Assembly: GCA_030840585.1 (NCBI GenBank)
Contig: JAVEEG010000254.1
Coordinates: 1-54,195 of the forward strand
Direction of reading: 5' to 3'
DNA length: 54,195 bases
Source: Frankiaceae bacterium
Lineage (GTDB): Bacteria; Actinomycetota; Actinomycetes; JAFAQI01
Shown here: positions 1 to 54,195 of the stretch, one piece after another
Layout of the letters: each line of letters starts with the position of its first letter
How positions within the stretch are numbered: position 1 is the stretch's first letter
Program-made: the position numbers and the translations under genes
Notes under the pieces: generated by a model
What the model saw: only the letters and a program-made list of their open reading frames with translations
What the model was told of the DNA's origin: nothing
The model's database searches: none

Positions 1-39
1 AGTGTGATGCCGAGGGCCCGGTAGAGTTCCGCGCGATCT

Positions 40-792
40 TTGCGATCGGCACGCTGCAGGAGTGCGGCGGTCCCGCCAACCTGGGTGAGCGCGGACGCAC
101 GCGCGCTGGCGGTTGGCGATCGCGTCTTCATCGTGGGAGGCGTCGGACCACAGGACGACCCCGCCTCGTCCACGGTGCTCGTCTTCGACACACACGAGAA
201 TCGATGGAGCAGCATCCGCGAGCTTGGCCCGACGTATGACACCGTGGCCGCCGGCAACGCGATAGTGACAGCAGAGGCGGAGCCGACGACGGGTCAGGTT
301 CTCCTTCAGCGAGTCGTGGATGGCACTCCATTGGCGCTGCCTCGCCCGGTCACCACATCGCGTCCCCACGCTCTCGGACTGGCGTTGCTGCCCGAGTCGG
401 CGAGACTGATTCTGACGATCACCGACAGCGAACTCGGGACGACCAGCCTGTTAGCCCTCGACCTGGCCTCACCTGGCGCGACGTGGAAGGGGGTCTCCAC
501 CGCCCCCGCGGAGACGTTTACGTCCCCCGTCGAGACCGAATCGACATTTCGCGGGACGCTTGCCGTGCTTTCGGGTGACCGCTTGCTATCGCTGACCCGG
601 TCCGGACTGTCGGTTGCACTACCCGGGCGCGCGACCAGGCTCAGTGCCGCCTTGTACAAGACTTGGGGCTACTGCGGTGCACAAGGCGCGTCGGTCTGGA
701 CCGGATCTGCCTTTCTGATGTGGGGCGGCCAGTCGTGCAGCGGAGGCTCTGCCGCTGAGACGGCGCAGGGTCTCGCCATCGACGTGCGCTAG
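40..792 (+). CDS. hypothetical protein with Kelch/beta-propeller-like blade motif; 5' end unresolved
   Basis: 250-aa ORF. 'DRVFIVGGVG...LVFDTHENRWSSI' looks like a Kelch blade. Third codon positions are mostly G/C. An in-frame TAG at 22-24 bounds the ORF, but frame 3 of nt 3-90 also looks coding, so the start may lie upstream or a frameshift may be present. Confidence 0.4.
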   Translation: MRSARCRSAAVPPTWVSADARALAVGDRVFIVGGVGPQDDPASSTVLVFDTHENRWSSIRELGPTYDTVAAGNAIVTAEAEPTTGQVLLQRVVDGTPLALPRPVTTSRPHALGLALLPESARLILTITDSELGTTSLLALDLASPGATWKGVSTAPAETFTSPVETESTFRGTLAVLSGDRLLSLTRSGLSVALPGRATRLSAALYKTWGYCGAQGASVWTGSAFLMWGGQSCSGGSAAETAQGLAIDVR

Positions 793-804
793 CAATCACT
801 ATCG

Positions 805-1863
805 TTAGGGCGCCTCAATCAGCACGTCAGGTGCTGGAATGCTCGGCGTTGATGTCCAGCCGATCGGGTCTTCGTCGTCTGTCATCGGTAGAGCGTGGAC
901 AGCATTCGCGCTGTCAATGAACACCAGACCGCCATCCTGGGCCGCAGGCACTTGTTCTACGGCACGAATGACACGTGCGGACTCAAGGACGCCGAACACA
1001 CTTAGCGCGGTGGTCGCCAAAATGATGCCCGCCGATTGTTCACCCGCGCTCGCGAGCACGCAGAACCCAACTACCGCCAGATAGCGAACGTAGCGCTCAC
1101 GCGGAGATCGCCAGAACCTGTAAGCAGCCTGCAGCGCCGATGTACGCACGAGTGAGCCAAACAGAGTGACCACGACCGCAGCGAGCAACCAGCCTCCATA
1201 TCCGCTACGAGACGGGCCGAACTCGGCTCCATAGGCGACGCCGCCGATGAGAAGCGTGTCGCCGGCGTGGCTCGCTATGCACGACAGCCAGCGCAAATGC
1301 GCGTCCCTCATATGCACGACACGTGCGAACGCTCCGTCGGCGATGTCGAGCGTCGCCGCGAGAGAGACCGCGACCAGCGCAAGCATGGGATGATCCGTGC
1401 CTAGCAGCCCCGCGCCAGCGATGGCACACAAAAATGCGCCCAGGATGGCCATCCGTCGTATGCGGCGTTGCAGCACGGGCTGCCGCCACGCTGGTTCAGC
1501 GACGTCTGGGTTCACATGCCGGGTGAGCAACCGTTCCAACAGGCGATCGGTCCAGAGTCGTTGTTCGCCCGACCGCCAAGCCCGCTCGGATTGGTCGCCG
1601 GTATACGCGCGGTAAACGACGTGCCGGAGTCCGCCCCGTGCAACCTCCCGGACGACGTTGTCCTCATCAAGCAAGAACTGTTGCAGGGCGACAACTGATT
1701 CATAGGCACGGGCGGCTCGCGCTTGCACCCGATGCAGTCGCTGGCCGGCTGATAGTTCCGTGCCAGATGGGACGGGCACCGCAAAGCCAAACTCAGCCGC
1801 TACCGCCCAGCCAATGCGGTCGTACGCCTCGTCGAAGGCGTCCGCCGAACTCTCACTAGTCAC
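805..1863 (-). CDS. polytopic membrane protein with a partial CDP-alcohol phosphatidyltransferase signature and a ~125-aa cytoplasmic N-domain
   Basis: 352-aa ORF. 'LDIADGAFAR' matches the first half of the DxxDGxxAR...GxxxDxxxD motif. Several hydrophobic helices follow residue ~135. The GTG start overlaps the upstream stop (GTGA at 1860-1863). Confidence 0.6.
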   Translation of the reverse strand: MTSESSADAFDEAYDRIGWAVAAEFGFAVPVPSGTELSAGQRLHRVQARAARAYESVVALQQFLLDEDNVVREVARGGLRHVVYRAYTGDQSERAWRSGEQRLWTDRLLERLLTRHVNPDVAEPAWRQPVLQRRIRRMAILGAFLCAIAGAGLLGTDHPMLALVAVSLAATLDIADGAFARVVHMRDAHLRWLSCIASHAGDTLLIGGVAYGAEFGPSRSGYGGWLLAAVVVTLFGSLVRTSALQAAYRFWRSPRERYVRYLAVVGFCVLASAGEQSAGIILATTALSVFGVLESARVIRAVEQVPAAQDGGLVFIDSANAVHALPMTDDEDPIGWTSTPSIPAPDVLIEAP

Positions 1864-2621
1864 GACTCATCCTCTTCCTCCCCCTCGGACGAGCGCCGGC
1901 GCGTCTCCTGTGATCGAACTGGGCCGCCGAGAAGCTTTTCGGCTAGGCGCCACAGCCGAGATCCCGGCTTCGCTCGTTGCTTGGCGATCTTCTCTGCGAG
2001 CCGTTGCTTCTCGGTCGGTGAGAAGACGAGGACGTCACAGGCGTCCGACACGTTCAGCCCAAACCGGTACTGCGTGATGACGATCTGGGCGACCTTCACG
2101 TCGTACGCCGAACCGTCCCGCTCGGCTTCCGCGAGGAACTCTTCCAGAAGTTCGCGAACATGTATCTCGTCTAGTCTTCGGTGGGCGAGGCGGTCGCCGA
2201 CGTCGTAGCCGTCAGGCAACAGACTGGCGTTCAGCGACCATCGAGGAGCAGTCCGGTAGATCGTTACCGCCTCGTTGCGCATCACCGCGATCACGAAGGC
2301 CAACGTCGAGTCGCGGCGAAGGTGCAGCCCCTCCCGAAGGGTAGAGAAGGCTTTGGCGATCACCCACCCGATCGCTGACTCTTGCTCCTGCCGATCTTGG
2401 ATCCGGCAAAGCAGCGGCCGGGCGAACCGCTTCAGGACCGTGAGGATCTCGGCCGTTGCATCATCGTCGTGGTCATACCGGCTTCGATCGACGAGCAAGT
2501 CGAGGCGCTTGCTCAACGCTCGGAACTCAGCGGGACTGAGCCCGTGATACGCGTCCTTTGGCAAGCGCGGTGACCCACCCCCCGCGCCAGGGGGAACCGG
2601 TGCTGCCACGCGACCTCCCAT
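1860..2621 (-). CDS. sigma-70/ECF-like DNA-binding protein (tentative)
   Basis: 253-aa ORF. ATG at 2621 is preceded by AGAGGTAGGA. It has a helical region 'ESAIGWVIAKAF...FVIAVMRNEAVTIYR' and a C-terminal HTH-like 'VITQYRFGLNVSDACDVLVFSPTEKQRLAEKI'. It is translationally coupled to 805..1863. Confidence 0.5.
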   Translation of the reverse strand: MGGRVAAPVPPGAGGGSPRLPKDAYHGLSPAEFRALSKRLDLLVDRSRYDHDDDATAEILTVLKRFARPLLCRIQDRQEQESAIGWVIAKAFSTLREGLHLRRDSTLAFVIAVMRNEAVTIYRTAPRWSLNASLLPDGYDVGDRLAHRRLDEIHVRELLEEFLAEAERDGSAYDVKVAQIVITQYRFGLNVSDACDVLVFSPTEKQRLAEKIAKQRAKPGSRLWRLAEKLLGGPVRSQETRRRSSEGEEEDES

Positions 2622-2786
2622 CTGACAAGAGTCCTACCTCTTATAGACGCAGTCCCTCTGGGTTTCTTGTCACCAACCTCCAAGATTCTTCCGAGACGGC
2701 AGCGCCCGCCAGAATTGCGATGCCCGGTGACAAATCCTCCAGCGCGATCGCGTCTCTACAGGGTGACGACTCATCTGGAGGGCGCC

Positions 2787-3542
2787 ATGTCCGCCTCGAA
2801 TGCCCGAGCGATCCGTCGCTCTTGGCCGCAATCGTTGCCTCCCAACTTCACGCTCATGACGCCAGACTTCGGCGACCAGCTGAGCGTTTCGCAGTTGCGC
2901 TTCGTCGTCGACGCGTTGCTCGACGGAGCGGTCGTGTTCCTGATGTCTGACTGTTCTTGGGCGGCGGTCGCAGACCCCCGGCACGCGGGCGGTGTTGCCC
3001 TACTCGATCGCCTGCTCGATCACGAAGGTCATCCGATACCCGTGACGGTTGCGGATGAGGCGCTAAGCGCAAGCGTGATTCGCTTCGACGAAGCCGTACG
3101 TGTGCTCACCGGGAAGTTCTGGCCAGGCGGTCTTGGTATCAAGACACGGCCGGCCACACGGCTCGCCCGCCGAATCAGCAAACGACTCCACAGTGGCGGC
3201 TCCGGAGTCGTGGTGCGAATGAGCAGGTCGATCATCGAGCGCCAAATCAGCGCAACCGCGAGGCTTCCCATTACGTCGGCGGCCTTGCGAGAAGGCGGAG
3301 CGCTAGTGACCGACGCAGCGCACGCGTTGGATGTCGTTGTTCGATTGGTCGAGGAGCGCGCGCCGCTCGGCCGTGTGATCTTCATCGTCGACCGGCGCCA
3401 GCGTGTCACGCTCCGCGACCACTCGACGATGATCATGTTGGACCACGGTGTCCGTCCCTTGCGCCACGGCTCGGTGGACGTTAGCGACGTTCAACGGGCC
3501 CTGCTTTCGAACGACGGCGTCGATTGGAGTGACGCCACGTGA
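2787..3542 (+). CDS. divergent YrdC/Sua5-domain protein
   Basis: Track ORF is 2667..3542. I chose the in-frame ATG at 2787, which sits 5 nt after GGAGG (2777-2781). 'FWPGGLGI', 'VVVRMSRS', 'LPITSAAL', 'HSTMIML' and 'LRHGSV' fall in the order of the YrdC-fold motifs (FWPGPLTL, vRvP, SAN, eSTvvd, RpG). Confidence 0.55.
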   Translation: MSASNARAIRRSWPQSLPPNFTLMTPDFGDQLSVSQLRFVVDALLDGAVVFLMSDCSWAAVADPRHAGGVALLDRLLDHEGHPIPVTVADEALSASVIRFDEAVRVLTGKFWPGGLGIKTRPATRLARRISKRLHSGGSGVVVRMSRSIIERQISATARLPITSAALREGGALVTDAAHALDVVVRLVEERAPLGRVIFIVDRRQRVTLRDHSTMIMLDHGVRPLRHGSVDVSDVQRALLSNDGVDWSDAT

Positions 3543-3792
3543 CGCAACCGCGTCGCCGCCACCTAGACGCGCCAGGTCTGGTCGCATGCGGGATTGGAGG
3601 CCGGCGGCGCTTGATGGTGCGCCGGGCGCGGGGCGCATTGCGACGAGCGGTGTTTAGCCGCTACTTGATCGCTCCCGCCACGGCCATCGCGAGCAAGCTG
3701 ACCGTGAACGTGCTGAGTGGACACCACCACTGAGTCCTCGGTGACATGAACACTTCGGTGGGGAGTGCACGATCAGTCGTTAACCTACATTC

Positions 3793-4791
3793 GTGACGAA
3801 AGGCGCTTCGGCTGGCGCCGGCAGTATGTCTCCCTACGAGCGCCGCCGATGGACCGAACTCGAAGACCACTGGGCGAAGGGCGGGGTTCGTCGACAGCTA
3901 TTTCCGGCGAAGGTGCGCGAGGCACTTAGCAGCGCGGGCGGGCAGTTCGTCGACGTCGGCGGACGCGCCGTCCAGCGCGTCGCAACTGCGGCGCCCGAAC
4001 CGGTCAAGAGCGCCGTTATATCGGCCCTGGACGCCACGCTCGTCCCGACGGCGAAGGCGATCGTCCACTTGCTCGAACTCGTCACCGACTGGTCGGTGGA
4101 ACTCACCGACCCACTGCGTGTCCTCGAACACCACCGAGTTCGGGGGCGTGACGTCGCGTCCCTCGAAGACCTCCGAGTGTTGGATCTTGAGAGACTCGAT
4201 GAGGTAACCCACAACCTTCCCCTGCGCTGGCGCTCGCTAGGTGCGGTCGAGGGTGCGACGGTTGGCGCCCTGGCCTTCCTGCCGGTGGGCGGTACCTTCG
4301 CGGCCATCACCCTGGACGTTCTCGTGGTGCACGTCCTGAGCACATCGATCGCTACTCGAGCGGCCCACGCTTACGGATTCGACCCCTCGTCATCGCAGAC
4401 GGAGCGAATGATCGACCGGATGGTACGGCGCGCCTACAGCGAGCAGGCCACGAAGGTCGCCACCCAGCGACAGGCGGGCTCCGCCTTCAGAGCCGCAGCC
4501 GGTCGCCAGCGCTGGAGCCAGAAGCTGCGCGAGGACCACCGTCTCCTCGCGGCCGTTGAGCGGCTCATGAAGCAGGCTGGCAGCGGGGCAAACGTGCCGG
4601 TCAGCCGCGCAACCAAAGCACTTCCCGCCATTGGGGTACTCGCTGGCGCCGGCATGAACTCCTATGTCCTAGGCGACGTCGCGAACCAGTCGATCCGGTA
4701 CGCCCAAACCGTGCTGCTCGCTGAGAAACACGGACTGCTGTTGCCCGTAAGACTCCGGCACGACGTTCTCGACGACCAGGACGAGACCTAA
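3793..4791 (+). CDS. EcsC-family-like protein
   Basis: 332-aa ORF. The C-terminal 'LPAIGVLAGAGMNSYVLGDVANQSIRYA' and the central 'GALAFLPVGGTFAAITLDVL' resemble EcsC family signatures. The start (GTG 3793 or ATG 3826) is uncertain. Confidence 0.5.
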   Translation: MTKGASAGAGSMSPYERRRWTELEDHWAKGGVRRQLFPAKVREALSSAGGQFVDVGGRAVQRVATAAPEPVKSAVISALDATLVPTAKAIVHLLELVTDWSVELTDPLRVLEHHRVRGRDVASLEDLRVLDLERLDEVTHNLPLRWRSLGAVEGATVGALAFLPVGGTFAAITLDVLVVHVLSTSIATRAAHAYGFDPSSSQTERMIDRMVRRAYSEQATKVATQRQAGSAFRAAAGRQRWSQKLREDHRLLAAVERLMKQAGSGANVPVSRATKALPAIGVLAGAGMNSYVLGDVANQSIRYAQTVLLAEKHGLLLPVRLRHDVLDDQDET

Positions 4792-4904
4792 GACACGTCG
4801 CGACCTCCTCCGCGGAGAGCACCGCGTCCGCCTTGCGCATGGACCACCGCTGCAGAGTGCGGAACGCAAGCGTCACTACCGAGCGAGAGGCGCGAGGACG
4901 CGCC

Positions 4905-5726
4905 CTACAACAATCGCTCAACTGCGTAACGGAGATATCCAGTCACGGCAAGGAGGCGAAAGCGCGAATCCTCTTGATCGGAGAGCCCCGGGTGTGACCC
5001 GCTGGCGTGCGAGAGCGCCCACAGACCCTTTGCGAACTCCTCTTCGCCCTTCACGAGGTGCCCTGCAGCCCGCAATGCGTCGACCGCACTCGGCACATTG
5101 CCAATTTGCTTGCCCGTAAGTTGTTGAGCAATCTCCGGCAGTGTCGCCTCGATCGAGCTCCGCAACTGTCCATTCGCCGCAGCCCAGTTGCCGTCCGAGA
5201 ACGATTCGACTGCTTGGCGGTAGTGACCCGCAGCGATGGGCAATCCCTTGTCGACCAATAGGCGCTCCAGCGCTGATGCCTCAGCGGGCAGGGCGAGTCC
5301 AGGCACAGTGGGAACGAGACGGCCCTCCTCCGAGTCCCATTCCAACCCATCTGCCTCGATCGCATTCTCAAGTTCGGACATCCACTCCGGCGTGCCCCAG
5401 CCTGAGCCACCCTTGGCCAATACCCGTTGCAACAGGTCGAGGGCGACCTTCTCCGCCTCGGGCCTACCGTCGTCGTGAAGGGCCTGTAACAACCACCGCG
5501 CACGCTTCTCCCGGCTCACGTCCGCACGCCCTATCCATGGTCGTGCCTCGACCTCCATGAACAGCGTGCCAAGTTCCCCCTGGCTGAAAGCGGTAGCCAT
5601 CGCGCGGGTCAGGATGCCGAGTGTCCGCTCACGGAGGATGAAGGTCACCCGCCTATCCTGCCCCCCGGAAAACGCATCTGACTTACCCGCGGGGTCGTGC
5701 GGTCGCCGAATTGCCCGTCGCGTCAC
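4905..5726 (-). CDS. hypothetical protein; the C-terminal four-helix region weakly resembles TIGR02391/Abi_C (HEPN-like) proteins
   Basis: 273-aa ORF with good GC3. 'AGHYRQAVESFSDGNW' and '...LSHASGSHPG...RFRLLAVTGYLRYAVERL' recall the Ymh-type layout. The start is uncertain (GTG 5648 after AGGA, or ATG 5600). Confidence 0.5.
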   Translation of the reverse strand: MTRRAIRRPHDPAGKSDAFSGGQDRRVTFILRERTLGILTRAMATAFSQGELGTLFMEVEARPWIGRADVSREKRARWLLQALHDDGRPEAEKVALDLLQRVLAKGGSGWGTPEWMSELENAIEADGLEWDSEEGRLVPTVPGLALPAEASALERLLVDKGLPIAAGHYRQAVESFSDGNWAAANGQLRSSIEATLPEIAQQLTGKQIGNVPSAVDALRAAGHLVKGEEEFAKGLWALSHASGSHPGLSDQEDSRFRLLAVTGYLRYAVERLL

Positions 5727-5898
5727 GAACCGTTCGCCGATTAGAGGCGCGTTCCGCTCCGCTCACCGCGCTCATCCGCCATAAGCCCGTGTCATGCCGC
5801 GAGCGAGAGCACCGCCTCTACCCAGCAGTTGCCGTGACCGGTCGCAGTTAGCGCGGGTATCGGGCCCCCGCTACTACTTCGCCCCCTACTCGCCCTCC

Positions 5899-5913
5899 AA
5901 TATGACGCATATT
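5899..5913. promoter_or_regulatory. palindrome AATATG-acg-CATATT in an AT-richer spacer upstream of 4905..5726
   Basis: Perfect 6-bp inverted repeat with a 3-bp spacer. It lies in the only AT-rich patch of the 5727-5985 intergenic region. Confidence 0.2.
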
Positions 5914-6061
5914 TCTAGGGGCAGATTGGGGAGGTCAATAGGAGCGTTCAGCAAGTAGAGCGACCGCACGGAAAGCGGCGGCGCGTCAGTCGATCCGATC
6001 TACCAACGACCTGATGTTGGCGACGCCGCTCAACTCTTCGCAGCGGGCAACCAACTCTTCC

Positions 6062-6727
6062 TCAAGCGCCGTGAGATGGCGGAGCGCACTGTGAACGCCG
6101 CCGGGACATCGCGGTGCGCACTTCGAGGCGGCTCTGCTCAATCGCAGCGGCCAGCAGGATGGCGAGGTGTTGCTTGTCGTCGGTCGGAGGGGCGACGCCG
6201 ACAACCGTGACCCGCCGCACCTGAGTTTCGACCAACGCTTCGGCCTCCACCACGGCGTTGGCGGCGACGGCAGCCGCTTGGAAGACGGCGTCCGCGGCCG
6301 TAGCTGCGGCGGCGAGGACTGCTTCGGCGACTTTCGAGGCGGCTTTGGAAGCGGCCTCGATCGCTGCTTGGGCGTCGACAGCTCCCGAGGCGGAGGCGCT
6401 GCGCCCGAGAGCCGTGGTCCGATCCCCGTGTACTGCAAGAGCAGCGTGCCTGGAGAGCTCCTTGACTGCCGACGCGGCCGCAAGCTGGGCTTGCGCTGCC
6501 ACCTGGCTGGCCTTCGCGGTCGCCTTCGCGGCTGCGGCGGTCGCGGTGGCGACCGCGGCTTCCGCCGTCGCCAGGGCTTCTGCGGCGACGTCCGCGGCCG
6601 CTGCGGCGGCAATGGCTTCGGCCGCGGCGACTGCCGCAGCCTGTGCTTCGGACTCCCACATAGGAGTGGCAACCGTAGCCAATGGCGCAGGGGCGATACC
6701 GACCTGCATGACGGCGATCTCTGACAC
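6062..6727 (-). CDS. alanine-rich helical protein; the reading frame probably continues to 5986 after a frameshift
   Basis: 221-aa ORF dominated by GCC/GCG Ala codons with interspersed E/K/Q/V (AEALATAEAAVATATAAAAKATAKASQVAAQAQ...). The mirror-strand ORF is rich in Cys/Trp/Ser and looks like a shadow. Confidence 0.45.
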   Translation of the reverse strand: MSEIAVMQVGIAPAPLATVATPMWESEAQAAAVAAAEAIAAAAAADVAAEALATAEAAVATATAAAAKATAKASQVAAQAQLAAASAVKELSRHAALAVHGDRTTALGRSASASGAVDAQAAIEAASKAASKVAEAVLAAAATAADAVFQAAAVAANAVVEAEALVETQVRRVTVVGVAPPTDDKQHLAILLAAAIEQSRLEVRTAMSRRRSQCAPPSHGA

Positions 6728-7092
6728 TTGGTGTCAACCCTCAACTAGTCGCCGAGAACCCCGGCATAGCCAGCATCGACGCCGCCCAAGTCAGAGTTGA
6801 GCCTTTGCGGTCACAAGACCCGAAAGCAACGTCGCCAACGGTGCGCGCCACGCTCGCGCGGTGCCAACGCTGACCATTCGGGCTGCGCGCGCGGGTGGTC
6901 GACAACCTCCAGGCAGTCATCGACTGGCTGCCGCAGATGGCTACGACCTGTCGGCGGTATCAGTCAGTACGACCTGTGTTCGCGGGCCGGAGGGCTCATC
7001 GTGTTCCGCGCTGCGCGAATCTGCCGACGTCCTTCGACGGTGCAAGCCGAGGCGGAGTGATGCCCGAGCGGTTCCGCGACCACGTACCCCAC

Positions 7093-8034
7093 CTACTCGG
7101 CGCTGCGATTGTGTCGCTGGGCGTACATGTCGGCGTCCGCTCGGCCGATCAGGTCCTCCAGTAACTCTTCCGGCGCAAGTTCCGCGAGCCCCGCGGTTAT
7201 GGACGCGCCGAGGGTTGCCGCGAGGCTGGCGTTCGCCGCTTCAAACCTTCGACGCGCCTCAGCCAGCCCGACGTCCGCGAGGCCACACAGGAACTCGTCG
7301 CCGCCGTAGCGGACTATCAGGTCGTAGTCGCGCACCACGCCCCGGACAGTTTCTACGACTTGCAGCAGCAGTCTGTCTCCGGCGGCATGGCCCTGCGAAT
7401 CGTTGCGCGCCTTCAGATCGTCGACATCGACGAAGGCCAAGACGAAGGATTTATGGGTCCTGTGTGCCTTCGTGACTTCGCGCTCGAGCTCCAGGAGGCC
7501 AGATTCGCGTCTATGGACACCTGTGAGCCCGTCAACGAGTTGTTCGGTTCGCTCACGTGCGGCATCAGCCCGGTCTGAGCGAGCAGCCTCCCGGTCGTCT
7601 TCCGCGTGCCTTCGGTCCCCGGCGCTCCGCTGTCGGTCCCGCTTGGCGCTAGCGCGGTCGGAAGCGGCTTCCGGGTCGACGCGCCGCGTCTTCTCTCGGG
7701 CTTCAGCCCGCACGTCCCGGGCGTCCGATCGGGCGTCTCGGCCAGCGGCCGTCTCGTCGTTGGCGGCGGACGTGCGGTCCCGGTGCTCCGCGGCGCCATC
7801 TCGGTCGTGCAGCGGGGCCTCCGATGTCACTGAGTGGTCACGGGCCCGCCCTTGCGTATGTAGCTCCGGCTGAGTTCGTTGATCTTGCTGGTGCGAACCG
7901 GCCGTAGTGGCCAGATCGCGAGTGACAACGTATAGGCACCACGTCGCTGGCTTTCTCCTCGCCCCCGACACCACAGTCGCGCGATCGCCAGTTCGCTCTC
8001 TCACCACTTCATACAGGTAGCGGCGTGGGTGCAT
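7093..8034 (-). CDS. diguanylate cyclase (GGDEF domain) with a charged RD/A-repeat N-terminal region
   Basis: 'DGLTGVHRRESG', 'FVDVDDLKARNDSQGHAAGD' and 'RYGGDEFLC' are present. The start is uncertain; GTG 7830 is possible. Confidence 0.85.
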   Translation of the reverse strand: MHPRRYLYEVVRERTGDRATVVSGARRKPATWCLYVVTRDLATTAGSHQQDQRTQPELHTQGRARDHSVTSEAPLHDRDGAAEHRDRTSAANDETAAGRDARSDARDVRAEAREKTRRVDPEAASDRASAKRDRQRSAGDRRHAEDDREAARSDRADAARERTEQLVDGLTGVHRRESGLLELEREVTKAHRTHKSFVLAFVDVDDLKARNDSQGHAAGDRLLLQVVETVRGVVRDYDLIVRYGGDEFLCGLADVGLAEARRRFEAANASLAATLGASITAGLAELAPEELLEDLIGRADADMYAQRHNRSAE

Positions 8035-8290
8035 CGCGGGTGTTCACTGTCGCGGTGATCCGCCGGGGGCTGGTTCGGGGCGGCGGTTGGTAGCGCTGGG
8101 TGCTGCCTTCGTCTTGAAGGCGAGTGCCCGCGAGTCCTTGCAGGTCACCGGGCGACCTGACACCAAAGGAGGGGATGGATAGCCAGGCATGGCTGCGTTG
8201 AGTGGGACCAAAGACCCTACTTAACTGTTGCTGGGCAGGTAGATCTGAGTTCGACGTCAGGTCCGTTGTACGTCCGTCGACAAGGCAGCC

Positions 8291-10435
8291 ATGAGACAAC
8301 TGTGGCGCGCCCGATCCTACGTTCTGCTGACGGCCGGCGTGATCGGCTCGGTCGCATTGGTGATCGTGCAGCCGTCGGGGATCTGGACGCCGCTCTGGTA
8401 TCTCGGTATCGCCGCCTTAGGCACCAGCATGGCGGTGGCCGGCGCGGTCCACCGCAGCAAGGCGGAGCGTCGGATCTGGGTCGCGATCGGTGTCGGGCAG
8501 GTCTTGTACCTCGCCGGTGACGCGCTTTGGTACATGTACAAGAATCTGCTGTCGACCGTGCCGTACCCGTCGTTCGCGGACGTCGCGTATCTCCTTCGCT
8601 ATGGCGCGTTGCTTCTCGGGCTGTGCTGGCTGGTGCAGCGTCGGCGAACCGGGCGTGACCGGGCGGCCTTCCTTGACGCCGCGATCATCAGCTCGGCGTT
8701 CGCCTTGCTCGCCACCGTGTTCCTTATTGTTCCGGCGACACGAGGGACCGGCGTGTCCTTGCTGAGCCGGGTTGTGGCTGCGGCTTATCCGGTCGGGGAC
8801 GTGCTGGTGCTGGCCGTGCTGGTGCAGCTCGCTGGCAGGCGTCGGGTGCGCAACCTTGCTTTCGGCGCGCTAGCCGGTGGACTTGTCATCCTGCTGGCCA
8901 TCGACGTCGTCTATACCCTGGTCGTAGCGAGCGACCGGACGCTGCCTGCGTGGTCGCCGGTCGGTTATCTCCTGCCTTATCTGCTGATCGGATTCGCGGC
9001 CATGCAGCCGGCCGGTGAAAGTCTGGCGGAAGCGACCCCGGACCACGATCGGTCTCCGACGGCCAGAAAGGTCGTGGCGCTCGGGGGCGCGCTAGTGCTG
9101 GGGCCTACCTTGCTCGCCGTGCGTTACCTGTGCGGTGCGCCTCTCGACCCGCTCGTTATCTCGGTGGGCACCATCGTCAGCTGTTTCCTGGTCCTGGCCA
9201 GGCTTCTGGACCTGTTCCGTCTGGGCGAGGCGCAATCTCAGCAACTCACTGCGCTCGCGCGGACGGACAGCCTCACTGGTGTCGCCAATCGGCGCAGCTG
9301 GGATCACGAATTGGCGCGCGCCGCGGTAGCCGCGGAGTCGACGGGAACCCCGCTAGCGGTGGTAGTCGTCGACCTGGACCAGTTCAAGAACTACAACGAT
9401 GAATACGGCCACATCGCCGGGGATCAGGTCCTCAGGGACACCGCTGGCGCCTGGGCGAAGATTCTCGACGGCCGCGGCTTCGTCGCTCGCTACGGCGGCG
9501 AGGAGTTCGCCTTTCTTCTCCCGCGCACGGCGCTAGCGCTGGCCGAACCGCTGCTCCACCTGTTGCACAGGTCAGTCGCCGGCGGGCAGACGTGCTCCAT
9601 GGGAGTCACGGAGTGGCAACCCGGAGAGGACCCCAGCGAGGCCACCGCTCGCGCAGACGAGGCGATGTATGAGGCCAAGAGAGCGGGCCGCAACCAGATC
9701 AGCGTGCACGACCGTGCCGGGTTGCGACTGTTGCCACGTCAAACGGCGCTCGCACTAGTACCCGAGATCACGCCAGTCTTCCAGCCGATCGTGGACATCC
9801 AGACGGGAGCCACCGTCGGGCATGAGGCGCTCAGCCGATTCGTTGGCATGACACCGACGGACGCATTCGCCGAGGCGCGCCGAAACGGCACAACCGCTTC
9901 ACTCGAGATTGCCGCGATCGACGCCGCGCTTCAAGCCCCGCGCCCGCCCGGGTTTCTGTCGCTCAACGTCGGTCTCAGCACCCTGTTCCAACCGGAGATC
10001 GACCAGGTCTTGCCGTACGACCTGTCTGAGATCGTGCTGGAGATCACCGAATACGAGTACCACCTCGACACCCCGGCCGCGGTCCTGCGACTGGCCGAAC
10101 TGCGCGGTCGCGGAGCCCGAATCGCCATCGACGACCTCGGGGTCGGCTTCTCCAACCTCAACCGGCTGCTATGGCTCGCTCCCGAAATCATCAAGCTCGA
10201 CATGTCCGTCGTGCGAGAGGTGCACACGAAGTCAGGCCACTTGGCCATGGTCCGCGCCCTCGGCGTCTACGCCGAAGCCTGTGGTGCCCGGCTGTGCGCT
10301 GAAGGCATCGAAACTTCCGATGAATGGCACGCGCTGGCAGACGCGGGCGTCGCCCTCGGCCAGGGATATTTGTTTGGACGCCCGCAGCCCGCCATTTCGA
10401 TGTCGCACTTACCCACACAGGTTCCAGCCGCGTAG
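8291..10435 (+). CDS. membrane-bound GGDEF-EAL protein (diguanylate cyclase/phosphodiesterase)
   Basis: The N-terminal ~250 aa contain multiple hydrophobic helices. GGDEF-domain motifs: 'TDSLTGVANRR', 'DLDQFKNYNDEYGHIAGD', 'RYGGEEFAFL'. EAL-domain motifs: 'FQPIVD...GHEALSRF', 'LEITEYE', 'DDLGVGFSNL', 'EGIETSDE', 'GQGYLFGRP'. Confidence 0.9.
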   Translation: MRQLWRARSYVLLTAGVIGSVALVIVQPSGIWTPLWYLGIAALGTSMAVAGAVHRSKAERRIWVAIGVGQVLYLAGDALWYMYKNLLSTVPYPSFADVAYLLRYGALLLGLCWLVQRRRTGRDRAAFLDAAIISSAFALLATVFLIVPATRGTGVSLLSRVVAAAYPVGDVLVLAVLVQLAGRRRVRNLAFGALAGGLVILLAIDVVYTLVVASDRTLPAWSPVGYLLPYLLIGFAAMQPAGESLAEATPDHDRSPTARKVVALGGALVLGPTLLAVRYLCGAPLDPLVISVGTIVSCFLVLARLLDLFRLGEAQSQQLTALARTDSLTGVANRRSWDHELARAAVAAESTGTPLAVVVVDLDQFKNYNDEYGHIAGDQVLRDTAGAWAKILDGRGFVARYGGEEFAFLLPRTALALAEPLLHLLHRSVAGGQTCSMGVTEWQPGEDPSEATARADEAMYEAKRAGRNQISVHDRAGLRLLPRQTALALVPEITPVFQPIVDIQTGATVGHEALSRFVGMTPTDAFAEARRNGTTASLEIAAIDAALQAPRPPGFLSLNVGLSTLFQPEIDQVLPYDLSEIVLEITEYEYHLDTPAAVLRLAELRGRGARIAIDDLGVGFSNLNRLLWLAPEIIKLDMSVVREVHTKSGHLAMVRALGVYAEACGARLCAEGIETSDEWHALADAGVALGQGYLFGRPQPAISMSHLPTQVPAA

Positions 10436-10573
10436 GCGTGAACCTGCCCGAGGACCGGGCCACACTGTCGCGGCCCGCGCCGAGAAGCCGGCACAGAAGC
10501 TCAAGACACCCCGAGTTCGACGGCCCCCAGGTCTGGGCACAGGAAAAGGCAAGACGAACGAACTGGAGGACAC

Positions 10574-11149
10574 GTGGACGCGCTGGCGCTTCTCACCGCA
10601 GATCACAACCGGGTTCGTGGGCTCTTCGCCCGGTTCAACAAAGCAAAGGAGTCCGACGACACCGCGCTACTCGGCGAGTTGGCAGCCGAGATCATCAACG
10701 AGCTGCAGGTCCACACCTCGATCGAGGAGACGCAGTTCTACCCGTGGGTCAAGGACATCTCCGAGGAGACCAAAGACACGGTCACCGAAGGGGTCGAAGA
10801 GCACCACGTCGTCAAGACCCTCATCGCCGAGATCCAGGCGCTGGAGCCGGGTAACGACAAGTGGATCGCCAAGATGACCGTCCTGATCGAGAATGTCGAT
10901 CACCACGCGGAGGAAGAAGAAGAGGAACTCTTCCCGAAGGTGCGCAGCAACACGAGCGCAACTGATCGGGAGGCACTGGGCGAACGGCTCGAGCAGGAGA
11001 AGCAGCGCCTCGGCGCGCCCGTTCTCGCGGACAAGATCGACCTGACCTTGACCGAGTTGAAAGACCTCGCGTCGACCCAGGAGATTCCCGGCCGCAGCAC
11101 GATGGACCACGAGGAGCTCGCGGCCACCGTCGCACCGCCCACCGGCTAG
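10574..11149 (+). CDS. hemerythrin (HHE cation-binding) domain protein with a C-terminal Rho_N/SAP-like tail
   Basis: GTG start sits after CTGGAGGA. 'LLTADHNRV', 'HTSIEETQFYP', 'VEEHHVVK' and 'VDHHAEEEEEELFP' are present. The tail 'LTLTELKDLASTQEIPGRSTMDHEELAATV' resembles a Rho_N/SAP motif. Confidence 0.85.
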   Translation: MDALALLTADHNRVRGLFARFNKAKESDDTALLGELAAEIINELQVHTSIEETQFYPWVKDISEETKDTVTEGVEEHHVVKTLIAEIQALEPGNDKWIAKMTVLIENVDHHAEEEEEELFPKVRSNTSATDREALGERLEQEKQRLGAPVLADKIDLTLTELKDLASTQEIPGRSTMDHEELAATVAPPTG

Positions 11150-11168
11150 GAACTCCCCCGACGAACGA

Positions 11169-11213
11169 CTGCGCCCCCGCCCCCCGTTGTACGACGACGG
11201 GGCGGGGGCGCAG
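11169..11213. terminator. bidirectional stem-loop terminator between convergent genes
   Basis: Perfect 15-bp GC-rich stem, ctgcgcccccgcccc (11169-11183) paired with ggggcgggggcgcag (11199-11213), with a 15-nt loop. It lies between the stops at 11149 (+) and 11224 (-). Confidence 0.7.
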
Positions 11214-11223
11214 CGGTTTCTAG

Positions 11224-12765
11224 CTAGTGGCCGTTCGCGGCCGCGACCAGGTCGGGGACGAGGTTCGCGGCGTTCGGCGTACCGAGGCCGGTGATCGGGT
11301 CCCAGCCCGGCGTGGCGGGGTAACCCTGGACGTTCGGGTCGGCGGTGTTGTTGCCCACCGTCACGTCGTAGAAATCATTGGCGTAGCGGGCCGGGTCGGC
11401 GCCGATCGTGTACAGCGCCGGGTTGATCAGACCAAGGTTGCTGCCCGACAGCTGGTCCGCCAGCGCGACGATGCCGGCCCACTGCGGGCACGACAGCGAC
11501 GTGCCGCCGATGTCGTACCAGCCGGTGCTGCACGGCGTGCCGCTGCTGTCACACACCAGGCCGCTCTGCCCGTCCGGCGGCAGGGTCAGGTACACCAGCG
11601 CACCAGTACCGGCGCTCGCCTGCAGCCCGACGTCCGGCACGCCACGAGCACCAGGCGGGATCGGCGTACTGCCGGCCGGTTCAACGGCCTGGTAATCCGG
11701 GCGGGCGAACACATGGCTGAACCCACCGCCCGCGAACGTCCAGCCGACCTCGGCCTGCCCCGGGTTGTTGCGGCACTTCGCCGGCTGGTCGGTGCTGTCC
11801 GTCGTACGCGGCTGGTCCTGCGTCGCGGTCGGGTCGGTGCAGAGGTACGTGCCGCCGACACCGGTGACCAGCGGGTCCGAAGCGGGCCACTCGACCGTCG
11901 GCTCTTCGATGGTCGAGCCGCCCTTGCCGACCGGCGTCTTCTTCGAGTTGGCGCTGCCGCTGTCACCTGACGATCCGAGCACGGTGACGTGGTTCGCATA
12001 CGCCGCCTGGAACGCGTAGCGCAGGTTCTGCAGCGATTGCGAGCTGCCGAACGCGTCTTCCGCCGACGCGAAGCTCTGCGAGATGACGTCCGCCAGGTGA
12101 TGTTCGACGACGTACTTCTCGTTGGCCATCATCTGCGGAAAGCCTTGTACGCCAAGGGTTTCCGCGGTCGGCGTCGTGACCAGCAAGATGTTGGCACCCG
12201 GCGCGATCGCATGCGCGGTCTCGACGTCGAGCGACACCTCCAGTGCCCACGCCGCCTTGTCCTCCTGGCCGGTGCCCTTGCTCTTGCTCGGGGATGCCTT
12301 GGTGGCCGGCGACCCCTGCAACGTCAGAGTGCTGAACGTCGGCATCCCAGCGGTGCAGGTCACGTGCGCCTCGCCGCACATCGCCGGCAGACCGAACGCC
12401 TGGTTGTACACGTGCAGGTCGTTGCGGATCGTGTCACTGCCGTAGGAGTCCACGATCGCGATTGTCTTGCCGGCACCGGTGATGCCCTGGTCATAGAGCG
12501 GCGCGAGGTTGTACGCCGAACGGGTCGACTGTGGCGTGAAGCAGCGGCGGCCGACCGACTCGCACTGCGCTTCGGTCGGCGGTGTCTCGGACGAGCTCAC
12601 CTGCGCGAAGTCGGAGACGGTCGGGTGAACGGTCGGGTAGGCACCGGCGAGGTGCTGGCCGGCTACCGCGCCGACGGTGGCCGCCGGTGCAAGCGCGGCG
12701 AGACCGCCGGTCACGGGAAGGGCGGCGGCGATCGCCGCAATGGCAATTCGGGTACGTACGCGCAT
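11224..12765 (-). CDS. secreted S53 (sedolisin/kumamolisin-like) serine peptidase
   Basis: A signal-peptide-like N-terminus (MRVRTRIAIAAIAAALPVTGG...) is present. Motifs: 'AYNLAPLYDQGITGAGKTIAIVDSYG', 'EVSLDVETAHAIAPGA', 'SSGDSGS', 'GGTSLSCPQWAGIVAL'. Confidence 0.85.
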   Translation of the reverse strand: MRVRTRIAIAAIAAALPVTGGLAALAPAATVGAVAGQHLAGAYPTVHPTVSDFAQVSSSETPPTEAQCESVGRRCFTPQSTRSAYNLAPLYDQGITGAGKTIAIVDSYGSDTIRNDLHVYNQAFGLPAMCGEAHVTCTAGMPTFSTLTLQGSPATKASPSKSKGTGQEDKAAWALEVSLDVETAHAIAPGANILLVTTPTAETLGVQGFPQMMANEKYVVEHHLADVISQSFASAEDAFGSSQSLQNLRYAFQAAYANHVTVLGSSGDSGSANSKKTPVGKGGSTIEEPTVEWPASDPLVTGVGGTYLCTDPTATQDQPRTTDSTDQPAKCRNNPGQAEVGWTFAGGGFSHVFARPDYQAVEPAGSTPIPPGARGVPDVGLQASAGTGALVYLTLPPDGQSGLVCDSSGTPCSTGWYDIGGTSLSCPQWAGIVALADQLSGSNLGLINPALYTIGADPARYANDFYDVTVGNNTADPNVQGYPATPGWDPITGLGTPNAANLVPDLVAAANGH

Positions 12766-12930
12766 GAGACCCCCAGGGCGTCATTGTCCGGGTGTGAACA
12801 GATTCGCGCGCATCATGTCGGTGTTGCCCCGGTTCGCGCAAGCCAGCTGCGCACAGGTGACGCCGACCCGACCTTTCCGTGTCGATGGTGACCTTCGCGG
12901 CCAGCGCTCGCGTTGGATCGACTCGCGGCG

Positions 12931-14037
12931 TTACGGGCAGTTCGCGTACGGCGGCGGACCCACGCTGTTCGAGCGGTTCAGCAACGCGAGCCGGTACTGC
13001 GCCAGGACTGCGTCACTCCCCGAGTAGGTCGGGTCCGTCCCGCCTCCGTGCGAGAAGATTTCCGGGCCCGTCTGCGTCAGCGTCGCGGCAGGATCACCCT
13101 GCACGCTCTTCCAGGTCGCCTCGGACACCGGAGTCGTGAACAGCGACGGGTCGATCACCATCCTTTGTACCCGGAACGGATACCAGGTGCGGACGCACAG
13201 GGTCGGCGCGACGTGCCAGTTCCATTCGACGTAACACTGCGGGTTGTTGCGCGTCGCGACATGCAACCAAGCTCCGGAACTGGCGTCGATCCAAACCTTC
13301 CGTGGCTTGAGGCCCATGGCGATCATCAGCCGGCACATCTCGTGCGCCCGCCCCCAGCACCCGTCGTCCGGGTACTTGAACGGAATGCACGGGGCCGGGC
13401 AGCTCAGCGGGTCACACGTCGTCGCGCTCATCGCGTCGAAGATCTGCTGCGCGCGCGACGGCGACACGCACCAGGACCACCAACACCAGAAACGCCTGAT
13501 GAATCGGCAGAACCACGCCGGAATGCGGATCCACCACGAGACCGCGGCCGCCGCGAGCCTCGGGTCAGCTGCCTGCGGGAAAGGGCGCATCGCCTCCGCA
13601 GCGTCCGGCGGCAGTTCCCGTACGTCGATGACCGCGCCGCCATCGTCCGCGGTCAGGATCACCGGCTGACCGTCGTCGACCGCCCGTCGCAGCACGGCGG
13701 CGAGTTCCGATCCGTCTTCGCCGACGCCGACGCGCAGCCGCGCGTGCGACGTGTCGAGCGACACGTCCAGCCCGTCACCGCTCGGGTCGACGCGCAGCAC
13801 CCGGCCGACCTTCGGCACTAGCAGTCGCGTGATCGATTGGCTGTCGGGATCGATCTCGGCGTACACCGGATGGTTGAGCCGCGCCAGCCCCTCGAGCACC
13901 TGCACGACACCCGCCGAGCGGTCGTCGGCGGCGCCCAGCCGGATCCGCCGCCCATCGAGGGTGACGTACGAATCGCCCGCCTCGGCGGAACGTTCGACCT
14001 GAATGGTCGTCGCGACGACCGCGTTGGGATTGGGCAT
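12931..14037 (-). CDS. protein-glutamine glutaminase (protein deamidase) family protein with a ~210-aa N-terminal extension
   Basis: ATG follows GAGGGAGGA. 'PCIPFKYPDDGCWGRAHEM', 'VEWNWHVAP' and 'MVIDPSLFTTPVSEATW' parallel, from memory, the Chryseobacterium protein-glutaminase segments PCITFRYPVDGCYARAHKM, VAWSYHVA and RIIDPSLFSSGPVTDTAW, which hold the Cys-His-Asp triad. Confidence 0.8.
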   Translation of the reverse strand: MPNPNAVVATTIQVERSAEAGDSYVTLDGRRIRLGAADDRSAGVVQVLEGLARLNHPVYAEIDPDSQSITRLLVPKVGRVLRVDPSGDGLDVSLDTSHARLRVGVGEDGSELAAVLRRAVDDGQPVILTADDGGAVIDVRELPPDAAEAMRPFPQAADPRLAAAAVSWWIRIPAWFCRFIRRFWCWWSWCVSPSRAQQIFDAMSATTCDPLSCPAPCIPFKYPDDGCWGRAHEMCRLMIAMGLKPRKVWIDASSGAWLHVATRNNPQCYVEWNWHVAPTLCVRTWYPFRVQRMVIDPSLFTTPVSEATWKSVQGDPAATLTQTGPEIFSHGGGTDPTYSGSDAVLAQYRLALLNRSNSVGPPPYANCP

Positions 14038-14070
14038 GGTGTCCTCCCTCGAACGGTGAGCGATCCTGCT

Positions 14071-14301
14071 TCAGTCTTCGCACTCGTCGATGACGAGATC
14101 CAGCGACATCTTCTTGACGACGACATCCTTGACCCGATGCGTGATGAGGTCGAGGCGCCGGCGCAGCTTCGGGTCCAGCCGGTAGATCATGCCGCCCGCG
14201 AGCATCCCGCCGCCGTACACCTCGACCGTGATGGTCCGGTCCTCGGTCGCGTCGATGTCACGACGGTCATGAGTGGATATCTCCCTCGGTGTCGACGACA
14301 A
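14071..14301 (-). CDS. small acidic-tailed hypothetical protein upstream of the glutaminase gene
   Basis: The frame has very high GC3 from about 14268 down to the stop at 14071 (...MIYRLDPKLRRRLDLITHRVKDVVVKKMSLDLVIDECED). The start is ambiguous: TTG 14301 was chosen, and the track ORF extends to 14334. Confidence 0.35.
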   Translation of the reverse strand: MSSTPREISTHDRRDIDATEDRTITVEVYGGGMLAGGMIYRLDPKLRRRLDLITHRVKDVVVKKMSLDLVIDECED

Positions 14302-14423
14302 AAAGACGCTAGATCCAAAACCTGCCGGATCCAAGGTTTCTATCGCGCATCCGACAGTTTGACGGACGCCTACGGCTCGTCTAGAACGACAGCCACGAAA
14401 GACGACGACGCGAAGGCCGTTTC

Positions 14424-15224
14424 ATGATCGCCACCGCCCGCCGCGCTGCAGGTTTGTGCGTCCTTGCGCTGTTGGTGTCCGCGTGCGCAAGCAGTGGATC
14501 GGCGCACCACGCCGAGCCGCTGGCGACGACGACATCGACGCCGTCCGCCACCCCGTCCGCGACGGCGACGCTCGGTCCGGCTGCATGCGCCGGCGTCACG
14601 CACACCACCCCGATCGCCGGCGTCCCCGACGAATGCCAAGCCCTGTGGCAGCCGTTGGGCGTGACCAAGGTTCCGCCGTACGGCTTGGAAAGCAAGGTCC
14701 CGCCACCGCCACAGGTCGAGAATCGGACCGGCGGGGCGGTGACCGGCACCGAGGCGCGGCAATGGGCCGTCGCGGCGAACCGCGCCAACGTCTGGTTCCA
14801 GTGGGCCGAGGCCAACGGCCAGTACCGGTTCCTCAATCACGTCGTCGCGACGAACCTGCTCAGCCCCGACGAGGCGCGCATCCTGCGCGCCGGCGGCCGG
14901 GTCTTCCAACCCAACTGCGTCCTGTTCCCGACCCGCGTCCGGCTCTTCCCGATCGACTCCACCGAGCGCGCATACTTCACCGCGCGCGGGCAGTACACCG
15001 GCGACCGGTACGTGTTCGCCAACACCTACCGGCCGCGTTGCGCGGTGACCTACGTGACCGCCGCGGGCAAGCACGGAACCCTTGCCACCCTTACGACGAC
15101 GTCCGTCGCGTTCAACGTCGGGTCACTGCAGGACGGCGGTCCGTTGCTGGGCCACATCTGGTTCCAGACCGCGTATGGCAGCTGTACCGACCAGGGGCGC
15201 CCGGCCGCCTGGTGCTCGGGCTAG
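14424..15224 (+). CDS. lipoprotein of unknown function
   Basis: 266-aa ORF. The signal peptide carries a lipobox 'LLVSAC', followed by an S/T/P-rich linker. Confidence 0.7.
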   Translation: MIATARRAAGLCVLALLVSACASSGSAHHAEPLATTTSTPSATPSATATLGPAACAGVTHTTPIAGVPDECQALWQPLGVTKVPPYGLESKVPPPPQVENRTGGAVTGTEARQWAVAANRANVWFQWAEANGQYRFLNHVVATNLLSPDEARILRAGGRVFQPNCVLFPTRVRLFPIDSTERAYFTARGQYTGDRYVFANTYRPRCAVTYVTAAGKHGTLATLTTTSVAFNVGSLQDGGPLLGHIWFQTAYGSCTDQGRPAAWCSG

Positions 15225-18200
15225 GACGGGTCGTCCTCCTCCATCACGACCTGCGCGGAGCCCGGTGCGCTAAGGACTTCGACCTCTTCGTTCGGACGGA
15301 CGGACAACAGTTCCCGAATGTGCGCGCGAAGGCCGTGTATCTCGATCCCGTGCGCGCGGCGCCACTTGCGGGAGAAGTACTCCCGGAACGCCACCGACCC
15401 GCCCCCGAAGAGCACGAACAACGCGATGGTGACCACGACCGGCGACGAGTGCGGCCCGGGTGATGCGGGCGTGCGGGCGAGCACCGCGACGAGGGTGAAC
15501 AGGGCGAGGGCGAACATCGCCGCCCATGCGTCCCGGCGCCAACGGATCAAGGTCCACCCGGCCATAAAACGCAGCGGTAGCAACACAATCACCGTGTTCA
15601 CCAGGCCGCTCATGACCAGCGCGACGAGCGCGTTGTCGAGGACATGACCGAAGAAGCCGCCGCCCGGTTGAACCGCAGCGTGCAGCGGCACCCAGGCGGC
15701 CCAACTGGCCGCCGCGAGGACGAGCGTCGCGGCCGTCGACAGCGCGGCGATGTGCGCTTCCTCGTGCTCGCGAAGTTGCTTGCCCAACGCGACACCGCAC
15801 ACGACGCCGTACAGGTAGCCCGGCTCGAAGTTCAGCAGCCGGGAGACGATGACGCAGCCCGCGGCGACGACGAGGCCGAGCGGCAATGCGTGCAGCCGCA
15901 ACGGGTGACGAAGACCGCGACGCGCGCGATACCCGACAAGCGAGAGCGCGATGCAACCCATCGAGACGAGCAACGCAACCCCGACGCCGACGTACCCCTC
16001 CAACGTCGCCCGGTCGAACGCGATCCGAGGGTTGAGCAATGCGCCCAACAACGCGCCGGTCAGGATGACGAGCAACGCAATCATGAGCGGGCTCGACCGG
16101 TTCGCACTCGACGGTTCCGGGACGACCTGCGACCGAGACGTACGACGACCGCGACGCCCCAGCCGCTCGCGCATGCGACGACCCCACGCCACGATCTCGG
16201 CGTAGTTCTCCTGGAACGTCAGGTTGAACAGTTGCGACGGGAACGTGATGAACAACGTGGCGCCGGTCGCGACGGCCGCGCTCTTCAGGTCGACGCCGAT
16301 GTTCGAGAACGCGGCACCCGGTGTCGGCAGAGAGTCGCTCCAGGCCGCGCTGGCGCCGCTCGGGATCGCGACGTCGAAGACGAACGTCGCGTCGTTGGCG
16401 TTGGCGGTGCCCAGGCAGTGGCCTTGCGCCGGGCACACGATCGACGTCAGCCGGCCGAACCGCGACCAACTCGGACCGGCGAGCGCGCCGAGGTGCGATC
16501 CGTGCAACGACCACAACGCCGCACCGTCGTTGTTCGCACCGGCGACCAGGCAGTCGCCACTGGTCGAGCAGCCGAGCGATCCGACGTACTCGACGTCAGC
16601 CGGGAGCGTGCTGGCCGACCACGTGGCTGCCCCGTCGCCGGTGCGGAGCAGGTACCACCGCTGCGCGCCGCTGTTCGTGCGGCCGAGCCCCATCGCGTCG
16701 CAGTGCTTCCGGTCCCAGCACGACAGGTAATAGACCTGGCCCGGCGTCTCGGAATTCGCCGAGAACGCAATGCCACTCAGCCCGGCCGGCAGTGAGATCG
16801 ATGCGGCCTTCCACGTCTGGCCGGCATCGGCGGACTCGAGGAGGCCGGTCCGGTTGCGGGCGGTGACGCCGAGATCGTCCGCGATGCAGCGACCGCCGGG
16901 TGCACATGTGACGAACAGCGAGCCGGAGCTATGCGGGCCGACCGATCCCCAGGTAGTCCCGAGGTCGGTGCTGCGGAACAGACCGTTCGTCGTCGCAACG
17001 ACGCAGGCCGCCGTATCGGCGCAAGTCACGCCGAACACGGTCACGGCCGTCCCGGGAGCGGTCGGCGCCGCGACCGGCGACCACGTCACTCCCCCATCGC
17101 GGGTCGCGTACATCGCGTCCGTCGCGGCGGCCAGGCACGTGGTCGTCGTCGTACAGGCGAGGCCGTCGATGTAGCTGGCGCGCGGCCCGACGAACGGTGG
17201 CGACGACGGCTTAGACGCGGGCTGTGGGATCGCGGCCGCGGCCCATGACCGGCCTGCGTCGGACGAGCGAAGAACCGCGGGGTTGCCGCTCGGGTCCGAG
17301 CCGCTGGCGAAGCACACGGACGCACTGGCACAGGTGAGGTTGTTCAGCAGACCGCCGCCGGTGAGCGAGGTCAGCGACCAATGCGCGCCGCCGTCCGACG
17401 TCGACATCACGCTGCCGCTCGAGTTCGTGGTCTCGACCGCCCAACAATGCGTCGCGTCCGGACACGAGATCGACGGGACATAGTCGGTGTTGACGGTCGG
17501 GGTCCAGGTCCGGCCGCCGTCGGTCGTCTTCTCGATGTCGGCCGCGCACGACTGGTAGGACTCGGTCGCGAAGTTGAACCCGCCGCACTCGTCGTACGCG
17601 CTGCGCCAGCCCAGCGTCGGCGTCACGAACTCGGTCGCCACCGGCAGGTACGCCGAACAGAACGTCTGACCGGGTGGGCACCCCTTGGTACTCGTCGGCG
17701 CCAACTGCCAGGTGGCGCCGCCGTCGTGCGAGCTGAGCTCTCGCGGCCCGATGTTCTCCTCGAGGCACACGGTGGGCGTCGGGCACGAGATGGTCGTCGG
17801 CGGCCACAAGGGCGTGAACGAGCCGCGCGGCACCGGACCGACCGGCCCGTTGCACGTGACCGCGCCACCCGACGACGTCGAACAGGTCGCTTGTACTTGC
17901 GGCACCGACGCCTGCGTCCAACTCCGTCCGCCGTCAATGCTCCGATCGATGACGGCGTACCCGTACGGTCGGAAACTCCTCGGCGACTGTGATCCGCCGG
18001 CCGCGAGACAACTGCCGTCGGCCGAACATTCGAGCACTGACAACGATTTCAGCGCCGGCGGAGGTTGGGCGGCCTGCCATGTTTTGCCGCCGTCGTCGCT
18101 CTGCAACTCCCATGGTGACTGGCCGATTCCTTGACCGACGGCGACGCAGCGCGACGCGTTCGAACATGCCAGATGAGTGAGATCGCGCCGGCCCGACGGC

Positions 18201-18682
18201 AGCCGCGCCGGCTGCCACGACGACCCGCCGTCGCGCGACGTCAGCAGCTGTACGGCGTCACTCGCGGTCCATCCGCCCGCGACGCAGTCAGCCGGCGACG
18301 GGCACGCGATCGACGCGATCGAACCGCCGACGTCCGGGATCTGCGCCGCGGCCCACGAAACGCCGCCATCGTGCGTCACCAGCAGGTTGCCGCCGCCGGC
18401 GACGAAGCCCTCGCGGTCGTCGACGAAGGTGACCGTGTCGAGGTAACTCACCCGCAACTGCCGGTTGCGAACGCTCCAGGTCGGCGCCGCAGATGGCTGG
18501 GCAGCGGGCACTGCACCGCCCATGGCGAGTGCTTGCGGGCTGGCAGTCTGCGCCTGCACCGCGGCTGCCGACGCGGCCGATTCGGGTGCGATGCGAGTCG
18601 CGATCGCTACGGCGAGAGCGAGCAGCACCGACAGCGTGACGACGACGGGGACGCCCCCCATGCCGCGGCCCGAACGACGCAC
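15221..18682 (-). CDS. Asp-box (BNR)/Ycf48-like beta-propeller repeat protein fused to a C-terminal polytopic membrane domain carrying an HExxH motif
   Basis: 1153 aa with an N-terminal anchor. About 11 'DGGxSW/DGGxTW'-type repeats are present (DGGVSW, DGGSSW, DGGKTW, DGGRSW, DGGATW, DGGRTW, DGGAHW, DAGRSW, DGGVTW, DLGTTW, DAGQTW). The last ~300 aa contain multiple TM helices with 'FEPGYLYGVV', 'HEEAH' (15752-15766) and 'NTVIVLLPLRF'. Confidence 0.8.
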   Translation of the reverse strand: MRRSGRGMGGVPVVVTLSVLLALAVAIATRIAPESAASAAAVQAQTASPQALAMGGAVPAAQPSAAPTWSVRNRQLRVSYLDTVTFVDDREGFVAGGGNLLVTHDGGVSWAAAQIPDVGGSIASIACPSPADCVAGGWTASDAVQLLTSRDGGSSWQPARLPSGRRDLTHLACSNASRCVAVGQGIGQSPWELQSDDGGKTWQAAQPPPALKSLSVLECSADGSCLAAGGSQSPRSFRPYGYAVIDRSIDGGRSWTQASVPQVQATCSTSSGGAVTCNGPVGPVPRGSFTPLWPPTTISCPTPTVCLEENIGPRELSSHDGGATWQLAPTSTKGCPPGQTFCSAYLPVATEFVTPTLGWRSAYDECGGFNFATESYQSCAADIEKTTDGGRTWTPTVNTDYVPSISCPDATHCWAVETTNSSGSVMSTSDGGAHWSLTSLTGGGLLNNLTCASASVCFASGSDPSGNPAVLRSSDAGRSWAAAAIPQPASKPSSPPFVGPRASYIDGLACTTTTTCLAAATDAMYATRDGGVTWSPVAAPTAPGTAVTVFGVTCADTAACVVATTNGLFRSTDLGTTWGSVGPHSSGSLFVTCAPGGRCIADDLGVTARNRTGLLESADAGQTWKAASISLPAGLSGIAFSANSETPGQVYYLSCWDRKHCDAMGLGRTNSGAQRWYLLRTGDGAATWSASTLPADVEYVGSLGCSTSGDCLVAGANNDGAALWSLHGSHLGALAGPSWSRFGRLTSIVCPAQGHCLGTANANDATFVFDVAIPSGASAAWSDSLPTPGAAFSNIGVDLKSAAVATGATLFITFPSQLFNLTFQENYAEIVAWGRRMRERLGRRGRRTSRSQVVPEPSSANRSSPLMIALLVILTGALLGALLNPRIAFDRATLEGYVGVGVALLVSMGCIALSLVGYRARRGLRHPLRLHALPLGLVVAAGCVIVSRLLNFEPGYLYGVVCGVALGKQLREHEEAHIAALSTAATLVLAAASWAAWVPLHAAVQPGGGFFGHVLDNALVALVMSGLVNTVIVLLPLRFMAGWTLIRWRRDAWAAMFALALFTLVAVLARTPASPGPHSSPVVVTIALFVLFGGGSVAFREYFSRKWRRAHGIEIHGLRAHIRELLSVRPNEEVEVLSAPGSAQVVMEEDDPS

Positions 18683-18737
18683 GAGGGCATTGTGCTGGCT
18701 GCCGGACTCATTCCGCCACTGCGGAACTCAGGAACAG

Positions 18738-21005
18738 TTACAGATGAGTTCCATGCGCTGGCGCAACATCCCGAGACGACAAGTCGAGCAGTTCGGCGGG
18801 GACCGGGCGGCCGAGGTAGTAACCCTGGGCTTCGTCGAAACCCAACTCGGCGAGCAGGGCGAGCGTGTCCGCGTCTTCGACGCCCTCGGCGACGACTCGC
18901 AGACCGAGACCCTTCCCGAGAGTCACCGCCGACCGCACGATCGCGGTATCTCGCGCGCCCACCGCACCGGCGAGGGTCTGCACGAAGCTGCGATCGAGCT
19001 TGAGCTCGTCGATCGGCAGATCGCGCAGGTACGCAAGGGAGGAGTAGCCGGTACCGAAGTCGTCGACCGACATCGCGACCCCCGTTTCGCGCAACGCCGT
19101 GATCACTTCGCGGGCCCGGCCGGGGTCGCGCAGCATCGTGGTCTCGGTGATCTCGAGCGTCAGCAGCGTGGGTGAGACGTCGTAGTCATCCAACAGCCGC
19201 TGCACATGCGCAGGCAGGTCGTCGTCGAGCAAATTGTTCGCGGACAGGTTGACCGCGACCCGCAACGGGTTGCCGGCGCGACGCCATGCTGCGCACTGCG
19301 CGATCGCCGTGTCGAGCACGAAGTGTGTCAGCGGCCGCATCAACCGCGCTTCCTCAGCCAACGTGACGAAGACATCGGCCGGGATGGCTCCGCGAGTGCG
19401 GTGCTGCCAGCGCAGCAAGGCTTCGACGCCACACACGCGCCCAGTCGCCAGGTCGATCTTCGGCTGGTAGTGCACGGCGAGTTCGCCTTCATCGATCGCG
19501 CGGCGGAGATCCTCCAGTAACTGCAGTCGATCCCGGCTGGTGTCGGCGGCCGCGTCGAAGACCACCACGCGAGCATTGCCGTTCTTGGCGTGGTACATCG
19601 CGACATCGGCGCACCGCAACAACTCCCGCGTCGTGCGGCCATGCTCGGGCGCCAGCGCGATCCCGACACTGGCCCCGAGATGCACGCTGACTTCGGGAAG
19701 AGCAAACGGGGTTGTAAGAGCGGTGATGACCCGTCCGGCGACGTGGAGGGCGTGGTCCGAATCGGCACCCTCGAGCAGGATCGCGAACTCATCACCGCCG
19801 AGCCGAGCGAGAAGGTCACCCTGGCGTAGTACGCCGTCCATGCGTGGGCCGAGCATCGTGAGCAGCTCGTCCCCGATCTGATGCCCGAAGGCGTCGTTGA
19901 CCTCTTTGAACCGATCGAGGTCAATGAACAGCACCGCGAGCCGGCCATTGCCTACGGCGCCGCTCGCGGCTTCGGCGAGCGCAGCGTCCAGCCGGTTAAG
20001 GAAATGCCGGCGGTTGCTCAGCTGGGTCAGTTCGTCGGTGTGCGCCAGTACCCGCGTCTGGTGCAGCGAATGCAGGTCGTGGAAACCCAATGCCATGCGG
20101 ATGCCGGCGGCGACGAGGGCCGCCCCGGCCAGAACCAGTGCGACCGGGTCCAACGCCAACACGTTGCCGTAGATGAGCAACCCGCCGGCGGTGGCCGCCG
20201 CCGCGAGCGGCGCGACGAGCATTAGCGTCCCGTCCATGCGGACCCGTTCGGACCGCCGGGGAACGAGCCAACCGGCGAACGACATCGCGAGGATCGCCGC
20301 CGGCCACAGCGCGTCGAGATATGTCCCTTCGGCGTACACACCATGCGCGGTCTGGATCAGGTAGACGATGTCGGCGATACCGGCGATGACACTGCCGACC
20401 GCGAGCAGGATCCAGCGCGCCTCCAGCTGCCCGCGGAACAGCGTAAGCATCGCCGCGGCGATGGCGACGAGGATCAGATCGCCGATCGGATAACAGATGT
20501 TGATCGCGATCGTCAGCGCGGCACCAGAGCTGACACTGACGATCGCGTCGTAACCGAACGTGGCGGCGATCGCGGCAGCGCCGAGCGCCACGATCACGCC
20601 GTCCCACCACAGCGCCGGTGGGAACCGGGTCGCACGCGAGCGGATCACCAGCACCAGGCCGACGTAGGCAAGGGGGTAGAAGGCGAGGTAACCGACATCG
20701 GCCAGCGACGGCCCGGGCGGTGACCCGCCACCGAACTCCAGCGTCCAGTAGACGTCGCCCGCAGACCAGATGAGCAGACCGGCTCCGAATGCTGCCCACG
20801 CGCCGCGGAGCAGCGGAACGGTACGGGCGCGGACGAGGCACAGCACCGCGGCACCGACCTGGATGGCATTGGTGACGCCGTTGTCCAGCAACGTCGAGTG
20901 CCAACCCCTCGGTCGCAGCAGGGTCGACGCGGCGTATCCGGCCAGCAGCACGGCCAGCGTGGCATACCCGAAGCGAGCCCGGCGGGGCATGAGTGCTGCG
21001 CGCAT
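18738..21005 (-). CDS. membrane-bound GGDEF-EAL protein, paralogous to 8291..10435
   Basis: Motifs: 'HTDELTQLSNRR', 'DLDRFKEVNDAFGHQIGD', 'RLGGDEFAIL', 'YQPKID...GVEALLRW', 'LEITETT', 'DDFGTGYSSLAYL', 'EGVEDADT', 'QGYYLGRP'. The N-terminal multi-TM domain shares motifs with the 8291 protein. Confidence 0.9.
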   Translation of the reverse strand: MRAALMPRRARFGYATLAVLLAGYAASTLLRPRGWHSTLLDNGVTNAIQVGAAVLCLVRARTVPLLRGAWAAFGAGLLIWSAGDVYWTLEFGGGSPPGPSLADVGYLAFYPLAYVGLVLVIRSRATRFPPALWWDGVIVALGAAAIAATFGYDAIVSVSSGAALTIAINICYPIGDLILVAIAAAMLTLFRGQLEARWILLAVGSVIAGIADIVYLIQTAHGVYAEGTYLDALWPAAILAMSFAGWLVPRRSERVRMDGTLMLVAPLAAAATAGGLLIYGNVLALDPVALVLAGAALVAAGIRMALGFHDLHSLHQTRVLAHTDELTQLSNRRHFLNRLDAALAEAASGAVGNGRLAVLFIDLDRFKEVNDAFGHQIGDELLTMLGPRMDGVLRQGDLLARLGGDEFAILLEGADSDHALHVAGRVITALTTPFALPEVSVHLGASVGIALAPEHGRTTRELLRCADVAMYHAKNGNARVVVFDAAADTSRDRLQLLEDLRRAIDEGELAVHYQPKIDLATGRVCGVEALLRWQHRTRGAIPADVFVTLAEEARLMRPLTHFVLDTAIAQCAAWRRAGNPLRVAVNLSANNLLDDDLPAHVQRLLDDYDVSPTLLTLEITETTMLRDPGRAREVITALRETGVAMSVDDFGTGYSSLAYLRDLPIDELKLDRSFVQTLAGAVGARDTAIVRSAVTLGKGLGLRVVAEGVEDADTLALLAELGFDEAQGYYLGRPVPAELLDLSSRDVAPAHGTHL

Positions 21006-21150
21006 GAAATCCCCGAATCGGCCGACGGCGGTGTGTCACCTGTGACTGGCATCGGCGCCGGCGCCCGTGGCAACGAGGGGCCGAAGGTCCCGACCTAGCC
21101 ACGGGTATGCCATGCCTGGCGACATGGGTCGTATCGGACCCCGGCTGCTG

Positions 21151-21169
21151 GACTTCGGAATACGAAGTC
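21151..21169. promoter_or_regulatory. palindrome GACTTCG-gaata-CGAAGTC upstream of the HxlR-type regulator gene (candidate operator)
   Basis: Perfect 7-bp inverted repeat ending 45 nt before ATG 21214. Confidence 0.3.
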
Positions 21170-21213
21170 TAGGCTTCGGAGGACAAAGTTTCACCGAGAC
21201 CGGAGTCCAATCC

Positions 21214-21885
21214 ATGGCGGACAAGGTGTACGGGCACTACTGCGGCCTGGCGAAGGCGCTCGACGTCGTCGGTGAGCGCTGGACTTTGCTCGTCATTCGC
21301 GAGCTATCCCTGGGTCCGAAACGGTTCTCCGACCTCGAGGCGGGCCTCGCCGGCATCAGCACCTCGATCCTCACCGAACGGTTGGCCCGGCTGGAAGACG
21401 CGGACCTGATCAAGCGACAGACCCTCCCGCCGCCCGCCGGCTCGAAGGTGTACGCGCTCACGACCGACGGGTGGGCGCTCGCCCAAGCGATGGTGCCGCT
21501 CGCGGCCTGGGGAGTGCGATTACTCGCGGCGCAACCGAAGATGCCGAGCGAGGCATACCGGCCGGCGTGGGGGCTGATGTTCCAGAGCGCGACCTTCGAT
21601 CGCGACACGGCGCGCGGCGTGCACGATCGGTACGAGTACCACATCGACGACTCAGTCGTGACCGTCGTCGTCGATGACGGGCGGATGCGCGTCATCGAAG
21701 CGCCGAGCGACCAGCCACCCGACGTACGCATCTACGCCGACGCCGCGACGTTCGCCGACGTCGGCCTCGGCCGGATGCCCATCCGCACCGCGATCCGTGA
21801 CAAGCAGCTACAGCTCGTCGGCGACGCCGACGCGAAGAAACGGTTCCTGCACATCATGCGCCCGCTGATCGGAGCACAACGTTGA
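21214..21885 (+). CDS. HxlR-family winged-helix transcriptional regulator with a C-terminal SCP2-like extension
   Basis: Track ORF is 21067..21885; in-frame ATG 21214 was chosen. 'YCGLAKALDVVGERWTLLVIRELSLGPKRFSDLEAGLAGISTSILTERLARLEDADLI' is a typical HxlR signature. Confidence 0.85.
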   Translation: MADKVYGHYCGLAKALDVVGERWTLLVIRELSLGPKRFSDLEAGLAGISTSILTERLARLEDADLIKRQTLPPPAGSKVYALTTDGWALAQAMVPLAAWGVRLLAAQPKMPSEAYRPAWGLMFQSATFDRDTARGVHDRYEYHIDDSVVTVVVDDGRMRVIEAPSDQPPDVRIYADAATFADVGLGRMPIRTAIRDKQLQLVGDADAKKRFLHIMRPLIGAQR

Positions 21886-22277
21886 ACGGTCCTTGGATCG
21901 CGGCCGGGATCCTGGCCCTCGTCGGCACCGGCATCCACGCAATCGGCGGCGAGAAGATCGTGTTCTCGACCACCCACGAACGCGCCCTCCCGGCAACCCG
22001 GGAAACAACGACGGCTCGCTCGCTCACCCGCACGACGTGGCACCTGACGACGGCCGCGTTTGCGGTCCTCGGCGCGGCCGCACTCATCTGCGGTTTCACC
22101 GAGACGACCGACGCGACGAAAGGCGCGGCGCGGGTCGTCGCGGCGAGCTTCTCCGCGTTCGCCCTAGTCGTCGTCGGGTCGGCACTCGCGCGCGGCGGCC
22201 GGAACCTCGTCCGCCACCCGGCACCGCTGATGCTCTCGCTCACGGCCGCCCTCGCATGGTGGGGTCTCAGTGCTTAA
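21882..22277 (+). CDS. small membrane protein
   Basis: 131 aa with about four hydrophobic helices. The TTG start overlaps the HxlR stop (TTGA). Confidence 0.55.
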   Translation: MNGPWIAAGILALVGTGIHAIGGEKIVFSTTHERALPATRETTTARSLTRTTWHLTTAAFAVLGAAALICGFTETTDATKGAARVVAASFSAFALVVVGSALARGGRNLVRHPAPLMLSLTAALAWWGLSA

Positions 22278-22866
22278 CCACCCGACGGCGCGACTGCCGG
22301 AGAGCGCGCATTACCAACAACCATGGCGGATTCACGATCTCGCGCCGGAGTTCCAGCTCGAAGACGTGTGGGCGCTGCCGGTGACCGGCGAACGAGACGA
22401 CTTCGCCCGGCTCGTCCGGCTGCTGACCGCACCCGGCACGGCGGAGAACGCCTCCACACTGACCCGGCTGCTGTTCGCCGCCCGCAAACAGATCGGCCGG
22501 CTGCTCCGCTGGGACGACGATCCGGCAGATCAAGACGCCAGCACACTGCTGCGCCACCGGCTCCCCGACGACCAATCGCCACCACCGACGACCGGCGACA
22601 GCCCGTTCCTGCCGATCTACCAGACCGACGACGAATGGGCCGCTGAGCTGGTCAACCGAACGGTGCACGGCGTACTCCACGTCGGCTGGGTCCAGGACTC
22701 CAACAACGGCTACCGCGGCCAGCTCGCCGTCCTGGTGAAACCGAACGGGCGCCTCGGCTCCGCGTATCTACTAGCCATCCGCCCGTTCCGGTACGCGATC
22801 GTCTACCCGGCACTGCTGCGCAGCATCGAACGAAAATGGAAAGCCGATGCGCTCACTCGTCCTTGA
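22270..22866 (+). CDS. DUF2867-like protein
   Basis: 198 aa. The N-terminal 'PWRIHDLAPEFQLEDVWALP' pattern is recalled from DUF2867 proteins. The gene overlaps both neighbours. Confidence 0.5.
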   Translation: MLNHPTARLPESAHYQQPWRIHDLAPEFQLEDVWALPVTGERDDFARLVRLLTAPGTAENASTLTRLLFAARKQIGRLLRWDDDPADQDASTLLRHRLPDDQSPPPTTGDSPFLPIYQTDDEWAAELVNRTVHGVLHVGWVQDSNNGYRGQLAVLVKPNGRLGSAYLLAIRPFRYAIVYPALLRSIERKWKADALTRP

Positions 22867-23851
22867 GGCGCCGGAACAACTGGCCTGGCACGACGTGCCC
22901 GAGCCGCAACGACAGCACGAACGCGAAGCGATCGTCCGTCCGCTCGCCGTCGCGACCTGCGGCCTCGACCAACCGATGATCTACGGCCTCACCCCGTTCG
23001 CGATGCCGATCCAGCTCGGGCACGAATGCGTCGCCGAAGTCGTCGACGGCCCGGAGACGTTCCAGCCCGGAGACAAGGTCGTCGTACCGTTCCAGATCTC
23101 CTGCGGCGCCTGCCCGCGCTGCCAACGCGGCCAGACCGGAAACTGCGCCAGCGTGCCGGCCCTGTCGATGTATGGCTTCGGCCCACTCGGCGGCGACTGG
23201 GGCGGGATGCTCAGCGACCTCGCACTGGTCCCGTACGCCGACGCGATGCTGGTCCCGTTGCCGGACGGCGTCGACCCGACCGCAGTTGCGAGTGTTGCCG
23301 ACAACGTCCCCGACGGCTGGCGCGCGGTCGCACCCGCACTCGCGCAACGACCCGGTGCCGACGTTCTCGTCGTCGGCGGGCTGATCGGACCGATCCCGCT
23401 GTACGCCGTCGACGCCGCGCTCGCCCTCGGCGCCACCTCCGTCACCTACGTCGACACCGACCCCGGCCGGCTGGCCGTTGCCGAGACGCTCGGCGCCACC
23501 GTCATCGACGGTCAGCCGGATCGCAGCATCGGCATGTGGCCAGTGACGGTCGACGGCACCGGCACACCGGAGGGGCTGGTCGCGACGCTGCGGGCGACCG
23601 AATGGGGCGGGCGTTGCACCTCGTTGGGACAGCTCGCGGAGACCGGCGCACTCCCCCTGTTCGAGCTCTACACCCGCGGCGTCGAACTGCACATCGGCCG
23701 GGCGATGGTCCGGCCGTCGATACCCGCGATCCTCGACCTTGTCGCGGCCGGCCGGATGCGCCCGCAGTTGGTCACGAGCGCCACCGCCGGGTGGGATGAC
23801 GCGCCGTACGCGCTGCTCGAACCGACCACCAAACTCGTGCTGCATCGCTAG
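22847..23851 (+). CDS. zinc-dependent alcohol dehydrogenase (MDR) family oxidoreductase
   Basis: Motifs: 'MRSLVLEAPEQLAWHDVPEP', 'GHECVAEVV', the structural-zinc cluster 'CGACPRCQRGQTGNC', and the Rossmann segment 'VLVVGGLIGPI'. Confidence 0.85.
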   Translation: MRSLVLEAPEQLAWHDVPEPQRQHEREAIVRPLAVATCGLDQPMIYGLTPFAMPIQLGHECVAEVVDGPETFQPGDKVVVPFQISCGACPRCQRGQTGNCASVPALSMYGFGPLGGDWGGMLSDLALVPYADAMLVPLPDGVDPTAVASVADNVPDGWRAVAPALAQRPGADVLVVGGLIGPIPLYAVDAALALGATSVTYVDTDPGRLAVAETLGATVIDGQPDRSIGMWPVTVDGTGTPEGLVATLRATEWGGRCTSLGQLAETGALPLFELYTRGVELHIGRAMVRPSIPAILDLVAAGRMRPQLVTSATAGWDDAPYALLEPTTKLVLHR

Positions 23852-23863
23852 CAACCGAGCCGG

Positions 23864-26797
23864 TCAGTCGACGACCCGTACGGCGATCGCCGGCTTGATC
23901 TGCGACGCCCGCCGGGCCGGACCCAAGGTCGCGAGCAACGACGCGACGAACGTGGCGAGTGCGAGCAAGCCGATGGTGCCCCAGACGATTGGGAACCCGT
24001 TGCGGACACCGTCGAACGCGGCACTGCGCTGGTACATCAGCCAGGTCATCAACACACCCAGCGTCGCGCCGAGCAGGATCCCTTCGAGCGCGACCAGACC
24101 GCTCTCAAGCAGGAACGACCGCGCGACCGTACGGGCCCGGAATCCCAACGCCCGCAACACACCGATGGTCCGGCGCCGCTCCCGCACGGCCCGCACCATG
24201 ACGACGCCGAGACCGGTGATCCCCACCAGCAGGCCGAGCGCCAGGAAGCCTTGCATCAGCCGGAAGAACGCCGTGTTCGCGGCGAACATCTTGCGCACGT
24301 TCGCGGCGATGGCCGTCGCGACCAGACTCGACCGCAAGTAGGCGCCCTGTAGCTGCGGCGCGAGCCGGGTCGGATCAGTTCCCGGCGTCGTCCGGACGAA
24401 TGCCGACCGCACCATCGCCGCGCTGCCGAACTGCTGGCGCACCGATGCCTGCGACATCACTACGGGGAACGCACTCGCGCCCTCGCCAGTCGCGGGGTAG
24501 AAAGCCAACCCACTCTTGAGGATGCCCGCGATGGTCTTCGTCGCCGTCCGTCCGGTGGCCGGGTCGGTGACGGTGAATTGATCGCCAGGGTCATACCAAC
24601 GGCCGTTGGGTCCGCCGGTCGCACCGAAGAACGCGTCGAGCACGACATAGTCGGCGTTCGTCTCGAGCAGCCGCCACACCGCGGCGTCACTGCGCGCCGA
24701 CGCCAACCGCCGGTCGAAGCGCATCGCGGTCAACCGGTCCGGCGGCACGCCGATCGCGATGGCCCGTAGCGGTGACGACGTTCGATGCCCCGGGTCGCTC
24801 GCCATCGCGAGCGCACTCGTCAGCGGCACAACTGACCCGACCTTCGATTGGAACGAGCCGGTCGAGAGCGCGGACAAGGTCGCGTCCGCGGTCGTCGGAT
24901 TGAAGTCGACGCGCAACGAGTAGCCCGCCGTCGCGTCCGCCACCTGCTGGTCGACGCTCTTCGTGATCATTCCGCTGATCTCCGCGAGCAGCACCAGCAC
25001 CAGCGTGATCAGCGTGTACATCACCAGCGTCGCGCCGGTGCGGAACCGCTTCACCAGCGGATAGGCCACCGCCAGCTTGGCCGCGAGCCCGCCCTCCGAC
25101 GGTCGGGCGATCAACCGGCGGGCCGGCCACAGCAACACCTGCTGGTTCTGCGACACCAAGATGACGCCGGAGAACGCGACCAGCGTTCCGCTCACGACGT
25201 AGACCGCCATCGACGGTGTGTCGAAGATGGCCGGCCGGACGACCGGCGCCAGCAATCCCCACGCCAGCACGAACGCCGCGGTGGCCGTCGCTGTCAGTCG
25301 CGCCGAGAGCCGGGTACGCAGCAACGGCACCAGCAGGAACGCGACCAGTGACGGCAACAACAACGTCGGCACCGGCGCACTGGTCGCCAGCGCCGGCACC
25401 GACGCGACCGCGAGCAATACCGCACCGGCGGTGCCGCCGATCAGCAGCCAGCGGCGGGCACGCCGGGTGATGCTCGGTGGCAGGTCGCGGATCGCCGCGA
25501 TGATGTTGAACCGGCTGATCCGCACGCTGGTCAGGAAGATGGTCGCGATGGCGATGACAAGGCCCATCGCGACACCGTTGATGATGCTCGTCGGTGTCAC
25601 CGCGAACGCGATCGCGATACCGGTTCCGTCTTCGGTCCAGCCGCTGAATATCTTCGCCGCGACGAGCGCGACGCCGTAACCGACGCCGATGCCGACGAGG
25701 ATGCCGGGAACGATCGACGCCGCTGCGTACGTTGCTCCTTCGAGCGTGAGCGCACCGACGAGTCGTGACCGCTTCATCCCGAGCGCGCGCAACATGCCGA
25801 GCTGCGCCTTCCGCTCCTCGGCCAGCATCACGAAGATGTTCACCAGCAACAACGCACCGGCGATGATGCTGAAACTTCCGATCATCAGGAACAGCGCACC
25901 GAGTGCGTCACCGGTCTGCTTCGCGTTCTTCAGCACGGTGCGCTTCGGCGTCTCGACGTTGACGTGGCCGGCGATCGGTCCCAGCGCCGCGCGGATCGCG
26001 CTCGACACCTCGGCGCTGAGGCGGTCGCCGGACTCGACGCCGCCGCGGTTCGACACGAACGTCGCCGTTTGCGGCTGGTGCCCCGCTCGCTGGGCCGCCG
26101 CGCCAAGAACTCCAGCGGGCAAGAATGCGTTGCGGTTCACGCTCGCACCGGTGCCGGCACCGGCCAACCCGCGCTCGGCGACGATCCGCGCCACCGTGAA
26201 CCGCTGCGGTTCGCCGTACAGGAACAACGTCAGCTCGTCTCCGGGGCCGACCCGCAGGCTGCGCGCCAGCGGCTGGTTGAGTACGACGAAGCCCGGGCCG
26301 GGTCGCGCGCCGTCGAGCCCGGACGCGCCGCCCGCGGCGCCGAATCGAGCCGCGGCGGCGAAGTCGATGTCCCAGGCGAGCACCCGCGGTTCGGCGCGGC
26401 GGCCGGATCGGCTGGTCGCAAGCGCGGCGGCCTGGTCGACCCGCGCCGTCAGCACTCCGTCGATGCGTGGATCGCCGGACAGCACCGCCAGCCTCGACGC
26501 CACCGCGGCACCGGTGCCGGGATCGGTTGCGATGACGCGTTCGTCGATCGGACCGAGGGTGCGGTAGGCCTCCTGCCGCACCGAGTGGTTCAACGTGTCG
26601 CCGACGACGAGCGCGCCGATGATGATGGCCGTGCCGAGCACCGAACCGGTGACCACCAGCGCGGCCTCGGTCTTGCGCCGCGCGACCTGCCGGCCGGCGA
26701 GCCGCCGGGACACCGGTTGCCGGATCAACAGCAGCGCGATGGCGACCGCGCACAGCCCGACGATGACCAGCAGCGGGAGCAACAGGTTCGGATACAT
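23864..26797 (-). CDS. ABC transporter permease, duplicated FtsX/MacB-type
   Basis: 977 aa with two FtsX-like four-helix modules, each preceded by a large extracytoplasmic loop. Its start abuts the stop of the ATPase gene. Confidence 0.85.
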   Translation of the reverse strand: MYPNLLLPLLVIVGLCAVAIALLLIRQPVSRRLAGRQVARRKTEAALVVTGSVLGTAIIIGALVVGDTLNHSVRQEAYRTLGPIDERVIATDPGTGAAVASRLAVLSGDPRIDGVLTARVDQAAALATSRSGRRAEPRVLAWDIDFAAAARFGAAGGASGLDGARPGPGFVVLNQPLARSLRVGPGDELTLFLYGEPQRFTVARIVAERGLAGAGTGASVNRNAFLPAGVLGAAAQRAGHQPQTATFVSNRGGVESGDRLSAEVSSAIRAALGPIAGHVNVETPKRTVLKNAKQTGDALGALFLMIGSFSIIAGALLLVNIFVMLAEERKAQLGMLRALGMKRSRLVGALTLEGATYAAASIVPGILVGIGVGYGVALVAAKIFSGWTEDGTGIAIAFAVTPTSIINGVAMGLVIAIATIFLTSVRISRFNIIAAIRDLPPSITRRARRWLLIGGTAGAVLLAVASVPALATSAPVPTLLLPSLVAFLLVPLLRTRLSARLTATATAAFVLAWGLLAPVVRPAIFDTPSMAVYVVSGTLVAFSGVILVSQNQQVLLWPARRLIARPSEGGLAAKLAVAYPLVKRFRTGATLVMYTLITLVLVLLAEISGMITKSVDQQVADATAGYSLRVDFNPTTADATLSALSTGSFQSKVGSVVPLTSALAMASDPGHRTSSPLRAIAIGVPPDRLTAMRFDRRLASARSDAAVWRLLETNADYVVLDAFFGATGGPNGRWYDPGDQFTVTDPATGRTATKTIAGILKSGLAFYPATGEGASAFPVVMSQASVRQQFGSAAMVRSAFVRTTPGTDPTRLAPQLQGAYLRSSLVATAIAANVRKMFAANTAFFRLMQGFLALGLLVGITGLGVVMVRAVRERRRTIGVLRALGFRARTVARSFLLESGLVALEGILLGATLGVLMTWLMYQRSAAFDGVRNGFPIVWGTIGLLALATFVASLLATLGPARRASQIKPAIAVRVVD

Positions 26798-27511
26798 CTA
26801 GCCCACCAGCTCCGGCACCCGCCGTACCGCGTCCGCCGCGATCCGGCCGTCGCACATCGAGAGCAACCGCGGCACCCGTTGCCCGATCGTCGGGTCGTGC
26901 GTGACGAGCACGATCGTCTGCCCGTCTTCCTCGTTCAGCTGGACGAGCAGATCCATCACCTGCACGGCCATCATCGAGTCGAGGTTGCCGGTGGGCTCGT
27001 CGGCCCACACGATCGCGGGCTTGCCGACGAGCGCCCGCGCGATCGTGACCCGCTGCTGCTCACCACCCGACATCTCGTTCGGATGGTGGTCGACGCGATG
27101 TCCGAGCCCTACGCGGTCGAGCATCGCCACGGCGCGGGCCCGCGCCTCGGCTGGCCGGACACCGGTGAGCAGCAGCGGGAGCTCGACGTTCTCCGCCGCG
27201 GAGAACACCGGGATCAGATTGAACGCCTGGAACACGAAGCCCATCGTGTGCGCGCGATGCTCGGTGCGGTCGGCATCGGACATCGCGAACAAGTCCCGTC
27301 CGTCGATGAGCACCCGACCGCCGTCGATGTCGTCGAGACCGGACAGGCAGTTGAGCCGCGTCGTCTTTCCGGATCCGGACGGACCCAAGACACCGACGAG
27401 TTCGCCGCGATGGACCTCGAGGTCGAGGGCATGTAACGCCTCCACCTCCCCCGCACCGGTGCGATACACCTTCCGGACCTGCTCGGCGACGAGAAGCGGG
27501 CTGCCGTCCAT
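26798..27511 (-). CDS. ABC transporter ATP-binding protein (MacB/LolD-like)
   Basis: ATG 27511 follows GGAGG. Walker A is 'GPSGSGKTT', the signature is 'MSGGEQQRV', and Walker B is 'IVWADEPTGNLD'. Confidence 0.9.
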   Translation of the reverse strand: MDGSPLLVAEQVRKVYRTGAGEVEALHALDLEVHRGELVGVLGPSGSGKTTRLNCLSGLDDIDGGRVLIDGRDLFAMSDADRTEHRAHTMGFVFQAFNLIPVFSAAENVELPLLLTGVRPAEARARAVAMLDRVGLGHRVDHHPNEMSGGEQQRVTIARALVGKPAIVWADEPTGNLDSMMAVQVMDLLVQLNEEDGQTIVLVTHDPTIGQRVPRLLSMCDGRIAADAVRRVPELVG

Positions 27512-27666
27512 GTCAGACCTCCTGCACCTCGCCACGCTCGTCGCCGTACGTGCGCCGCGCCAGGGTCGGAAGGCTCAATTTCCTTTGGTACGGCGGCCAT
27601 CACGCTTACCGGTGAGCCGATCGGGCACAGGTGCTCACAACCGCAACTTGACCAAGGAGCTGCTCC

Positions 27667-28065
27667 GTGCGTGCGTACAAGTCCGTCGCCGCCGGGCTCG
27701 CGGTGGTCGTGCTGGTGGGGTGCGGTTACCTGCTGTTCGGGCCGGCTCGCGGCGCCCGCGAGGACATCAACACGCAGAAGCATCTCGTCGCGAGCCAGCT
27801 GCGCACCGTGCAGCAACAGTTGCGACTGCAGGCCCGGCAGCTCCAGGTCGCCGAGCAGCAGTTGGCGGTCGCGCGCGAGACGCAACGGATCGCAGCCGAG
27901 ACACTCGCGGTCGTCCGGCGCACCGATGCGAAAGCAACGGTGCTTGTCGAGCTCGGTCAGCGGCTCGCCGCGCTGGCCGCGACGATCGAACACCTCGCCG
28001 AGCAGACGGAGCGGCACGCAGCGAGCATCGACCGGAAGACGGGACCACCGCCGCCCGCGCCGTAA
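27667..28065 (+). CDS. coiled-coil lipoprotein
   Basis: GTG follows AAGGAG. Lipobox 'LVGC' is present. Q/L/R-rich heptad-like repeats are followed by a C-terminal PPPAP. Confidence 0.6.
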   Translation: MRAYKSVAAGLAVVVLVGCGYLLFGPARGAREDINTQKHLVASQLRTVQQQLRLQARQLQVAEQQLAVARETQRIAAETLAVVRRTDAKATVLVELGQRLAALAATIEHLAEQTERHAASIDRKTGPPPPAP

Positions 28066-28076
28066 CGCGCGAACTC

Positions 28077-29837
28077 TCAGTCGGAGTTGGGCAGGCCCCA
28101 CTGGCAGTGCACGTGATTGCCGTGACCGCCGTACGGGTCGTACGCCGGGTCGTACACGACACTCGCGCCGTTGCTCCGGCACACCGACGCGACGAGCGAG
28201 TAGTTGCCACCACCGCTGACGCTGACCCCGTTGACGACAGTGATGTCGACCGCTTCGCCGCGGTAGTGCGACGAGCCGGGCGCGTGGCTGCCGCCGGCGA
28301 TCTCGCTGACCATGACCCGCGCGTTGCTGCCGAGCGCGCGCAGCGCGCGCAGGACCCGGATGTCGACCGGCGTGCTGCCACCCGGCGCGTTCTGGTACGC
28401 CGACCGCGGCGCCGAATGACCGGCGGCCAGCGCCTGCACGTCGCCCTTCGCGGTGGCGTTGTCACTGACCCCGCTTTCGTGCGCGGTCGCCAGCGAGATC
28501 CGGGTGCTGTGCAAGATGTCGTTGGCGACGCTCGCGACCGTTTCCAGCGAGGTGCTCTGTCGCCAGGTCCGCCCCCAACCGGCGGAGTACGACGCGTCGC
28601 CCGGTACGACGACCCGCAGGCTCGCGACCGCGGCGGTGGTCGGCTTCCAGGACACGCGGTACGACGTCCGCGTCGTCATGCGACCGGCCGCGACGACGGT
28701 CCACCGGGTGCCGATCAGTCTCATCAGGTTGACCCGCGCGCCGATGGCGCGACCGGGCGACACCGCCCCGGTGGTGACGACGTACTGGCCGAGGCGGATG
28801 GCCCGAGCCGACGACTCCGTGACCTTGCGGGCCACCCGAACCGTCGCGACCGACGTTGTCACGCCCGCGATGGCGTCGGCGGGATGCCGTACCACCAACG
28901 TGGCGGTGGCCGGGAGCTTCGTGGTCAGCGCAACCCGGCCGGTGCTCCCCGTCGTACCGGCAGCCGCGGTATGGAATGCGCCGGTGCCGACCCGGTAGAG
29001 CAGGACGACGCGGCGGGCCGGCAGCGCCCGGCCGAGTGTGTCGGTGAGCCGGGCCGTGACGTGCGTCGCGGCGCCGTAGGTCACCACCCGGACCGGCCAG
29101 GCGGCGACGGTCAGTCGGGCCGGCCGGCGCGGGGTGACCGCGGCGGTCGCGACGGCGGGTCCGGAGCCGGCGGCGTTGACCGCGGCGACGGAGAAGGTCG
29201 TCGTAACCCCGTTGACCAACCCACCGACGGACGCGAGGACCGCGCCGGCGGGGACGGTGACGGTCCGGCCCGACGGGTGGGCGGTGACGACGTAGTGCTG
29301 CACGGTGGCGCCGCCGTCCGAAGCCGGCGGCTGCCAGGACACGTTCGCGATGTGGTCCGCGGCGGCAACCCCGGTCAGGGTGACGGCCGTGGGAACGGTG
29401 CGCGGGGCACCGTCGGCGGTGGCCGCCGGACCAGTGCCGGCGGGGTTCGTGGCCGAGACAGTCACGGTGTAGTCGACGCCGTTGGTGAGCCCGGAGACCC
29501 GCGCGACTGTGGTCGCGGCGTCGGTCGCCATCGTCACCGGGACGGTCCCGTTCGCCGGATCGGCCGGCACGACTGCCATGTCGTACCCGGTGATCGCGCT
29601 GCCACCGTCGACCGCCGGCGGCGTCCAGCTGATCGCCAGGCCTCCCGGTTCGGCCTCGACGGTCACCGACGCGGGCGCGAGCGGCGCGCTGATCGGGTCC
29701 GGCACGTCGGCGTACGCCGAGGCCGGTGCGACCGCCGCGGCGACGACGGCCCCGACCAGAACGGTCGGCACCGCCCACAGCAGGCGGGTGCGGACGGGTC
29801 GCGGGCGGGGCAAGGCAGGCGACGTCCCAAAGGGCAC
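28077..29837 (-). CDS. secreted FN3-FN3-Ig-like protein with a C-terminal LAS/M15-type zinc peptidase (D-Ala-D-Ala carboxypeptidase-like) domain
   Basis: This is the lower third of the 1502-aa track ORF. GTG 29837 follows GGAG. A signal peptide (...LLWAVPTVLVGAVVAAAVAPASAYA) is present. Two 'W.PP..DGGS.ITGY / ATVQHY' FN3 units follow. The zinc motifs are 'SSHYRGEAVDI' and 'GNHVHCQW' (SxHxxGxAxD and HxH). Confidence 0.8.
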   Translation of the reverse strand: MPFGTSPALPRPRPVRTRLLWAVPTVLVGAVVAAAVAPASAYADVPDPISAPLAPASVTVEAEPGGLAISWTPPAVDGGSAITGYDMAVVPADPANGTVPVTMATDAATTVARVSGLTNGVDYTVTVSATNPAGTGPAATADGAPRTVPTAVTLTGVAAADHIANVSWQPPASDGGATVQHYVVTAHPSGRTVTVPAGAVLASVGGLVNGVTTTFSVAAVNAAGSGPAVATAAVTPRRPARLTVAAWPVRVVTYGAATHVTARLTDTLGRALPARRVVLLYRVGTGAFHTAAAGTTGSTGRVALTTKLPATATLVVRHPADAIAGVTTSVATVRVARKVTESSARAIRLGQYVVTTGAVSPGRAIGARVNLMRLIGTRWTVVAAGRMTTRTSYRVSWKPTTAAVASLRVVVPGDASYSAGWGRTWRQSTSLETVASVANDILHSTRISLATAHESGVSDNATAKGDVQALAAGHSAPRSAYQNAPGGSTPVDIRVLRALRALGSNARVMVSEIAGGSHAPGSSHYRGEAVDITVVNGVSVSGGGNYSLVASVCRSNGASVVYDPAYDPYGGHGNHVHCQWGLPNSD

Positions 29838-29850
29838 GAGGTAACTCCAG

Positions 29851-29880
29851 GAAAGGTTGGGTGGCGGAAAGGTTGGGTGG
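29851..29880. repeat. tandem direct repeat (gaaaggttgggtgg x2) just upstream of the M15 peptidase RBS
   Basis: Copies at 29851-29864 and 29867-29880 are identical 14-mers separated by 'cg'. On the coding (-) strand they read CCACCCAACCTTTC twice, ending 5 nt before the GGAG of the RBS. Confidence 0.6.
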
Positions 29881-30065
29881 GTTGTCGTTAACCCTGTCCC
29901 AATGTCCGGTTCGGGGTCGATAGTCCGATGTGCCCATTTACCCCGGCACCCGCAACGGGGGGTGCTGGCACACGTGGACGCGAACGCCGTGGACCGTCTA
30001 GTCCTCTTAGTTGGCTTACGACGTTTCCGCTGCGGCGAGTCTCGACCAGGCCGCATCGTTGAGCC

Positions 30066-30296
30066 GTGCCCGCGTGTGATGGCTGCCTCGGCGACACCTC
30101 GTGCTGGGTGTGCCTGGGCACCGGCGTGGTCGACGCGGCCGACGGCCCGACCCCGTGCCGCCGTTGTTACGGCTCCGGGCGCTGCTCGCTCTGCCAGGAG
30201 ATCGCGCTCGTCGAGATCGAGGAACCGCCGCTGTTCCGGCTCTGGCCGCCGGCCATCGGCCGCCGCCGGACCAGAACGCAGCCGCCGGCTCACTGA
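30066..30296 (+). CDS. small cysteine-rich protein with DnaJ-type CxxCxGxG zinc-finger repeats
   Basis: 76 aa. It has four CxxC units (CDGCLGD, CWVCLGTG, CRRCYGSG, CSLC). GC3 is clearly higher than in the overlapping frame. The GTG start has no obvious SD. Confidence 0.45.
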   Translation: MPACDGCLGDTSCWVCLGTGVVDAADGPTPCRRCYGSGRCSLCQEIALVEIEEPPLFRLWPPAIGRRRTRTQPPAH

Positions 30297-30446
30297 CGGG
30301 CGCCACCTTGGCCGGGAGGCGGCACTCGGGCCGGGCTGATCCCCTAACTCGGCCGACACATTCCGGCGCCCCACTAGCGAATCGTGCGTTCGCGGACAGC
30401 GCGTGCGACTTGACCGCACTACGGTCGCGATCAAGGAGGTCTCGCC

Positions 30447-33400
30447 ATGGTCAGCATCAAGATCCCGTCCGAGCCTTTGGTTCGTGGCGGGACTGTCACC
30501 TTCACGGCTAAGGCGGATGCAGACGAAACGCTGACCTGGACGGCCGGACCGCCGGGCGCTGCGACGATCGATGCCAACACGGGCGACCTCACCGTCGAGG
30601 ATCGGCCCGCGGCGCCGTACGTCACGGTCGAGGTGCACGCCAAGAAGCCCGACGGCAAACCCTCGGGGACTGACTCGGCCAAGGTCGGCATCACTCTCGA
30701 GTGGCCGGAGGACTGGCCGTATCTCTCCGACGGGGGATTGCCATGGTTCAGCGACTCGGCGAGCAAGGGCGCGATTCCATGGGCGGACGGCGGTAACGAG
30801 GCAAAGGCCGACCGGCTGCGAATCATCCTCTGGGACCTGGTCGACCAACTCCCGCAAGGAGTACGTGACGCACTCGGGCCGGTCCCGTTCGTGCGTGTCA
30901 CGTGGGTGAACGACAACCGGGGGGGCATCGCGATCGCGCTGCCTAGCGGGGGCGCCGTCGCCGTCAACGACACCTGCTTCACCGCACTCACGGCGGACAG
31001 CCCGAAAATCGAGCCGGCCGACGAGAACATCGTCGGCCTTCTCGCACACGAGCTCGGGCACATGGTCATGTCCGGGCTGCTCGGACCGGCAGTGTGGTTC
31101 AAAGCGTTGGCGAGCCTCACCGTGGCGATCCTCGAAGTAGTCGGCGCGGCGTTCGGCGAGTACGAGGCGATCATGCACGGCGTGCTGGTCGTGCCGCCCT
31201 TCCCCAAGATCGCCGAGATTGTTCTGCGGACGAGCATCTGGGGCTGGGGCGACGAGATGTCGGATTACGCCAGCAAGGGCGGATGGCAGGTGCCCAGCCT
31301 CGTCGGATTCGACGTCCCGTTGCTCAACCTGCTCTTCCCCTGGCTGGCCGCGGAAGCGCCGAACGGACTTACCGCGTGGGCCAGTCTCAACCCCAAGCAG
31401 CCGGGACTTCCGATCCCGCTGACGAACACCACGTTCGACGCGGCGACTGTGCTCGCGCTCAATCCGGCAGATCCCAACTATGCGACCAACCTCGGCAAGG
31501 CCGGCGTGCCGACGCCGTACGCCGCGACGAACCCGCACGAGGACTTCGCCGAAACGTTCGCGCGGCTGTTGCTCGGCGCGAAGTACCACGGAACGAACGC
31601 GGTCGAGCCGAGCAAGGATCGGCGCGACTACTTCATCCGCAAGGGCCTGCTGGTCGACCACCCGGGCACACCGACCTTCATCCAGGGCGCGCACGTCGCG
31701 GGCACCCTTGTGCCCGACTCGGCCGCGCCGCCGAGCTGGCGTCTCGCCGCGCGGGCCAAGCCGAAACCGAAACAGGCCCGGCACGTCATGGCGGCGGCCG
31801 AGTTCGACCCGGACAAGTTCGACGAGGCTCTGCTCAAGTGGTACGACGGGCCGGAACGGCGGATCGAGGACGCCCGCGCCATCCTCGCCAAGCTGCCGCG
31901 CCCGCCGGCCGAAGCAGCGCCGCTGCCGTTCCTCGCCGCGGCCGAGATGCACGGAGACGGCCTCGCCCGCTACCGCGGCGTGGAGCATCCGCTCGATCCG
32001 GGCGCGTTGCTCACGTCGGACGACCAGCGGGTCTGGCTCGCGACCCGCGTCGACGAGCAGCGCCGGGTCACCACCGTCATCGGTGACCCGGGAGGCGAGA
32101 CGCTGCCGGCCGGCGGCAATCTCCCGCAGACCGACCGCGACGCGCTCGTCCTGCATTGGCAACCGGACGCGACCCCGCGCGACTGGGCGGCGGGTGGCCA
32201 GCCGTTGTCGCCCAACTACGCGGATGTCGACGCCGCGCTCGCGCAGCTCGTGCCGCTGTGGGGCCGGACGGACACCGACAACTTCTTCGTCGCGGCGCTG
32301 CACGCGAGTGGCCTGGCGGACGCGGACAAGGACACTGGCCTGCCGAAGGAGCCGTGCGGACGCGACGTGCTGGCCTACTGCGAGACGCACGGCGACGGGC
32401 TGGTCCGTTACGAGCCGGGCGTCGGTGTCGCCGTCGGTGACTTCGCCCTCCTGTACGGCGGCACCGCGTGGGGCGTCGTCACCCGGGTGACTCCGGACGG
32501 CACTCCGGTCGACGTGCTCGTCGGTGACCCCACACATATTCCAGGGCTGGTCGGCGAGGAGCCGGACGCGGTCAAGCTGCGGCACGGGTTGGACCTCACG
32601 GCGCTACCCGTGTACGCCGCCGACAGCGACGACGTTCTTCGTCGGCGCGCACTCAACGCCACCCATCCGCTGGACGTCGACCACATCTGGCGGCCAGCAG
32701 CGACGACCCGCCGTTACGTCACCGAGGAGGCCCCCGTGTCCGACGCGTTCGAGAACCTCAACCTGGCTCTCAACCATCTCGTCAGTCACGTCGGGCTCGA
32801 CTACTTGGAGCGCCAGGGCGAGACCACGCAGACCGGCAACACCGACATGGTCTGGGCCTCGGTCGGGTTGCTGCTCGAACGCGGTGCGACGGCGGACGCG
32901 CGAAAGCGGTTGCGCGGTTTCCACGGCTCGGAGCGGGAGGTTAGGGACTCCCGATTCTTCTACGGCACATTGTCGTCGGGCGGGCCGGTGCAACCCGGCG
33001 ACGTCATCGGCTGGCGCACCAAGGGGGGGACCGCCGAAGGCGTCGTACTCACGGTCGACGGCGGCGAGGCGACGCGGGTTTTCACCCAGGGCAAGCAGTT
33101 CGTCGTACGCGACGATCGGGTGCCGGCCGAGTCGGTGGTCTGGGCCTGGACGCCGTCGGCGACGCCGCGTGAACTCGTCGACGATCCGGCGATCGCGGCG
33201 TTCTACGGAGATCCGTCGGCGCTGGAGCGGCTCGTCAATCTGCGCAGCACCGCGGCCATCCCTTACGAGGACCACAACTACGGCGGCGAGTCGTACACGT
33301 GCTTCTACACCAAGCCCGATGGATTCGTCCGGCTGCTGTCGCTCAACGCCCCGGACGACGTCCGCAAGGCGCTGTGGGCAGATACGGACACAGAGTTCGC

Positions 33401-33656
33401 CGGCCTGCGTGCGGCGCTCGACCACTTCGGTGCAGGGGTGCAGCCGTATCAGCCCGGTACGGCGGTTCCGCACGGCGCGTGGCTACTCGGAAAATCGACG
33501 ATCCGGGTGGTCTTGCTGACCACGCCGAAGGGTGAGCCGGCGCTGGTGCTCACGCCGGGCGTTGAGGCGCTGGCTGACCCGGGGATCTGGATCGATGAAC
33601 CACCGGCGCACGGCTTGACCGAGATGTGGGTGCCCTCGGTCAAGCCGCGCAAGTAG
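30447..33656 (+). CDS. large leaderless zincin-like metallopeptidase-domain protein with an N-terminal Ig-like (Big_2-like) segment and four C-terminal repeats
   Basis: ATG follows CAAGGAGG. 'GGTVTFTAKAD...TIDANTGDLTV' is Ig-like. 'LLAHELGHMV' encodes HExxH at 31047-31061. 'NPHEDFAETFA' (31536-31559) is a candidate third zinc ligand. Four repeats carry the signature 'HGDGL.RY.PG...G.V..V'. Confidence 0.8.
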   Translation: MVSIKIPSEPLVRGGTVTFTAKADADETLTWTAGPPGAATIDANTGDLTVEDRPAAPYVTVEVHAKKPDGKPSGTDSAKVGITLEWPEDWPYLSDGGLPWFSDSASKGAIPWADGGNEAKADRLRIILWDLVDQLPQGVRDALGPVPFVRVTWVNDNRGGIAIALPSGGAVAVNDTCFTALTADSPKIEPADENIVGLLAHELGHMVMSGLLGPAVWFKALASLTVAILEVVGAAFGEYEAIMHGVLVVPPFPKIAEIVLRTSIWGWGDEMSDYASKGGWQVPSLVGFDVPLLNLLFPWLAAEAPNGLTAWASLNPKQPGLPIPLTNTTFDAATVLALNPADPNYATNLGKAGVPTPYAATNPHEDFAETFARLLLGAKYHGTNAVEPSKDRRDYFIRKGLLVDHPGTPTFIQGAHVAGTLVPDSAAPPSWRLAARAKPKPKQARHVMAAAEFDPDKFDEALLKWYDGPERRIEDARAILAKLPRPPAEAAPLPFLAAAEMHGDGLARYRGVEHPLDPGALLTSDDQRVWLATRVDEQRRVTTVIGDPGGETLPAGGNLPQTDRDALVLHWQPDATPRDWAAGGQPLSPNYADVDAALAQLVPLWGRTDTDNFFVAALHASGLADADKDTGLPKEPCGRDVLAYCETHGDGLVRYEPGVGVAVGDFALLYGGTAWGVVTRVTPDGTPVDVLVGDPTHIPGLVGEEPDAVKLRHGLDLTALPVYAADSDDVLRRRALNATHPLDVDHIWRPAATTRRYVTEEAPVSDAFENLNLALNHLVSHVGLDYLERQGETTQTGNTDMVWASVGLLLERGATADARKRLRGFHGSEREVRDSRFFYGTLSSGGPVQPGDVIGWRTKGGTAEGVVLTVDGGEATRVFTQGKQFVVRDDRVPAESVVWAWTPSATPRELVDDPAIAAFYGDPSALERLVNLRSTAAIPYEDHNYGGESYTCFYTKPDGFVRLLSLNAPDDVRKALWADTDTEFAGLRAALDHFGAGVQPYQPGTAVPHGAWLLGKSTIRVVLLTTPKGEPALVLTPGVEALADPGIWIDEPPAHGLTEMWVPSVKPRK

Positions 33657-33702
33657 CGACAGGCGCCTGGTCCGACACCGGCTGCGACGGGCGCGGGTCC
33701 TC

Positions 33703-36642
33703 TTAGCGACTGATCACGAGATTCCATCGGCGGCTGAGCAGCCCGGCACCGACAAGCACCAGGCCGGCGATCGACAGCGCCGCCGAGCCACCGCTGTTCG
33801 CGAGCGACCCACCGCTGCCGCTGGCCGACGGCCCGGACGGCTTCGGCGGCAGCTTCGCGGACGTCCCGCTGGCGGCCAGCGGGTAGACCCAGACACCACG
33901 GCCGTACGTCGCCGCGACGAGGTCCTTGCGATCGGCGGAGAAGTTGATGCCGAACACCCGGACCGTCGGCATCCCGGTACCGAGCTTCTGCCACACCGTG
34001 CTGCCGACCTTCGCGGTGAACACGCCGTAGTCGGTCGCGGCGTAGACCCGGCCGCCGGCCACCTTGATGTCCCACACGTTGCCGCGCGGCAGGTTGCCGG
34101 ACACGTCGGTGACGTGGTCGCCCGCGTCGGTGCTCATCAGCACCCGCGGTGCCGCGGCGCCGCCGAAGTCGACCCGGATGACGCTCGGCGTGATGGTCGC
34201 GATGTAGACGCGCTTCACGTTGGTCGGGTCGGCGGCGACACCGTAGATCTCCCGGGCCGGCATCCCCTTCAACTGCGCGAAGTGCCAGCAGTCAGTGCTG
34301 CCGGTCTTCGCCGTACAGCCGGGCTTGACGTTCGTCGCGAGGGCGCGGTCGAGCGATCCGATCGGCGCCTTCACCGACGACTGGCAGGCGCCACAGGCAC
34401 CGATGTACATGTACGCGCCGTTGACGTCACTGGCTTCGGCGAGCCGGCCGACCCCGTTCGGCGCGGTGCCGAGGTCGAAGACCTGCACCCAGTCACCGGT
34501 GTTGGTGGCGCCGTCGCCACCATCCGTGTCTGCACCCTTCGTCGACTCGTAGACGACCGACGTGGCGAGCACGAGGTGCTTGCTGTCGAACGGATCCATC
34601 GCCGACCCGCCCGGCTCGAACACCGGCTCACCACACGCCGACGTCAGCGGGCAAGGGTCGATCTCGCTCGTCGTCTTGCCGCCGTCGGTCGTGACGTACG
34701 TTGCGCCGTTCGCATTGCAGTAGAAGATGTTCGGGTTGTCCTTGTCGACGCCGACCCAGGTGCCGTCGCCGCCGCAGATCTCGTAGGAGTTGTTGCTGCC
34801 GGGCGGGTAGAAGTTGGTGCCGTTGTCCTGCAGGCCGGCGATGATCTCGCCGTTGCTGCCCTCGACTGCGCGGTACGGCAGCAACTGGTTGAGGTGTGCC
34901 GCCGACGTCCACGCGCCGTTCTGGAACGACGAGCCGGACGCGTGGTCCTGAAGGAACGCGCCGCCGTCGTTGCCGATCCACAACCGCGTCGCGCCGCTGC
35001 CCTTGTCGACCACGGCCACGCCGTGCTGGTCGGGGTGCGTCACCTGACCGCCGTACGGCCCGCCGCCCGGGCAACTCCCCGACGGGACAGCAGGCGTCGT
35101 GACGATGCCGCACGCGGAGACGTACGCGTCGATCGACTCGAACGGCACCGGCTTGAGCACCCCGCCCGTCGGCGGCGTCGTAATCGTCGCGTCGACGAGG
35201 CTCTGGTAGACCTCTTCCTCGCCAATCAGCAGGCGATTTCCGTTGGGATCAAAGGCGATCCAGCCGTTGTACCAAGCCTGGACGCCGGTGTCGTAGCCGA
35301 GCAGGCTGGCCGCGGAGAGCGCTGCCTGGACGCTGCCGGGCGACGCCGTCAGCGACTCCGAGGTCGCGATCTCGTCCCATGTCCCACCGTCGTCGGCCGA
35401 ACGGTAGACACCGTTCAGGCTGGTCGGGTGCGGGATGCCGAGCGGGTCGTACGGGTCGTACGCCGCGGCGAGGCCGGTGGAGCGGTGGCCGGCGTCGGCG
35501 ACGAGCGCGAACAGGTACTTGCCGTCGGGCGAGAACGTGAGCCGGGTCCGGCCGATCGGGTCACTGGAGATGTGACCGTACGGCTGCTCCCAGCCGGTGG
35601 TGGTGCTGGTGACGTTGATGCGGTGGAACGATCCGACCGCGCCGCTCGTGGTCGATGAGTAGAGACCGTTGCCCGGCGCCGCCTTCGACGTCGTGCCGTC
35701 CGGGTGGGTGATGGTCACGTTGCCGGCGACGTAGCCGACCGCGGCGAACACGGTGTAGGCGCCGTTGGATCCCGGCTTGATGACGACGTCCGAGGTCCAC
35801 GATCCGACCGGCGTATCGGTGGCCGGGCCGGTGCCGGCGGCGTTGGTCGGCAGCCGTACGTCGGACCACGTCACCCCGTGGGTGGTGGACCTGAACAGAC
35901 CGCCTGTCGTCGCGGCGAAGACCGTGCCGTCGGGGCCAACCGCTACCTGCTGACCGGCGCCGCGCACCGACGTCGCGGAGGGGTGCCAGGTCGCGCCGCC
36001 GTCATGGGAGTAGTAGGCACCGAGGCCGCCGTACTCGCCGCCGCCCTGGAAGCCCTGGCCGGTGATCGCGTAGACGTTCAAGTGATTGGTCGGGTCGACG
36101 GCCACCGCGGCCACCGGCATCGCCGGGATGCCGGCCGCGGCGGTCCACGACGCGCCGCCGTTGGTGGTCTTGTAGACACCGCCGCCGGTGCCGGCGTAGG
36201 CGACGTCGCCGGTCGTGCTGGTCGGGTCGGTGGCGAGCGCGAGGACGATGCCGGTGGTCGGGAACCGGCCCTCGCTGGTCGCGTAGTTGGGGTCGTTGAG
36301 CAGCTGACCGGTCGGGCCGATCTGGCGCCACGGGTGGGCGTTGGGGGCGAGACCGGCGGCGGCCGCCTTGGCCAGCGCTCCCTGGTCGAACGCGACCGGG
36401 TCGGCGTCCGGCGGCGCGGTGGACAGCGCCATCGCGTCCTTCGCGCCCAGCAACGGCCGGGCCTCGCGGTGGAACACCCGGTCGATCTGCTGCTGATCCT
36501 GCGCTCGCGCGCTCGACCGCGCTGCGCTGGGCGCGGCAGATGGCGCCGCTACCGGTACGGCGGTCGCGGCGCTCGCCACCAGTGCCAGGGCTCCGGTCGT
36601 GATCAGCATGAGGGGCAGTCGTCGTACGGTCACATCAGCCAC
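33703..36642 (-). CDS. cell-wall-anchored Asp-box (BNR) beta-propeller protein, sortilin/GH74-like
   Basis: Repeats include 'TTNGGASW', 'SHDGGATW', 'STTHGVTW', 'SADDGGTW' and 'TTDGGKT'. The C-terminal sorting signal is 'LANSG' (33790-33804) followed by a hydrophobic helix and 'RRW'. The start (GTG 36642 or 36633, just before a signal peptide) is approximate; the track ORF runs to 36726. Confidence 0.85.
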   Translation of the reverse strand: MADVTVRRLPLMLITTGALALVASAATAVPVAAPSAAPSAARSSARAQDQQQIDRVFHREARPLLGAKDAMALSTAPPDADPVAFDQGALAKAAAAGLAPNAHPWRQIGPTGQLLNDPNYATSEGRFPTTGIVLALATDPTSTTGDVAYAGTGGGVYKTTNGGASWTAAAGIPAMPVAAVAVDPTNHLNVYAITGQGFQGGGEYGGLGAYYSHDGGATWHPSATSVRGAGQQVAVGPDGTVFAATTGGLFRSTTHGVTWSDVRLPTNAAGTGPATDTPVGSWTSDVVIKPGSNGAYTVFAAVGYVAGNVTITHPDGTTSKAAPGNGLYSSTTSGAVGSFHRINVTSTTTGWEQPYGHISSDPIGRTRLTFSPDGKYLFALVADAGHRSTGLAAAYDPYDPLGIPHPTSLNGVYRSADDGGTWDEIATSESLTASPGSVQAALSAASLLGYDTGVQAWYNGWIAFDPNGNRLLIGEEEVYQSLVDATITTPPTGGVLKPVPFESIDAYVSACGIVTTPAVPSGSCPGGGPYGGQVTHPDQHGVAVVDKGSGATRLWIGNDGGAFLQDHASGSSFQNGAWTSAAHLNQLLPYRAVEGSNGEIIAGLQDNGTNFYPPGSNNSYEICGGDGTWVGVDKDNPNIFYCNANGATYVTTDGGKTTSEIDPCPLTSACGEPVFEPGGSAMDPFDSKHLVLATSVVYESTKGADTDGGDGATNTGDWVQVFDLGTAPNGVGRLAEASDVNGAYMYIGACGACQSSVKAPIGSLDRALATNVKPGCTAKTGSTDCWHFAQLKGMPAREIYGVAADPTNVKRVYIATITPSVIRVDFGGAAAPRVLMSTDAGDHVTDVSGNLPRGNVWDIKVAGGRVYAATDYGVFTAKVGSTVWQKLGTGMPTVRVFGINFSADRKDLVAATYGRGVWVYPLAASGTSAKLPPKPSGPSASGSGGSLANSGGSAALSIAGLVLVGAGLLSRRWNLVISR

Positions 36643-36796
36643 AAGCCCTACTTCTCCGGCCGCGCTGGGCGACCTGCTTGGCACAATCGCGCGAGATGGA
36701 TCTGACGTCGGAGTAAGAAACGCCACCCCACGCCTGACTCATAACCCCGCGCTGGCAGGTTGCAAACTTCGAACAGCCGAGACCGAGGAGGCCGCG

Positions 36797-37207
36797 ATGC
36801 GGACGCTGCACATCGGTCTACGAGTGCGCGACCTCAACCGGTCGCTCTCGTTCTACACGACCCTCGGTTACGAGCTCGTCGGCGCCGTGCCAGAAACCGA
36901 GTTCGGCAGCCTGACGATGTTGAAGCTCCCCGGCGACGCGTTCGTCAGCATCGAACTCGTCTACGACGCGGCCGCCGGCGCCATCGACGCGCGCGGCCTC
37001 AACCACCTCGTCGTACAGGTTGAGGATCTGCACGCGACGGTCGCTCGCCTCGGCGCAAGCGGCATCGACGCCGAGGCGCCCAGCTCACCCAACGGTTCCG
37101 CAGACTTCTGGACGACCTGGCTCACCGATCCCGACGGCTACCGGATCGAACTGGTGCAATGGCCCGCGGGTCACGCCGACGGGCTCACAGCGGCCGACTT
37201 CCGCTAA
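36797..37207 (+). CDS. VOC/glyoxalase I family protein
   Basis: ATG 36797 follows GAGGAG. 'HIGLRVRDLNRSLSFYTTLGYE' and 'NHLVVQVEDL...DPDGYRIELVQ' are present. Confidence 0.85.
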   Translation: MRTLHIGLRVRDLNRSLSFYTTLGYELVGAVPETEFGSLTMLKLPGDAFVSIELVYDAAAGAIDARGLNHLVVQVEDLHATVARLGASGIDAEAPSSPNGSADFWTTWLTDPDGYRIELVQWPAGHADGLTAADFR

Positions 37208-37235
37208 TCGCGCACGGTGTCCCGCGCTTGCCCGC

Positions 37236-37304
37236 GTGATCATGGCGTTCGCAGCAGATTTCGGCGTGATCATGGCGTTTGCAGCCGTACAACGCCATGA
37301 TCAC
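37236..37304. repeat. three copies of a 14-mer (GTGATCATGGCGTT: two direct, one inverted), forming a perfect 14-bp hairpin between convergent genes
   Basis: Direct copies lie at 37236-37249 and 37266-37279 (the direct match extends to 20 nt with one mismatch). The inverted copy AACGCCATGATCAC is at 37291-37304. The hairpin spans 37266-37304 with an 11-nt loop. Confidence 0.7.
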
Positions 37305-37336
37305 GAAGAGGACGGGGCGTTTCGCCGAACCCACCC

Positions 37337-39133
37337 CTAGTGGCAGGGGTAGTACTCGTACGTCATGTGCGTGCCCCAGGTGAACACGGCGCCGGCTGCG
37401 ATGCTCTGGTAGACGATCTTGTCGGTGTCGGTGATACCCGACGGTCTCGTCGACGTGCACGTCGTGCCGAACGGTCCTAGCGCTTTGATGCTCGGCTTGT
37501 CGGAATCGGTCGGCGCGGACGGCGAACACGTGTTCCCGCAGCCGTACGCGTTGTAGTAGTTCGGCATGTACCGCGTCGTGTCTCGCACCGTCCAGGTGAA
37601 CGAGCGGCTCGCCGTCGCCTTGCCGTCGGAAACCATTGCGGTGAGCCGGAAAACCCGGCTCTTGATGCTCGTGTAGTTCGTGGTGACCGAGGCGGCCGAA
37701 ACGCTGATCGTGCCCGAGATGACACCGGTGCTGCGGTTCAGCGACAACCCGGCCGGTAATGCGCCGGACAACGCGTACGTCAGCGAGTTGTGATCCGCGT
37801 CGGCACCGGCGAGCCGAAGGCTCACCGACTTCCGCTCGTTGGTGGTCTGCGCTGCCACCGCGGTCAACGTCGGCGCGTGGTTGCCCGCGGCCGGCGCAGT
37901 GGATCCGGATGGCACCACCGGAACGCTCGATGACGCGGGTGTCGTTGGCGGGGTCGATGGCGCGTGCTTCGTCGCGGTCGAGCGCGGCGAAGGCTTGTGC
38001 GCGACCGGCGACGTCGACGTTGCGCCAGACGACGGCGACGTACTCGACACCGGAGTGCCTTGCGCCAACTGACGGGCACCGTGATGCCACGGCTGCGCGA
38101 TCGCGACACCGGTTATGGCGGCGATCGCAGCGGCCGCGGTGACGATCGCGACGACGCGCCGGCGTGCATGCGGAGTCGGCCCCGGCTGCGGCGGCAGCAT
38201 CGGCGTGGCCCGGCCGCGGCGTCCGATGACGGTCGCCGGATCCGTCTGTTCCCCATTGGCATCGACCGGGTCGCTTGCCGGCGCGACCACGCCGGCGATC
38301 GCCAGCGCAGGCGCATCCGCACCGGCCGCGCGCAGCGCATCGACCAACTCCGCGCCGAACTCCGCCGCCGAACGCGGCCGGTCCGCCGCGTCCTTCGCCA
38401 GCGCGCGATCGATGACGGCGGCAGCGGACTGCGGTACGCCGAACTCGGCCAGCGACGGTGCCGGCTGCGTCGTGATCCGCGCGATGAGCTCCGGCATCCC
38501 GCCCGGGCCGCTGACAAATGGCGAGTGCCCGGCGATGAGTGTGTAGAGCGTCGACGCTAACGAGTAGACGTCGCTCGACGCGGTCGCCGGCCGGCCACTC
38601 AGGATCTCGGGGGCGGCATGCGAGAGCGTCGCGGCCACGGCCGCGGTCGTCGTCGAACTACCGGTCAGCGTCGCGATGCCGAAGTCGCTGATCTTCGCTT
38701 CGCCGTAGTTGCCGAGCAGCACGTTGTCGGGCTTGACGTCGCGATGGATGACACCGGCACGGTGCGCGGTCTCCAGCGCACCGGAGAGCTGGACACCGAA
38801 CCGGAACGCCTCCTGCCAGCTCGCCGAGCCGATCCGCTCGGCGAGGGTGCCGCCGGTGACGAGTTCCATCACGAAGACCGGCATGCCTGAACTGGTACGG
38901 GCGATCGAGTAGACGTTGACGATGTGCGGGTGCGGCGGCAGCGCGGCGACCGCACGGCGCTCCCGATCGAACCGGCGCTCGGCGTCGTCGTCGAGCCTGG
39001 TCTCGATGACCTTCAACGCGACTCGACGGCCAAAGGCCGGATCGTGCGCGCCGTACACGGTGCCGAAGCCGCCTTGCCCAAGCAGTGTGAGGTCGCGGTA
39101 ACCGAGCCCGACAAGTTCGTCGTAGCTAGCCAC
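37337..39133 (-). CDS. transmembrane Ser/Thr protein kinase with extracellular Ig-like (He_PIG-type) and PASTA-like domains
   Basis: GTG 39133 follows AGAGGA; the track ORF runs to 39205. Kinase motifs: 'LGQGGFGTVY', 'VALKVI', 'HRDVKPDNVLL', 'DFGIA', 'APE'. A TM helix 'VVAIVTAAAAIAAITGVAIA' follows. The ectodomain has 'LPAGLSLNRSTGVISGT' and a C-terminal 'IVYQSIAAGAVFTWGTHMTYEYY'. Confidence 0.9.
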   Translation of the reverse strand: MASYDELVGLGYRDLTLLGQGGFGTVYGAHDPAFGRRVALKVIETRLDDDAERRFDRERRAVAALPPHPHIVNVYSIARTSSGMPVFVMELVTGGTLAERIGSASWQEAFRFGVQLSGALETAHRAGVIHRDVKPDNVLLGNYGEAKISDFGIATLTGSSTTTAAVAATLSHAAPEILSGRPATASSDVYSLASTLYTLIAGHSPFVSGPGGMPELIARITTQPAPSLAEFGVPQSAAAVIDRALAKDAADRPRSAAEFGAELVDALRAAGADAPALAIAGVVAPASDPVDANGEQTDPATVIGRRGRATPMLPPQPGPTPHARRRVVAIVTAAAAIAAITGVAIAQPWHHGARQLAQGTPVSSTSPSSGATSTSPVAHKPSPRSTATKHAPSTPPTTPASSSVPVVPSGSTAPAAGNHAPTLTAVAAQTTNERKSVSLRLAGADADHNSLTYALSGALPAGLSLNRSTGVISGTISVSAASVTTNYTSIKSRVFRLTAMVSDGKATASRSFTWTVRDTTRYMPNYYNAYGCGNTCSPSAPTDSDKPSIKALGPFGTTCTSTRPSGITDTDKIVYQSIAAGAVFTWGTHMTYEYYPCH

Positions 39134-39266
39134 ACCGCATCCTCTCGCGCGGGCACCAACCGTTGCGGGTGCCGGTGAACGCACGATAAGCGGACTCCGG
39201 GACACAAGGAGGGCGAATCGTCGAATTCACGTCCGGTCAGGCGCGGGTAGCGCAGACTTGCCCGCA

Positions 39267-42200
39267 ATGGACCTCTGGATGCGCGTCGAGGCGTCGGACA
39301 CGCCGGCCCGTGATGTCGCCGTCGAGTGCAGCCCGGAGAACACCGTCGAGCAGCTGCTCGGCGCGCTGCGCGAGCATCTGCGGCTCGACCTCGCTACGGC
39401 GGCGATCACGCGCACCGGCGAGCGGCTTTCGCCGCGGGCGACGTTGCAGGACGCGGGGCTGCGATCCGGCGACACCTTGCGACCGCGGGTCACGCCGGTG
39501 CGCGGCGGGCCGGCGCATCGCCTCGTCGTCGCCGGCGGCGTGGACGTGGGGCAGTCAGCCGACCTCGATACGTCGACCGGCGAGGTCACGATCGGCCGGG
39601 GCAACCGCGCCGGCCTTCGGGTCCACGACAGCACCGTCTCGTCGCTGCACGCTCGGCTGCGCCGAACACCTGACGGCTACACCGTCGAAGATCTCGGTTC
39701 GTCCAACGGCACGTTCGTCAACGGCGTCCCGGTTACCGGCGCAGTCGCGGTCGAGGTGGGTGACCTCGTCGAGGTCGGCGACGTCGCGCTGCGGATCGCC
39801 GCGGCACCGATGCCGCCGCCGCCGATCCCGCTGAGCGAGGGCCGGCTGCAGTTCACCCGCGGGCCGCGAGTGAGCCGGGCCAATGCGACGACGGTGTTCG
39901 AAGTGCCGGCGCCGCCGGAAGAGCCGACGAAACGTCGGTTCGCGCTGTCGACCGCGCTGGTCCCGCTGGCGATCGCGCCGGTGATGGCACTGATCACCCA
40001 CCAGATCTCCTACCTCGCGATGGCCGCGCTCTCGCCGCTGATCGCCGTCGCGTCGGTAGTCGAGGATCGGCGGCACGGCAGCAAGGACCACGGCAAGAAG
40101 GTCGATGCGTTCCGCCGCGCGGTCGACTCGGCGAGCACGTCGATGGCCGAGTCGGTACAAGACGAGACCGTGGCGCGCTGGTTGGCCTTTCCGGACCCAG
40201 CCGACATCGTCCGGCGGACCACCGGGCCGGCCGCGGATCTGTGGGAGCGACGGCTCGCCGATCCCGACGCGCTCGCGCTTCGGGTCGGTTGGGGCGACCT
40301 GCCGGCGTCGGCTCGATGGGCGATGCGCGAGGGCGGCGAGCAACAGCTGCGCGACGAGGCCGCTGGAGCACTCGGGCAGCACGGCGTCGTACGTTCCGCA
40401 CCCGCCACGGTCACGTTGAAGACCACGCCGGTCGTCGGCGTGAGCGGATCGACCGACGACGTGGACGAGACCGCTCGGTGGCTGGTCGCGCAGGCCGCCG
40501 CACTGCACAGCCCGCGCGAACTGAGCGTCGTCGTCGCGGTCGGCGATGCGCGCGCGGACGCGTGGGAGTGGGCAGCGTGGCTGCCGCACTGCCGCGAAGC
40601 CGACGCGCCGGAGGGCTCGATGGCGACCGTCGCTGTCGGCGGTGCGGAAGCAATCGCCGCGGTCGGCGCGCTCAATGACCTTGTGTCGCAACGGATCCGG
40701 CAGCGCGATGACCGGTCGGCGGCTAAGGCTCCGTCCGCCGCCGTGCTCGCGGTGATCGATCACCGGGCCGGTGTGCCGGCACCGCTGGTCACCGATCTGC
40801 TCGAACGCGGCCCCGGTGCCGGCGTGCATGTCATCTGGCTCGGCGAGTCACGTACGTCGTTGCCGGGCGAGACCTCCGCGATCGTCGACATCCGCGAGCG
40901 GACCGTGTCGGTGACGACCGTCGCCGGCGGCGCCGGTGTCAGCGAGGCGATGCGCGACCGCTGCCCGCCGGAGCTCGCCGCGGACGTCGCTCGCGCACTC
41001 GCCGGTGTCCGCGACGCGTCGGCGCGCAACGCGGTGCGCGGTGACCTGCCAGCCGCGGTCTCGCTGTCGACGGTGCTCGGTGGCATCGACGTCGACCGCA
41101 TCGTTACGGCGTGGACCCGCGACCACCGCAAGCTCGATGCGCCGCTCGGTCTTGGCGAGCACGGCGTCTTCTCCGTCGACCTGCGCCACGACGGGCCGCA
41201 CGGCCTACTCGGCGGTACGACGGGCGCCGGCAAGTCGGAGTTGCTGCAAACGTTGATCGCGTCATTGGCGGCGCGGCACCCACCGACCCGGCTGACGTTC
41301 CTGCTGGTCGACTACAAGGGTGGTGCGGCGTTCAAGGACTGCGTGCATCTCCCGCACGTCGTCGGCTTCGTTACCGACCTCGGCGGCGCGCTGGTGAACC
41401 GCGCGCTGGTGTCGCTCGGTGCCGAGGTACACCGGCGCGAACGGCTGCTCGCCGAGGCCGGCGCGAAGGACCTGCTCGACATGGAACGCATCGCGCCCGA
41501 CCGCGCGCCGGCCAGCCTGCTGGTCGTGGTCGACGAGTTCGCGACCCTCGCGAAGGAACTGCCGGAGTTCGTCGACGGTGTCGTCAACATCGCGCAGCGC
41601 GGACGCTCGCTCGGCGTACATCTGATCCTCGCCACCCAGCGGCCCGCGGGTGTCGTCAACGACAACATCCGGGCGAACACGAACATGCGGATCGCGTTGC
41701 GGATGAACGACGAAACCGACTCACGTGACGTCGTCGGCGTACCCGATGCGGCCCGGTTGCCGCGCAGCATTCCCGGCCGGGCTTACGTGCGCACCGGTGC
41801 CGGCGAGCTCGCGCTCGTGCAGGTCGCCTTTGCCGGCGCGACCGATGCACCCAGTGCCGAAGCCAGCACGATCGTCGTCGCCGACATCGAGCGCGGCCGG
41901 GTGGTCCATCGGGACCGCACCATCACTACCGCGGCGCCGGCGGCGTCTGGCAGCACCGATCTCGAACGTGTCGTCGCCGCGAGTGTGGCCGGCGCGGACA
42001 AGCTGGCGCTGCCGGCACCAGTGACGCCGTGGCTGCCGCCATTGCCGGATCTGGTCCGGCTCGACGACCTCGACGGCGCGGGGATCGGTCTCGTCGACGT
42101 ACCCGCGCAGCAGCGGCAGGTGCCGTACGCCGTCAACCTGCAAACCGACGGAAACCTGTTGGTACTCGGTGCTTCCGGCGCCGGCAAGACCACGTTGCTG

Positions 42201-43553
42201 CGCACCCTGGCGGTCTCGCTCGCGCGCCAGCACTCCCCCGCCGACCTGCATCTGTACGCGCTGGACTTCGCCTCGCGCGGTTTGCGCACCCTCGCCGCGC
42301 TGCCGCACTGCGGGGCCGTCGTCGCCGGTGACGACGTCGACCGGATCGCGCGCATGTTCACGACGCTGCGCCGGTGGATCGAGGAGCGTCGGCGGCGGTT
42401 CGCCGAGACCGGCGCCACGTCCGTCGACGAGTACGCGCGCCTCAACGCTCACGCCGCGCCGATGCCAAGGGTCGTCGTCATGCTCGACGGCTACTCGGGC
42501 TTCGCCTCGGCGTTCGAGAAGGTCGAGCACGGCGCGCTGATCGACGAGCTGCCGCGGTTGGTCGGTGACGGTCATGCAGTCGGCGTTCACTTCGTCATCA
42601 CCGCGAACCGGCGCAACGCGTTGCCGCCGAGCCTCGCCGCACTCATCTCGACCTCGATCGTCTTCCGGCTGGCCGACGCCGACGACTACAGCGCCGCCGG
42701 TCTCGACGCGCGGTTGCTGAAAGGCGCCACGCTGCCACCGGGCCGCGGGTACCAAGCCGGTACGACGACCGAACTGCAGTGCGCGGTCGTAGGCATCGAT
42801 GCAAGCGGTGACGCGCAGCAGGCCGCGGTCTCCGCGATCGCCGCCGACCTCGTCGCCCGATGGCCGGGCCAGCAGGCGCCACCGGTCGCGACGTTGCCCG
42901 ACACCGTCCCGCGGCGCGACGTCGCCGGGCTGTCGCGGTCATTGCGTCCGGTCGTCGGCATCGGCGAGCGGGAGTTGGCGCCGGTCGCGATCGATCTCGA
43001 AGAAGCGCACTTCTTCGTGGCCGGCCCGATCCGATCCGGCAAGTCCGCTGCACTCGCTGCCCTAGCGCTCGGGCTTCGGGAAGCGGATCCGGATCTGCGA
43101 CTCGTCCTGCTGGCACCGCGGCGATCGCCGTTGACATCGTTGACGATCTGGTCGGCACTCGCCCGCACGGACGACGACATCACCGCGTTGTGCGAGCAAC
43201 TCGAACAGACCGCATCGGACAGCACCGCCGAGCCCACTGTCGTCGTACTTGACGACGGGCAAGAACTACTTGACAGCGCGGCGAGCGGCAGCCTGGAGAT
43301 GATGGCGCGGCGCGGTCGGGACACAACGTTGCGCCTCGTTGCCGCGTGCGACATCACCGCCGCGTTGCGCGCGTACGGCGGTTGGGTCGGCGAGCTGAAG
43401 AAGGACCGGCACGGCCTGCTGCTGCAGCCGGATGCGGACAACGACGGCGATCTGTTCGGGCTTCGATTGCCGCAGCTGCGGACCAATCCGCCAGGGCGGG
43501 GTTACCTAGTCACTCGATTTGGCGCAGAGCCAGTACAGGTCGCGCAATCGTGA
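39267..43553 (+). CDS. EssC/EccC-like type VII secretion ATPase: ubiquitin-like + FHA + 2 TM + three FtsK/SpoIIIE P-loop modules
   Basis: The ORF is open from TTG 39258. ATG 39267 was chosen, and ATG 39279 is also possible. The FHA segment is 'GEVTIGRGN..SSLHARL..DLGSSNGTFVNG'. Walker A motifs lie at 41211-41237 (GGTTGAGKS), 42169-42195 (GASGAGKTT) and 43023-43046 (GPIRSGKS). Walker B is 'LLVVVDEF'. Confidence 0.9.
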   Translation: MDLWMRVEASDTPARDVAVECSPENTVEQLLGALREHLRLDLATAAITRTGERLSPRATLQDAGLRSGDTLRPRVTPVRGGPAHRLVVAGGVDVGQSADLDTSTGEVTIGRGNRAGLRVHDSTVSSLHARLRRTPDGYTVEDLGSSNGTFVNGVPVTGAVAVEVGDLVEVGDVALRIAAAPMPPPPIPLSEGRLQFTRGPRVSRANATTVFEVPAPPEEPTKRRFALSTALVPLAIAPVMALITHQISYLAMAALSPLIAVASVVEDRRHGSKDHGKKVDAFRRAVDSASTSMAESVQDETVARWLAFPDPADIVRRTTGPAADLWERRLADPDALALRVGWGDLPASARWAMREGGEQQLRDEAAGALGQHGVVRSAPATVTLKTTPVVGVSGSTDDVDETARWLVAQAAALHSPRELSVVVAVGDARADAWEWAAWLPHCREADAPEGSMATVAVGGAEAIAAVGALNDLVSQRIRQRDDRSAAKAPSAAVLAVIDHRAGVPAPLVTDLLERGPGAGVHVIWLGESRTSLPGETSAIVDIRERTVSVTTVAGGAGVSEAMRDRCPPELAADVARALAGVRDASARNAVRGDLPAAVSLSTVLGGIDVDRIVTAWTRDHRKLDAPLGLGEHGVFSVDLRHDGPHGLLGGTTGAGKSELLQTLIASLAARHPPTRLTFLLVDYKGGAAFKDCVHLPHVVGFVTDLGGALVNRALVSLGAEVHRRERLLAEAGAKDLLDMERIAPDRAPASLLVVVDEFATLAKELPEFVDGVVNIAQRGRSLGVHLILATQRPAGVVNDNIRANTNMRIALRMNDETDSRDVVGVPDAARLPRSIPGRAYVRTGAGELALVQVAFAGATDAPSAEASTIVVADIERGRVVHRDRTITTAAPAASGSTDLERVVAASVAGADKLALPAPVTPWLPPLPDLVRLDDLDGAGIGLVDVPAQQRQVPYAVNLQTDGNLLVLGASGAGKTTLLRTLAVSLARQHSPADLHLYALDFASRGLRTLAALPHCGAVVAGDDVDRIARMFTTLRRWIEERRRRFAETGATSVDEYARLNAHAAPMPRVVVMLDGYSGFASAFEKVEHGALIDELPRLVGDGHAVGVHFVITANRRNALPPSLAALISTSIVFRLADADDYSAAGLDARLLKGATLPPGRGYQAGTTTELQCAVVGIDASGDAQQAAVSAIAADLVARWPGQQAPPVATLPDTVPRRDVAGLSRSLRPVVGIGERELAPVAIDLEEAHFFVAGPIRSGKSAALAALALGLREADPDLRLVLLAPRRSPLTSLTIWSALARTDDDITALCEQLEQTASDSTAEPTVVVLDDGQELLDSAASGSLEMMARRGRDTTLRLVAACDITAALRAYGGWVGELKKDRHGLLLQPDADNDGDLFGLRLPQLRTNPPGRGYLVTRFGAEPVQVAQS

Positions 43554-43610
43554 TCTAGAGTCCGCAAACGTCGAGCCGAACCGGCGGCCGACACAACCGA
43601 AGGGCGTGCA

Positions 43611-44204
43611 ATGACGCGAATCTCGGTGGATGCAAAGAGCCTGACTACGTACGGCACGGCGGCCGAGCAGGCGTTCAAAGGCGTACGTACCGAACTCACG
43701 GGTCTCGTGCACAGCTGCACGACCGTTCCTTACGAGGGCCCGAACTCGGCGGCGTTTAAGAACGGCTGCGGCAAGCTCGCGACCGAGTTCTCCGCGTCAC
43801 TGCTCAGCGACATCGGCAAGTTCACCGACGCCGTCCGCGACGTGACGACGGGCATCGCGCGCTCGCTCGGCGGGCATCCCGTGACGATTCACTTCAACGG
43901 CAGCCCGATCACGGCGCCGGCGGTCCCGGCCGCGGACCCCAACTACACGATGGTCGACACGTCGCCGCTGCATCAGCTGAAGTCGACGGTGCACGGCCAC
44001 TTCAACAAGATCAACGCGCACCTCGACGAGCACCTGCGCGCCTTCCAGCACGCGAAGTGGGAAGGCCACGCGCGCGAGGCTGCGCACAGCGCGCTGCGGA
44101 CCTTTACGTCGAACACGAAGTCGGACGTCACCCAAGCGCAGCAGCACATCGAGAAGTTCATCGACGAGCAGATCCAGAGCGTCACCACCGCCGACCAGGG
44201 GTAG
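43611..44204 (+). CDS. single-chain tandem WXG100-like protein
   Basis: 197 aa; ATG follows GAAGGG. The first hairpin carries 'YEGPNSAAF' (43731-43739). The second carries the canonical 'WEGHAREAAHSAL' (44058-44066). A Pro-rich linker between them contains YTMVD (43944-43958). Confidence 0.65.
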   Translation: MTRISVDAKSLTTYGTAAEQAFKGVRTELTGLVHSCTTVPYEGPNSAAFKNGCGKLATEFSASLLSDIGKFTDAVRDVTTGIARSLGGHPVTIHFNGSPITAPAVPAADPNYTMVDTSPLHQLKSTVHGHFNKINAHLDEHLRAFQHAKWEGHAREAAHSALRTFTSNTKSDVTQAQQHIEKFIDEQIQSVTTADQG

Positions 44205-44210
44205 CGACCG

Positions 44211-44531
44211 ATGGTGACGTTGCCGCCGAAGCCTCCCGGTGACGTGGCAGCGACGCAAGCGATGATCCGCAAGTTGCAAAGCGAGCGCAACGGCGTCGTG
44301 GAACTGCGGAAAGCGCTGGCGAACCTGCTCAACGGAGCTGAGGATCTCTCCGGCATCTACATGCTCGGCGTGACGACGTTCCGGCTGAGTGCGATCGCGC
44401 AGGTCGACATCGCGATCACCGGAGTCGACGCGGCGATTGCCTCAGCGAAGACTGCCGTCGCGCGGCTGGAGCACGACCTCGCCGCGTGGCGGCAGGAGTG
44501 CGCCCGGATCCAGGCGGCGGCGTCACCATGA
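44211..44531 (+). CDS. small helical protein (about 100 aa, PE/EsxB-sized partner candidate)
   Basis: 106 aa, predicted helical. Its stop overlaps the next start (ATGA at 44528-44531). Confidence 0.55.
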   Translation: MVTLPPKPPGDVAATQAMIRKLQSERNGVVELRKALANLLNGAEDLSGIYMLGVTTFRLSAIAQVDIAITGVDAAIASAKTAVARLEHDLAAWRQECARIQAAASP

Positions 44532-45640
44532 GCGACTCGATGGACCTCGAGCAGGTCGAGGCATTGCTGCGGAACATGGGTCACGTCGTTCAACGGGTCG
44601 AGACGATGGGCGGTGCGCTCGGCGCGGCGTGGCAAGGAGTCGACCTGCCGCGGGGCTGCGACCTCTCCGGGCTCGCCCTTGCACTCAAGAGCCTTCAGGC
44701 GGTCGGGCAGGAGACGGCAAGCCAGGCGAAGTTGTTGTACGACACCGTCACCGAGGCCACGAAGGCCGACAAGAGTTGGGGCGATCACGTCAAGGGCTGG
44801 CTGACGCCGCCGAAGACCGGCCATCACTCCCTCGACGCCGTCTTCGGCGCGCCGGCTTCCGTCGCCGCCGGCGCCACCGACGTCGGTTACGACCTCGGCG
44901 CCGGTGTCGTCGGGTTGACCTGGGACATCATCGACATCCCCGGCGACGTCAACGCCTACCGGCACGGCGACGTGATGCCGATCCAGAAGCCCGGGCTCGG
45001 CCTGATCAATGTCGCCGTCAATCCCGAGGATGCGGGCAAGGCGCTGATCGGCTGGAAGTACCACAACGACCCGCTACGGATGGGCACGTATGCGGTCGGC
45101 AACCTGCTCACGATGATCGCGACCGGCGGCCTCGGCGAGCTCGCGGAGGGCACGCTCGCTGCCCGGCTGGCCAAGCTCACCGCGGAAGGCAGCACGACCA
45201 GCCGCTCGCTCGCAAAGGCCATCGAGGACCTCGAGCGCAGGCGAGCCGAGTTGCCCTCGAGCCGGCAGCGGTCGCCCGGCAAGCGCAAGTGGGTCCGGCA
45301 AGAGAAGTCGTCGATCGACCGCGACCTCGAGCGGCTGCGCAAGCATCTCAACGAACACCAAGAGCACATGACGAACGTTCGCGACCGCTACAACGCGCTC
45401 GCGAACCTGCGCAACAACCGTTGGGTCACGGGCTTCGGCGACGCGACCGCGCTGTACATCCCGACGGCGGTCCAGAAAGTCGTGAACTGGATCAGCCATG
45501 GCCACAGTGACGCGATCAAGGAGATTCTGGAGAAGTACATGGAACTCCAGGGCTACGCGACCGGCGGCCAGGACTACACCGACAGCAAGGAAGCCCGCCG
45601 CCGGTTGGCCGAGTTCGCCGCGAACCACCCGAGGAGCTGA
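44528..45640 (+). CDS. WXG-headed putative type VII substrate/effector
   Basis: ATG 44528 lies in frame inside the track ORF 44486..45640. The N-terminal helical hairpin carries 'GAAWQGVDL' (WQG at 44630-44638). The middle is a Gly-rich hydrophobic segment '...NLLTMIATGGLGELAEG'. The last ~150 aa are charged and helical. Confidence 0.6.
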   Translation: MSDSMDLEQVEALLRNMGHVVQRVETMGGALGAAWQGVDLPRGCDLSGLALALKSLQAVGQETASQAKLLYDTVTEATKADKSWGDHVKGWLTPPKTGHHSLDAVFGAPASVAAGATDVGYDLGAGVVGLTWDIIDIPGDVNAYRHGDVMPIQKPGLGLINVAVNPEDAGKALIGWKYHNDPLRMGTYAVGNLLTMIATGGLGELAEGTLAARLAKLTAEGSTTSRSLAKAIEDLERRRAELPSSRQRSPGKRKWVRQEKSSIDRDLERLRKHLNEHQEHMTNVRDRYNALANLRNNRWVTGFGDATALYIPTAVQKVVNWISHGHSDAIKEILEKYMELQGYATGGQDYTDSKEARRRLAEFAANHPRS

Positions 45641-45641
45641 C

Positions 45642-46361
45642 GTGGCTTACAGCCTGAGTTTCACCACCGAGGAGTGGGCAGCGGCGATCGCCGCACTCGA
45701 ACTCCCCGAACCACTCGGCCTCGATGGCATCACCGGCCCACCGGACGGTGAGCCCGACAGTGCGGCGCTGGCCGTCGGCGCTCGGTCGTTGCTGGGTCGC
45801 GGATTGTTCGACCCGTCCGACTCCGATCGCGACGTCCATCCGTTGTTCGTCGGGCTGCTGCTCGCTTTGCTCGAAGCGGAAGAGGTCGTCGTCGTCACCA
45901 CCGCGTACCCGGGCGCGACCACCACCAACGGTTGGTACGTCGTCGGCGCGACCGGCGTATCGATGTCGCAGGATCCGTTGACGAATCTGCGGTTCCGGGT
46001 CGCGCCGGCGAACGAGGTGATCGCGCAGGCGAAGGACACGTTCGCGCAACTCGCGACGGCGGCGCCGGCCCGCGAGCAGTACCCGGTCGAGCCGAGCGAT
46101 CTACGCGCCGTACTCGAATCATTGACCGGCGAGGACCAGCCGAGCCCGGTGCTACGGACCGGGGGGACATCCCGCCCGGTCTCGTTCCTCGCCAGCATTC
46201 GCGGCTGGACCCGCGAGGGTCAGGACGTCGTCGAGTCGAGCCTGTTCGCGGTCGGCTTGACCGGTCACGGCAACTGGGTCGTCGACGACGGTGGCGGCGT
46301 ACCCGTACTCACCCAGATGCGCTCGCCATGGCCCGATGCGTTGAACCGGTTCACCGCCTGA
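45642..46361 (+). CDS. EspG-like chaperone candidate (alternatively an immunity protein)
   Basis: GTG 45642 sits 5 nt after GAGGAG and 1 nt after the upstream stop. 'LSFTTEEWAAAIAALELPEPLGL...ARSLLGRGLFDP...VHPLFVGLLLALLEAEEVVVV' follows the EspG N-terminal pattern as I recall it. Confidence 0.45.
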   Translation: MAYSLSFTTEEWAAAIAALELPEPLGLDGITGPPDGEPDSAALAVGARSLLGRGLFDPSDSDRDVHPLFVGLLLALLEAEEVVVVTTAYPGATTTNGWYVVGATGVSMSQDPLTNLRFRVAPANEVIAQAKDTFAQLATAAPAREQYPVEPSDLRAVLESLTGEDQPSPVLRTGGTSRPVSFLASIRGWTREGQDVVESSLFAVGLTGHGNWVVDDGGGVPVLTQMRSPWPDALNRFTA

Positions 46362-46420
46362 GCAGTTGCGTTGCCAGTCGCGCACGGCGACCCTAAAGTG
46401 ACCGCTCAAAAGGGGGAACC

Positions 46421-46981
46421 GTGCTCGCCATCATCGTTATCGCCGTGGCAGCGCTCGTGCTGCTGCTGGTCATCCTCGGGTTCAACAGCCTCGTGCGGTC
46501 CCGCAACAAGACCGACAACGCGTGGGCGCAGGTCGACGTCCAGCTGACGAAGCGCCACGACCTGATCCCGAACCTCGTCGAGACGGTCAAGGGTTACGCG
46601 GCCCACGAGCGGCAGACCTTTGAAGCCGTGACGGCCGCGCGCACCGCCGCGCTGAACACCCGCGGCCCGGCTGCACAGGCGGGAGCCGAGAATGCGTTGA
46701 CCGCGGCGGTGGGCCGGTTGATGGCGGTCGCCGAGAACTACCCCCAGCTGCGGTCGAGCGCGAACTTCCTCGCGCTCCAGGATCAGCTCTCCTCCGTCGA
46801 GTCCGGCATCGCGTATGCCCGGCAGTACTACAACGACTCGGTCCTGACGTACGAGAACCGCCGCAATCAGTTCCCATTGTTGCTGATCGCGGGTCCGCTC
46901 GGTTTCGGCCAGCGTGAGTACTTCAAGGCCGATGCGGCCGCGACCGAACCGGTCGCGACGTCCTTCACCGCCTCCCCGTGA
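46421..46981 (+). CDS. lemA: LemA family protein
   Basis: An N-terminal TM helix is followed by 'FNSLVRSRNKTDNAWAQVDVQLTKRHDLIPNLVETVKGYAAHE' and 'AENYPQLRSSANFLALQDQL...YYNDSV..YEN'. Confidence 0.9.
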   Translation: MLAIIVIAVAALVLLLVILGFNSLVRSRNKTDNAWAQVDVQLTKRHDLIPNLVETVKGYAAHERQTFEAVTAARTAALNTRGPAAQAGAENALTAAVGRLMAVAENYPQLRSSANFLALQDQLSSVESGIAYARQYYNDSVLTYENRRNQFPLLLIAGPLGFGQREYFKADAAATEPVATSFTASP

Positions 46982-48450
46982 TCGTCGCGGCGCTGACCGC
47001 CGCGACTACCGCGAGTCGCCATCAGACGGTTGTCTTCCAGCTCGGCGTCGACAAGGTCGCGTTGGCCATCGGCGCACTCATCGCGCTCGCCGCGCTCGCC
47101 ATTGTCGTCGTACGCCGGGAGCGCCCGCCGGCCGCCGGACCTCGCACCCTCGACTTGCCACCTCAAAGCCCCGCCGTCGCCGCGCTACTGGTCAACACTC
47201 GAGAGGTGCCGGGCGAAGCTGCCGCGGCGACGCTCGTCGATCTGGCCAGCCGCGGCGTCCTCGAGATCGTCGAGATGGGCGGCGGCACGCCGGGCGTCCG
47301 GCTGACCCGGCGTGAGTTGCCGGACCTGACGCCGTACGAGAAACGAGTTCTCGACCTCGTCCGCGCCCACGCCGACGGCGACGGCATCGCTCCCGGCGGC
47401 GCGCTCGCGCTGGCCGGCGACAAGGAGTCGACCGCATGGCTCGAGGGGCTCCGGGCAGAAGTGCGGGCCGAGGCACAGCGCAACGGTTGGGTCCGCTCCC
47501 GGTACGGGCGCGAGGTTCTGGCGCTCGGCGTCGTGCTGGCCGCGGCCGCGCTGGTCATCGGGATCTGGGGCTACGCGACCGCGACGACGTACAACTCCTA
47601 CCTGCCTCACCCCGTCGTTCCGAACGAGCGGCTACGGAACCTGCTTGCGCTTGCTGCCGTCGTCGTCGGCGTGCTCGACTTCGTCATCGTCACAAAGCTC
47701 GCCGGTAGCCACGCTCAACTCCTCACCCGCGCGGGCCGGCCGGTAGCCGCGGCGTGGCTCGGCGTCGCCGCGCATCTTCGGGACGACGAGCAACTCAGCG
47801 ATGCGCCGCCGGGCGCGGTCGCCGTTTGGCACCGGCTGCTTGCGTACGCGACCGCGTTCGGTGTCGCCCATCGCGTGCAGGAGGAACTCCCCCTCGGCCC
47901 CGAGTCGACGACTCATGCCTGGAGCGCGGAGAGCGGGCGCTGGCGAATCGTTCGGATCCGCTATCCGAAGTGGTGGCCGCCTGGCTGGGGCAAGCGGCCG
48001 GGCGAGATGCTCCTCCAAGGGGCGATCCTCGGCCTGCAATCCGGGGTGCCGATCGCGGTCATCGTGGTGCTCGGATCGAAACTGGCCGACGCCAGCATCC
48101 TCAGCCATGTCAACGTCCCGTGGTACGCCTACCTGATCGCTGCAGTGGTCGTCGGGGCGTTCGCCCTCAGTGCGCTAAGAGCCGTCGTGTCGATCGTGGT
48201 CGGCCTCGCAACGCTCGCGGCTCTCGCCGGAGCGCAACGCGAGGTCACCGGTCGCGCGGTGCGCGTGCGTCCAATCACTGGGGACGGCGGCAAGTGGGTC
48301 GCGTTGGACGACGGCAGCCGTAACGAGATTCCGGCGTACCAGGTCCGGATCGCCAACGACATCACCCAAGGCGACCGCGTGCGGCTACGGGTGCGACCCA
48401 TCACCGGCGAGGTGCGTTCCGCCGAGGTGGTCGGCGACAAGCCGGCCTAA
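46978..48450 (+). CDS. DUF2207-like membrane protein (the usual LemA partner)
   Basis: The GTG start overlaps the lemA stop (GTGA). 'PPQSPAVAALLVNTREVPGEAAAATLVDLASRGVLEIVE' resembles the DUF2207 C-terminal module. Several TM helices are present. Confidence 0.6.
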   Translation: MIVAALTAATTASRHQTVVFQLGVDKVALAIGALIALAALAIVVVRRERPPAAGPRTLDLPPQSPAVAALLVNTREVPGEAAAATLVDLASRGVLEIVEMGGGTPGVRLTRRELPDLTPYEKRVLDLVRAHADGDGIAPGGALALAGDKESTAWLEGLRAEVRAEAQRNGWVRSRYGREVLALGVVLAAAALVIGIWGYATATTYNSYLPHPVVPNERLRNLLALAAVVVGVLDFVIVTKLAGSHAQLLTRAGRPVAAAWLGVAAHLRDDEQLSDAPPGAVAVWHRLLAYATAFGVAHRVQEELPLGPESTTHAWSAESGRWRIVRIRYPKWWPPGWGKRPGEMLLQGAILGLQSGVPIAVIVVLGSKLADASILSHVNVPWYAYLIAAVVVGAFALSALRAVVSIVVGLATLAALAGAQREVTGRAVRVRPITGDGGKWVALDDGSRNEIPAYQVRIANDITQGDRVRLRVRPITGEVRSAEVVGDKPA

Positions 48451-48457
48451 CCCGCTG

Positions 48458-48503
48458 GAGTGTGTACTCGCGGCGGTCATGACGACCGCAATCGCACACA
48501 CTC
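48458..48503. terminator. weak nested hairpin between convergent genes
   Basis: The outer 8-bp stem pairs gagtgtgt (48458-48465) with acacactc (48496-48503). The inner 6-bp stem pairs gcggtc (48473-48478) with gaccgc (48484-48489). There is no T-tract. Confidence 0.25.
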
Positions 48504-48520
48504 GCGCGGACGCTAGGGGA

Positions 48521-49933
48521 TTACCAGCGGAGGCGGAGTGAGGAGAACTCGTCGCCGAACGCGGTGATCTTGCGGCCGCCGCCCGCGAAGCACCAGAAGC
48601 CGCGGCATCCCTGCGGCTTGCGCGCGACGACGACGCGACCGGCCGGCGCCGCATCCGGCGGGACGAACTCATCGGTTTCGCTGTGGTACAGCGTGCGGAT
48701 CCAGACCGCAAGCTCCGGACCGATCGTGACGTTCAGCTGACCCTGACTGTCGCTGAAGTTGCGATCGTTGTACGCCTCCAACGTGCGGCCCGGCGCACCG
48801 AAGAACATCAGTGACGCCAACTCGTCCTCGGCTTCCCGGTCGTTCGTGAACACCTGCCACCACTCGGTGCCGACCACATCGATGTCGTTGAGGCTCGATA
48901 TCTCGTCCGCCCGGGTCGGCGCGATCGAGAGCTCGTCCCACACCGGCTCGAGCGAGTTGACGAGGTCGATAAAGTTGCCGACGAACTCGACCAGCGCGCG
49001 GATCTCGGTCAGCTCGTCGCGCGCGGTGGCGAGCGCGCCCATGATGCTGTCCTTGGCGAACGGGGAGTTCTCCGGCAGCACCAGCAACGCGGGCCCGTTG
49101 AAGTCAGGGTTGAAGAACATCAGCAGCACGGTCGGGATCGGGATCGGCGGCAGGTCCACGGGGAACACGAGGTCGATCCACGGCGTCGACACGCCGGCCG
49201 CAGTCAGCCGAAAGTGCGCCTCGATCCATCGCCGTACGGTTAGCGGAGCGGACAAGCTGACGTAGTCGGTGAACGGCGGGATCATCGTCAACTCGACCGC
49301 GGTATTGAGGATGTGATCCGGCGACGGCACGAACTCCGAACCGGTGCCGCTCACGTTCTGGCTCGACCAGCCGAACGACGCGACCGGCACTTTGTTCTCG
49401 TCGAGGACTCGCCACCGCGCCTCGATAGTCGCGTTCACATTGACGAGTTCGTCGAGGATCTCGAACACCGGGACCGTGCCGGTGAGCAGACCGATCGTGC
49501 CGGGAACGCCAGCCGGAACGGGCGTGCCGGGCACCGGGATGGACGGCTGCACCGGCAACTGATCGACCACGGTCGGTGGGTCGTCGAGATCGTCGGCGCT
49601 CGGTGGCGTCGAGATCGGCTGAAACAGCACGTTCTCGCTGACCCACTGCAAGTTGATCGGCTCCTGCACGATCTTGCGTACCTCGGTGGTCCCCGACACC
49701 GACAGCGGGTTGTGCCGCGGCGGGAACACCCCGCCGTCGCCTACCTCCCGCGCGCCGGGATGCACGCCAGGCTGCAGCGAGCCCGGCAGGGTCAGCATCG
49801 CGGAGAACTGGCGCTTGCGCACCGGGTCCGGGGTCGCGATGAGCTGGATCTGCTGCGCCAGCTGGTTCAACGCATCGTCGAGCGTCGGCATCGCCAGAGC
49901 ATGCCGCACGGTCGGACGAAAAACCGGCGGCAC
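48521..49933 (-). CDS. hypothetical protein (orphan, no signal peptide); the C-terminal ~90 aa are loosely beta/gamma-crystallin (Greek-key)-like
   Basis: 470-aa ORF with good GC3. GTG 49933 lies 11 nt after the UPF0182 stop; ATG 49891 is an alternative start. 'LEAYNDRNFSDSQGQLNV' and 'ITAFGDEFSSLRLRW' recall Y/FxxxxF...S Greek-key signatures. Confidence 0.6.
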   Translation of the reverse strand: MPPVFRPTVRHALAMPTLDDALNQLAQQIQLIATPDPVRKRQFSAMLTLPGSLQPGVHPGAREVGDGGVFPPRHNPLSVSGTTEVRKIVQEPINLQWVSENVLFQPISTPPSADDLDDPPTVVDQLPVQPSIPVPGTPVPAGVPGTIGLLTGTVPVFEILDELVNVNATIEARWRVLDENKVPVASFGWSSQNVSGTGSEFVPSPDHILNTAVELTMIPPFTDYVSLSAPLTVRRWIEAHFRLTAAGVSTPWIDLVFPVDLPPIPIPTVLLMFFNPDFNGPALLVLPENSPFAKDSIMGALATARDELTEIRALVEFVGNFIDLVNSLEPVWDELSIAPTRADEISSLNDIDVVGTEWWQVFTNDREAEDELASLMFFGAPGRTLEAYNDRNFSDSQGQLNVTIGPELAVWIRTLYHSETDEFVPPDAAPAGRVVVARKPQGCRGFWCFAGGGRKITAFGDEFSSLRLRW

Positions 49934-49944
49934 GCCGAGCGCCG

Positions 49945-52836
49945 CTAACCCGAACGAGACGCCGGCTTCTTCGCCTCCGCCGCCAGCTGCGCGATCAACG
50001 TCGCCACCCGCTTCTCCGCGGCCGCGTACGCCGTCAGGTCACCCGCCCGCAACGCCTTCTCCGCCGCAGCTTGTGCCTCGGTGAGCTGGGTGATGAGCGC
50101 CGCCACCGACGGGCTCACGCCGTGATCGCCACCGTTCGACGGGCCCGGCGTGGGTGGCGACGGAGCGGTGCCACCGAACACCGCGTCCAGTGCCAGCTGC
50201 AACGTCGGTTGATACGCGACGGTGCCGTTGAACGACACCAGCACCCGCTTCAGCGTCGGGAACGACGTCTGCCCGGCCGACTTCACGTAGATCGGCTCGA
50301 CGTAGAGGAATGAGTTGCCGAGCGGCAACGTGAGCAAGTTACCGAGGTCGACCTTCGATCCGCCGTTGCGCAGCAACGACAGCTCGGTTGACGCGGGCGT
50401 GAACGACTCGAACTCGTTCGCGACCTGGCCCGGCCCGTTGACCTGCGCGTTGCTGGGCAGTTGCAGCACCGACATCGTGCCGTACTCCGGCGACGTCGGA
50501 TCGCTTTGCACCGACACGAACGCGGCCAGGTTCGGCCGCCTGTTCTGCAACAACGACGTCGTCAACTGGAACGACGCCGACGTCTGCCCCGGCAGCGCCA
50601 ACGTCAAGTAGTACGGCGGCTGCGGCACCTTGACCGCCGGCTTCTGCTGCTCGCGCGCGGGGTCGTCCGGCACCAGCCAGTAGTCCGTCCCCGCGTAGAA
50701 CGAGTGCGCGTCGGTGATGTGGTACTTCGTCAGCAGCGTGCGCTGCACCTTGAACAAGTCTTCTGGATAGCGCAGGTGCGCGAGCAGGTCGGCGGGGATC
50801 GCCGACTGCGGCTGCACGATGCCCGGGAACGCCTTCTTCCAGGTCTCGAGTACGGCGTCGCGCGGGCCCCACTGGTAGAGCGTCACCGTGCCGTCGTACG
50901 CGTCGACGGTCGCCTTCACCGAGTTGCGGATGTAGTTGACCTCGCCGGCCGGCCGGCCGCCGCGCGTCTGCGACAGCGTGTCGTTGGTCGCCGACGACAG
51001 CGACGTGCGCGCGGCGTACGGGAACCCGTCGGTCGTCGTGTACCCGTCGACGATCCAGAGGATGTGGTCGCCCACGATCGCCGGGTACGGGTCACTGTCC
51101 AGCGTCAGGAACGGCGCCACCTTCGCCACCCGGTCCCGCGGGTTGCGGACGTAGAGGATCCGCGACGAACCGTTGACACCGCTGGAAAACAACAGGTTCT
51201 TGTCCTTGAACCGCAGCGCGTAGAGCAGCCGCCGCCAACCCGATCCGATCGACACGCCGCCATGGCCGGTGTAGGTGTTGTTCTGCTGCCCGATCCCGCT
51301 GTTGTCCGGGAAGTCGAGCTCGCGATCCTTGCCGCCCTTCGGCGCGCCGACGATCGAGAACGTGGGCGACGTCTCGCCGAAGTAGATGCGCGGCTGGAAG
51401 CCGGACGCGAGCGATCCCGTCGGCGGGATGTCGCTCTCGTCGAACACCGGCGTGCCGTCGGACTGCACGGTGTTGCTCGCCGCGGCGACGATGCCGTACC
51501 CGTGCGTGTAGACGAGGTGCTGGTTGATCCACGACTGCTGCCCGGCGGCCAAGCCGTCGAGGTTGATGTCGCGGACCGCGACGACCTGCTCCTGCTGCTT
51601 GTCACCCACGCCGTACCGGTCGACGTCGAGGGTCGACGGGAACGTGTAGAAGCTCTTGAACCCCTGCAATTGCTGGAAGGTGTCCGGCATCTCGGTCGGG
51701 TCGAGCAACCGCAGGTTCGGCAACGTGAGCTGGTCGCCGCGCAACGACTTCGTGTCGCCCGGCTGCACCCCGGTGTACGTCGTCGACTTCACCGACTCGC
51801 CCGGCACCAGGCCGTACGCCAGCCGAGTCTGCTCGATGTTGCGGGAGATGTACGGCGCCTCCTTGTCCGCCTCGCTCGGCCGGACCGAGAACTGCTGCAC
51901 CAGCAACGGGTAGATGCCGCCGATCACGATCGCGCCGAGCGCCATCACCCCGAATGCGATCGCCGGCAGCCGCCAATTGCGGATCCGGACGTTCGCGAAG
52001 AAGATGCCGGCGCAGATCACCGCAAGGACGACGAGGATCGTCTTCGCCGGGATCACTGCGTGCACGTCGGTGTACGACGCTCCGGTGTCGACGAAGCCAC
52101 GGCGGGAGAAGTTGAGCCCGTAACGGTCGAGCCAGTAGGCCCACGCCTTCAACAGCACGAACACGCCGAGCAGGACGGACAGGTGCGCGCGGGTGGCCGG
52201 CGTCACCTTCGGCCCCGCGGTCTGCGGCCGCAGCCCACCAGAGAGGTACGCCGTCGCGAGCACCGCGAGCAGCGACACGACGACGACCGCGAACAGCATG
52301 CTGAGCAAGAACCGCTGCATCGGCAACGTGAACGCGTAGTACGAGATGTCGCGATGGAACTGCGGATCCTTCGATCCGAACGACGTGCCGTTACGCCACT
52401 GCAGCCAGGTCTTCCAACGCCCGGCGGCCGCGGATCCCGTGATGAGAGTCAGTACGACGAGCACGGCGGCGAGGATCCAGGTACGCGCCGGATGCAACGC
52501 GGCTCGCAACGCTTCCAGTTGCTGCTGCTCCTGCGACGCCGGTCGGTGCTCCGGGCGCAGCCGGTACGCGGTCACGACGTTCGCGCCGACCACCAGTGCG
52601 AACGGCACGCCGAACAGGAAGAACAGCACGAGCTGCGTCATCAGCCGCCGGGAGAACACCCCGCCGAAGCCGACCGACTGGAACCACAGGTAGTCGGTCT
52701 CCAACGTGACGTACGCCGTTACCGCCAGCGCGAGCAGCGCCAGCACGACGAGGATGAGCAGCACCCGCCGGTTGCGCCCGGTCAGCCGCGGCACCGCGTT
52801 GGGACGGGGAAACGAAAACGGCGTACTCGATGCCAC
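49945..52836 (-). CDS. UPF0182 family membrane protein
   Basis: 963 aa. The N-terminal 'ETDYLWFQSVGFGGVFSRRL' and about seven TM helices are followed by a large soluble domain. The size and layout are typical of actinobacterial UPF0182 proteins. Confidence 0.85.
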   Translation of the reverse strand: MASSTPFSFPRPNAVPRLTGRNRRVLLILVVLALLALAVTAYVTLETDYLWFQSVGFGGVFSRRLMTQLVLFFLFGVPFALVVGANVVTAYRLRPEHRPASQEQQQLEALRAALHPARTWILAAVLVVLTLITGSAAAGRWKTWLQWRNGTSFGSKDPQFHRDISYYAFTLPMQRFLLSMLFAVVVVSLLAVLATAYLSGGLRPQTAGPKVTPATRAHLSVLLGVFVLLKAWAYWLDRYGLNFSRRGFVDTGASYTDVHAVIPAKTILVVLAVICAGIFFANVRIRNWRLPAIAFGVMALGAIVIGGIYPLLVQQFSVRPSEADKEAPYISRNIEQTRLAYGLVPGESVKSTTYTGVQPGDTKSLRGDQLTLPNLRLLDPTEMPDTFQQLQGFKSFYTFPSTLDVDRYGVGDKQQEQVVAVRDINLDGLAAGQQSWINQHLVYTHGYGIVAAASNTVQSDGTPVFDESDIPPTGSLASGFQPRIYFGETSPTFSIVGAPKGGKDRELDFPDNSGIGQQNNTYTGHGGVSIGSGWRRLLYALRFKDKNLLFSSGVNGSSRILYVRNPRDRVAKVAPFLTLDSDPYPAIVGDHILWIVDGYTTTDGFPYAARTSLSSATNDTLSQTRGGRPAGEVNYIRNSVKATVDAYDGTVTLYQWGPRDAVLETWKKAFPGIVQPQSAIPADLLAHLRYPEDLFKVQRTLLTKYHITDAHSFYAGTDYWLVPDDPAREQQKPAVKVPQPPYYLTLALPGQTSASFQLTTSLLQNRRPNLAAFVSVQSDPTSPEYGTMSVLQLPSNAQVNGPGQVANEFESFTPASTELSLLRNGGSKVDLGNLLTLPLGNSFLYVEPIYVKSAGQTSFPTLKRVLVSFNGTVAYQPTLQLALDAVFGGTAPSPPTPGPSNGGDHGVSPSVAALITQLTEAQAAAEKALRAGDLTAYAAAEKRVATLIAQLAAEAKKPASRSG

Positions 52837-52864
52837 CGTCGAAACCTACCGCGTACCCGCCGCC

Positions 52865-54195
52865 CTACTTGGCCGGCGGCGACCACACCGGCAGCAGCAG
52901 CGCGAACTCGGCACCCTTGCCTGGCTCCGCGTCGACCGTGAACGCCAGCCCGAACCGGGTCGCGACCCGGCTGACGAAGCCGAGGCCGAGCCCCATGCCA
53001 CCGACCCGCCGGGTCTCGGACGCGTCGGCCTGCGAGAAGTCGCCGACCAGCTCGGCCGCGAGTCGCGGATCGAATCCCGGCCCTTGGTCGCGCACGGCGA
53101 TCCGCACGTGCCGGCCGTCGTCGGTGAGTGTCGCGGTCAGCGTGATCGCCGCACCGGGCGGCGTGTACTTGACCGCGTTGTCGGCGAACTCGTCGAGCGC
53201 CCGGTTCACCCAGCGCGGGTCGGCGTACACCGGCGGCAGCCGCGAGCCGACCCGCCGCTTGATGTCACCGGCCCGGCTCGGGTACGCCGCCCGCCATGCG
53301 GCCAGCCGCTCCTCGACCAACGTCCGCACTGACGTCTTGCCCTGCTCGGCCGCGACCCGGCCCGCTTCCAGTGCCGCGACGTCGACGAGCAACTCGACCA
53401 CCCGGCTCATCCGCGCGGTCGAGTTGAGGATCTCGTCGATAAAGCCGCGCCGCTGATCCGGGTTGAGGTCGCTGCGCCGAGCGAGCAATTCGGCGTACCC
53501 GCGGATCGGGGTGAGCGGTGTCCTCAGTTCGTGGCTGACGTTGGCGAGGAACTCCGACTTGATCCGCTCGATGTCGACCTCGCGGGTGCGGTCGGACACG
53601 ACCAGCACCCGGCCTTCGCCACCGCCCAACGGCGCGGCGCCGAGCCGCACCGGCACGGTCGCACCGGCCGACGACGTCAGCCGACCTTCGACCACACGCT
53701 CCGACGTAAGCAGCGATCGGCCCTCGCCGTCGACGACATCGAGCACGTCGCGCAACGGCTTGCCGATCGCGTCGTCCGCGCCGATTCCCAGCAATGACAA
53801 GGCAGTCGCGTTCACCGCCGTCACCCGGTCTTTGCCATCGACGACAACAAGACCGTCAGTCATCGACTCGACCACTGTCTCCAGCCGGGCGCGCAACGCC
53901 GCTTCCTGTTCGGCCGCGGCCCGCAGGCCACCGGTCGCGGATCGAAGTGACGCGGTCATCGCATCGAACGCGCGCGCAAGCTGGCCGACCTCGTCCCGGG
54001 TGCGCACCTGTGTCTCGGTGTCGAGGTCGCCACGCCGGACCCGTCCGGCCGCCACGGTCAACCGGCGGACCGGATCCGCGATCCGGCGGGCCAGCAGGAT
54101 GCCGAGAAGGACGACGACGAGCAACGCGATCAATGCGGTCACGAACATCCGGCGGAGCACACTGCGCTGCGCACTCAACGCCTCTTCCGCCGACT
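52865..54195 (-). CDS. sensor histidine kinase (TM-HAMP-PAS-HisKA-HATPase), 5'-partial at the window edge
   Basis: The frame stays open to nt 54195. 'SHELRTPLTPIRGYAELL' is the H-box. 'DNAVKYTPPG', 'DQGPGF' and 'GGMGLGLGF' are the N, G1 and G2 boxes. Confidence 0.85.
   Translation of the reverse strand, partial: SAEEALSAQRSVLRRMFVTALIALLVVVLLGILLARRIADPVRRLTVAAGRVRRGDLDTETQVRTRDEVGQLARAFDAMTASLRSATGGLRAAAEQEAALRARLETVVESMTDGLVVVDGKDRVTAVNATALSLLGIGADDAIGKPLRDVLDVVDGEGRSLLTSERVVEGRLTSSAGATVPVRLGAAPLGGGEGRVLVVSDRTREVDIERIKSEFLANVSHELRTPLTPIRGYAELLARRSDLNPDQRRGFIDEILNSTARMSRVVELLVDVAALEAGRVAAEQGKTSVRTLVEERLAAWRAAYPSRAGDIKRRVGSRLPPVYADPRWVNRALDEFADNAVKYTPPGAAITLTATLTDDGRHVRIAVRDQGPGFDPRLAAELVGDFSQADASETRRVGGMGLGLGFVSRVATRFGLAFTVDAEPGKGAEFALLLPVWSPPAK

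Follow-up and report, generated by a model that had tools for sequence, protein, structure and literature searches.

A predicted leaderless glutamate-zincin with a widely split active-site motif and four homologous C-terminal repeats, founding a small new protein family

What is the protein encoded on the plus strand near the middle of the 54,195-nt stretch of Frankiaceae DNA analyzed here (the window), which carries a HExxH motif, a possible third zinc ligand far downstream of it and a long C-terminal part of repeated units? A sequence-only reading had taken its open reading frame, with a Shine–Dalgarno sequence and an ATG start, for a real gene, and a 4.5-kb frame on the opposite strand for a shadow. 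The plus-strand frame is indeed a real coding gene (Table 1). AGGAGG lies 7 nt upstream of the ATG, the GC content by codon position is 0.70/0.50/0.87 for the whole frame and uniform across 300-nt windows, and a tblastx comparison with the orthologous locus L001 shows similarity that starts at 30446/30447, thus from the ATG, and ends at 33668, just past the stop codon. Three orthologues share 77–80% full-length identity with the protein. In the minus-strand frame (28077–32585), position 1 is GC-rich (0.83–0.91) from about 30200 to 32585, and the coding pattern, judged by codon-position GC, is restricted to 28077–~29900; the long minus-strand frame is therefore composed of a real FN3 gene and a shadow joined to it, and the shadow assignment holds for the part beyond ~29940. 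All of the sequence features listed in that reading were present, where it had placed them or a few bases off.

Table 1. Positions in the window of the gene, its start signal, the shadow frame and the parts of the encoded protein
Feature	Position	Strand	Basis or remarks
Shadow part of 1502-aa minus-strand ORF	29941..32585	-	Non-coding; codon-position GC is that of the antisense of a coding frame
Shine–Dalgarno-like CAAGGAGG	30432..30439	+	Direct sequence reading; 7-nt spacer to ATG
CDS	30447..33656	+	Complete, 1069 aa plus stop; ORF list, GC3, L001 homology
Ig-like beta-sandwich, residues 1–85	30447..30701	+	AF2 model 1; faint Pfam matches
Predicted glutamate-zincin domain, residues 86–410	30702..31676	+	AF2, Foldseek, domain profile, weak Pfam
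HELGH, residues 201–205: predicted two zinc ligands and general base	31047..31061	+	Invariance
Hydrophobic helical hairpin insert, residues 206–262	31062..31232	+	Continuous with HExxH helix; AF2
Conserved insert core D269-x2-S272 ... G279-W280	31251..31286	+	AF2 pLDDT 90–92
Y358-x6-E365-D-F-A-E369 helix: predicted third ligand, putative transition-state Tyr	31518..31553	+	
Linker, residues 411–485	31677..31901	+	AF2 helices 442–450, 455–466, 469–480
R1, residues 486–585: E500-x-H502-G-x-G-L, small beta barrel, W571-x-P573	31902..32201	+	
R2, residues 586–745: three helices, H648-G-D-G-L ... V-G-D665 ... GVVTRV barrel	32202..32681	+	
R3, residues 746–905	32682..33161	+	hhalign
R4, residues 906–1069	33162..33653	+	hhalign

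The catalytic domain is, judged by conservation and modelling, a predicted glutamate-zincin with a lethal-factor-like Y-x6-E helix. An AlphaFold (AF2) model of residues 86–745 had a pLDDT of 83.3, rising to 90–97 around both motifs, with HExxH on a helix (pLDDT 93–97) and E365 on another, spanning residues 363–379 (pLDDT 96–97). That HELGH sits inside a zincin fold agrees with the best Foldseek match of this model in the PDB, which was 4L7A (probability 0.98–0.99, 326–328 columns, the entire 260-residue chain), followed by weak matches that were all zincins, namely deuterolysin, selecase, SPRTN, ZMPSTE24 and MATCAP. Using a profile of the domain, we obtained matches to 4L7A (E 0.0012), 9URD (E 0.036) and lethal factor (chain 2L0R, E 1.8), all on the Y...EDxAE helix; the Y358/E365 segment could be aligned with '...YAGSKPSEDIAE' in 4L7A and, weakly, with lethal factor, and weak Pfam matches to Peptidase_Mx/Mx1 fell on the same helix, at residues 350–380. 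Invariant in the 29 aligned members of the family were H201, E202, H205, D269, W280, P305, Y358 and E365, the first three also in a 20-member alignment of the domain, while D366 and A368 were conserved in at least 90% of the 29. Conservation together with the Foldseek alignment suggests that E365 lies near H201 and H205. Zn2+ would then be held by these three residues, E202 would activate the water, and Y358, seven residues before E365, would stabilize the transition state as in lethal factor and Peptidase_Mx. The segment HEDFAETF (residues 364–371, 31536–31559) had been likened to the distal glutamate segments of either lethal-factor-type or DUF4157-type zincins. Of these likenesses the former stands, as a lethal-factor/Peptidase_Mx type, and the latter fell away: DUF4157 gave no Pfam match at E values up to 10, and none in 73 relatives.

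Among known families, Peptidase_Mx/Mx1 (PF15887/PF15890; 4L7A is BACCAC_01431 of Bacteroides, a putative zinc metallopeptidase) is the best match both in structure and by sequence profile, having the same HExxH and '...Y-A-x5-E-D-[FI]-A-E' helix, in which the Y-x6-E spacing is identical, and like the present protein these families are without a characterized substrate. The scores lay below the gathering thresholds, at 15.1 versus 27 and 13.4 versus 25.6 bits, and the cut-off was not reached among the 73 relatives either (best E 0.0002). For TIGR04549, the substrate import-associated zinc metallohydrolase lipoprotein with structure 9URD, the query reached 11.4 bits, the cut-off being 75. The Mx-type families are, by the TIGR04549 name and their chain lengths, Bacteroidota lipoproteins of about 260–330 residues, whereas the protein studied here has no signal peptide or lipobox, starts with its Ig-like domain at residue 1 and adds four repeats. 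Lethal factor and the ATLF domain (MEROPS M34) show the glutamate-zincin pattern predicted here, the Glu ligand lying on an 'E-x-x-A-E' helix and a Tyr preceding it by seven residues; in lethal factor the two are Y728 and E735 in EFFAEAF. ATLF gave no Pfam match, and lethal factor was not among the best 50 PDB matches listed by Foldseek; the weak BFVD matches include a phage 'Lethal factor' model. Lethal factor differs, moreover, in an HExxH-to-Glu distance of about 45 residues and in being a toxin that is secreted and has a PA-binding domain. In layout the protein resembles HtpX/Ste24/Oma1 (M48), where hydrophobic segments also lie between HExxH and the Glu helix; in E. coli HtpX the order is H139ExxH143, two hydrophobic segments and then E222. 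Pfam M48 matched faintly at residues 167–229 (E 0.12, 12.6 bits versus a cut-off of 20.3) and ZMPSTE24 was a faint Foldseek match (E 3.3), neither of them significant. Unlike M48 proteins, however, the query lacks N-terminal transmembrane helices, its hydrophobic stretch is borderline, its Glu helix is of the lethal factor/Mx type with the preceding Tyr, and the domains that accompany it are altogether different.

Among 1.84 billion representatives, searched exhaustively, there were 73 relatives, those with a traced organism coming from Thermoleophilia, Alphaproteobacteria and Myxococcota, and every named one being annotated as 'hypothetical protein'. Apart from the three close orthologues, the 29 aligned members are 23–32% identical to the query. 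No region of the 1069-residue protein reached a Pfam or NCBIfam cut-off, so that no well-characterized family lays claim to it, and the protein founds a small, rare new family outside both collections. Some relatives have kept scaffold and repeats but lack HExxH and Glu, in one sub-lineage of ~1000-aa low-GC forms (P0028/41/56/58) and another of ~1500-aa forms (P0031/37/48, P0031 being from Hyalangium of the Myxococcota), and proteolysis is therefore not the sole capability of the architecture.

That the distal Glu sits unusually far from HExxH was borne out across the family, the spacing being 164 residues in the query and 133–210 (median 166) in 35 members, compared with 53 in 4L7A. The HExxH and Tyr/Glu helices would form one fold parted by about 110 extra residues, predicted to comprise a helical hairpin, hydrophobic and variable in length, and then a D-x-x-S...G-W...P-N core, of which D269 and W280 are invariant and S272 and G279 are conserved among closer relatives. 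In the AF2 model the insert appears as a single 54-residue helix (190–243) with a return helix (252–261). In 30 of the 35 members the insert contains an uncharged hydrophobic run of 18 residues or more, the longest being 62, and in about 5–8 members of the family the insert is barely hydrophobic. In the query, K219 and E230 break the first hydrophobic stretch, an interruption shared with two of the three close orthologues (P0003 being one named), the longest uncharged run is only 13 residues and KD19 is 1.78, for which reasons a true transmembrane hairpin is doubtful here. The hairpin may partly enter the membrane from the cytoplasmic side, or rest on its surface there. The leaderless character asserted in the sequence-only reading was confirmed as far as inspection goes, no signal peptide being visible at the N-terminus of the query or of 75 other proteins (76 in all), so the hairpin would position the active site beside the membrane surface.

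Our leading reading, held tentatively and at somewhat short of an even chance, is accordingly framed from sequence and model as an active glutamate-zincin peptidase whose site the insert may bring to the membrane surface and which carries non-catalytic modules. A soluble cytoplasmic metallopeptidase, with the insert as a buried hairpin or as a repeat-packed lid gating the active site, seems unlikely. It would account for the charges within the hydrophobic stretches of the query (K254 and E257 besides K219 and E230) and the short uncharged run, for the AF2 model, in which the active-site helix runs on into the insert (pTM 0.60 for the two-domain model), for those members without strong insert hydrophobicity and for the missing signal peptides. 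It fits poorly with the uncharged runs of most members, which span 25–62 residues, are rich in Gly/Ala/Pro and reach a KD19 of 2.5; run lengths varying so widely are atypical of a packed protein core, and AF2 confidence is lowest (pLDDT 59–75) precisely at the hairpin. Such variable runs are more readily explained by a hairpin that is non-globular or embedded in the membrane than by a packed core. The two sub-lineages that keep fold and repeats without HExxH and Glu could also suggest a non-catalytic scaffold, a pseudo-protease with HExxH as a relic, but H201, E202, H205, Y358 and E365 are invariant in the query and 29 members at 23–32% identity, a signature of purifying selection on catalysis, and we consider this explanation very improbable.

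The gene neighbourhoods bear on two further explanations. The earlier reading had connected the protein with secreted cell-wall enzymes encoded nearby and with a T7-like exporter downstream, which would make it a leaderless effector exported through an FtsK/SpoIIIE ATPase or another non-Sec route and directed at the cell wall or other cells. The window does encode secreted or surface neighbours, one of them an FN3 protein bearing LAS/M15-like motifs and another a BNR protein whose tail resembles a sorting signal, as well as an FHA-FtsK/SpoIIIE ATPase 5.6 kb downstream; extracytoplasmic proteins are the typical setting of Ig-like domains, and PG_binding_1 and Peptidase_S8 genes lie near the L014 homologue and a Peptidase_S8 gene directly upstream of the L010 homologue. 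The exporter link nevertheless lost its footing, as Pfam detected no EccB, EccD, mycosin or WXG100 around the ATPase gene and no neighbour is conserved: none is shared with the window at five other loci with 3–10 kb of flank, and the neighbourhoods are completely different at L001, L002, L011, L013, L014 and L016. No such ATPase occurs among the annotated genes of L001, L010, L013, L014 and L016 or in the ten largest ORFs of L002, and the proposed co-occurrence with a mini zinc-finger ORF did not recur either, that ORF being absent upstream of each homologue checked. The protein itself has no WXG/LXG domain at its N-terminus, which is a beta-sandwich by AF2, and no YxxxD/E motif was seen on reading its C-terminal residues. 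Finally, the family extends to Alphaproteobacteria (the L016 homologue sits among hemCDXY housekeeping genes) and to Myxococcota, where no T7SS would be expected, and export as an effector is in our judgment improbable. Only a slim chance is given to a stand-alone conflict gene, that is, an anti-phage protease or toxin in which the repeats would act as sensors of an invader or keep the protease switched off until triggered. In its favor, the gene is solitary and its surroundings are unrelated from locus to locus, even where the orthologues are 78% identical; it is patchily distributed across phyla and encodes a large, multi-domain, leaderless protein. The L001 copy lies beside a TraG fragment, and SNF2 and DEAD/MZB helicase genes, such as DISARM-type systems contain, are 2.4 kb away. 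Eight diverse members gave, on the other hand, no PADLOC or PHROGs match, tblastn gave none in 72,556 plasmids and 50,697 phages, nor was there any in IMG/VR; other loci are ordinary housekeeping neighbourhoods, and no conserved candidate immunity gene adjoins.

As for the parts flanking the peptidase domain in our preferred membrane-surface reading, the proposed Ig-like N-terminus gained support from AF2 model 1, with 8 strands within residues 1–83 (pLDDT 56–82). Pfam gave only faint Cadherin and RibLong matches there (E about 0.03), and one family member matched Big_2, weakly. An Ig-like domain in a cytoplasmic bacterial protein is unusual.

The four C-terminal repeats, described earlier as a helical plus a beta-rich segment each, are truly homologous to one another as judged from their sequence profiles. 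All six pairs were detected by hhalign once overlapping members had been taken out of the family-wide profiles (R1–R2 98.8%, R2–R4 98.3%, R2–R3 97.5%, R1–R4 97.1%, R3–R4 96.4% and R1–R3 94.3%; E 1e-7 to 8e-17), while as a control each repeat profile scored 0.3% or less against the zincin profile. With profiles from the four close orthologues only, R1–R2 reached 84% (E 7e-6), the remaining pairs scoring weakly. R1, in which G503 and G505 are invariant and E500 and H502 are conserved in at least 90% of 29 members (pLDDT 92–96), can be aligned only to the C-terminal two-thirds of R2; the linker, of low pLDDT at residues 425–450, probably forms with its helical second half the helical part of repeat unit 1. 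R2 is modelled with helices at 594–604, 613–621 and 638–647 and then 4 strands after the GD turn, with W605, G606, G649 and G664 invariant. No Pfam family matched the repeats of the query, which thus remain without a family as had been stated, and Foldseek gave no confident match. Of the folds suggested for them, an NlpC/CHAP-like one found no support, there being no conserved Cys/His pair, no Pfam match and no papain-like Foldseek match, and a generic small SH3/Tudor-like barrel remains, at low confidence. A weak CHAP match (E 1.5e-4, Pfam) was seen somewhere in one of the 73 relatives. With SH3/Tudor/KOW-like and GD-box cradle-loop barrels the repeats, as modelled, would share a 4–5-stranded barrel and a 'V-G-D-x-V' turn; unlike those, they carry ~3 N-terminal helices, E-x-H-G-x-G-L and a terminal W-x-P. 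The faint match to designed double-psi barrels on 'G-x-G-[LI]...V-G-D' (E 0.016) and the Foldseek matches to the Sgf29 tandem Tudor and the F1-ATPase N-terminal barrels (probability 0.06–0.08) were not significant. The Ig-like domain and the four repeats may serve as non-catalytic recognition or regulatory modules. They and the protease would act as a unit, given that elsewhere they are encoded by adjacent, translationally coupled genes: a gene for the Ig-like and zincin domains is followed by one for R1R2 in L008 and L009, and a gene ending in R1R2 by one for R3R4 in L007, with a 4-nt overlap, and in L010, 10 nt apart. R3R4 is also found as stand-alone proteins.

In this high-GC window (GC 0.64-0.73), the zincin gene at 30447-33656 had GC contents of 0.70/0.50/0.87 at the three codon positions, uniformly across steps of 300 nt. 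In the 1502-residue frame at 28077-32585 on the opposite strand, a coding-type GC pattern was confined to the part between 28077 and about 29900; upstream of about 30200 this frame was GC-rich at codon position 1 (0.83-0.91), the antisense imprint of the zincin gene on the plus strand. Comparison by tblastx with the orthologous locus L001 gave similarity that was confined to 30446/30447-33668, thereby fixing the start codon, and the ATG so defined lies 7 nt behind the Shine-Dalgarno-like sequence CAAGGAGG. The sequence-only reading had proposed this as the real gene, with its ribosome-binding site and ATG, and the opposite frame as a shadow there, and both proposals were thus borne out. A promoter scan found no promoter-like site, and a terminator scan found one terminator-like hairpin, inside the zincin coding sequence, with 1.7 expected by chance. 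The real part of the minus-strand frame encodes an FN3 protein, the C-terminus of which carries SxHxxGxAxD ... HxH motifs that we take to be LAS/M15 D-Ala-D-Ala peptidase-like; Pfam made no call on this C-terminal domain.

Coordinates of the zincin gene, its motifs and the genes discussed with it
Feature	Position	Strand	Remark
Long minus-strand ORF	28077-32585	-	1502 aa
FN3 protein (real part of long minus ORF)	28077-~29940	-	signal peptide, two FN3 domains (Pfam E 1e-22)
Mini zinc-finger ORF	30066-30296	+	76 aa, GTG start, GC3 0.91, 150 nt upstream of zincin ATG
Shine-Dalgarno-like sequence	30432-30439	+	7 nt before zincin ATG
Zincin gene	30447-33656	+	1069 aa
HELGH	31047-31061	+	residues 201-205
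HEDFAETF	31536-31559	+	residues 364-371
BNR/sortilin-like surface protein	33703-36726	-	1007 aa, downstream of zincin
Ser/Thr kinase with He_PIG Ig domain	37337-39205	-	divergent from FtsK/SpoIIIE gene
FHA-FtsK/SpoIIIE multi-ATPase	39258-43553	+	1431 aa
Peptidase_S8, then 1022-aa dead relative, then stand-alone R3R4	L010 3175-9368		tightly packed genes

No Pfam or NCBIfam model scored above its cut-off on the zincin protein. Weak matches below cut-off were seen to Peptidase_Mx (15.1 bits against a cut-off of 27), Peptidase_Mx1 and TIGR04549, all at residues 350-380, and to Peptidase_M48 at residues 167-229. A word-index search with the single protein returned three close orthologues of 77-80% identity, to which a second search from a 29-member alignment added nothing. 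Exhaustive HMMER searching of 1.84 billion cluster representatives gave 73 proteins at E <= 1e-3, 17 of them reaching E <= 1e-30, while a scan of 185,579 species genomes with alignment A4 yielded one real relative, in a Thermoleophilaceae MAG, three short motif-only matches being set aside. The named copies, every one annotated 'hypothetical protein', came from a Solirubrobacteraceae MAG, from Aurantimonas / Mangrovibrevibacter (Alphaproteobacteria; WP_256811875.1) and from Hyalangium rubrum (Myxococcota; WP_321549922.1), and the GC contents of the family loci spanned 45% to 74%. This is a clean new family of glutamate-zincins with several unusual features and some 1000 residues devoid of Pfam or NCBIfam coverage, and since the last two accessions are from cultured hosts, it can be studied and tested directly.

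Although most members of the 29-member alignment were only 23-32% identical to the query, H201, E202, H205, D269, W280, P305, Y358 and E365 were invariant, with N306, D366 and A368 at least 90% conserved. Full-length AF2 prediction from four sequences (pLDDT 32) was usable for the Ig domain alone, whereas residues 86-745 with a 58-sequence alignment were predicted at pLDDT 83.3 and pTM 0.60, with pLDDT 93-97 near both motifs. The top Foldseek match of this model in the PDB was 4L7A, the putative zinc metallopeptidase BACCAC_01431 of Peptidase_Mx type (probability 0.98-0.99, E ~0.01; 326-328 alignment columns spanning a 260-residue chain). Matches below it were weak and included the zincins deuterolysin, selecase, SPRTN, ZMPSTE24, MATCAP and EryP; nothing significant was found in BFVD. 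The domain profile likewise matched 4L7A (E 0.0012), followed by 9URD, a TIGR04549-type lipoprotein (E 0.036), and lethal factor (E 1.8), all three on the '...G-x-x-S-x-Y-A-x5-E-D-F-A-E' helix; the full-length profile gave a chance match only against PDB sequences. In both 4L7A and the query, a Tyr stands seven residues ahead of the Glu ligand, and anthrax lethal factor has the same spacing (Y728/E735). The nearest solved relative of the zincin domain is thus Peptidase_Mx, and the earlier assignment of a lethal-factor-type distal Glu was essentially right, while the DUF4157-type reading offered beside it found no support.

From the first His of HExxH to the Glu ligand, the distance is 53 residues in 4L7A and 164 in the query, in agreement with the earlier remark that the Glu is unusually distant. 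In 35 family members this distance was 133-210 residues (median 166), and the split of the active site is therefore a trait of the whole family. In the AF2 model, a single 54-residue helix (190-243) begins as the HExxH helix and runs on as the hydrophobic stretch; the chain then turns back in a helix at 252-261 (pLDDT 59-75) and passes through a conserved, well-predicted core, D269-x2-S...G-W280, P305-N306 and N327, to the Tyr/Glu helix. Of 35 members, 30 had 18 or more consecutive uncharged residues within the insert; these runs were often 25-62 residues long, Gly/Ala/Pro-rich and with KD19 hydrophobicity values up to 2.5, and their widely differing lengths favour a hairpin embedded in the membrane or lying at its interface over a packed core. 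K219 and E230 interrupt the stretch in the query and in two of its three close orthologues, P0003 among them, leaving a longest uncharged run of 13 residues (KD19 1.78), and a few family members have no hydrophobic stretch in the insert at all. HtpX/M48 proteases also have HExxH and Glu separated by hydrophobic segments, a likeness to be read with the fact that the M48 matches to the query were not significant; to our knowledge, such an insertion is known in M48-type membrane proteases and not in the lethal-factor/Peptidase_Mx branch. The catalytic fold evidently tolerates, between its two metal-binding helices, a largely hydrophobic insert of 80-160 residues and variable length.

The C-terminal half was divided into R1 (residues 486-585), R2 (586-745), R3 (746-905) and R4 (906-1069). 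With the four orthologues alone, R1-R2 was the sole convincing pair (84%, E 7e-6). Using family-wide profiles of 20-39 members per repeat, from which members with coordinates overlapping between sets had been removed, all six pairs reached 94.3-98.8% (E 1e-7 to 8e-17), whereas each repeat profile against the zincin profile, as a control, gave at most 0.3%; the repeat alignment hence upheld the proposal that the four units are mutually homologous. Each unit of about 150 residues starts with some three helices, one of them conserved with the pattern Y-x-D-L...L-W-G; behind these come, in order, the segment [E]-x-H-G-x-G-L, the turn V-G-D, a small barrel of 4-5 strands carrying G-V-V-T-R-V and D-V-L, and a terminal W-x-P. 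Conservation in R1 is at least 90% for E500 and H502 and complete for G503 and G505; in R2 the His varies, which makes a catalytic role unlikely. No Pfam family matched the repeats, their profile gave only faint PDB matches to designed double-psi barrels (E 0.016), and Foldseek gave only low-probability barrels, namely Sgf29 Tudor and the F1-ATPase crown. As a description, the SH3-like small barrel of the sequence-only reading was fair; its NlpC/CHAP alternative was rejected, the repeats having neither the catalytic residues nor a fold or sequence match. We also observed that residues 650-666 of R2 (32394-32444; pattern 'G-x-G-[LI]-x-x-[YF] ... V-G-D-x-V') and their R1 equivalent aligned faintly (E 0.016-0.27) with both halves of designed double-psi beta barrels whose origin is in Cdc48-type N domains, which hints at a GD-box-like supersecondary resemblance, not homology.

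Mapping of the query segments onto all family matches revealed this new repeat domain fused, duplicated in two or four copies, or encoded by separate adjacent genes. The architectures were Ig-zincin-R1R2R3R4 (~1070-1260 aa), Ig-zincin-R1R2 (~780 aa), Ig-zincin alone (~500 aa), R1R2 alone (~290 aa) and R3R4 alone (~290-456 aa); Pfam saw no additional domains in the large variants. The split forms were adjacent genes, with [Ig-zincin] followed by [R1R2] in L008 and L009, and [...R1R2] followed by [R3R4] with a 4-nt overlap in L007 and a 10-nt gap in L010. The best argument for physical cooperation between repeats and protease comes from this clean case of fusion and fission.

Some lineages have lost the catalytic residues, as if in a natural separation-of-function experiment. 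Four low-GC proteins of about 1000 aa (P0028, P0041, P0056 and P0058) lack HExxH and Glu and retain the hydrophobic insert, the D..GW and PN motifs and R1R2. Such a form is the 1022-aa relative in L010 (low-GC MAG GCA_964590975.1), which has the hairpin and R1R2 without HExxH/Glu, and in its gene trio a pseudo-protease may work with a serine protease. Three forms of about 1500 aa (P0031, which is H. rubrum WP_321549922.1, P0037 and P0048) carry a degenerate zincin copy at residues 370-620 (hhalign 97.6%, without catalytic residues), together with several repeat units and a separate, unrelated N-terminal HEWxH segment (residues ~170-205).

We are fairly confident of the core of this picture, that is, a real gene encoding a gluzincin of the Mx/lethal-factor branch, with a family-wide split active site, four homologous repeats and functionally coupled modules. 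Its catalytic logic is known; new are the family, an insert of such a kind at this place in this zincin branch, the repeat domain, and the fused, split and degenerate architectures. The query is most likely an active glutamate-zincin peptidase, in which H201, H205 and E365 would bind zinc, E202 would act as general base and Y358 as transition-state stabiliser. The hydrophobic hairpin would keep the active site at the cytoplasmic membrane face, in the query perhaps by loose contact only, and the Ig-like domain and repeats may recognise a substrate or partner, or control access to the active site.

The foremost rival is a soluble cytoplasmic protease in which the insert serves as a lid; the charges interrupting the query's stretch are compatible with it, and the long uncharged runs elsewhere in the family favour the membrane hairpin. 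Next comes an exported effector, for which the sequence-only reading had pointed to secretion, a T7-like exporter and cell-wall neighbours. Pfam sees no EccB, EccD, mycosin or WXG100 gene in the window, so that the FHA-FtsK/SpoIIIE locus is not a recognisable complete T7SS, and neighbours differ at every locus; a link to secretion, T7 or the cell wall is therefore not supported. Behind it we place a conflict or defence gene. The surroundings of the L001 orthologue resemble a defence island or mobile element, unlike the window; tblastn against plasmids and phages, and scans of IMG/VR and two metagenome sets, found no family member, and a known defence or phage protein was rejected because PADLOC and PHROGs gave no match for eight diverse members. 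Last stands a scaffold without catalysis, for which the dead lineages speak; in the query, all catalytic residues are intact. A broader reading, which we consider rather unlikely, sees zincin scaffold, hairpin and repeat (a new fold family) as an ancient, unrecognised two-part machine, a platform for recognition or assembly at the membrane surface that mostly also cuts its ligand. A core job beyond proteolysis is argued there from the dead lineages, which retain the hairpin, the D..S..GW..PN core, the repeats and the neighbouring R3R4 gene; the nearly invariant E500-x-H502 of R1 might then be an intramolecular switch on the zinc site, and most lineages, the query included, would also cleave their ligand. 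An active peptidase remains our preferred reading for the query.

With regard to genomic neighbourhood, the loci of orthologues and relatives had no neighbour in common with the window or among themselves, also by pairwise tblastx. Besides the genes tabulated, including the FN3 protein upstream of the zincin gene, the window holds GGDEF-EAL, alcohol dehydrogenase, an FtsX/ABC pair, LemA, DUF2207 and UPF0182. Elsewhere we found SNF2, DEAD/MZB helicases and a TraG fragment (L001), a LuxR-STAND regulator, NmrA and a tyrosinase/hemocyanin-like gene (L002), BrkB and a response regulator (L011), an S41 peptidase (L013), P450, PG_binding_1 and an S8 peptidase (L014), and hemCDXY, YggT and ppa (L016). 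The 76-aa ORF, with four CxxC pairs including two of DnaJ-type CxxCxGxG (CWVCLGTG and CRRCYGSG), is probably a genuine gene for a small zinc-finger protein; the suggested co-occurrence with the zincin gene failed, with no counterpart upstream of it in any of these six loci. The orthologue in L001 (1-9909; 78% identity) is separated by 2.4 kb from the large SNF2 and DEAD/Helicase_C/MZB(DUF1998) helicase genes, and immediately upstream of it is a TraG-D_C fragment of 71 aa. In the window, finally, the zincin and BNR genes are convergent, with 46 nt separating the two stop codons, and the C-terminus of the BNR protein (LANSG, a hydrophobic stretch and RRW) resembles a sortase signal of the actinobacterial LAxTG type.

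Follow-up and report, generated by a model that had tools for sequence, protein, structure and literature searches.

A candidate compact, kinase-coupled type VII-like export module from an actinobacterial lineage

Does a gene cluster with a type VII-like motor ATPase, and with none of the canonical membrane partners beside it, encode an export machine of its own, a part of a larger one, or no secretion system at all? We asked this of a six-gene cassette from an uncultured Frankia-like actinobacterium, in a 54,195-nt window that is the whole of contig JAVEEG010000254.1 of a Frankiaceae metagenome-assembled genome (MAG; GCA_030840585.1). The ATPase gene (39267..43553, + strand) is followed by four co-oriented genes, with intergenic gaps of 57, 6, -4 and 1 nt, and a kinase gene (37337..39133, - strand) lies divergently upstream. 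These reading frames, strands and gaps reproduce those of an initial annotation made from the sequence alone, and the gaps are so short that hidden genes cannot fit inside the operon. The divergent region between kinase and ATPase (39134..39266) presumably contains their promoters, a role assigned solely from the gene arrangement because a sigma-70 consensus scan of the region gave no match. All six genes are intact, and so are the catalytic motifs of the kinase and the ATPase. GC3 is 0.83–0.90 in five of them, and the sixth is recognized by its high-GC3 frame plot. Conservation of the gene order in relatives was a check that the initial annotation had proposed, and the same six-gene layout was found in four further metagenomic loci (L001, L088, L091 and L002) with ATPase identities of 53–79%. 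The order is preserved down to 53% ATPase identity, and as the layout recurs in all four loci, it is not a chance arrangement. The small proteins diverge in step with the ATPase, with identities of 65–76% where the ATPases share 79%, and 44–48% where they share 53–57%.

The 1428-aa ATPase has NCBIfam and PDB matches of the EssC/EccC type. Along the chain it has an N-terminal ubiquitin-like (Ubl) domain, one FHA domain, two transmembrane (TM) helices (39939..40061, + strand; hydropathy peaks at aa 228–246 and 250–268), a degenerate DUF ATPase-like domain and three P-loop modules, D1 to D3. The Walker A motifs, all on the + strand, are GTTGAGKS in D1 (41214..41237; Walker B is LLVVVDE), GASGAGKT in D2 (42168..42191) and GPIRSGKS in D3 (43023..43046). 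Three tandem FtsK/SpoIIIE modules in the EccC/EssC layout had been described before, and both the layout and the motifs stand, with the D2 motif shifted by 1 nt (42168, not 42169). We favor the ATG at 39267 as the start, where MDLWMRVE resembles the MELWLRVE of homologues; NCBI uses the ATG at 39279, and a form starting at TTG 39258 has no exact database record. The protein is 100% identical to an NCBI MAG Frankiaceae protein named "segregation ATPase FtsK/SpoIIIE".

Profile searches gave a Pfam FtsK_SpoIIIE match at E 8e-63. The NCBIfam EssC model (TIGR03928) aligned end to end over aa 198–1420 with 605 bits, below its cut-off of 778, and EccCa scored 419 bits (below 509), while the EccCb model matched D2–D3 with 377 bits, above its cut-off of 346.55. 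The NCBIfam FtsK model, in contrast, reached 63 bits over 74 aa only. The best PDB matches were T. curvata EccC (296 bits), EccC5 (238) and YukB (226), versus 68 bits for FtsK; for D1 alone, YukB scored 162 bits and EccC D1 129 and 111 bits. FtsK, SpoIIIE and TraB translocases have one motor domain, joined to DNA-binding gamma or TraB-type domains, whereas the window ATPase has three tandem domains. A T7SS-type locus, and not a DNA translocase, is supported: the ATPase scores far higher against EssC and EccC than against FtsK, whereas clustering with conjugative or segregation translocases was what the initial annotation had named as fatal to its reading.

Two domains distinguish the N-terminus of this motor. 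The Ubl domain (39312..39479, + strand) matches Rad60-SLD with 25.3 bits, above the cut-off, and YukD with 19.4 bits (E 0.0018), below it. A family profile built from 35 sequences matches ISG15/ubiquitin at E 2e-9, and the YukD model matches 8 of the 35 members. The earlier suggestion of a YukD/EsaB-type beta-grasp fold fused to the ATPase is thus upheld by Rad60-SLD and by the family profile. The FHA domain reported earlier is also there, as a single copy (39585..39779, + strand; PF00498, E 2.6e-15) with the phosphothreonine (pThr)-binding residues G-R, S-x-x-H and N-G. Across 37 homologues each of these residues is either invariant or conserved in 90% or more, and the domain is predicted to be pThr-competent.

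The divergent gene encodes a membrane Hanks-type Ser/Thr kinase (Pkinase, E 7e-44). Its reading frame can be extended to a GTG at 39205, but the GTG at 39133, with GAGAGGA upstream, suits orthologues of 600–620 aa. The cytoplasmic catalytic domain (38372..39100, - strand; aa 36–278 of the 622-aa open reading frame) has intact HRDVKPDN, DFG and VALK motifs, by which the kinase is predicted to be catalytically intact and active. A single TM helix follows (38099..38155, - strand; aa 351–369, hydropathy 2.49), preceded by a juxtamembrane segment in which T297, T301 and G-R-R (598-aa numbering) are invariant in an alignment of four cassette kinases. Beyond the membrane lie a He_PIG Ig-like domain (37586..37873, - strand; PF05345, E 9e-11), also present in the kinases of L001, L088 and L091, and a Cys-containing C-terminal region. 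The kinase adjoins the ATPase in all five complete cassette loci, divergently upstream in the window, L001, L088 and L091 and downstream in L002. Across the wider ATPase family, 28 of 86 loci have a kinase within 10 kb and about two thirds have none that close; 27 of the 32 kinases near family ATPases have intact catalytic motifs. The initial annotation had noted an intact kinase here, where T7SSb has the pseudokinase EssB, and a Pkinase-family protein, predicted to be active, does occupy EssB's topological position. Its description of the locus as lacking all membrane partners holds for the canonical T7SSa and T7SSb partners but leaves this kinase out of account, the obvious topological counterpart of EssB/YukC.

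What might such a motor export? The 197-aa protein encoded next (43611..44204, + strand) is a candidate tandem WXG100-like core substrate. Alignment of its orthologues shows two halves of about 95 aa, each centered on a conserved YxG or WxG. The Pfam WXG100 model matches the C-terminal half in all four orthologues at E 2.7e-4 to 0.015, each time below threshold (18.4, 16.0, 21.6 and 19.9 bits vs. a cut-off of 27.3). Comparison of the family with bona fide WXG100 neighbor clusters using hhalign gave probabilities of 13% or less, and sequence and profile searches of the PDB returned no match. Of the earlier label "double-WXG", the conserved YxG/WxG pair remains, and membership in WXG100 is only weakly backed. 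The 106-aa protein (44211..44531, + strand) matches no Pfam or NCBIfam family. It is conserved with the cassette, with orthologues in L001, L002, L088 and L091, and is a candidate small, Lap/PE-like partner of the product of the next gene.

That product is a 370-aa all-helical protein (44528..45640, + strand; frame called from the GC3 plot) and a candidate exported substrate or effector. It has only 11 homologues, all full-length, and they do not keep the W of the "WQG" by which it had been called WXG-headed, a label that we drop. Its AlphaFold2 (AF2) model is unusable (pLDDT 45.6), and Foldseek matches to it, none at E <=0.001, were discarded as coiled-coil noise. Since no immunity-like gene follows, a conserved component or effector of the system seems a better description of the protein than a polymorphic antibacterial toxin. 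No PE/PPE family match was found at the locus, and the YxxxD/E motif was not recognized. A jackhmmer search with the four small proteins against 1388 neighbor open reading frames of 86 loci recovered only orthologues, in L001, L002 and L066. With hhalign, no small-protein family was linked at above 44% probability to the neighbor clusters, which comprised WXG100 (c2/c3), EspC-like (c6), T7SS_signal (c5) and 210–230-aa (c8/c18/c24) proteins; positive controls worked.

The last gene encodes a 239-aa protein (45642..46361, + strand) that matched no family in sequence-level searches. Its AF2 model has a pLDDT of 75 and a pTM of 0.73, and the top 17 Foldseek matches in the PDB are all EspG1, EspG3 or EspG5 (E 1e-7 to 7e-6, TM about 0.5). 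By predicted fold only, an EspG chaperone is present at the locus, as had been proposed, and the protein is a candidate cytosolic chaperone for the 106-aa and 370-aa pair. The family is rare: a search of 5.8e9 proteins gave 9 homologues, and one of 1.84e9 representatives gave 11 clusters. A metagenome scan with the EspG-like alignment yielded 2 loci only, the scan being swamped by a degenerate pattern.

Are canonical partners encoded nearby? In agreement with the initial annotation, Pfam and NCBIfam searches of the ~50 called open reading frames of the 54-kb contig found no EccB, EccD, EccE, mycosin, EssA, EssB or EsaA. None was found in the ±10-kb flanks of the syntenic L001, L002, L088 and L091 either. 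Likewise, the 10 loci for which Pfam annotation was precomputed have no ecc gene within 10 kb. We rejected a Peptidase_S8 reading frame (11224-12765) as the mycosin, as it is a weak match, 26 kb away, that the NCBIfam mycosin models do not hit. A 1007-aa BNR protein (33703-36726) and a 1069-aa protein (30447-33656) were set aside as TsdI/EsaA-like candidates, neither being conserved beside the kinase in L001, L088 or L091. The window being a single MAG contig, EccB/D/E, MycP or other partners may be encoded elsewhere in the genome, and the "minimal" machine of the initial annotation goes further than one contig allows.

We then compared the locus with known type VII systems. Garrett, Higginson and Palmer (2024; PMC11217815) defined T7SSc-j, with membrane kinases, pThr-competent ATPase FHA domains, Ubl proteins and EspG-like proteins among their traits; kinases and pThr-competent FHA domains occur in T7SSc, d, e and j. 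Given these variants, the earlier terms "hybrid" and "not characterised" were overstated. T7SSc has the most in common with the window locus, with five of its seven components shared. Besides the ATPase and a Ubl, these are an active Ser/Thr kinase that crosses the membrane once, an EspG-like protein (here by fold only) and a WXG-type protein, of which the window has a candidate. Its TscC is also the closest D1 reference, at about 50–52% identity, well below the 58.8% minimum within the window ATPase's own family. However, T7SSc (Paenibacillus, B. anthracis, Brevibacillus; PMC11217815) belongs to Bacillota and the window locus to Actinomycetota; TscC lacks an FHA domain and the Ubl is a separate protein (TscB), whereas the window ATPase has both fused; and two of TscA-G, the vWA protein TscE and the PPM/PP2C phosphatase TscF, have no match in window reading frames. 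T7SSd, known from Olsenella and Bifidobacterium, is the sole non-ESX actinobacterial type described in the 2024 scheme (PMC11217815). Like the window locus it has a pThr-competent FHA domain on the ATPase, a membrane Ser/Thr kinase and few components, and it has a WXG protein, for which the window offers a candidate. Unlike it, T7SSd has neither a Ubl nor an EspG-like component, and it has the small TM protein TsdH, which could not fit the cassette operon gaps, and the huge Ig-like envelope protein TsdI, both without a conserved counterpart here. In D1, the window ATPase shares about 44% identity with TsdC, whose reference sequence was read by OCR from Fig. S2. By D1 comparison the lineage is predicted to be neither T7SSd nor any other listed T7SSa-j type, and the current classification appears not to cover it. 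The family's genus names and six RefSeq accessions do not occur in the searched part of the Garrett et al. supplements.

Structurally, the closest parallel is T7SSb. In the B. subtilis cryo-EM structure the Ubl protein YukD stabilizes the FHA domains of YukB, and a dimer of the kinase-fold YukC binds FHA2 (PMC12637312). The window locus has the same three cytoplasmic modules (Ubl, ATPase FHA and a single-pass kinase-fold membrane protein), and YukB is the solved structure most similar to its D1. Yet YukC/EssB is a pseudokinase, whereas the window kinase appears catalytically intact, and EssC has two FHA domains without a pThr pocket, whereas the window ATPase has one, with an intact pocket and the Ubl in cis. 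Window reading frames gave no EssA, EssB or EsaA/YueB family match, the membrane set of T7SSb. The resemblance to T7SSa lies in the D2–D3 score above the EccCb cut-off and in the order of genes: the ATPase gene and a candidate Esx-like gene lead straight into a trio that encodes a helical protein of ~100 aa, a longer helical one and the EspG-fold protein, as in PE/PPE-EspG modules. In T7SSa the Ubl is located on EccD (PMC1779556, PMC11217815) and EccC has no FHA domain, whereas the window ATPase carries both itself. The PE/PPE matches, EccB/D/E and MycP of T7SSa are also missing from the locus. Frankiaceae are not known to be mycolate diderms.

On balance, we lean towards reading the locus as a compact, kinase-coupled type VII-like export module from an actinobacterial lineage outside the published T7SSa-j. 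In such a module the kinase would autophosphorylate, with the juxtamembrane T297 and T301 or the activation loop as candidate sites, and the ATPase FHA domain, stabilized by its cis Ubl, would dock on the phosphothreonine. Docking would resemble the YukD/YukB-FHA/YukC(EssB) triad (PMC12637312), except that here the kinase would be active and the Ubl belongs to the motor chain, and it could cause the ATPase oligomer to assemble or become active. The TM helices of the ATPase and of the kinase would form the channel. The 197-aa tandem WXG-like protein may act as a core EsxA/B-like co-substrate, and the 106-aa and 370-aa pair may be held by the EspG-like chaperone and then exported, by analogy with PE/PPE-EspG or Lap/LXG-EsaE. 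Ser/Thr kinases being abundant in actinobacteria, some of the kinase adjacency may be coincidental. A bolder version, which we offer tentatively and hold to be rather doubtful, is that an unclassified T7SS subtype of Actinomycetota and Ca. Dormibacterota exists, with this locus as one of its compact members. The sole membrane components of the subtype would be the Ubl-FHA-ATPase and the active Ser/Thr kinase, a phospho-switched two-protein translocon needing none of EccB/D/E/MycP or EssA/EsaA. Were this true, the fusion of Ubl and FHA in one chain would serve as a natural "Rosetta stone" for the assembly switch formed by YukD, FHA and kinase.

Other readings account for parts of these data. 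It is unlikely, though well worth considering, that the cassette is an accessory to a canonical ESX (T7SSa) system elsewhere in the genome, borrowing its EccB/EccD/EccE/MycP complex and forming no minimal machine. The EspG fold and the EccCb-like D2–D3 are T7SSa traits, the rest of the MAG is outside our view, and a canonical esx locus is present too in Streptomyces, a carrier of the ATPase family. Against this, the ATPase brings TM helices of its own and a Ubl-FHA N-terminus foreign to T7SSa EccC, its D1 is nearer to YukB than to EccC, the 10 annotated loci have no ecc genes within 10 kb, and the lineage, spread across Actinomycetota, extends to Ca. Dormibacterota, Gaiellales and Acidimicrobiia. 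Improbable in our judgment is a stand-alone T7SS variant whose membrane partners are unrecognized proteins elsewhere, where the kinase regulates at the transcriptional or post-translational level, or is a bystander, and is not an EssB-like subunit. For it speak the many family loci without a nearby kinase and the quite different partner operons, with unannotated 550–620-aa proteins, of related ATPases at 53–54% identity. E. faecalis IreK also controls T7SSb only transcriptionally, according to the passage of PMC11217815 that cites this work. A bystander would nevertheless hardly adjoin the ATPase in every complete cassette despite rearrangement, or face a strictly conserved pThr pocket, and the operon gaps leave no space for hidden genes.

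That the locus is a decaying T7SS remnant without present function is very improbable. The missing canonical partners would fit, as would the several orphan small proteins with very few homologues, but the six genes are intact and high in GC3, the catalytic motifs are preserved, and the gene order is kept down to 53% ATPase identity. A DNA translocase, whether conjugative and TraB/FtsK-like or for cell division, is scarcely credible. It owes its place here to database names, as NCBI, JGI and UniRef call every family member "FtsK/SpoIIIE" or "cell division protein FtsK", and it conflicts with the three tandem P-loops and DUF domain, with EssC and EccC scores far above those of FtsK (605 vs. 63 bits for the profiles, 296 vs. 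68 bits in the PDB), and with neighbors that include WXG100, T7SS_signal and EspG-fold proteins.

If the compact module is self-sufficient, it would be the smallest known T7SS membrane apparatus, and the T7SSa-j scheme would gain a second non-ESX actinobacterial type. It would also offer a tractable model of type VII ATPase switching by phosphorylation, FHA docking and Ubl, with relatives in the cultured genera Streptomyces, Micromonospora and Actinomadura. Bona fide WXG100, EspC-like and T7SS_signal/RHS proteins neighbor the wider family, and hundreds of actinobacterial "FtsK/cell division" annotations would be corrected to secretion motors beside WXG100, T7SS_signal and RHS-type cargo. Even as an accessory module, an EspG-fold chaperone with non-PE/PPE clients would widen the range expected of EspG-type chaperones. 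Downstream of the cassette in the window lie LemA, DUF2207 and a 470-aa gene, which we place outside the system because L001 and L092 lack them; in both of these loci, UPF0182 directly follows the cassette.

The window is one whole contig (54,195 bp, G+C ~68%) from a MAG labelled Frankiaceae bacterium. Open reading frames were chosen by third-position GC, and the genes claimed for the locus in the initial annotation proved real: a kinase gene on the minus strand (37337-39205, with the GTG at 39133 as the most likely start), and an ATPase gene followed by four co-oriented genes on the plus strand. The best ATPase start is the ATG at 39267, because the resulting MDLWMRVE corresponds to MELWLRVE in homologues. 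Third-position GC supports downstream genes for proteins of 197 (43611-44204), 106 (44211-44531), 370 (44528-45640) and 239 residues (45642-46361), and the claimed gaps from the ATPase onward, 57, 6, -4 and 1 nt, were reproduced. An ORF of the glyoxalase/bleomycin-resistance family (36599-37207, plus strand, E = 2e-14) lies on the opposite strand between the kinase and a large BNR protein, so the kinase is not co-transcribed with that upstream protein.

The ATPase contains the three P-loop modules previously described, with Walker A motifs at 41214, 42168 and 43023 (plus strand), and two TM helices at residues 228-268. Pfam detects FtsK_SpoIIIE (E = 8e-63) and the FHA domain that had been claimed (E = 3e-15). 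The NCBIfam EssC model spans residues 198-1420 end to end at 605 bits, below its equivalog cut-off of 778 bits; EccCa scores 419 bits (below cut-off), EccCb 377 bits (above cut-off) and FtsK only 63 bits. The best matches among solved structures are T. curvata EccC, EccC5 and B. subtilis YukB. The impression of a 'hybrid' has some basis, because the first ATPase domain (D1) alone scores YukB (162 bits) above the EccC D1 domains (129 and 111 bits). Profile matches identify the first 80 residues as a ubiquitin-like (Ubl) beta-grasp, as had been proposed: Rad60-SLD exceeds its cut-off, and an N-terminal family profile matches ISG15/ubiquitin at E = 2e-9. YukD is sub-threshold in this protein and matches eight of 35 family N-termini. 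The phosphothreonine-binding residues of the FHA domain (G-R, S-x-x-H and N-G) are invariant or nearly so across 37 homologues.

The membrane Ser/Thr kinase is intact, with a Pkinase domain (E = 7e-44), HRDVKPDN, DFG and VALK motifs, a single TM helix and, outside the cytoplasm, an Ig-like He_PIG domain. When it was aligned with the kinases of three other loci carrying the cassette (L001, L088 and L002; identity down to 35%), two juxtamembrane threonines followed by G-R-R were invariant, making them candidate phospho-docking sites.

The 239-residue protein matched no sequence family in family-model searches and is very rare: a search of 5.8e9 proteins gave nine homologues, and 1.84e9 representatives yielded 11 clusters. 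Its AF2 model (pLDDT 75, pTM 0.73) supports the EspG-like assignment: the top 17 PDB fold matches are all EspG chaperones (E = 1e-7 to 7e-6, TM ~0.5), and the first match after them has E = 7e-3. The 197-residue protein is probably a tandem WXG100-like protein, but support for the 'double-WXG' description is weak. Its two halves carry conserved YxG and WxG motifs; WXG100 matches to the C-terminal half are sub-threshold in four of four orthologues, and a profile-profile comparison with genuine WXG100 clusters of related loci found no match while controls worked. A family ATPase in Micromonospora is adjoined by a 193-residue protein whose C-terminal half matches WXG100 significantly. The proposed 'WXG head' of the 370-residue protein is weak, as the tryptophan of its 'WQG' varies among homologues; conservation falls on a central region rich in Gly and Pro and on the long helix after it. 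This protein is predicted to be all-helical, and its AF2 model (pLDDT 45.6) was unusable. No family match was found for the 106-residue protein.

As the initial annotation had stated, canonical partner genes are missing: Pfam and NCBIfam searches of the ~50 contig ORFs found no EccB, EccD, EccE, mycosin, EssA, EssB or EsaA, nor any vWA protein or PPM phosphatase, and no canonical partner was seen in the 10-kb flanks of orthologous loci (contigs of 97-183 kb). The contig's only subtilase-like ORF (11224-12765, minus strand), a weak Peptidase_S8 match of 24.9 bits, is ruled out as a mycosin since it matches no mycosin model and lies 26 kb from the cassette. It adjoins a Gln_deamidase_2 (protein-glutamine glutaminase-like) gene (E = 9e-30; the pair within 11224-14037, minus strand), and the two have no link to the T7SS-like locus. 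The main rival explanation is that the ATPase and its substrates form an accessory module of a canonical ESX system encoded elsewhere in the genome. ESX-5 hexamer structures have a central pore lined with EccC TM helices, so a translocon made mainly of ATPase TM helices is conceivable. The observation behind the 'minimal machine' is confirmed and its interpretation supported in part; self-sufficiency stays a proposal.

The B. subtilis YukD/YukB-FHA/YukC assembly has the same three modules, but here the Ubl is in cis, the FHA domain is pThr-competent and the kinase is active. The most economical reading would be a phospho-dependent version of this three-module (Ubl, FHA, kinase) assembly switch, and the proteins exported downstream of it would be a co-substrate of Esx type and a pair of helical proteins chaperoned by the EspG-like protein; we infer all steps past domain identity and gene linkage.

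Our next question was how this locus relates to published systems. The concept of kinase/FHA/Ubl/EspG-like T7SS variants is already known, because those components had been reported in T7SSc-j, as defined by Garrett, Higginson & Palmer 2024 (PMC11217815); the earlier reading of an uncharacterised machine is therefore overstated. That paper had noted active membrane kinases (TscD, TsdD), pThr-competent FHA domains on the ATPases TsdC, TseC and TsjC, Ubl proteins that are almost universal, and EspG-like proteins detected by fold alone. It makes no mention of Streptomyces, Actinomadura, Micromonospora or Frankia, and six RefSeq accessions of the ATPase family do not occur in its supplements, two of which were covered in part. 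The type nearest in composition, T7SSc, shares its kinase, Ubl and EspG-like parts with this locus and probably its WXG part; it differs in that its ATPase TscC carries no FHA domain and in its vWA and PPM proteins. T7SSd differs in being without a Ubl and in having TsdH and TsdI. We found no description in the literature of a Ubl fused to a T7SS ATPase; in actinobacteria, the YukD domain was described as always fused to the 12-TM EccD (Iyer et al. 2006). D1 was compared with the D1 block of the Fig. S2 alignment in PMC11217815, which was read by OCR and is hence noisy. Against these noisy references, identity is 34% to EccC5 and 42-52% to EssC and TscC-TsjC, with TscC the closest of the T7SSb-j references and TsdC at ~44%. 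D1 is at least 58.8% identical to each of 84 family members, and a neighbor-joining tree, subject to the same OCR noise, places the family as monophyletic, apart from the nine T7SSb-j references.

The gene order is conserved in related loci. Kinase (He_PIG), ATPase, 197-, ~106-, ~375- and ~240-residue proteins recur in L001 (ATPase identity 78-79%), L091 and L088 (57%), and L002 (53%) keeps the layout but with the kinase downstream. UPF0182 and a HAMP-PAS histidine kinase are neighbours of the cassette in the window, L001, L091 and L092, with variable genes inserted between. An insertion hot-spot seems to lie between the cassette and UPF0182, where the window (46362-49944) has LemA, DUF2207_C and a 470-residue orphan, L091 has two PD40-like proteins, a 457-residue protein and a cation-efflux protein, and L001 and L092 have nothing. 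LemA, DUF2207 and the 470-residue gene, being such variable insertions, are therefore ruled out as parts of the system. The ATPases of L086 and L087 (53-54% identity) have a different, convergent partner operon (L086:12658-19227, L087:12552-17064) encoding WXG100, ~600-residue, ~140-residue, ~103-residue T7SS_signal/PPE-like and ~557-residue (or ~560-residue) proteins, of which the large ~557- and ~600-residue proteins have no family matches. L086 also carries two Ser/Thr kinases in tandem.

GTDB species genomes hold at least 593 relatives of the ATPase. The best 80 of these, at 32-48% identity over near-full length, come from Streptomyces, Actinomadura, Micromonospora, Microbacterium, Arthrobacter and Terrabacter, and also from Gaiellales, Acidimicrobiia and Ca. 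Dormibacterota. Every named member carries the label 'FtsK/SpoIIIE domain-containing' or 'cell division protein FtsK'. Among the carriers are Streptomyces sp. NBC_00466 (CP107896), Dactylosporangium vinaceum (CP061913) and Micromonospora musae. When 1388 neighbour ORFs of 86 loci were clustered, none of the clusters was ecc-like. A kinase lies near the ATPase in 28 of the 86 loci, and 27 of 32 kinases retain their catalytic motifs. WXG100, EspC-like and T7SS_signal proteins are neighbours in many loci, and an RHS toxin is among these neighbours.

Several arrangements recur in this wider family. Many Streptomyces species have a convergent membrane kinase directly downstream of the ATPase, then an MqnA-type menaquinone gene (VitK2_biosynth, E = 7e-74; L037, L054, L059-L062, L064, L065, L069, L071, L072, L080, L082), which indicates a conserved chromosomal locus. 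Their upstream modules encode ~105-residue EspC/WXG-like, ~420-500-residue T7SS_signal and 210-230-residue unannotated proteins, repeating the size pattern (small, ~400, ~220 residues) of the 106/370/239-residue trio, to which no homology was detectable. In ~13 loci, the ATPase is directly beside Tad-pilus genes (CpaF-type T2SSE ATPase, TadB/C T2SSF, TadE-like, Flp-like), located upstream of it in L021, L023, L024, L032, L033, L036, L043, L053, L070, L075 and others; hosts include Actinomadura, Streptosporangium, Nonomuraea and Actinacidiphila. This recalls the T7SSg/h-Tad adjacency described for Bacillota by Garrett et al. Outside Actinomycetota, Candidatus Dormibacterota MAGs carry full-length family ATPases (L013 and L014, 39-40% identity), with a kinase ~0.6 kb downstream in L014.

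Elsewhere in the window, three c-di-GMP turnover genes (one GGDEF, two GGDEF-EAL proteins) fall within 14 kb (7093-10435 and 18738-21005), and positions 10574-11149 hold a hemerythrin-domain gene. The minus strand encodes two large proteins with BNR/sortilin-like repeats: one of 1153 residues (15221-18682), and one of 1007 residues (33703-36726) just beyond the kinase, which has a hydrophobic helix at each terminus and is not conserved in syntenic loci. At 28077-33656, a 1502-residue minus-strand ORF overlaps a 1069-residue plus-strand ORF. The fn3 matches (E = 3e-21) lie at ~29.4-29.7 kb, outside the plus-strand gene. Two divergent genes probably meet near 30.4 kb, the remainder of the 1502-residue ORF being a likely high-GC antisense artefact.

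Follow-up and report, generated by a model that had tools for sequence, protein, structure and literature searches.

The window analysed here, the whole 54,195-nucleotide stretch of a contig from a Frankiaceae bacterium, carries a Ser/Thr kinase gene and a large ATPase gene that diverge from a short intergenic region, with a conserved block of genes downstream of the ATPase (Table 1). A first-pass annotation, made from the sequence alone, had described the main elements, and all are present near the positions it gave, except for a PASTA-like part of the kinase ectodomain. It had also placed the ATPase start at ATG 39279, which is in frame, but an ATG 12 nt upstream (39267, MDLWMRVE...) is the better start because homologues begin M-E-L-W-L-R-V, because the modelled first strand starts at residue 2 of this version, and because the intergenic region then measures exactly the 133 nt that had been quoted for a divergent promoter region. 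GC3 frame analysis supports the plus-strand ATPase reading frame and its end at 43553. Comparison of four close orthologous loci reveals conserved blocks in the intergenic region, including ACAAGGAGGGCGAAT; its inverted repeats are all short, and neither a sigma-70 consensus nor a terminator was found within it.

Table 1. Features of the kinase-ATPase locus, with positions counted from the first letter of the window
Feature	Position (nt)	Strand	Remarks
Ser/Thr kinase gene	37337..39133	-	598 aa, GTG start
Divergent kinase/ATPase intergenic region	39134..39266		133 nt
EssC/EccC-family ATPase ORF	39267..43553	+	1428 aa
Ubiquitin-like (Ubl) domain, YukD/EsaB-type beta-grasp	39267..39488	+	ATPase residues 1-74
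Single canonical FHA domain	39516..39800	+	ATPase residues 84-178
FHA-to-membrane linker and two TM helices	39801..40061	+	sequence read directly
EccC/EssC-type body	40062..43553	+	stalk/DUF region and three FtsK/SpoIIIE P-loop domains
Two-half WXG100-like protein	43611..44204	+	197 aa; Y41-E-G in first half, W150-E-G in second
Helical protein	44211..44531	+	106 aa; kept in L081, L082, L091
Conserved protein	44525..45640	+	~371 aa; kept in L081, L082, L091
Last gene of conserved block	45642..46361	+	~240 aa; kept in L081, L082, L091, weakly in L083

Judged by its sequence, the ATPase is a motor of the EssC/EccC family, with two transmembrane helices (residues 225-243 and 249-265), a stalk/DUF region marked by LWERR (325-329) and WLPH (438-441), and three FtsK-type P-loop domains with Walker A motifs at residues 649-658, 968-976 and 1253-1261. 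The NCBIfam EssC model (TIGR03928) gives 605.6 bits, under its cutoff of 778, and the EccCb model (TIGR03925) 377 bits, over its cutoff of 346.55; the closest solved relatives are T. curvata EccC (4NH0, 7e-87), EccC5 (1.8e-69) and YukB (9QKS, 6.3e-66). That the protein is instead a DNA translocase unrelated to protein secretion, as its source annotation ('segregation ATPase FtsK/SpoIIIE family') and its Pfam FtsK_SpoIIIE matches might suggest, is highly improbable: three tandem P-loop domains, two N-terminal transmembrane helices and an EccC-type stalk/DUF argue against it, the best family models are EssC and EccCa/EccCb while the FtsK model reaches only 62.9 bits, the relatives of known structure that match best are EccC and YukB, and WXG100 or WXG100-like genes adjoin the ATPase both in the window, where the matches lie below Pfam cutoffs, and in related loci (L084-L087).

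The first of these adjoining genes encodes a candidate secreted Esx-like substrate, whose Y-E-G and W-E-G motifs are invariant in four orthologues. All its matches to PF06013 are sub-threshold, namely those of the C-terminal half in the window (2.7e-3), in L081 (0.015) and in L082 (2.7e-4), and of the N-terminal half of the L083 orthologue (8e-4). The 106-aa protein is a possible WXG100-like partner; Pfam gave no match to the window's own copy, and its L083 counterpart matches WXG100_2 weakly (2.3e-3). The ~371-aa protein bears A-W-Q-G in a helical N-terminal region, has a hydrophobic stretch and is coiled-coil-like at its C-terminus; it matches no Pfam family over threshold and may be a secretion component or a substrate. 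Neither Pfam nor PDB-profile searches matched the ~240-aa protein.

The head of the ATPase is its distinguishing feature. A beta-grasp had been read in the first ~70 residues, and this is borne out by an AF2 model of high confidence (pLDDT 96.8, pTM 0.85; order beta-beta-alpha-beta...beta), with which Foldseek retrieves ubiquitin, SUMO, NEDD8 and Dsk2-UBL from the PDB (TM 0.63-0.73, prob 1.0). The isolated domain matches Pfam Rad60-SLD (E 9.7e-6; 25.8 bits, over the 23.8 cutoff) and YukD (E 1.2e-3); YukD is matched by 19 of 38 homologous Ubl segments (best 2.7e-7), and the Ubl family profile matches ubiquitin-family chains among PDB sequences down to 1.8e-8. The domain lacks a C-terminal Gly-Gly and runs without a break into the remainder of the protein. 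It is most likely a cis-fused equivalent of YukD/EsaB, although a common origin with YukD is plausible rather than proven, since its sequence is at least as close to generic ubiquitin as to YukD/EccD.

A single FHA domain follows, as annotated at nt ~39519-39797 (PF00498, E 2.6e-15, 57 bits against a cutoff of 20.7; one copy only). Every canonical phosphothreonine (pThr)-binding residue is kept, as G110-R111 (nt 39594-39599), S125-x-x-H128 (nt 39639-39650) and N147-G148 (nt 39705-39710), and these GR/SxxH/NG residues are conserved in homologue alignments. The domain is nearer to GarA and OdhI than to the degenerate FHAs of EssC; the best Foldseek matches are GarA, OdhI and the Rv0020c FHA (target TM 0.77-0.89, 33% identity), and phmmer finds OdhI and GarA at ~5e-7. 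Between FHA and membrane the linker carries a family motif, F-[TNS]-R-x-P-R-V (residues 196-202), and ATTVF (residues 207-211, nt 39885-39899), which is limited to the closest clade. The equivalent FHA-stalk linker of YukB binds YukC and mediates oligomerisation (PMC12637312).

The divergent neighbour is, from its sequence, a catalytically intact, single-pass Hanks-type kinase of the PknA/PknB type with an extracellular Ig-like domain. Its kinase domain (residues 12-254, nt 38372-39100; Pfam Pkinase, E 6.5e-44) has all the expected motifs, GQGGFGTV, VALK, HRDVKPDN, DFG and APE, the last three of which had already been noted as intact, and its PDB relatives are PknA, StkP and PknB (1e-35 to 1e-33). 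A juxtamembrane Thr motif, PATVIGRRGRATP (residues 299-311, nt 38201-38239), precedes the single transmembrane helix (residues 327-346, nt 38096-38155) and an S/T/P-rich linker. The ectodomain had been described as Ig-like plus PASTA-like; the former holds (He_PIG, residues 421-516, nt 37586-37873, Pfam E 8.8e-11), but no PASTA domain was matched, NCBIfam PknB_PASTA_kin covers only residues 12-346, and the C-terminal ~80 residues form instead a Cys-containing module conserved in orthologues. In the kinase alignment all partner kinases share one layout, with the kinase domain, juxtamembrane Thr motif, Arg-rich stretch, one TM and ectodomain. The candidate pThr motifs of the kinase and the ATPase linker are short and only partly conserved, and the linkers in which they lie are of low complexity.

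Over 100 homologues from across Actinomycetota, 1390-1530 aa long, keep the Ubl-FHA head, and among the top 150 library representatives about 35 match it in full length, as proteins of roughly 1400-1600 aa or shorter and apparently cut. A kinase lies within 10 kb of the ATPase in all seven homologue loci and is directly adjacent in four (L081, L083, L085, L086), and since the kinases of the closest loci (L081, L088, L089, L091, L092, L083) have orthologous ectodomains, the pairing reflects inheritance rather than accident. It is not, however, universal in the wider family, where it follows the canonical-FHA clade. Among 72 distinct related loci from metagenomes, a kinase is nearby in 15 of the 22 whose ATPase has the R/S/H/N tetrad (9/10 with adequate flanks) and in 4 of the 50 with a degenerate FHA (3/14 with adequate flanks), a difference that is significant by Fisher's test (p = 3.5e-7 for all loci, 0.0028 for those with adequate flanks) with phylogeny not corrected for; the canonical-FHA proteins belong largely to one clade, so a small number of evolutionary events may underlie the association. 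Where a canonical-FHA ATPase has a kinase in its locus, the one closest to it retains VAxK, HRDxKPxN and DFG; L086 has a further kinase at a greater distance, which is in part degenerate. Pseudokinases stand beside two degenerate-FHA ATPases, in L087 (Streptomyces albus) and L132; iterative searches seeded with these two found no further kinase-fold ORFs. Exceptions are L101, a well-flanked canonical-FHA locus with no kinase, and three or four degenerate-FHA loci with intact kinases, and in several loci the kinase lies 4-9 kb from the ATPase. Across T7SS subtypes, the pThr motifs of FHA domains are conserved only where there is a kinase (PMC11217815, Table S1).

In proposing how such a locus might work, our essential contention is that the ATPase FHA probably reads pThr written by the partner kinase, and that this gates assembly or activity; secretion would then be gated by Thr phosphorylation, as the first-pass annotation suggested. 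The Ubl would stand in cis for YukD/EsaB of T7SSb and the EccD Ubl domain of T7SSa, both of which dock against the DUF of the ATPase and its first ATPase domain, fixing the FHA region in position; YukD binds the FHA, DUF and ATPase-1 hairpin of YukB and enables YukC to bind FHA2 (PMC12637312). The single FHA would be equivalent to FHA2, the membrane-proximal domain with which EssC/YukB binds the pseudokinase EssB/YukC, and the partner here, with the topology of EssB, would be the still active counterpart of that pseudokinase. A signal at the kinase ectodomain would lead to autophosphorylation or to phosphorylation of the ATPase, with the juxtamembrane Thr motif and ATTVF as candidate sites, and binding of the resulting pThr by the FHA would either drive the assembly or activation of the secretion complex or license it, and the complex would export the adjacent WXG100-like proteins. 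This explanation as a whole, which takes the region in this soil actinobacterium to encode the regulatory/assembly head of the type VII-like ATPase together with the start of its partner kinase, is the one that we consider on balance probable.

Two alternatives need to be weighed. Kinase and FHA might be structural partners without phosphorylation, the catalytic activity serving other targets, much as the contact between EssC FHA2 and EssB in T7SSb is phospho-independent (PMC12637312; PMC11217815); the partner kinase here is built like EssB, with a kinase fold at the N-terminus, one TM and an ectodomain. We regard this as improbable, given that the tetrad is retained close to intact kinases and has been lost in other loci, that without phospho-binding it is difficult to explain purifying selection on R/S/H/N, and that the nearest FHA folds, GarA and OdhI, are pThr-dependent. 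Alternatively, the kinase might act upstream, like IreK of E. faecalis or the Esr pathway of Schaalia, on transcription, substrates, chaperones or a separate FHA protein, while the ATPase FHA reads a pThr carried by a substrate or adaptor. There are documented cases in which a kinase controls T7SS transcription (cited in PMC11217815), the threat-sensing Esr pathway controls Esx by way of a kinase together with a separate FHA protein (PMC13622651), and in some loci several kb separate kinase and ATPase. However, genes for a separate FHA protein, MoxR, vWA or a phosphatase were not seen in the window, and in the canonical-FHA clade the kinase and ATPase genes most commonly lie tightly side by side, often overlapping or divergent, so that this too appears unlikely.

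The gating mechanism that we favour has analogues elsewhere. In the T6SS control systems PpkA-Fha1 of Pseudomonas and TssL-Fha of Agrobacterium the FHA is a separate protein and there is a dedicated phosphatase, PppA. These systems share with our proposal a membrane-bound Hanks kinase that has an extracellular sensor domain, a pThr mark read by an FHA, and the assembly or activation of a secretion machine, but the T6SS is an unrelated apparatus and the analogy is functional only (see also the discussion in PMC11217815). The actinobacterial FHA proteins GarA/OdhI and FhaA, which go with PknB/PknG, supply the nearest FHA domains by fold and sequence, have partner kinases of the PknA/PknB type and, in GarA, ETTS-like Thr motifs resembling the ATTVF and TETIF linker motifs here; they are, however, small soluble metabolic or cell-wall regulators outside any secretion ATPase. 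Esr of Schaalia odontolytica (2026 preprint, PMC13622651) likewise couples a Ser/Thr kinase and an FHA, genetically and functionally, to Esx/T7 secretion in Actinomycetota, but its beta-propeller surface sensor, MoxR, vWA, transglutaminase, phosphatase and separate FHA protein act on a canonical T7SSa, and none of those genes flanks the ATPase here, where the FHA is part of the ATPase itself.

Among type VII systems, T7SSa (ESX) shares the actinobacterial host, the EccC-type motor and a ubiquitin-like domain contacting the ATPase, although its EccC has no FHA and its EccB, EccD, EccE and MycP core was found neither in the window nor in related loci; its Ubl is fused to polytopic EccD, which in 2006 was reported as the only actinobacterial arrangement (PMC1779556). 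T7SSb (Oka et al. 2025, PMC12637312) has a homologous ATPase body (YukB above), the same Ubl/FHA/kinase-fold trio at the cytoplasmic face and a kinase-fold partner of the same topology. Its Ubl, however, is a separate 80-aa protein (YukD/EsaB), its two FHA domains both lack pThr residues, its partner is the pseudokinase EssB/YukC, and it has EsaA/YueB and EssA/YueC, whose like were not found at our locus; here the Ubl is fused in the place of FHA1, with a canonical FHA and a predicted active kinase. T7SSd, from Actinomycetota (Olsenella, Bifidobacterium), and T7SSe, from Bacillota, with ATPases TsdC/TseC and kinases TsdD/TseD (PMC11217815), have in common with our locus an EssC-like ATPase, a membrane-proximal FHA with GR/SxxH/NG, a single-pass membrane Ser/Thr kinase with an intact active site, and WXG100 proteins. 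Their kinase ectodomains are helical rather than Ig-like, and no PP2C phosphatase, of which T7SSc/e clusters have one, was found in the window. TsdC (1563 aa) has no Ubl but an N-terminal region of ~120 residues aligned to EssC FHA1; the TsdC N-terminus given in PMC11217815 Fig. S2 shows no similarity to our Ubl profile (hhalign prob 0.06%), and Pfam matches nothing there but the FHA; T7SSd is the sole subtype reported without any ubiquitin-like protein (PMC11217815), and an equivalent of its TsdH or TsdI (a 1654-aa Ig-repeat protein) is not conserved here. We found no description of a Ubl fused to the ATPase, or of this gene set, in the literature searched. Control by a kinase and a pThr-competent FHA, by analogy with T6SS, was proposed in 2024 for T7SSc/d/e (Garrett, Higginson & Palmer, PMC11217815), and so the regulatory concept is already known, while the Ubl-FHA-ATPase fusion and its gene set fit none of T7SSa-j.

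The window, a 54,195-bp contig assembled from a metagenome and assigned to a 'Frankiaceae bacterium', has a G+C content of 64-73%, and its overlapping reading frames were sorted out by codon-position GC analysis, which gave the genes listed in the table. For the secretion ATPase (1428 aa), the start codon chosen in the first-pass annotation, ATG 39279, is in frame, but ATG 39267 (MDLWMRVE...) is preferable because homologues open with M-E-L-W-L-R-V and the predicted first beta-strand begins at residue 2. The protein is 100% identical to a database entry named 'segregation ATPase FtsK/SpoIIIE family', and Pfam matches its FtsK/SpoIIIE P-loop domains; with two N-terminal transmembrane helices, a stalk/DUF region and three such domains, it has the layout of EssC and EccC. 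In NCBIfam, residues 191-1413 align to the EssC model TIGR03928 at 605.6 bits, below the cutoff of 778.4; the EccCa model TIGR03924 is likewise below its cutoff (419.2 against 509.15 bits), the C-terminal half is above that of the EccCb model TIGR03925 (377.1 against 346.55 bits), and the FtsK model scores just 62.9 bits. The closest solved relatives are EccC of Thermomonospora curvata (4NH0, 7e-87), EccC5 (1.8e-69) and YukB of Bacillus subtilis (6.3e-66), the last aligning from residue 178. Judged by these scores, the ATPase is a divergent member between the curated EssC, EccCa and EccCb subfamilies, and is predicted to drive type VII-type secretion rather than to translocate DNA. Public records carry this family under wrong names, 'cell division protein FtsK' or 'segregation ATPase', and so appear to conceal, in many members of the Actinomycetota, a second secretion system that is not ESX.

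Positions and motifs of features in the window, in the ATPase and in two related loci
Feature	Position	Strand	Basis or remarks
Kinase gene	37337-39133	-	Codon-position GC
ATPase gene, 4.3 kb	39267-43553	+	Codon-position GC
Four downstream genes, co-directional with the ATPase gene	43611-44204, 44211-44531, ~44525-45640, ~45642-46361	+	Codon-position GC
ATPase hydrophobic helices	Residues 225-243 and 249-265		Precede the stalk/DUF region
ATPase stalk/DUF region, EccC-type			Carries LWERR and WLPH motifs
ATPase Walker A motifs, three	Begin at residues 649, 968 and 1253
Pseudokinase, locus L087 (Streptomyces albus)			VSVR, HLD..R, GHA
Pseudokinase, locus L132			HGR, DFA
Overlapping ORF, high-GC stretch	26901-29891	+	No Pfam match
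Overlapping ORF, high-GC stretch	28077-32585	-
Overlapping ORF, high-GC stretch	28462-29937	-	No Pfam match

A beta-grasp domain had been proposed for the N-terminus of the ATPase from its sequence pattern. Searched as a whole protein, the ATPase gives a weak Rad60-SLD ubiquitin-like match at its extreme N-terminus (Pfam); residues 1-74 in isolation score 25.8 bits with Rad60-SLD, above its cutoff of 23.8, and 20 bits (E 1.2e-3) with YukD PF08817, for which the cutoff is 27. Half of the 38 N-terminal segments taken from homologues (19) match YukD at E<=0.1, the best at 2.7e-7, and one homologue, P0182, has a precomputed PF08817 match. Searched against the PDB, a ubiquitin-like (Ubl) profile made from these segments reaches ubiquitin-family chains at E values down to 1.8e-8, and EccD/Snm4 at just E 0.06-0.29. 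AlphaFold2, given the 38-sequence alignment, models residues 1-201 at pLDDT 92; in Foldseek this two-domain model returned FHA matches exclusively and no Ubl match, so that a separate Ubl-only model was needed. That model (pLDDT 96.8, pTM 0.85) has the strand-helix order of a beta-grasp and matches ubiquitin, SUMO, NEDD8 and Dsk2-UBL (TM 0.63-0.73, probability 1.0), so the proposed fold is borne out with high confidence. The Ubl has no C-terminal Gly-Gly, the chain running on into the FHA domain, and it is neither free-standing nor carried on EccD: the ATPase bears it as an N-terminal fusion, and this is the feature that makes the architecture new.

The head also contains the single FHA domain that had been read from the sequence (Pfam E 2.6e-15, 57 bits, cutoff 20.7). 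It carries G110-R111, S125-x-x-H128 and N147-G148, which would make up a complete phosphothreonine-binding set, and this second domain of the two-domain model matches GarA, OdhI and the Rv0020c FHA in the PDB (Foldseek, target TM 0.77-0.89, ~33% identity); profile, residues and fold all agree with the original reading.

The divergently encoded kinase matches Pkinase strongly (Pfam E 6.5e-44, 150.7 bits), its closest solved relatives being PknA, StkP and PknB (PknA/PknB at 1e-35). GQGGFGTV, VALK, HRDVKPDN, DFG and APE are intact, and a competent Hanks-type Ser/Thr kinase is predicted; one transmembrane helix and a He_PIG Ig-like domain (E 8.8e-11) are also present. The catalytic motifs and Ig-like ectodomain described in the first-pass annotation therefore stand, but its PASTA-like part does not, Pfam and NCBIfam scans giving no support for a PASTA domain. 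The ectodomain is orthologous across the closest loci, and all partner kinases share a common layout of kinase domain, juxtamembrane linker bearing a conserved Thr-hydrophobic motif, Arg-rich stretch, one transmembrane helix and variable ectodomain. An operon linking the kinase to the 1007-aa BNR/sortilin beta-propeller gene upstream, as in an Esr-like sensor, was considered and ruled out: the two are separated by a glyoxalase gene (36797-37207, +), and related loci lack the BNR gene.

The region separating kinase and ATPase genes (39134-39266) contains conserved blocks across four orthologous loci (the window, L081, L088 and L089). One of these, ACAAGGAGGGCGAATCGTCGAATTC, lies ~45-70 nt upstream of the ATPase start, too far to be the ATPase ribosome-binding site. 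Searches of 39134-39266 gave no sigma-70-type promoter, no terminator and no convincing operator. At locus L091 the equivalent region has about five tandem copies of a ~19-nt unit in place of the conserved blocks.

A full-length search returned more than 100 ATPase homologues of 1390-1530 aa, from sources that include Frankiales, Micromonospora, Gaiellaceae, Solirubrobacteraceae, Acidimicrobiales, Streptomyces and Actinomadura, and the Ubl pattern stands at the start of almost all of them. Searching with the first 274 residues of the ATPase returned almost solely generic FHA proteins, the word index favouring the FHA motif, and a genome-contig scan with the generic FHA pattern D[LAS]GSSNGT[FY] yielded 80 loci, none of which encodes the ATPase (0/80). 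With a 207-position profile of the head, ~35 of the best 150 matches in a representative library were single and full-length; the proteins concerned have ~1400-1600 aa, or are shorter and apparently cut, and the match lies at their N-terminus or close to it. The top ranks were mostly multi-FHA proteins, so that this search gives no clean family size. One match, P0257 (1601 aa), has a Ubl and two FHA domains, both GR...S..H...NG, ahead of a transmembrane segment; the head therefore exists with one FHA and with two. The profile also matched P0303 and P0318 (1254 and 1420 aa), which are rich in K and E, carry 12-13 ubiquitin-like repeats in tandem, and look eukaryotic and unrelated to the Ubl-FHA ATPases. 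In the Streptomyces/Actinomadura branch the FHA Arg, Ser, His and Asn have been lost.

The pairing of kinase and FHA-bearing ATPase, first remarked on in this one contig, recurs elsewhere. In all seven homologue loci retrieved by exact protein look-up a Pkinase gene lies within 10 kb of the ATPase, directly adjoining it in four (divergent in L081 and L083, immediately upstream in L085 and L086). Eighty further loci came from metagenomes, in a scan that started from Q[AT]A[AVT]LHSPR, a stalk motif peculiar to the family; all loci were translated in six frames and searched with purpose-built HMMs for Ubl, FHA, ATPase core and kinase domain. Among the 72 distinct N-termini scored, 22 have a canonical R/S/H/N tetrad and 50 a degenerate FHA; a kinase is encoded in the fetched DNA of 15/22 canonical and 4/50 degenerate loci (Fisher exact p = 3.5e-7), the latter group doubling as an internal background rate of ~8%, and in loci whose flanks reach 3 kb or more upstream and 8 kb or more downstream the counts are 9/10 and 3/14 (Fisher p = 0.0028), neither comparison being phylogenetically independent because the canonical-FHA proteins are largely one clade. 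Many of the metagenome contigs are short. One locus with a canonical FHA and good flanks, L101, has no kinase. The nearest kinase to each canonical-FHA ATPase retains VAxK, HRDxKPxN and DFG, and two degenerate-FHA ATPases (L087 and L132) have pseudokinases beside them; jackhmmer seeded with these two pseudokinases found no additional kinase-fold ORFs.

In L087 (1-3053, chromosome of Streptomyces albus subsp. chlorinus) a transglutaminase gene of TgpA type (TgpA_N, Transglut_core, DUF4129) comes immediately before the pseudokinase, a pairing reminiscent of the Esr clusters of a 2026 preprint (PMC13622651), and three pairs of ~100-aa and ~570-670-aa genes separate the pseudokinase from the degenerate-FHA ATPase. 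In L086 (1-21251, a Solirubrobacteraceae MAG) there are a second EccC-like ATPase without FHA (Ubl HMM match only), two WXG100 genes, a CHAP-domain protein and two kinases flanking the Ubl-FHA ATPase, the farther kinase being partly degenerate (HRDLRPDC). On a third, metagenomic contig (L092, 2644-12646), one kinase gene sits between two paralogous Ubl-FHA ATPases, both with the canonical tetrad.

Downstream of the ATPase, the first gene encodes a 197-aa protein that divides into two WXG100-like halves, in which Y-E-G and W-x-G are invariant; matches to PF06013 are sub-threshold (2.7e-3 in the window), yet they recur in both halves and in four orthologues. This protein, in which Y-E-G and W-E-G are invariant among the four orthologues, looks as if two WXG100-like hairpins had been joined head to tail in a single chain, in place of the usual EsxA/EsxB pair of ~100-aa proteins. 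The 106-aa protein and the two genes that follow have no family match, but are retained alongside the ATPase in the closest loci; profile searches with the 197-aa and 240-aa neighbours gave no PDB match. In more distant loci, WXG100 genes (PF06013) occur near the ATPase in L084-L087, with weak matches in L084 and L085. No EccB, EccD, EccE or mycosin (MycP) was found by Pfam in the window or the seven homologue loci, and there is no EsaA- or EssA-like gene and no PP2C phosphatase in the window. The sole subtilase-like ORF, of 513 aa (11224-12765, -), has a weak Peptidase_S8 match (E 1.5e-5); it lies 27 kb from the ATPase and we do not count it as a mycosin of this system because it is not conserved near homologues. 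Directly downstream of the conserved secretion block are a LemA gene and then a DUF2207_C membrane-protein gene (46421-48450, +). The same pair adjoins the Micromonospora eburnea cluster (L085, 17834-20266, -; LemA E 2.4e-52, DUF2207 E 3.6e-38), and on these two loci may be a recurrent neighbour of the secretion system.

The remainder of the contig includes three c-di-GMP turnover genes within 54 kb (7093-10435 and 18738-21005; one GGDEF, two GGDEF-EAL), a pair of very large beta-propeller proteins of the BNR/sortilin type (15221-18682 and 33703-36726, each on the - strand) and, at the contig end, a PAS-HAMP histidine kinase (52865-54178). The stretch ~28066-30400 has the highest GC of the window (0.73) and long overlapping ORFs on both strands, none of which passes a GC3 filter (third-position GC >0.82, second-position <0.62).

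The architecture and gene set constitute an undescribed T7SS variant that is widespread in Actinomycetota, consisting of a Ubl-ATPase fusion with one canonical FHA, a predicted active kinase that is EssB-like and a WXG-like protein in tandem form, and lacking Ecc and Ess accessory genes. The Ubl-FHA ATPase family is a natural experiment on two questions about T7SS, namely the role of the Ubl component and why the FHA domains of Firmicute ATPases, which are unable to bind phosphothreonine, accompany a pseudokinase. Since the Ubl is covalently joined to the ATPase its stoichiometry is 1:1, and this favours a role in which the Ubl acts structurally and directly on the motor. The family also presents two FHA states, one intact with a kinase that is live by its motifs, the other degenerate with no kinase or a pseudokinase. 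This split is new evidence in favour of phospho-regulation, supports the view that the EssC-EssB contact arose from an FHA-kinase pair under phospho-control, and makes post-translational gating of T7SS directly testable. Such tests are feasible, homologues being carried by cultivable, genetically tractable genera (Micromonospora eburnea, Streptomyces and Actinomadura).

In proposing a mechanism, we can draw on the T7SSb core of B. subtilis as solved by cryo-EM in 2025 (PMC12637312). Free YukD there contacts the FHA domains, DUF and ATPase-1 hairpin of YukB; held in place in this way, the FHA domains can engage the pseudokinase YukC through FHA2 and the FHA-stalk linker, and YukB oligomerises by way of that linker too. 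Unlike T7SSb, the present ATPase has a single FHA at the FHA2 position, directly ahead of an F-x-R-x-P-R linker and the transmembrane helices, with the Ubl in place of FHA1, and its partner of EssB-like topology would, by its motifs, be a live kinase. From the domain identities and the kinase co-occurrence, which are observed, we infer phosphorylation, binding and gating in what is the most economical model. First, the fused Ubl would dock on the motor and position the FHA. Second, activation of the kinase would generate phosphothreonine. Third, binding of this residue by the FHA would recruit or lock the kinase-ATPase unit, and so license assembly or activity. The phosphorylated site could conceivably be the juxtamembrane motif of the kinase, PATVIG here and PTKLR, PTSLG, ATRLG, TTVIV or ETIVD elsewhere; or it might be ATTVF in the ATPase linker, which occurs in the closest clade only, with TETIF/TETVF in another clade. 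ETTS is the autoinhibitory motif of GarA and OdhI, and the ATTVF linker motif is reminiscent of it.

A broader reading, tentative and as a whole rather unlikely, would be that this is an undescribed Actinomycetota subtype in which the ATPase captured a YukD-like Ubl that replaced FHA1, while the EssB-equivalent is still a live kinase. The ancestral phospho-dependent contact between FHA and (pseudo)kinase would then have been kept or re-created here, as against the frozen, phospho-independent one of Firmicute T7SSb. A signal at the Ig-like ectodomain would lead to juxtamembrane or linker phosphothreonine, read by the ATPase's own FHA, and so to assembly of the secretion channel; lineages that lost the tetrad, and lost the kinase or kept a pseudokinase, would be undergoing T7SSb-type degeneration.

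The regulatory part of these proposals has precedents. Subtypes T7SSc-j were defined by Garrett, Higginson & Palmer in 2024, who found that FHA phosphothreonine motifs are conserved in the ATPases of those subtypes that also encode a membrane kinase (Table S1: 100/98/90% in TsdC of T7SSd, 98/99/90% in TseC of T7SSe and 0/0/21% in EssC), and who explicitly proposed, as a hypothesis citing T6SS, control by threonine phosphorylation (PMC11217815). The kinase/FHA concept of the first-pass annotation is therefore not new, being already published there; what it found is nonetheless real, and its reading largely right. An Esr kinase and FHA pathway has been shown by experiment to control Esx secretion in Schaalia (2026 preprint, PMC13622651), but its sensing module differs and comprises several proteins, and its FHA is on a protein of its own. 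In the literature searched, coverage of which is incomplete so that an earlier description elsewhere is possible, we found no description of a Ubl-FHA-EssC/EccC fusion.

Among the known subtypes, T7SSd shares with the present system an Actinomycetota host (here a Frankiaceae MAG), an ATPase FHA with phosphothreonine motifs and a membrane Ser/Thr kinase in the cluster; it is the only non-ESX actinobacterial type and was reported without any Ubl (PMC11217815). TsdC, however, has 1563 aa and two FHA-like N-terminal regions where the ATPase described here has a Ubl and a single FHA, and T7SSd has TsdH and TsdI, neither of which is in the ATPase locus. There is no conserved large Ig-repeat gene resembling TsdI, a 1069-aa ORF (30447-33656) not being conserved in related loci. 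That a Ubl is hidden in TsdC was considered and rejected, the published N-terminus of the O. uli protein (FHA1-like; sequence machine-read from the PDF) being dissimilar to the Ubl profile. T7SSb has a free Ubl (EsaB), an EssC with two degenerate FHAs, the pseudokinase EssB, EsaA and EssA, whereas here the Ubl is fused, the one FHA is canonical and the kinase is intact in its motifs. In T7SSa the Ubl is on EccD, stated in 2006 to be the sole actinobacterial arrangement (PMC1779556), and EccC has no FHA and is encoded with EccB, EccD, EccE and MycP; the ATPase here has an FHA and none of those genes was found. The ATPase locus thus fits none of the T7SS subtypes in PMC11217815.
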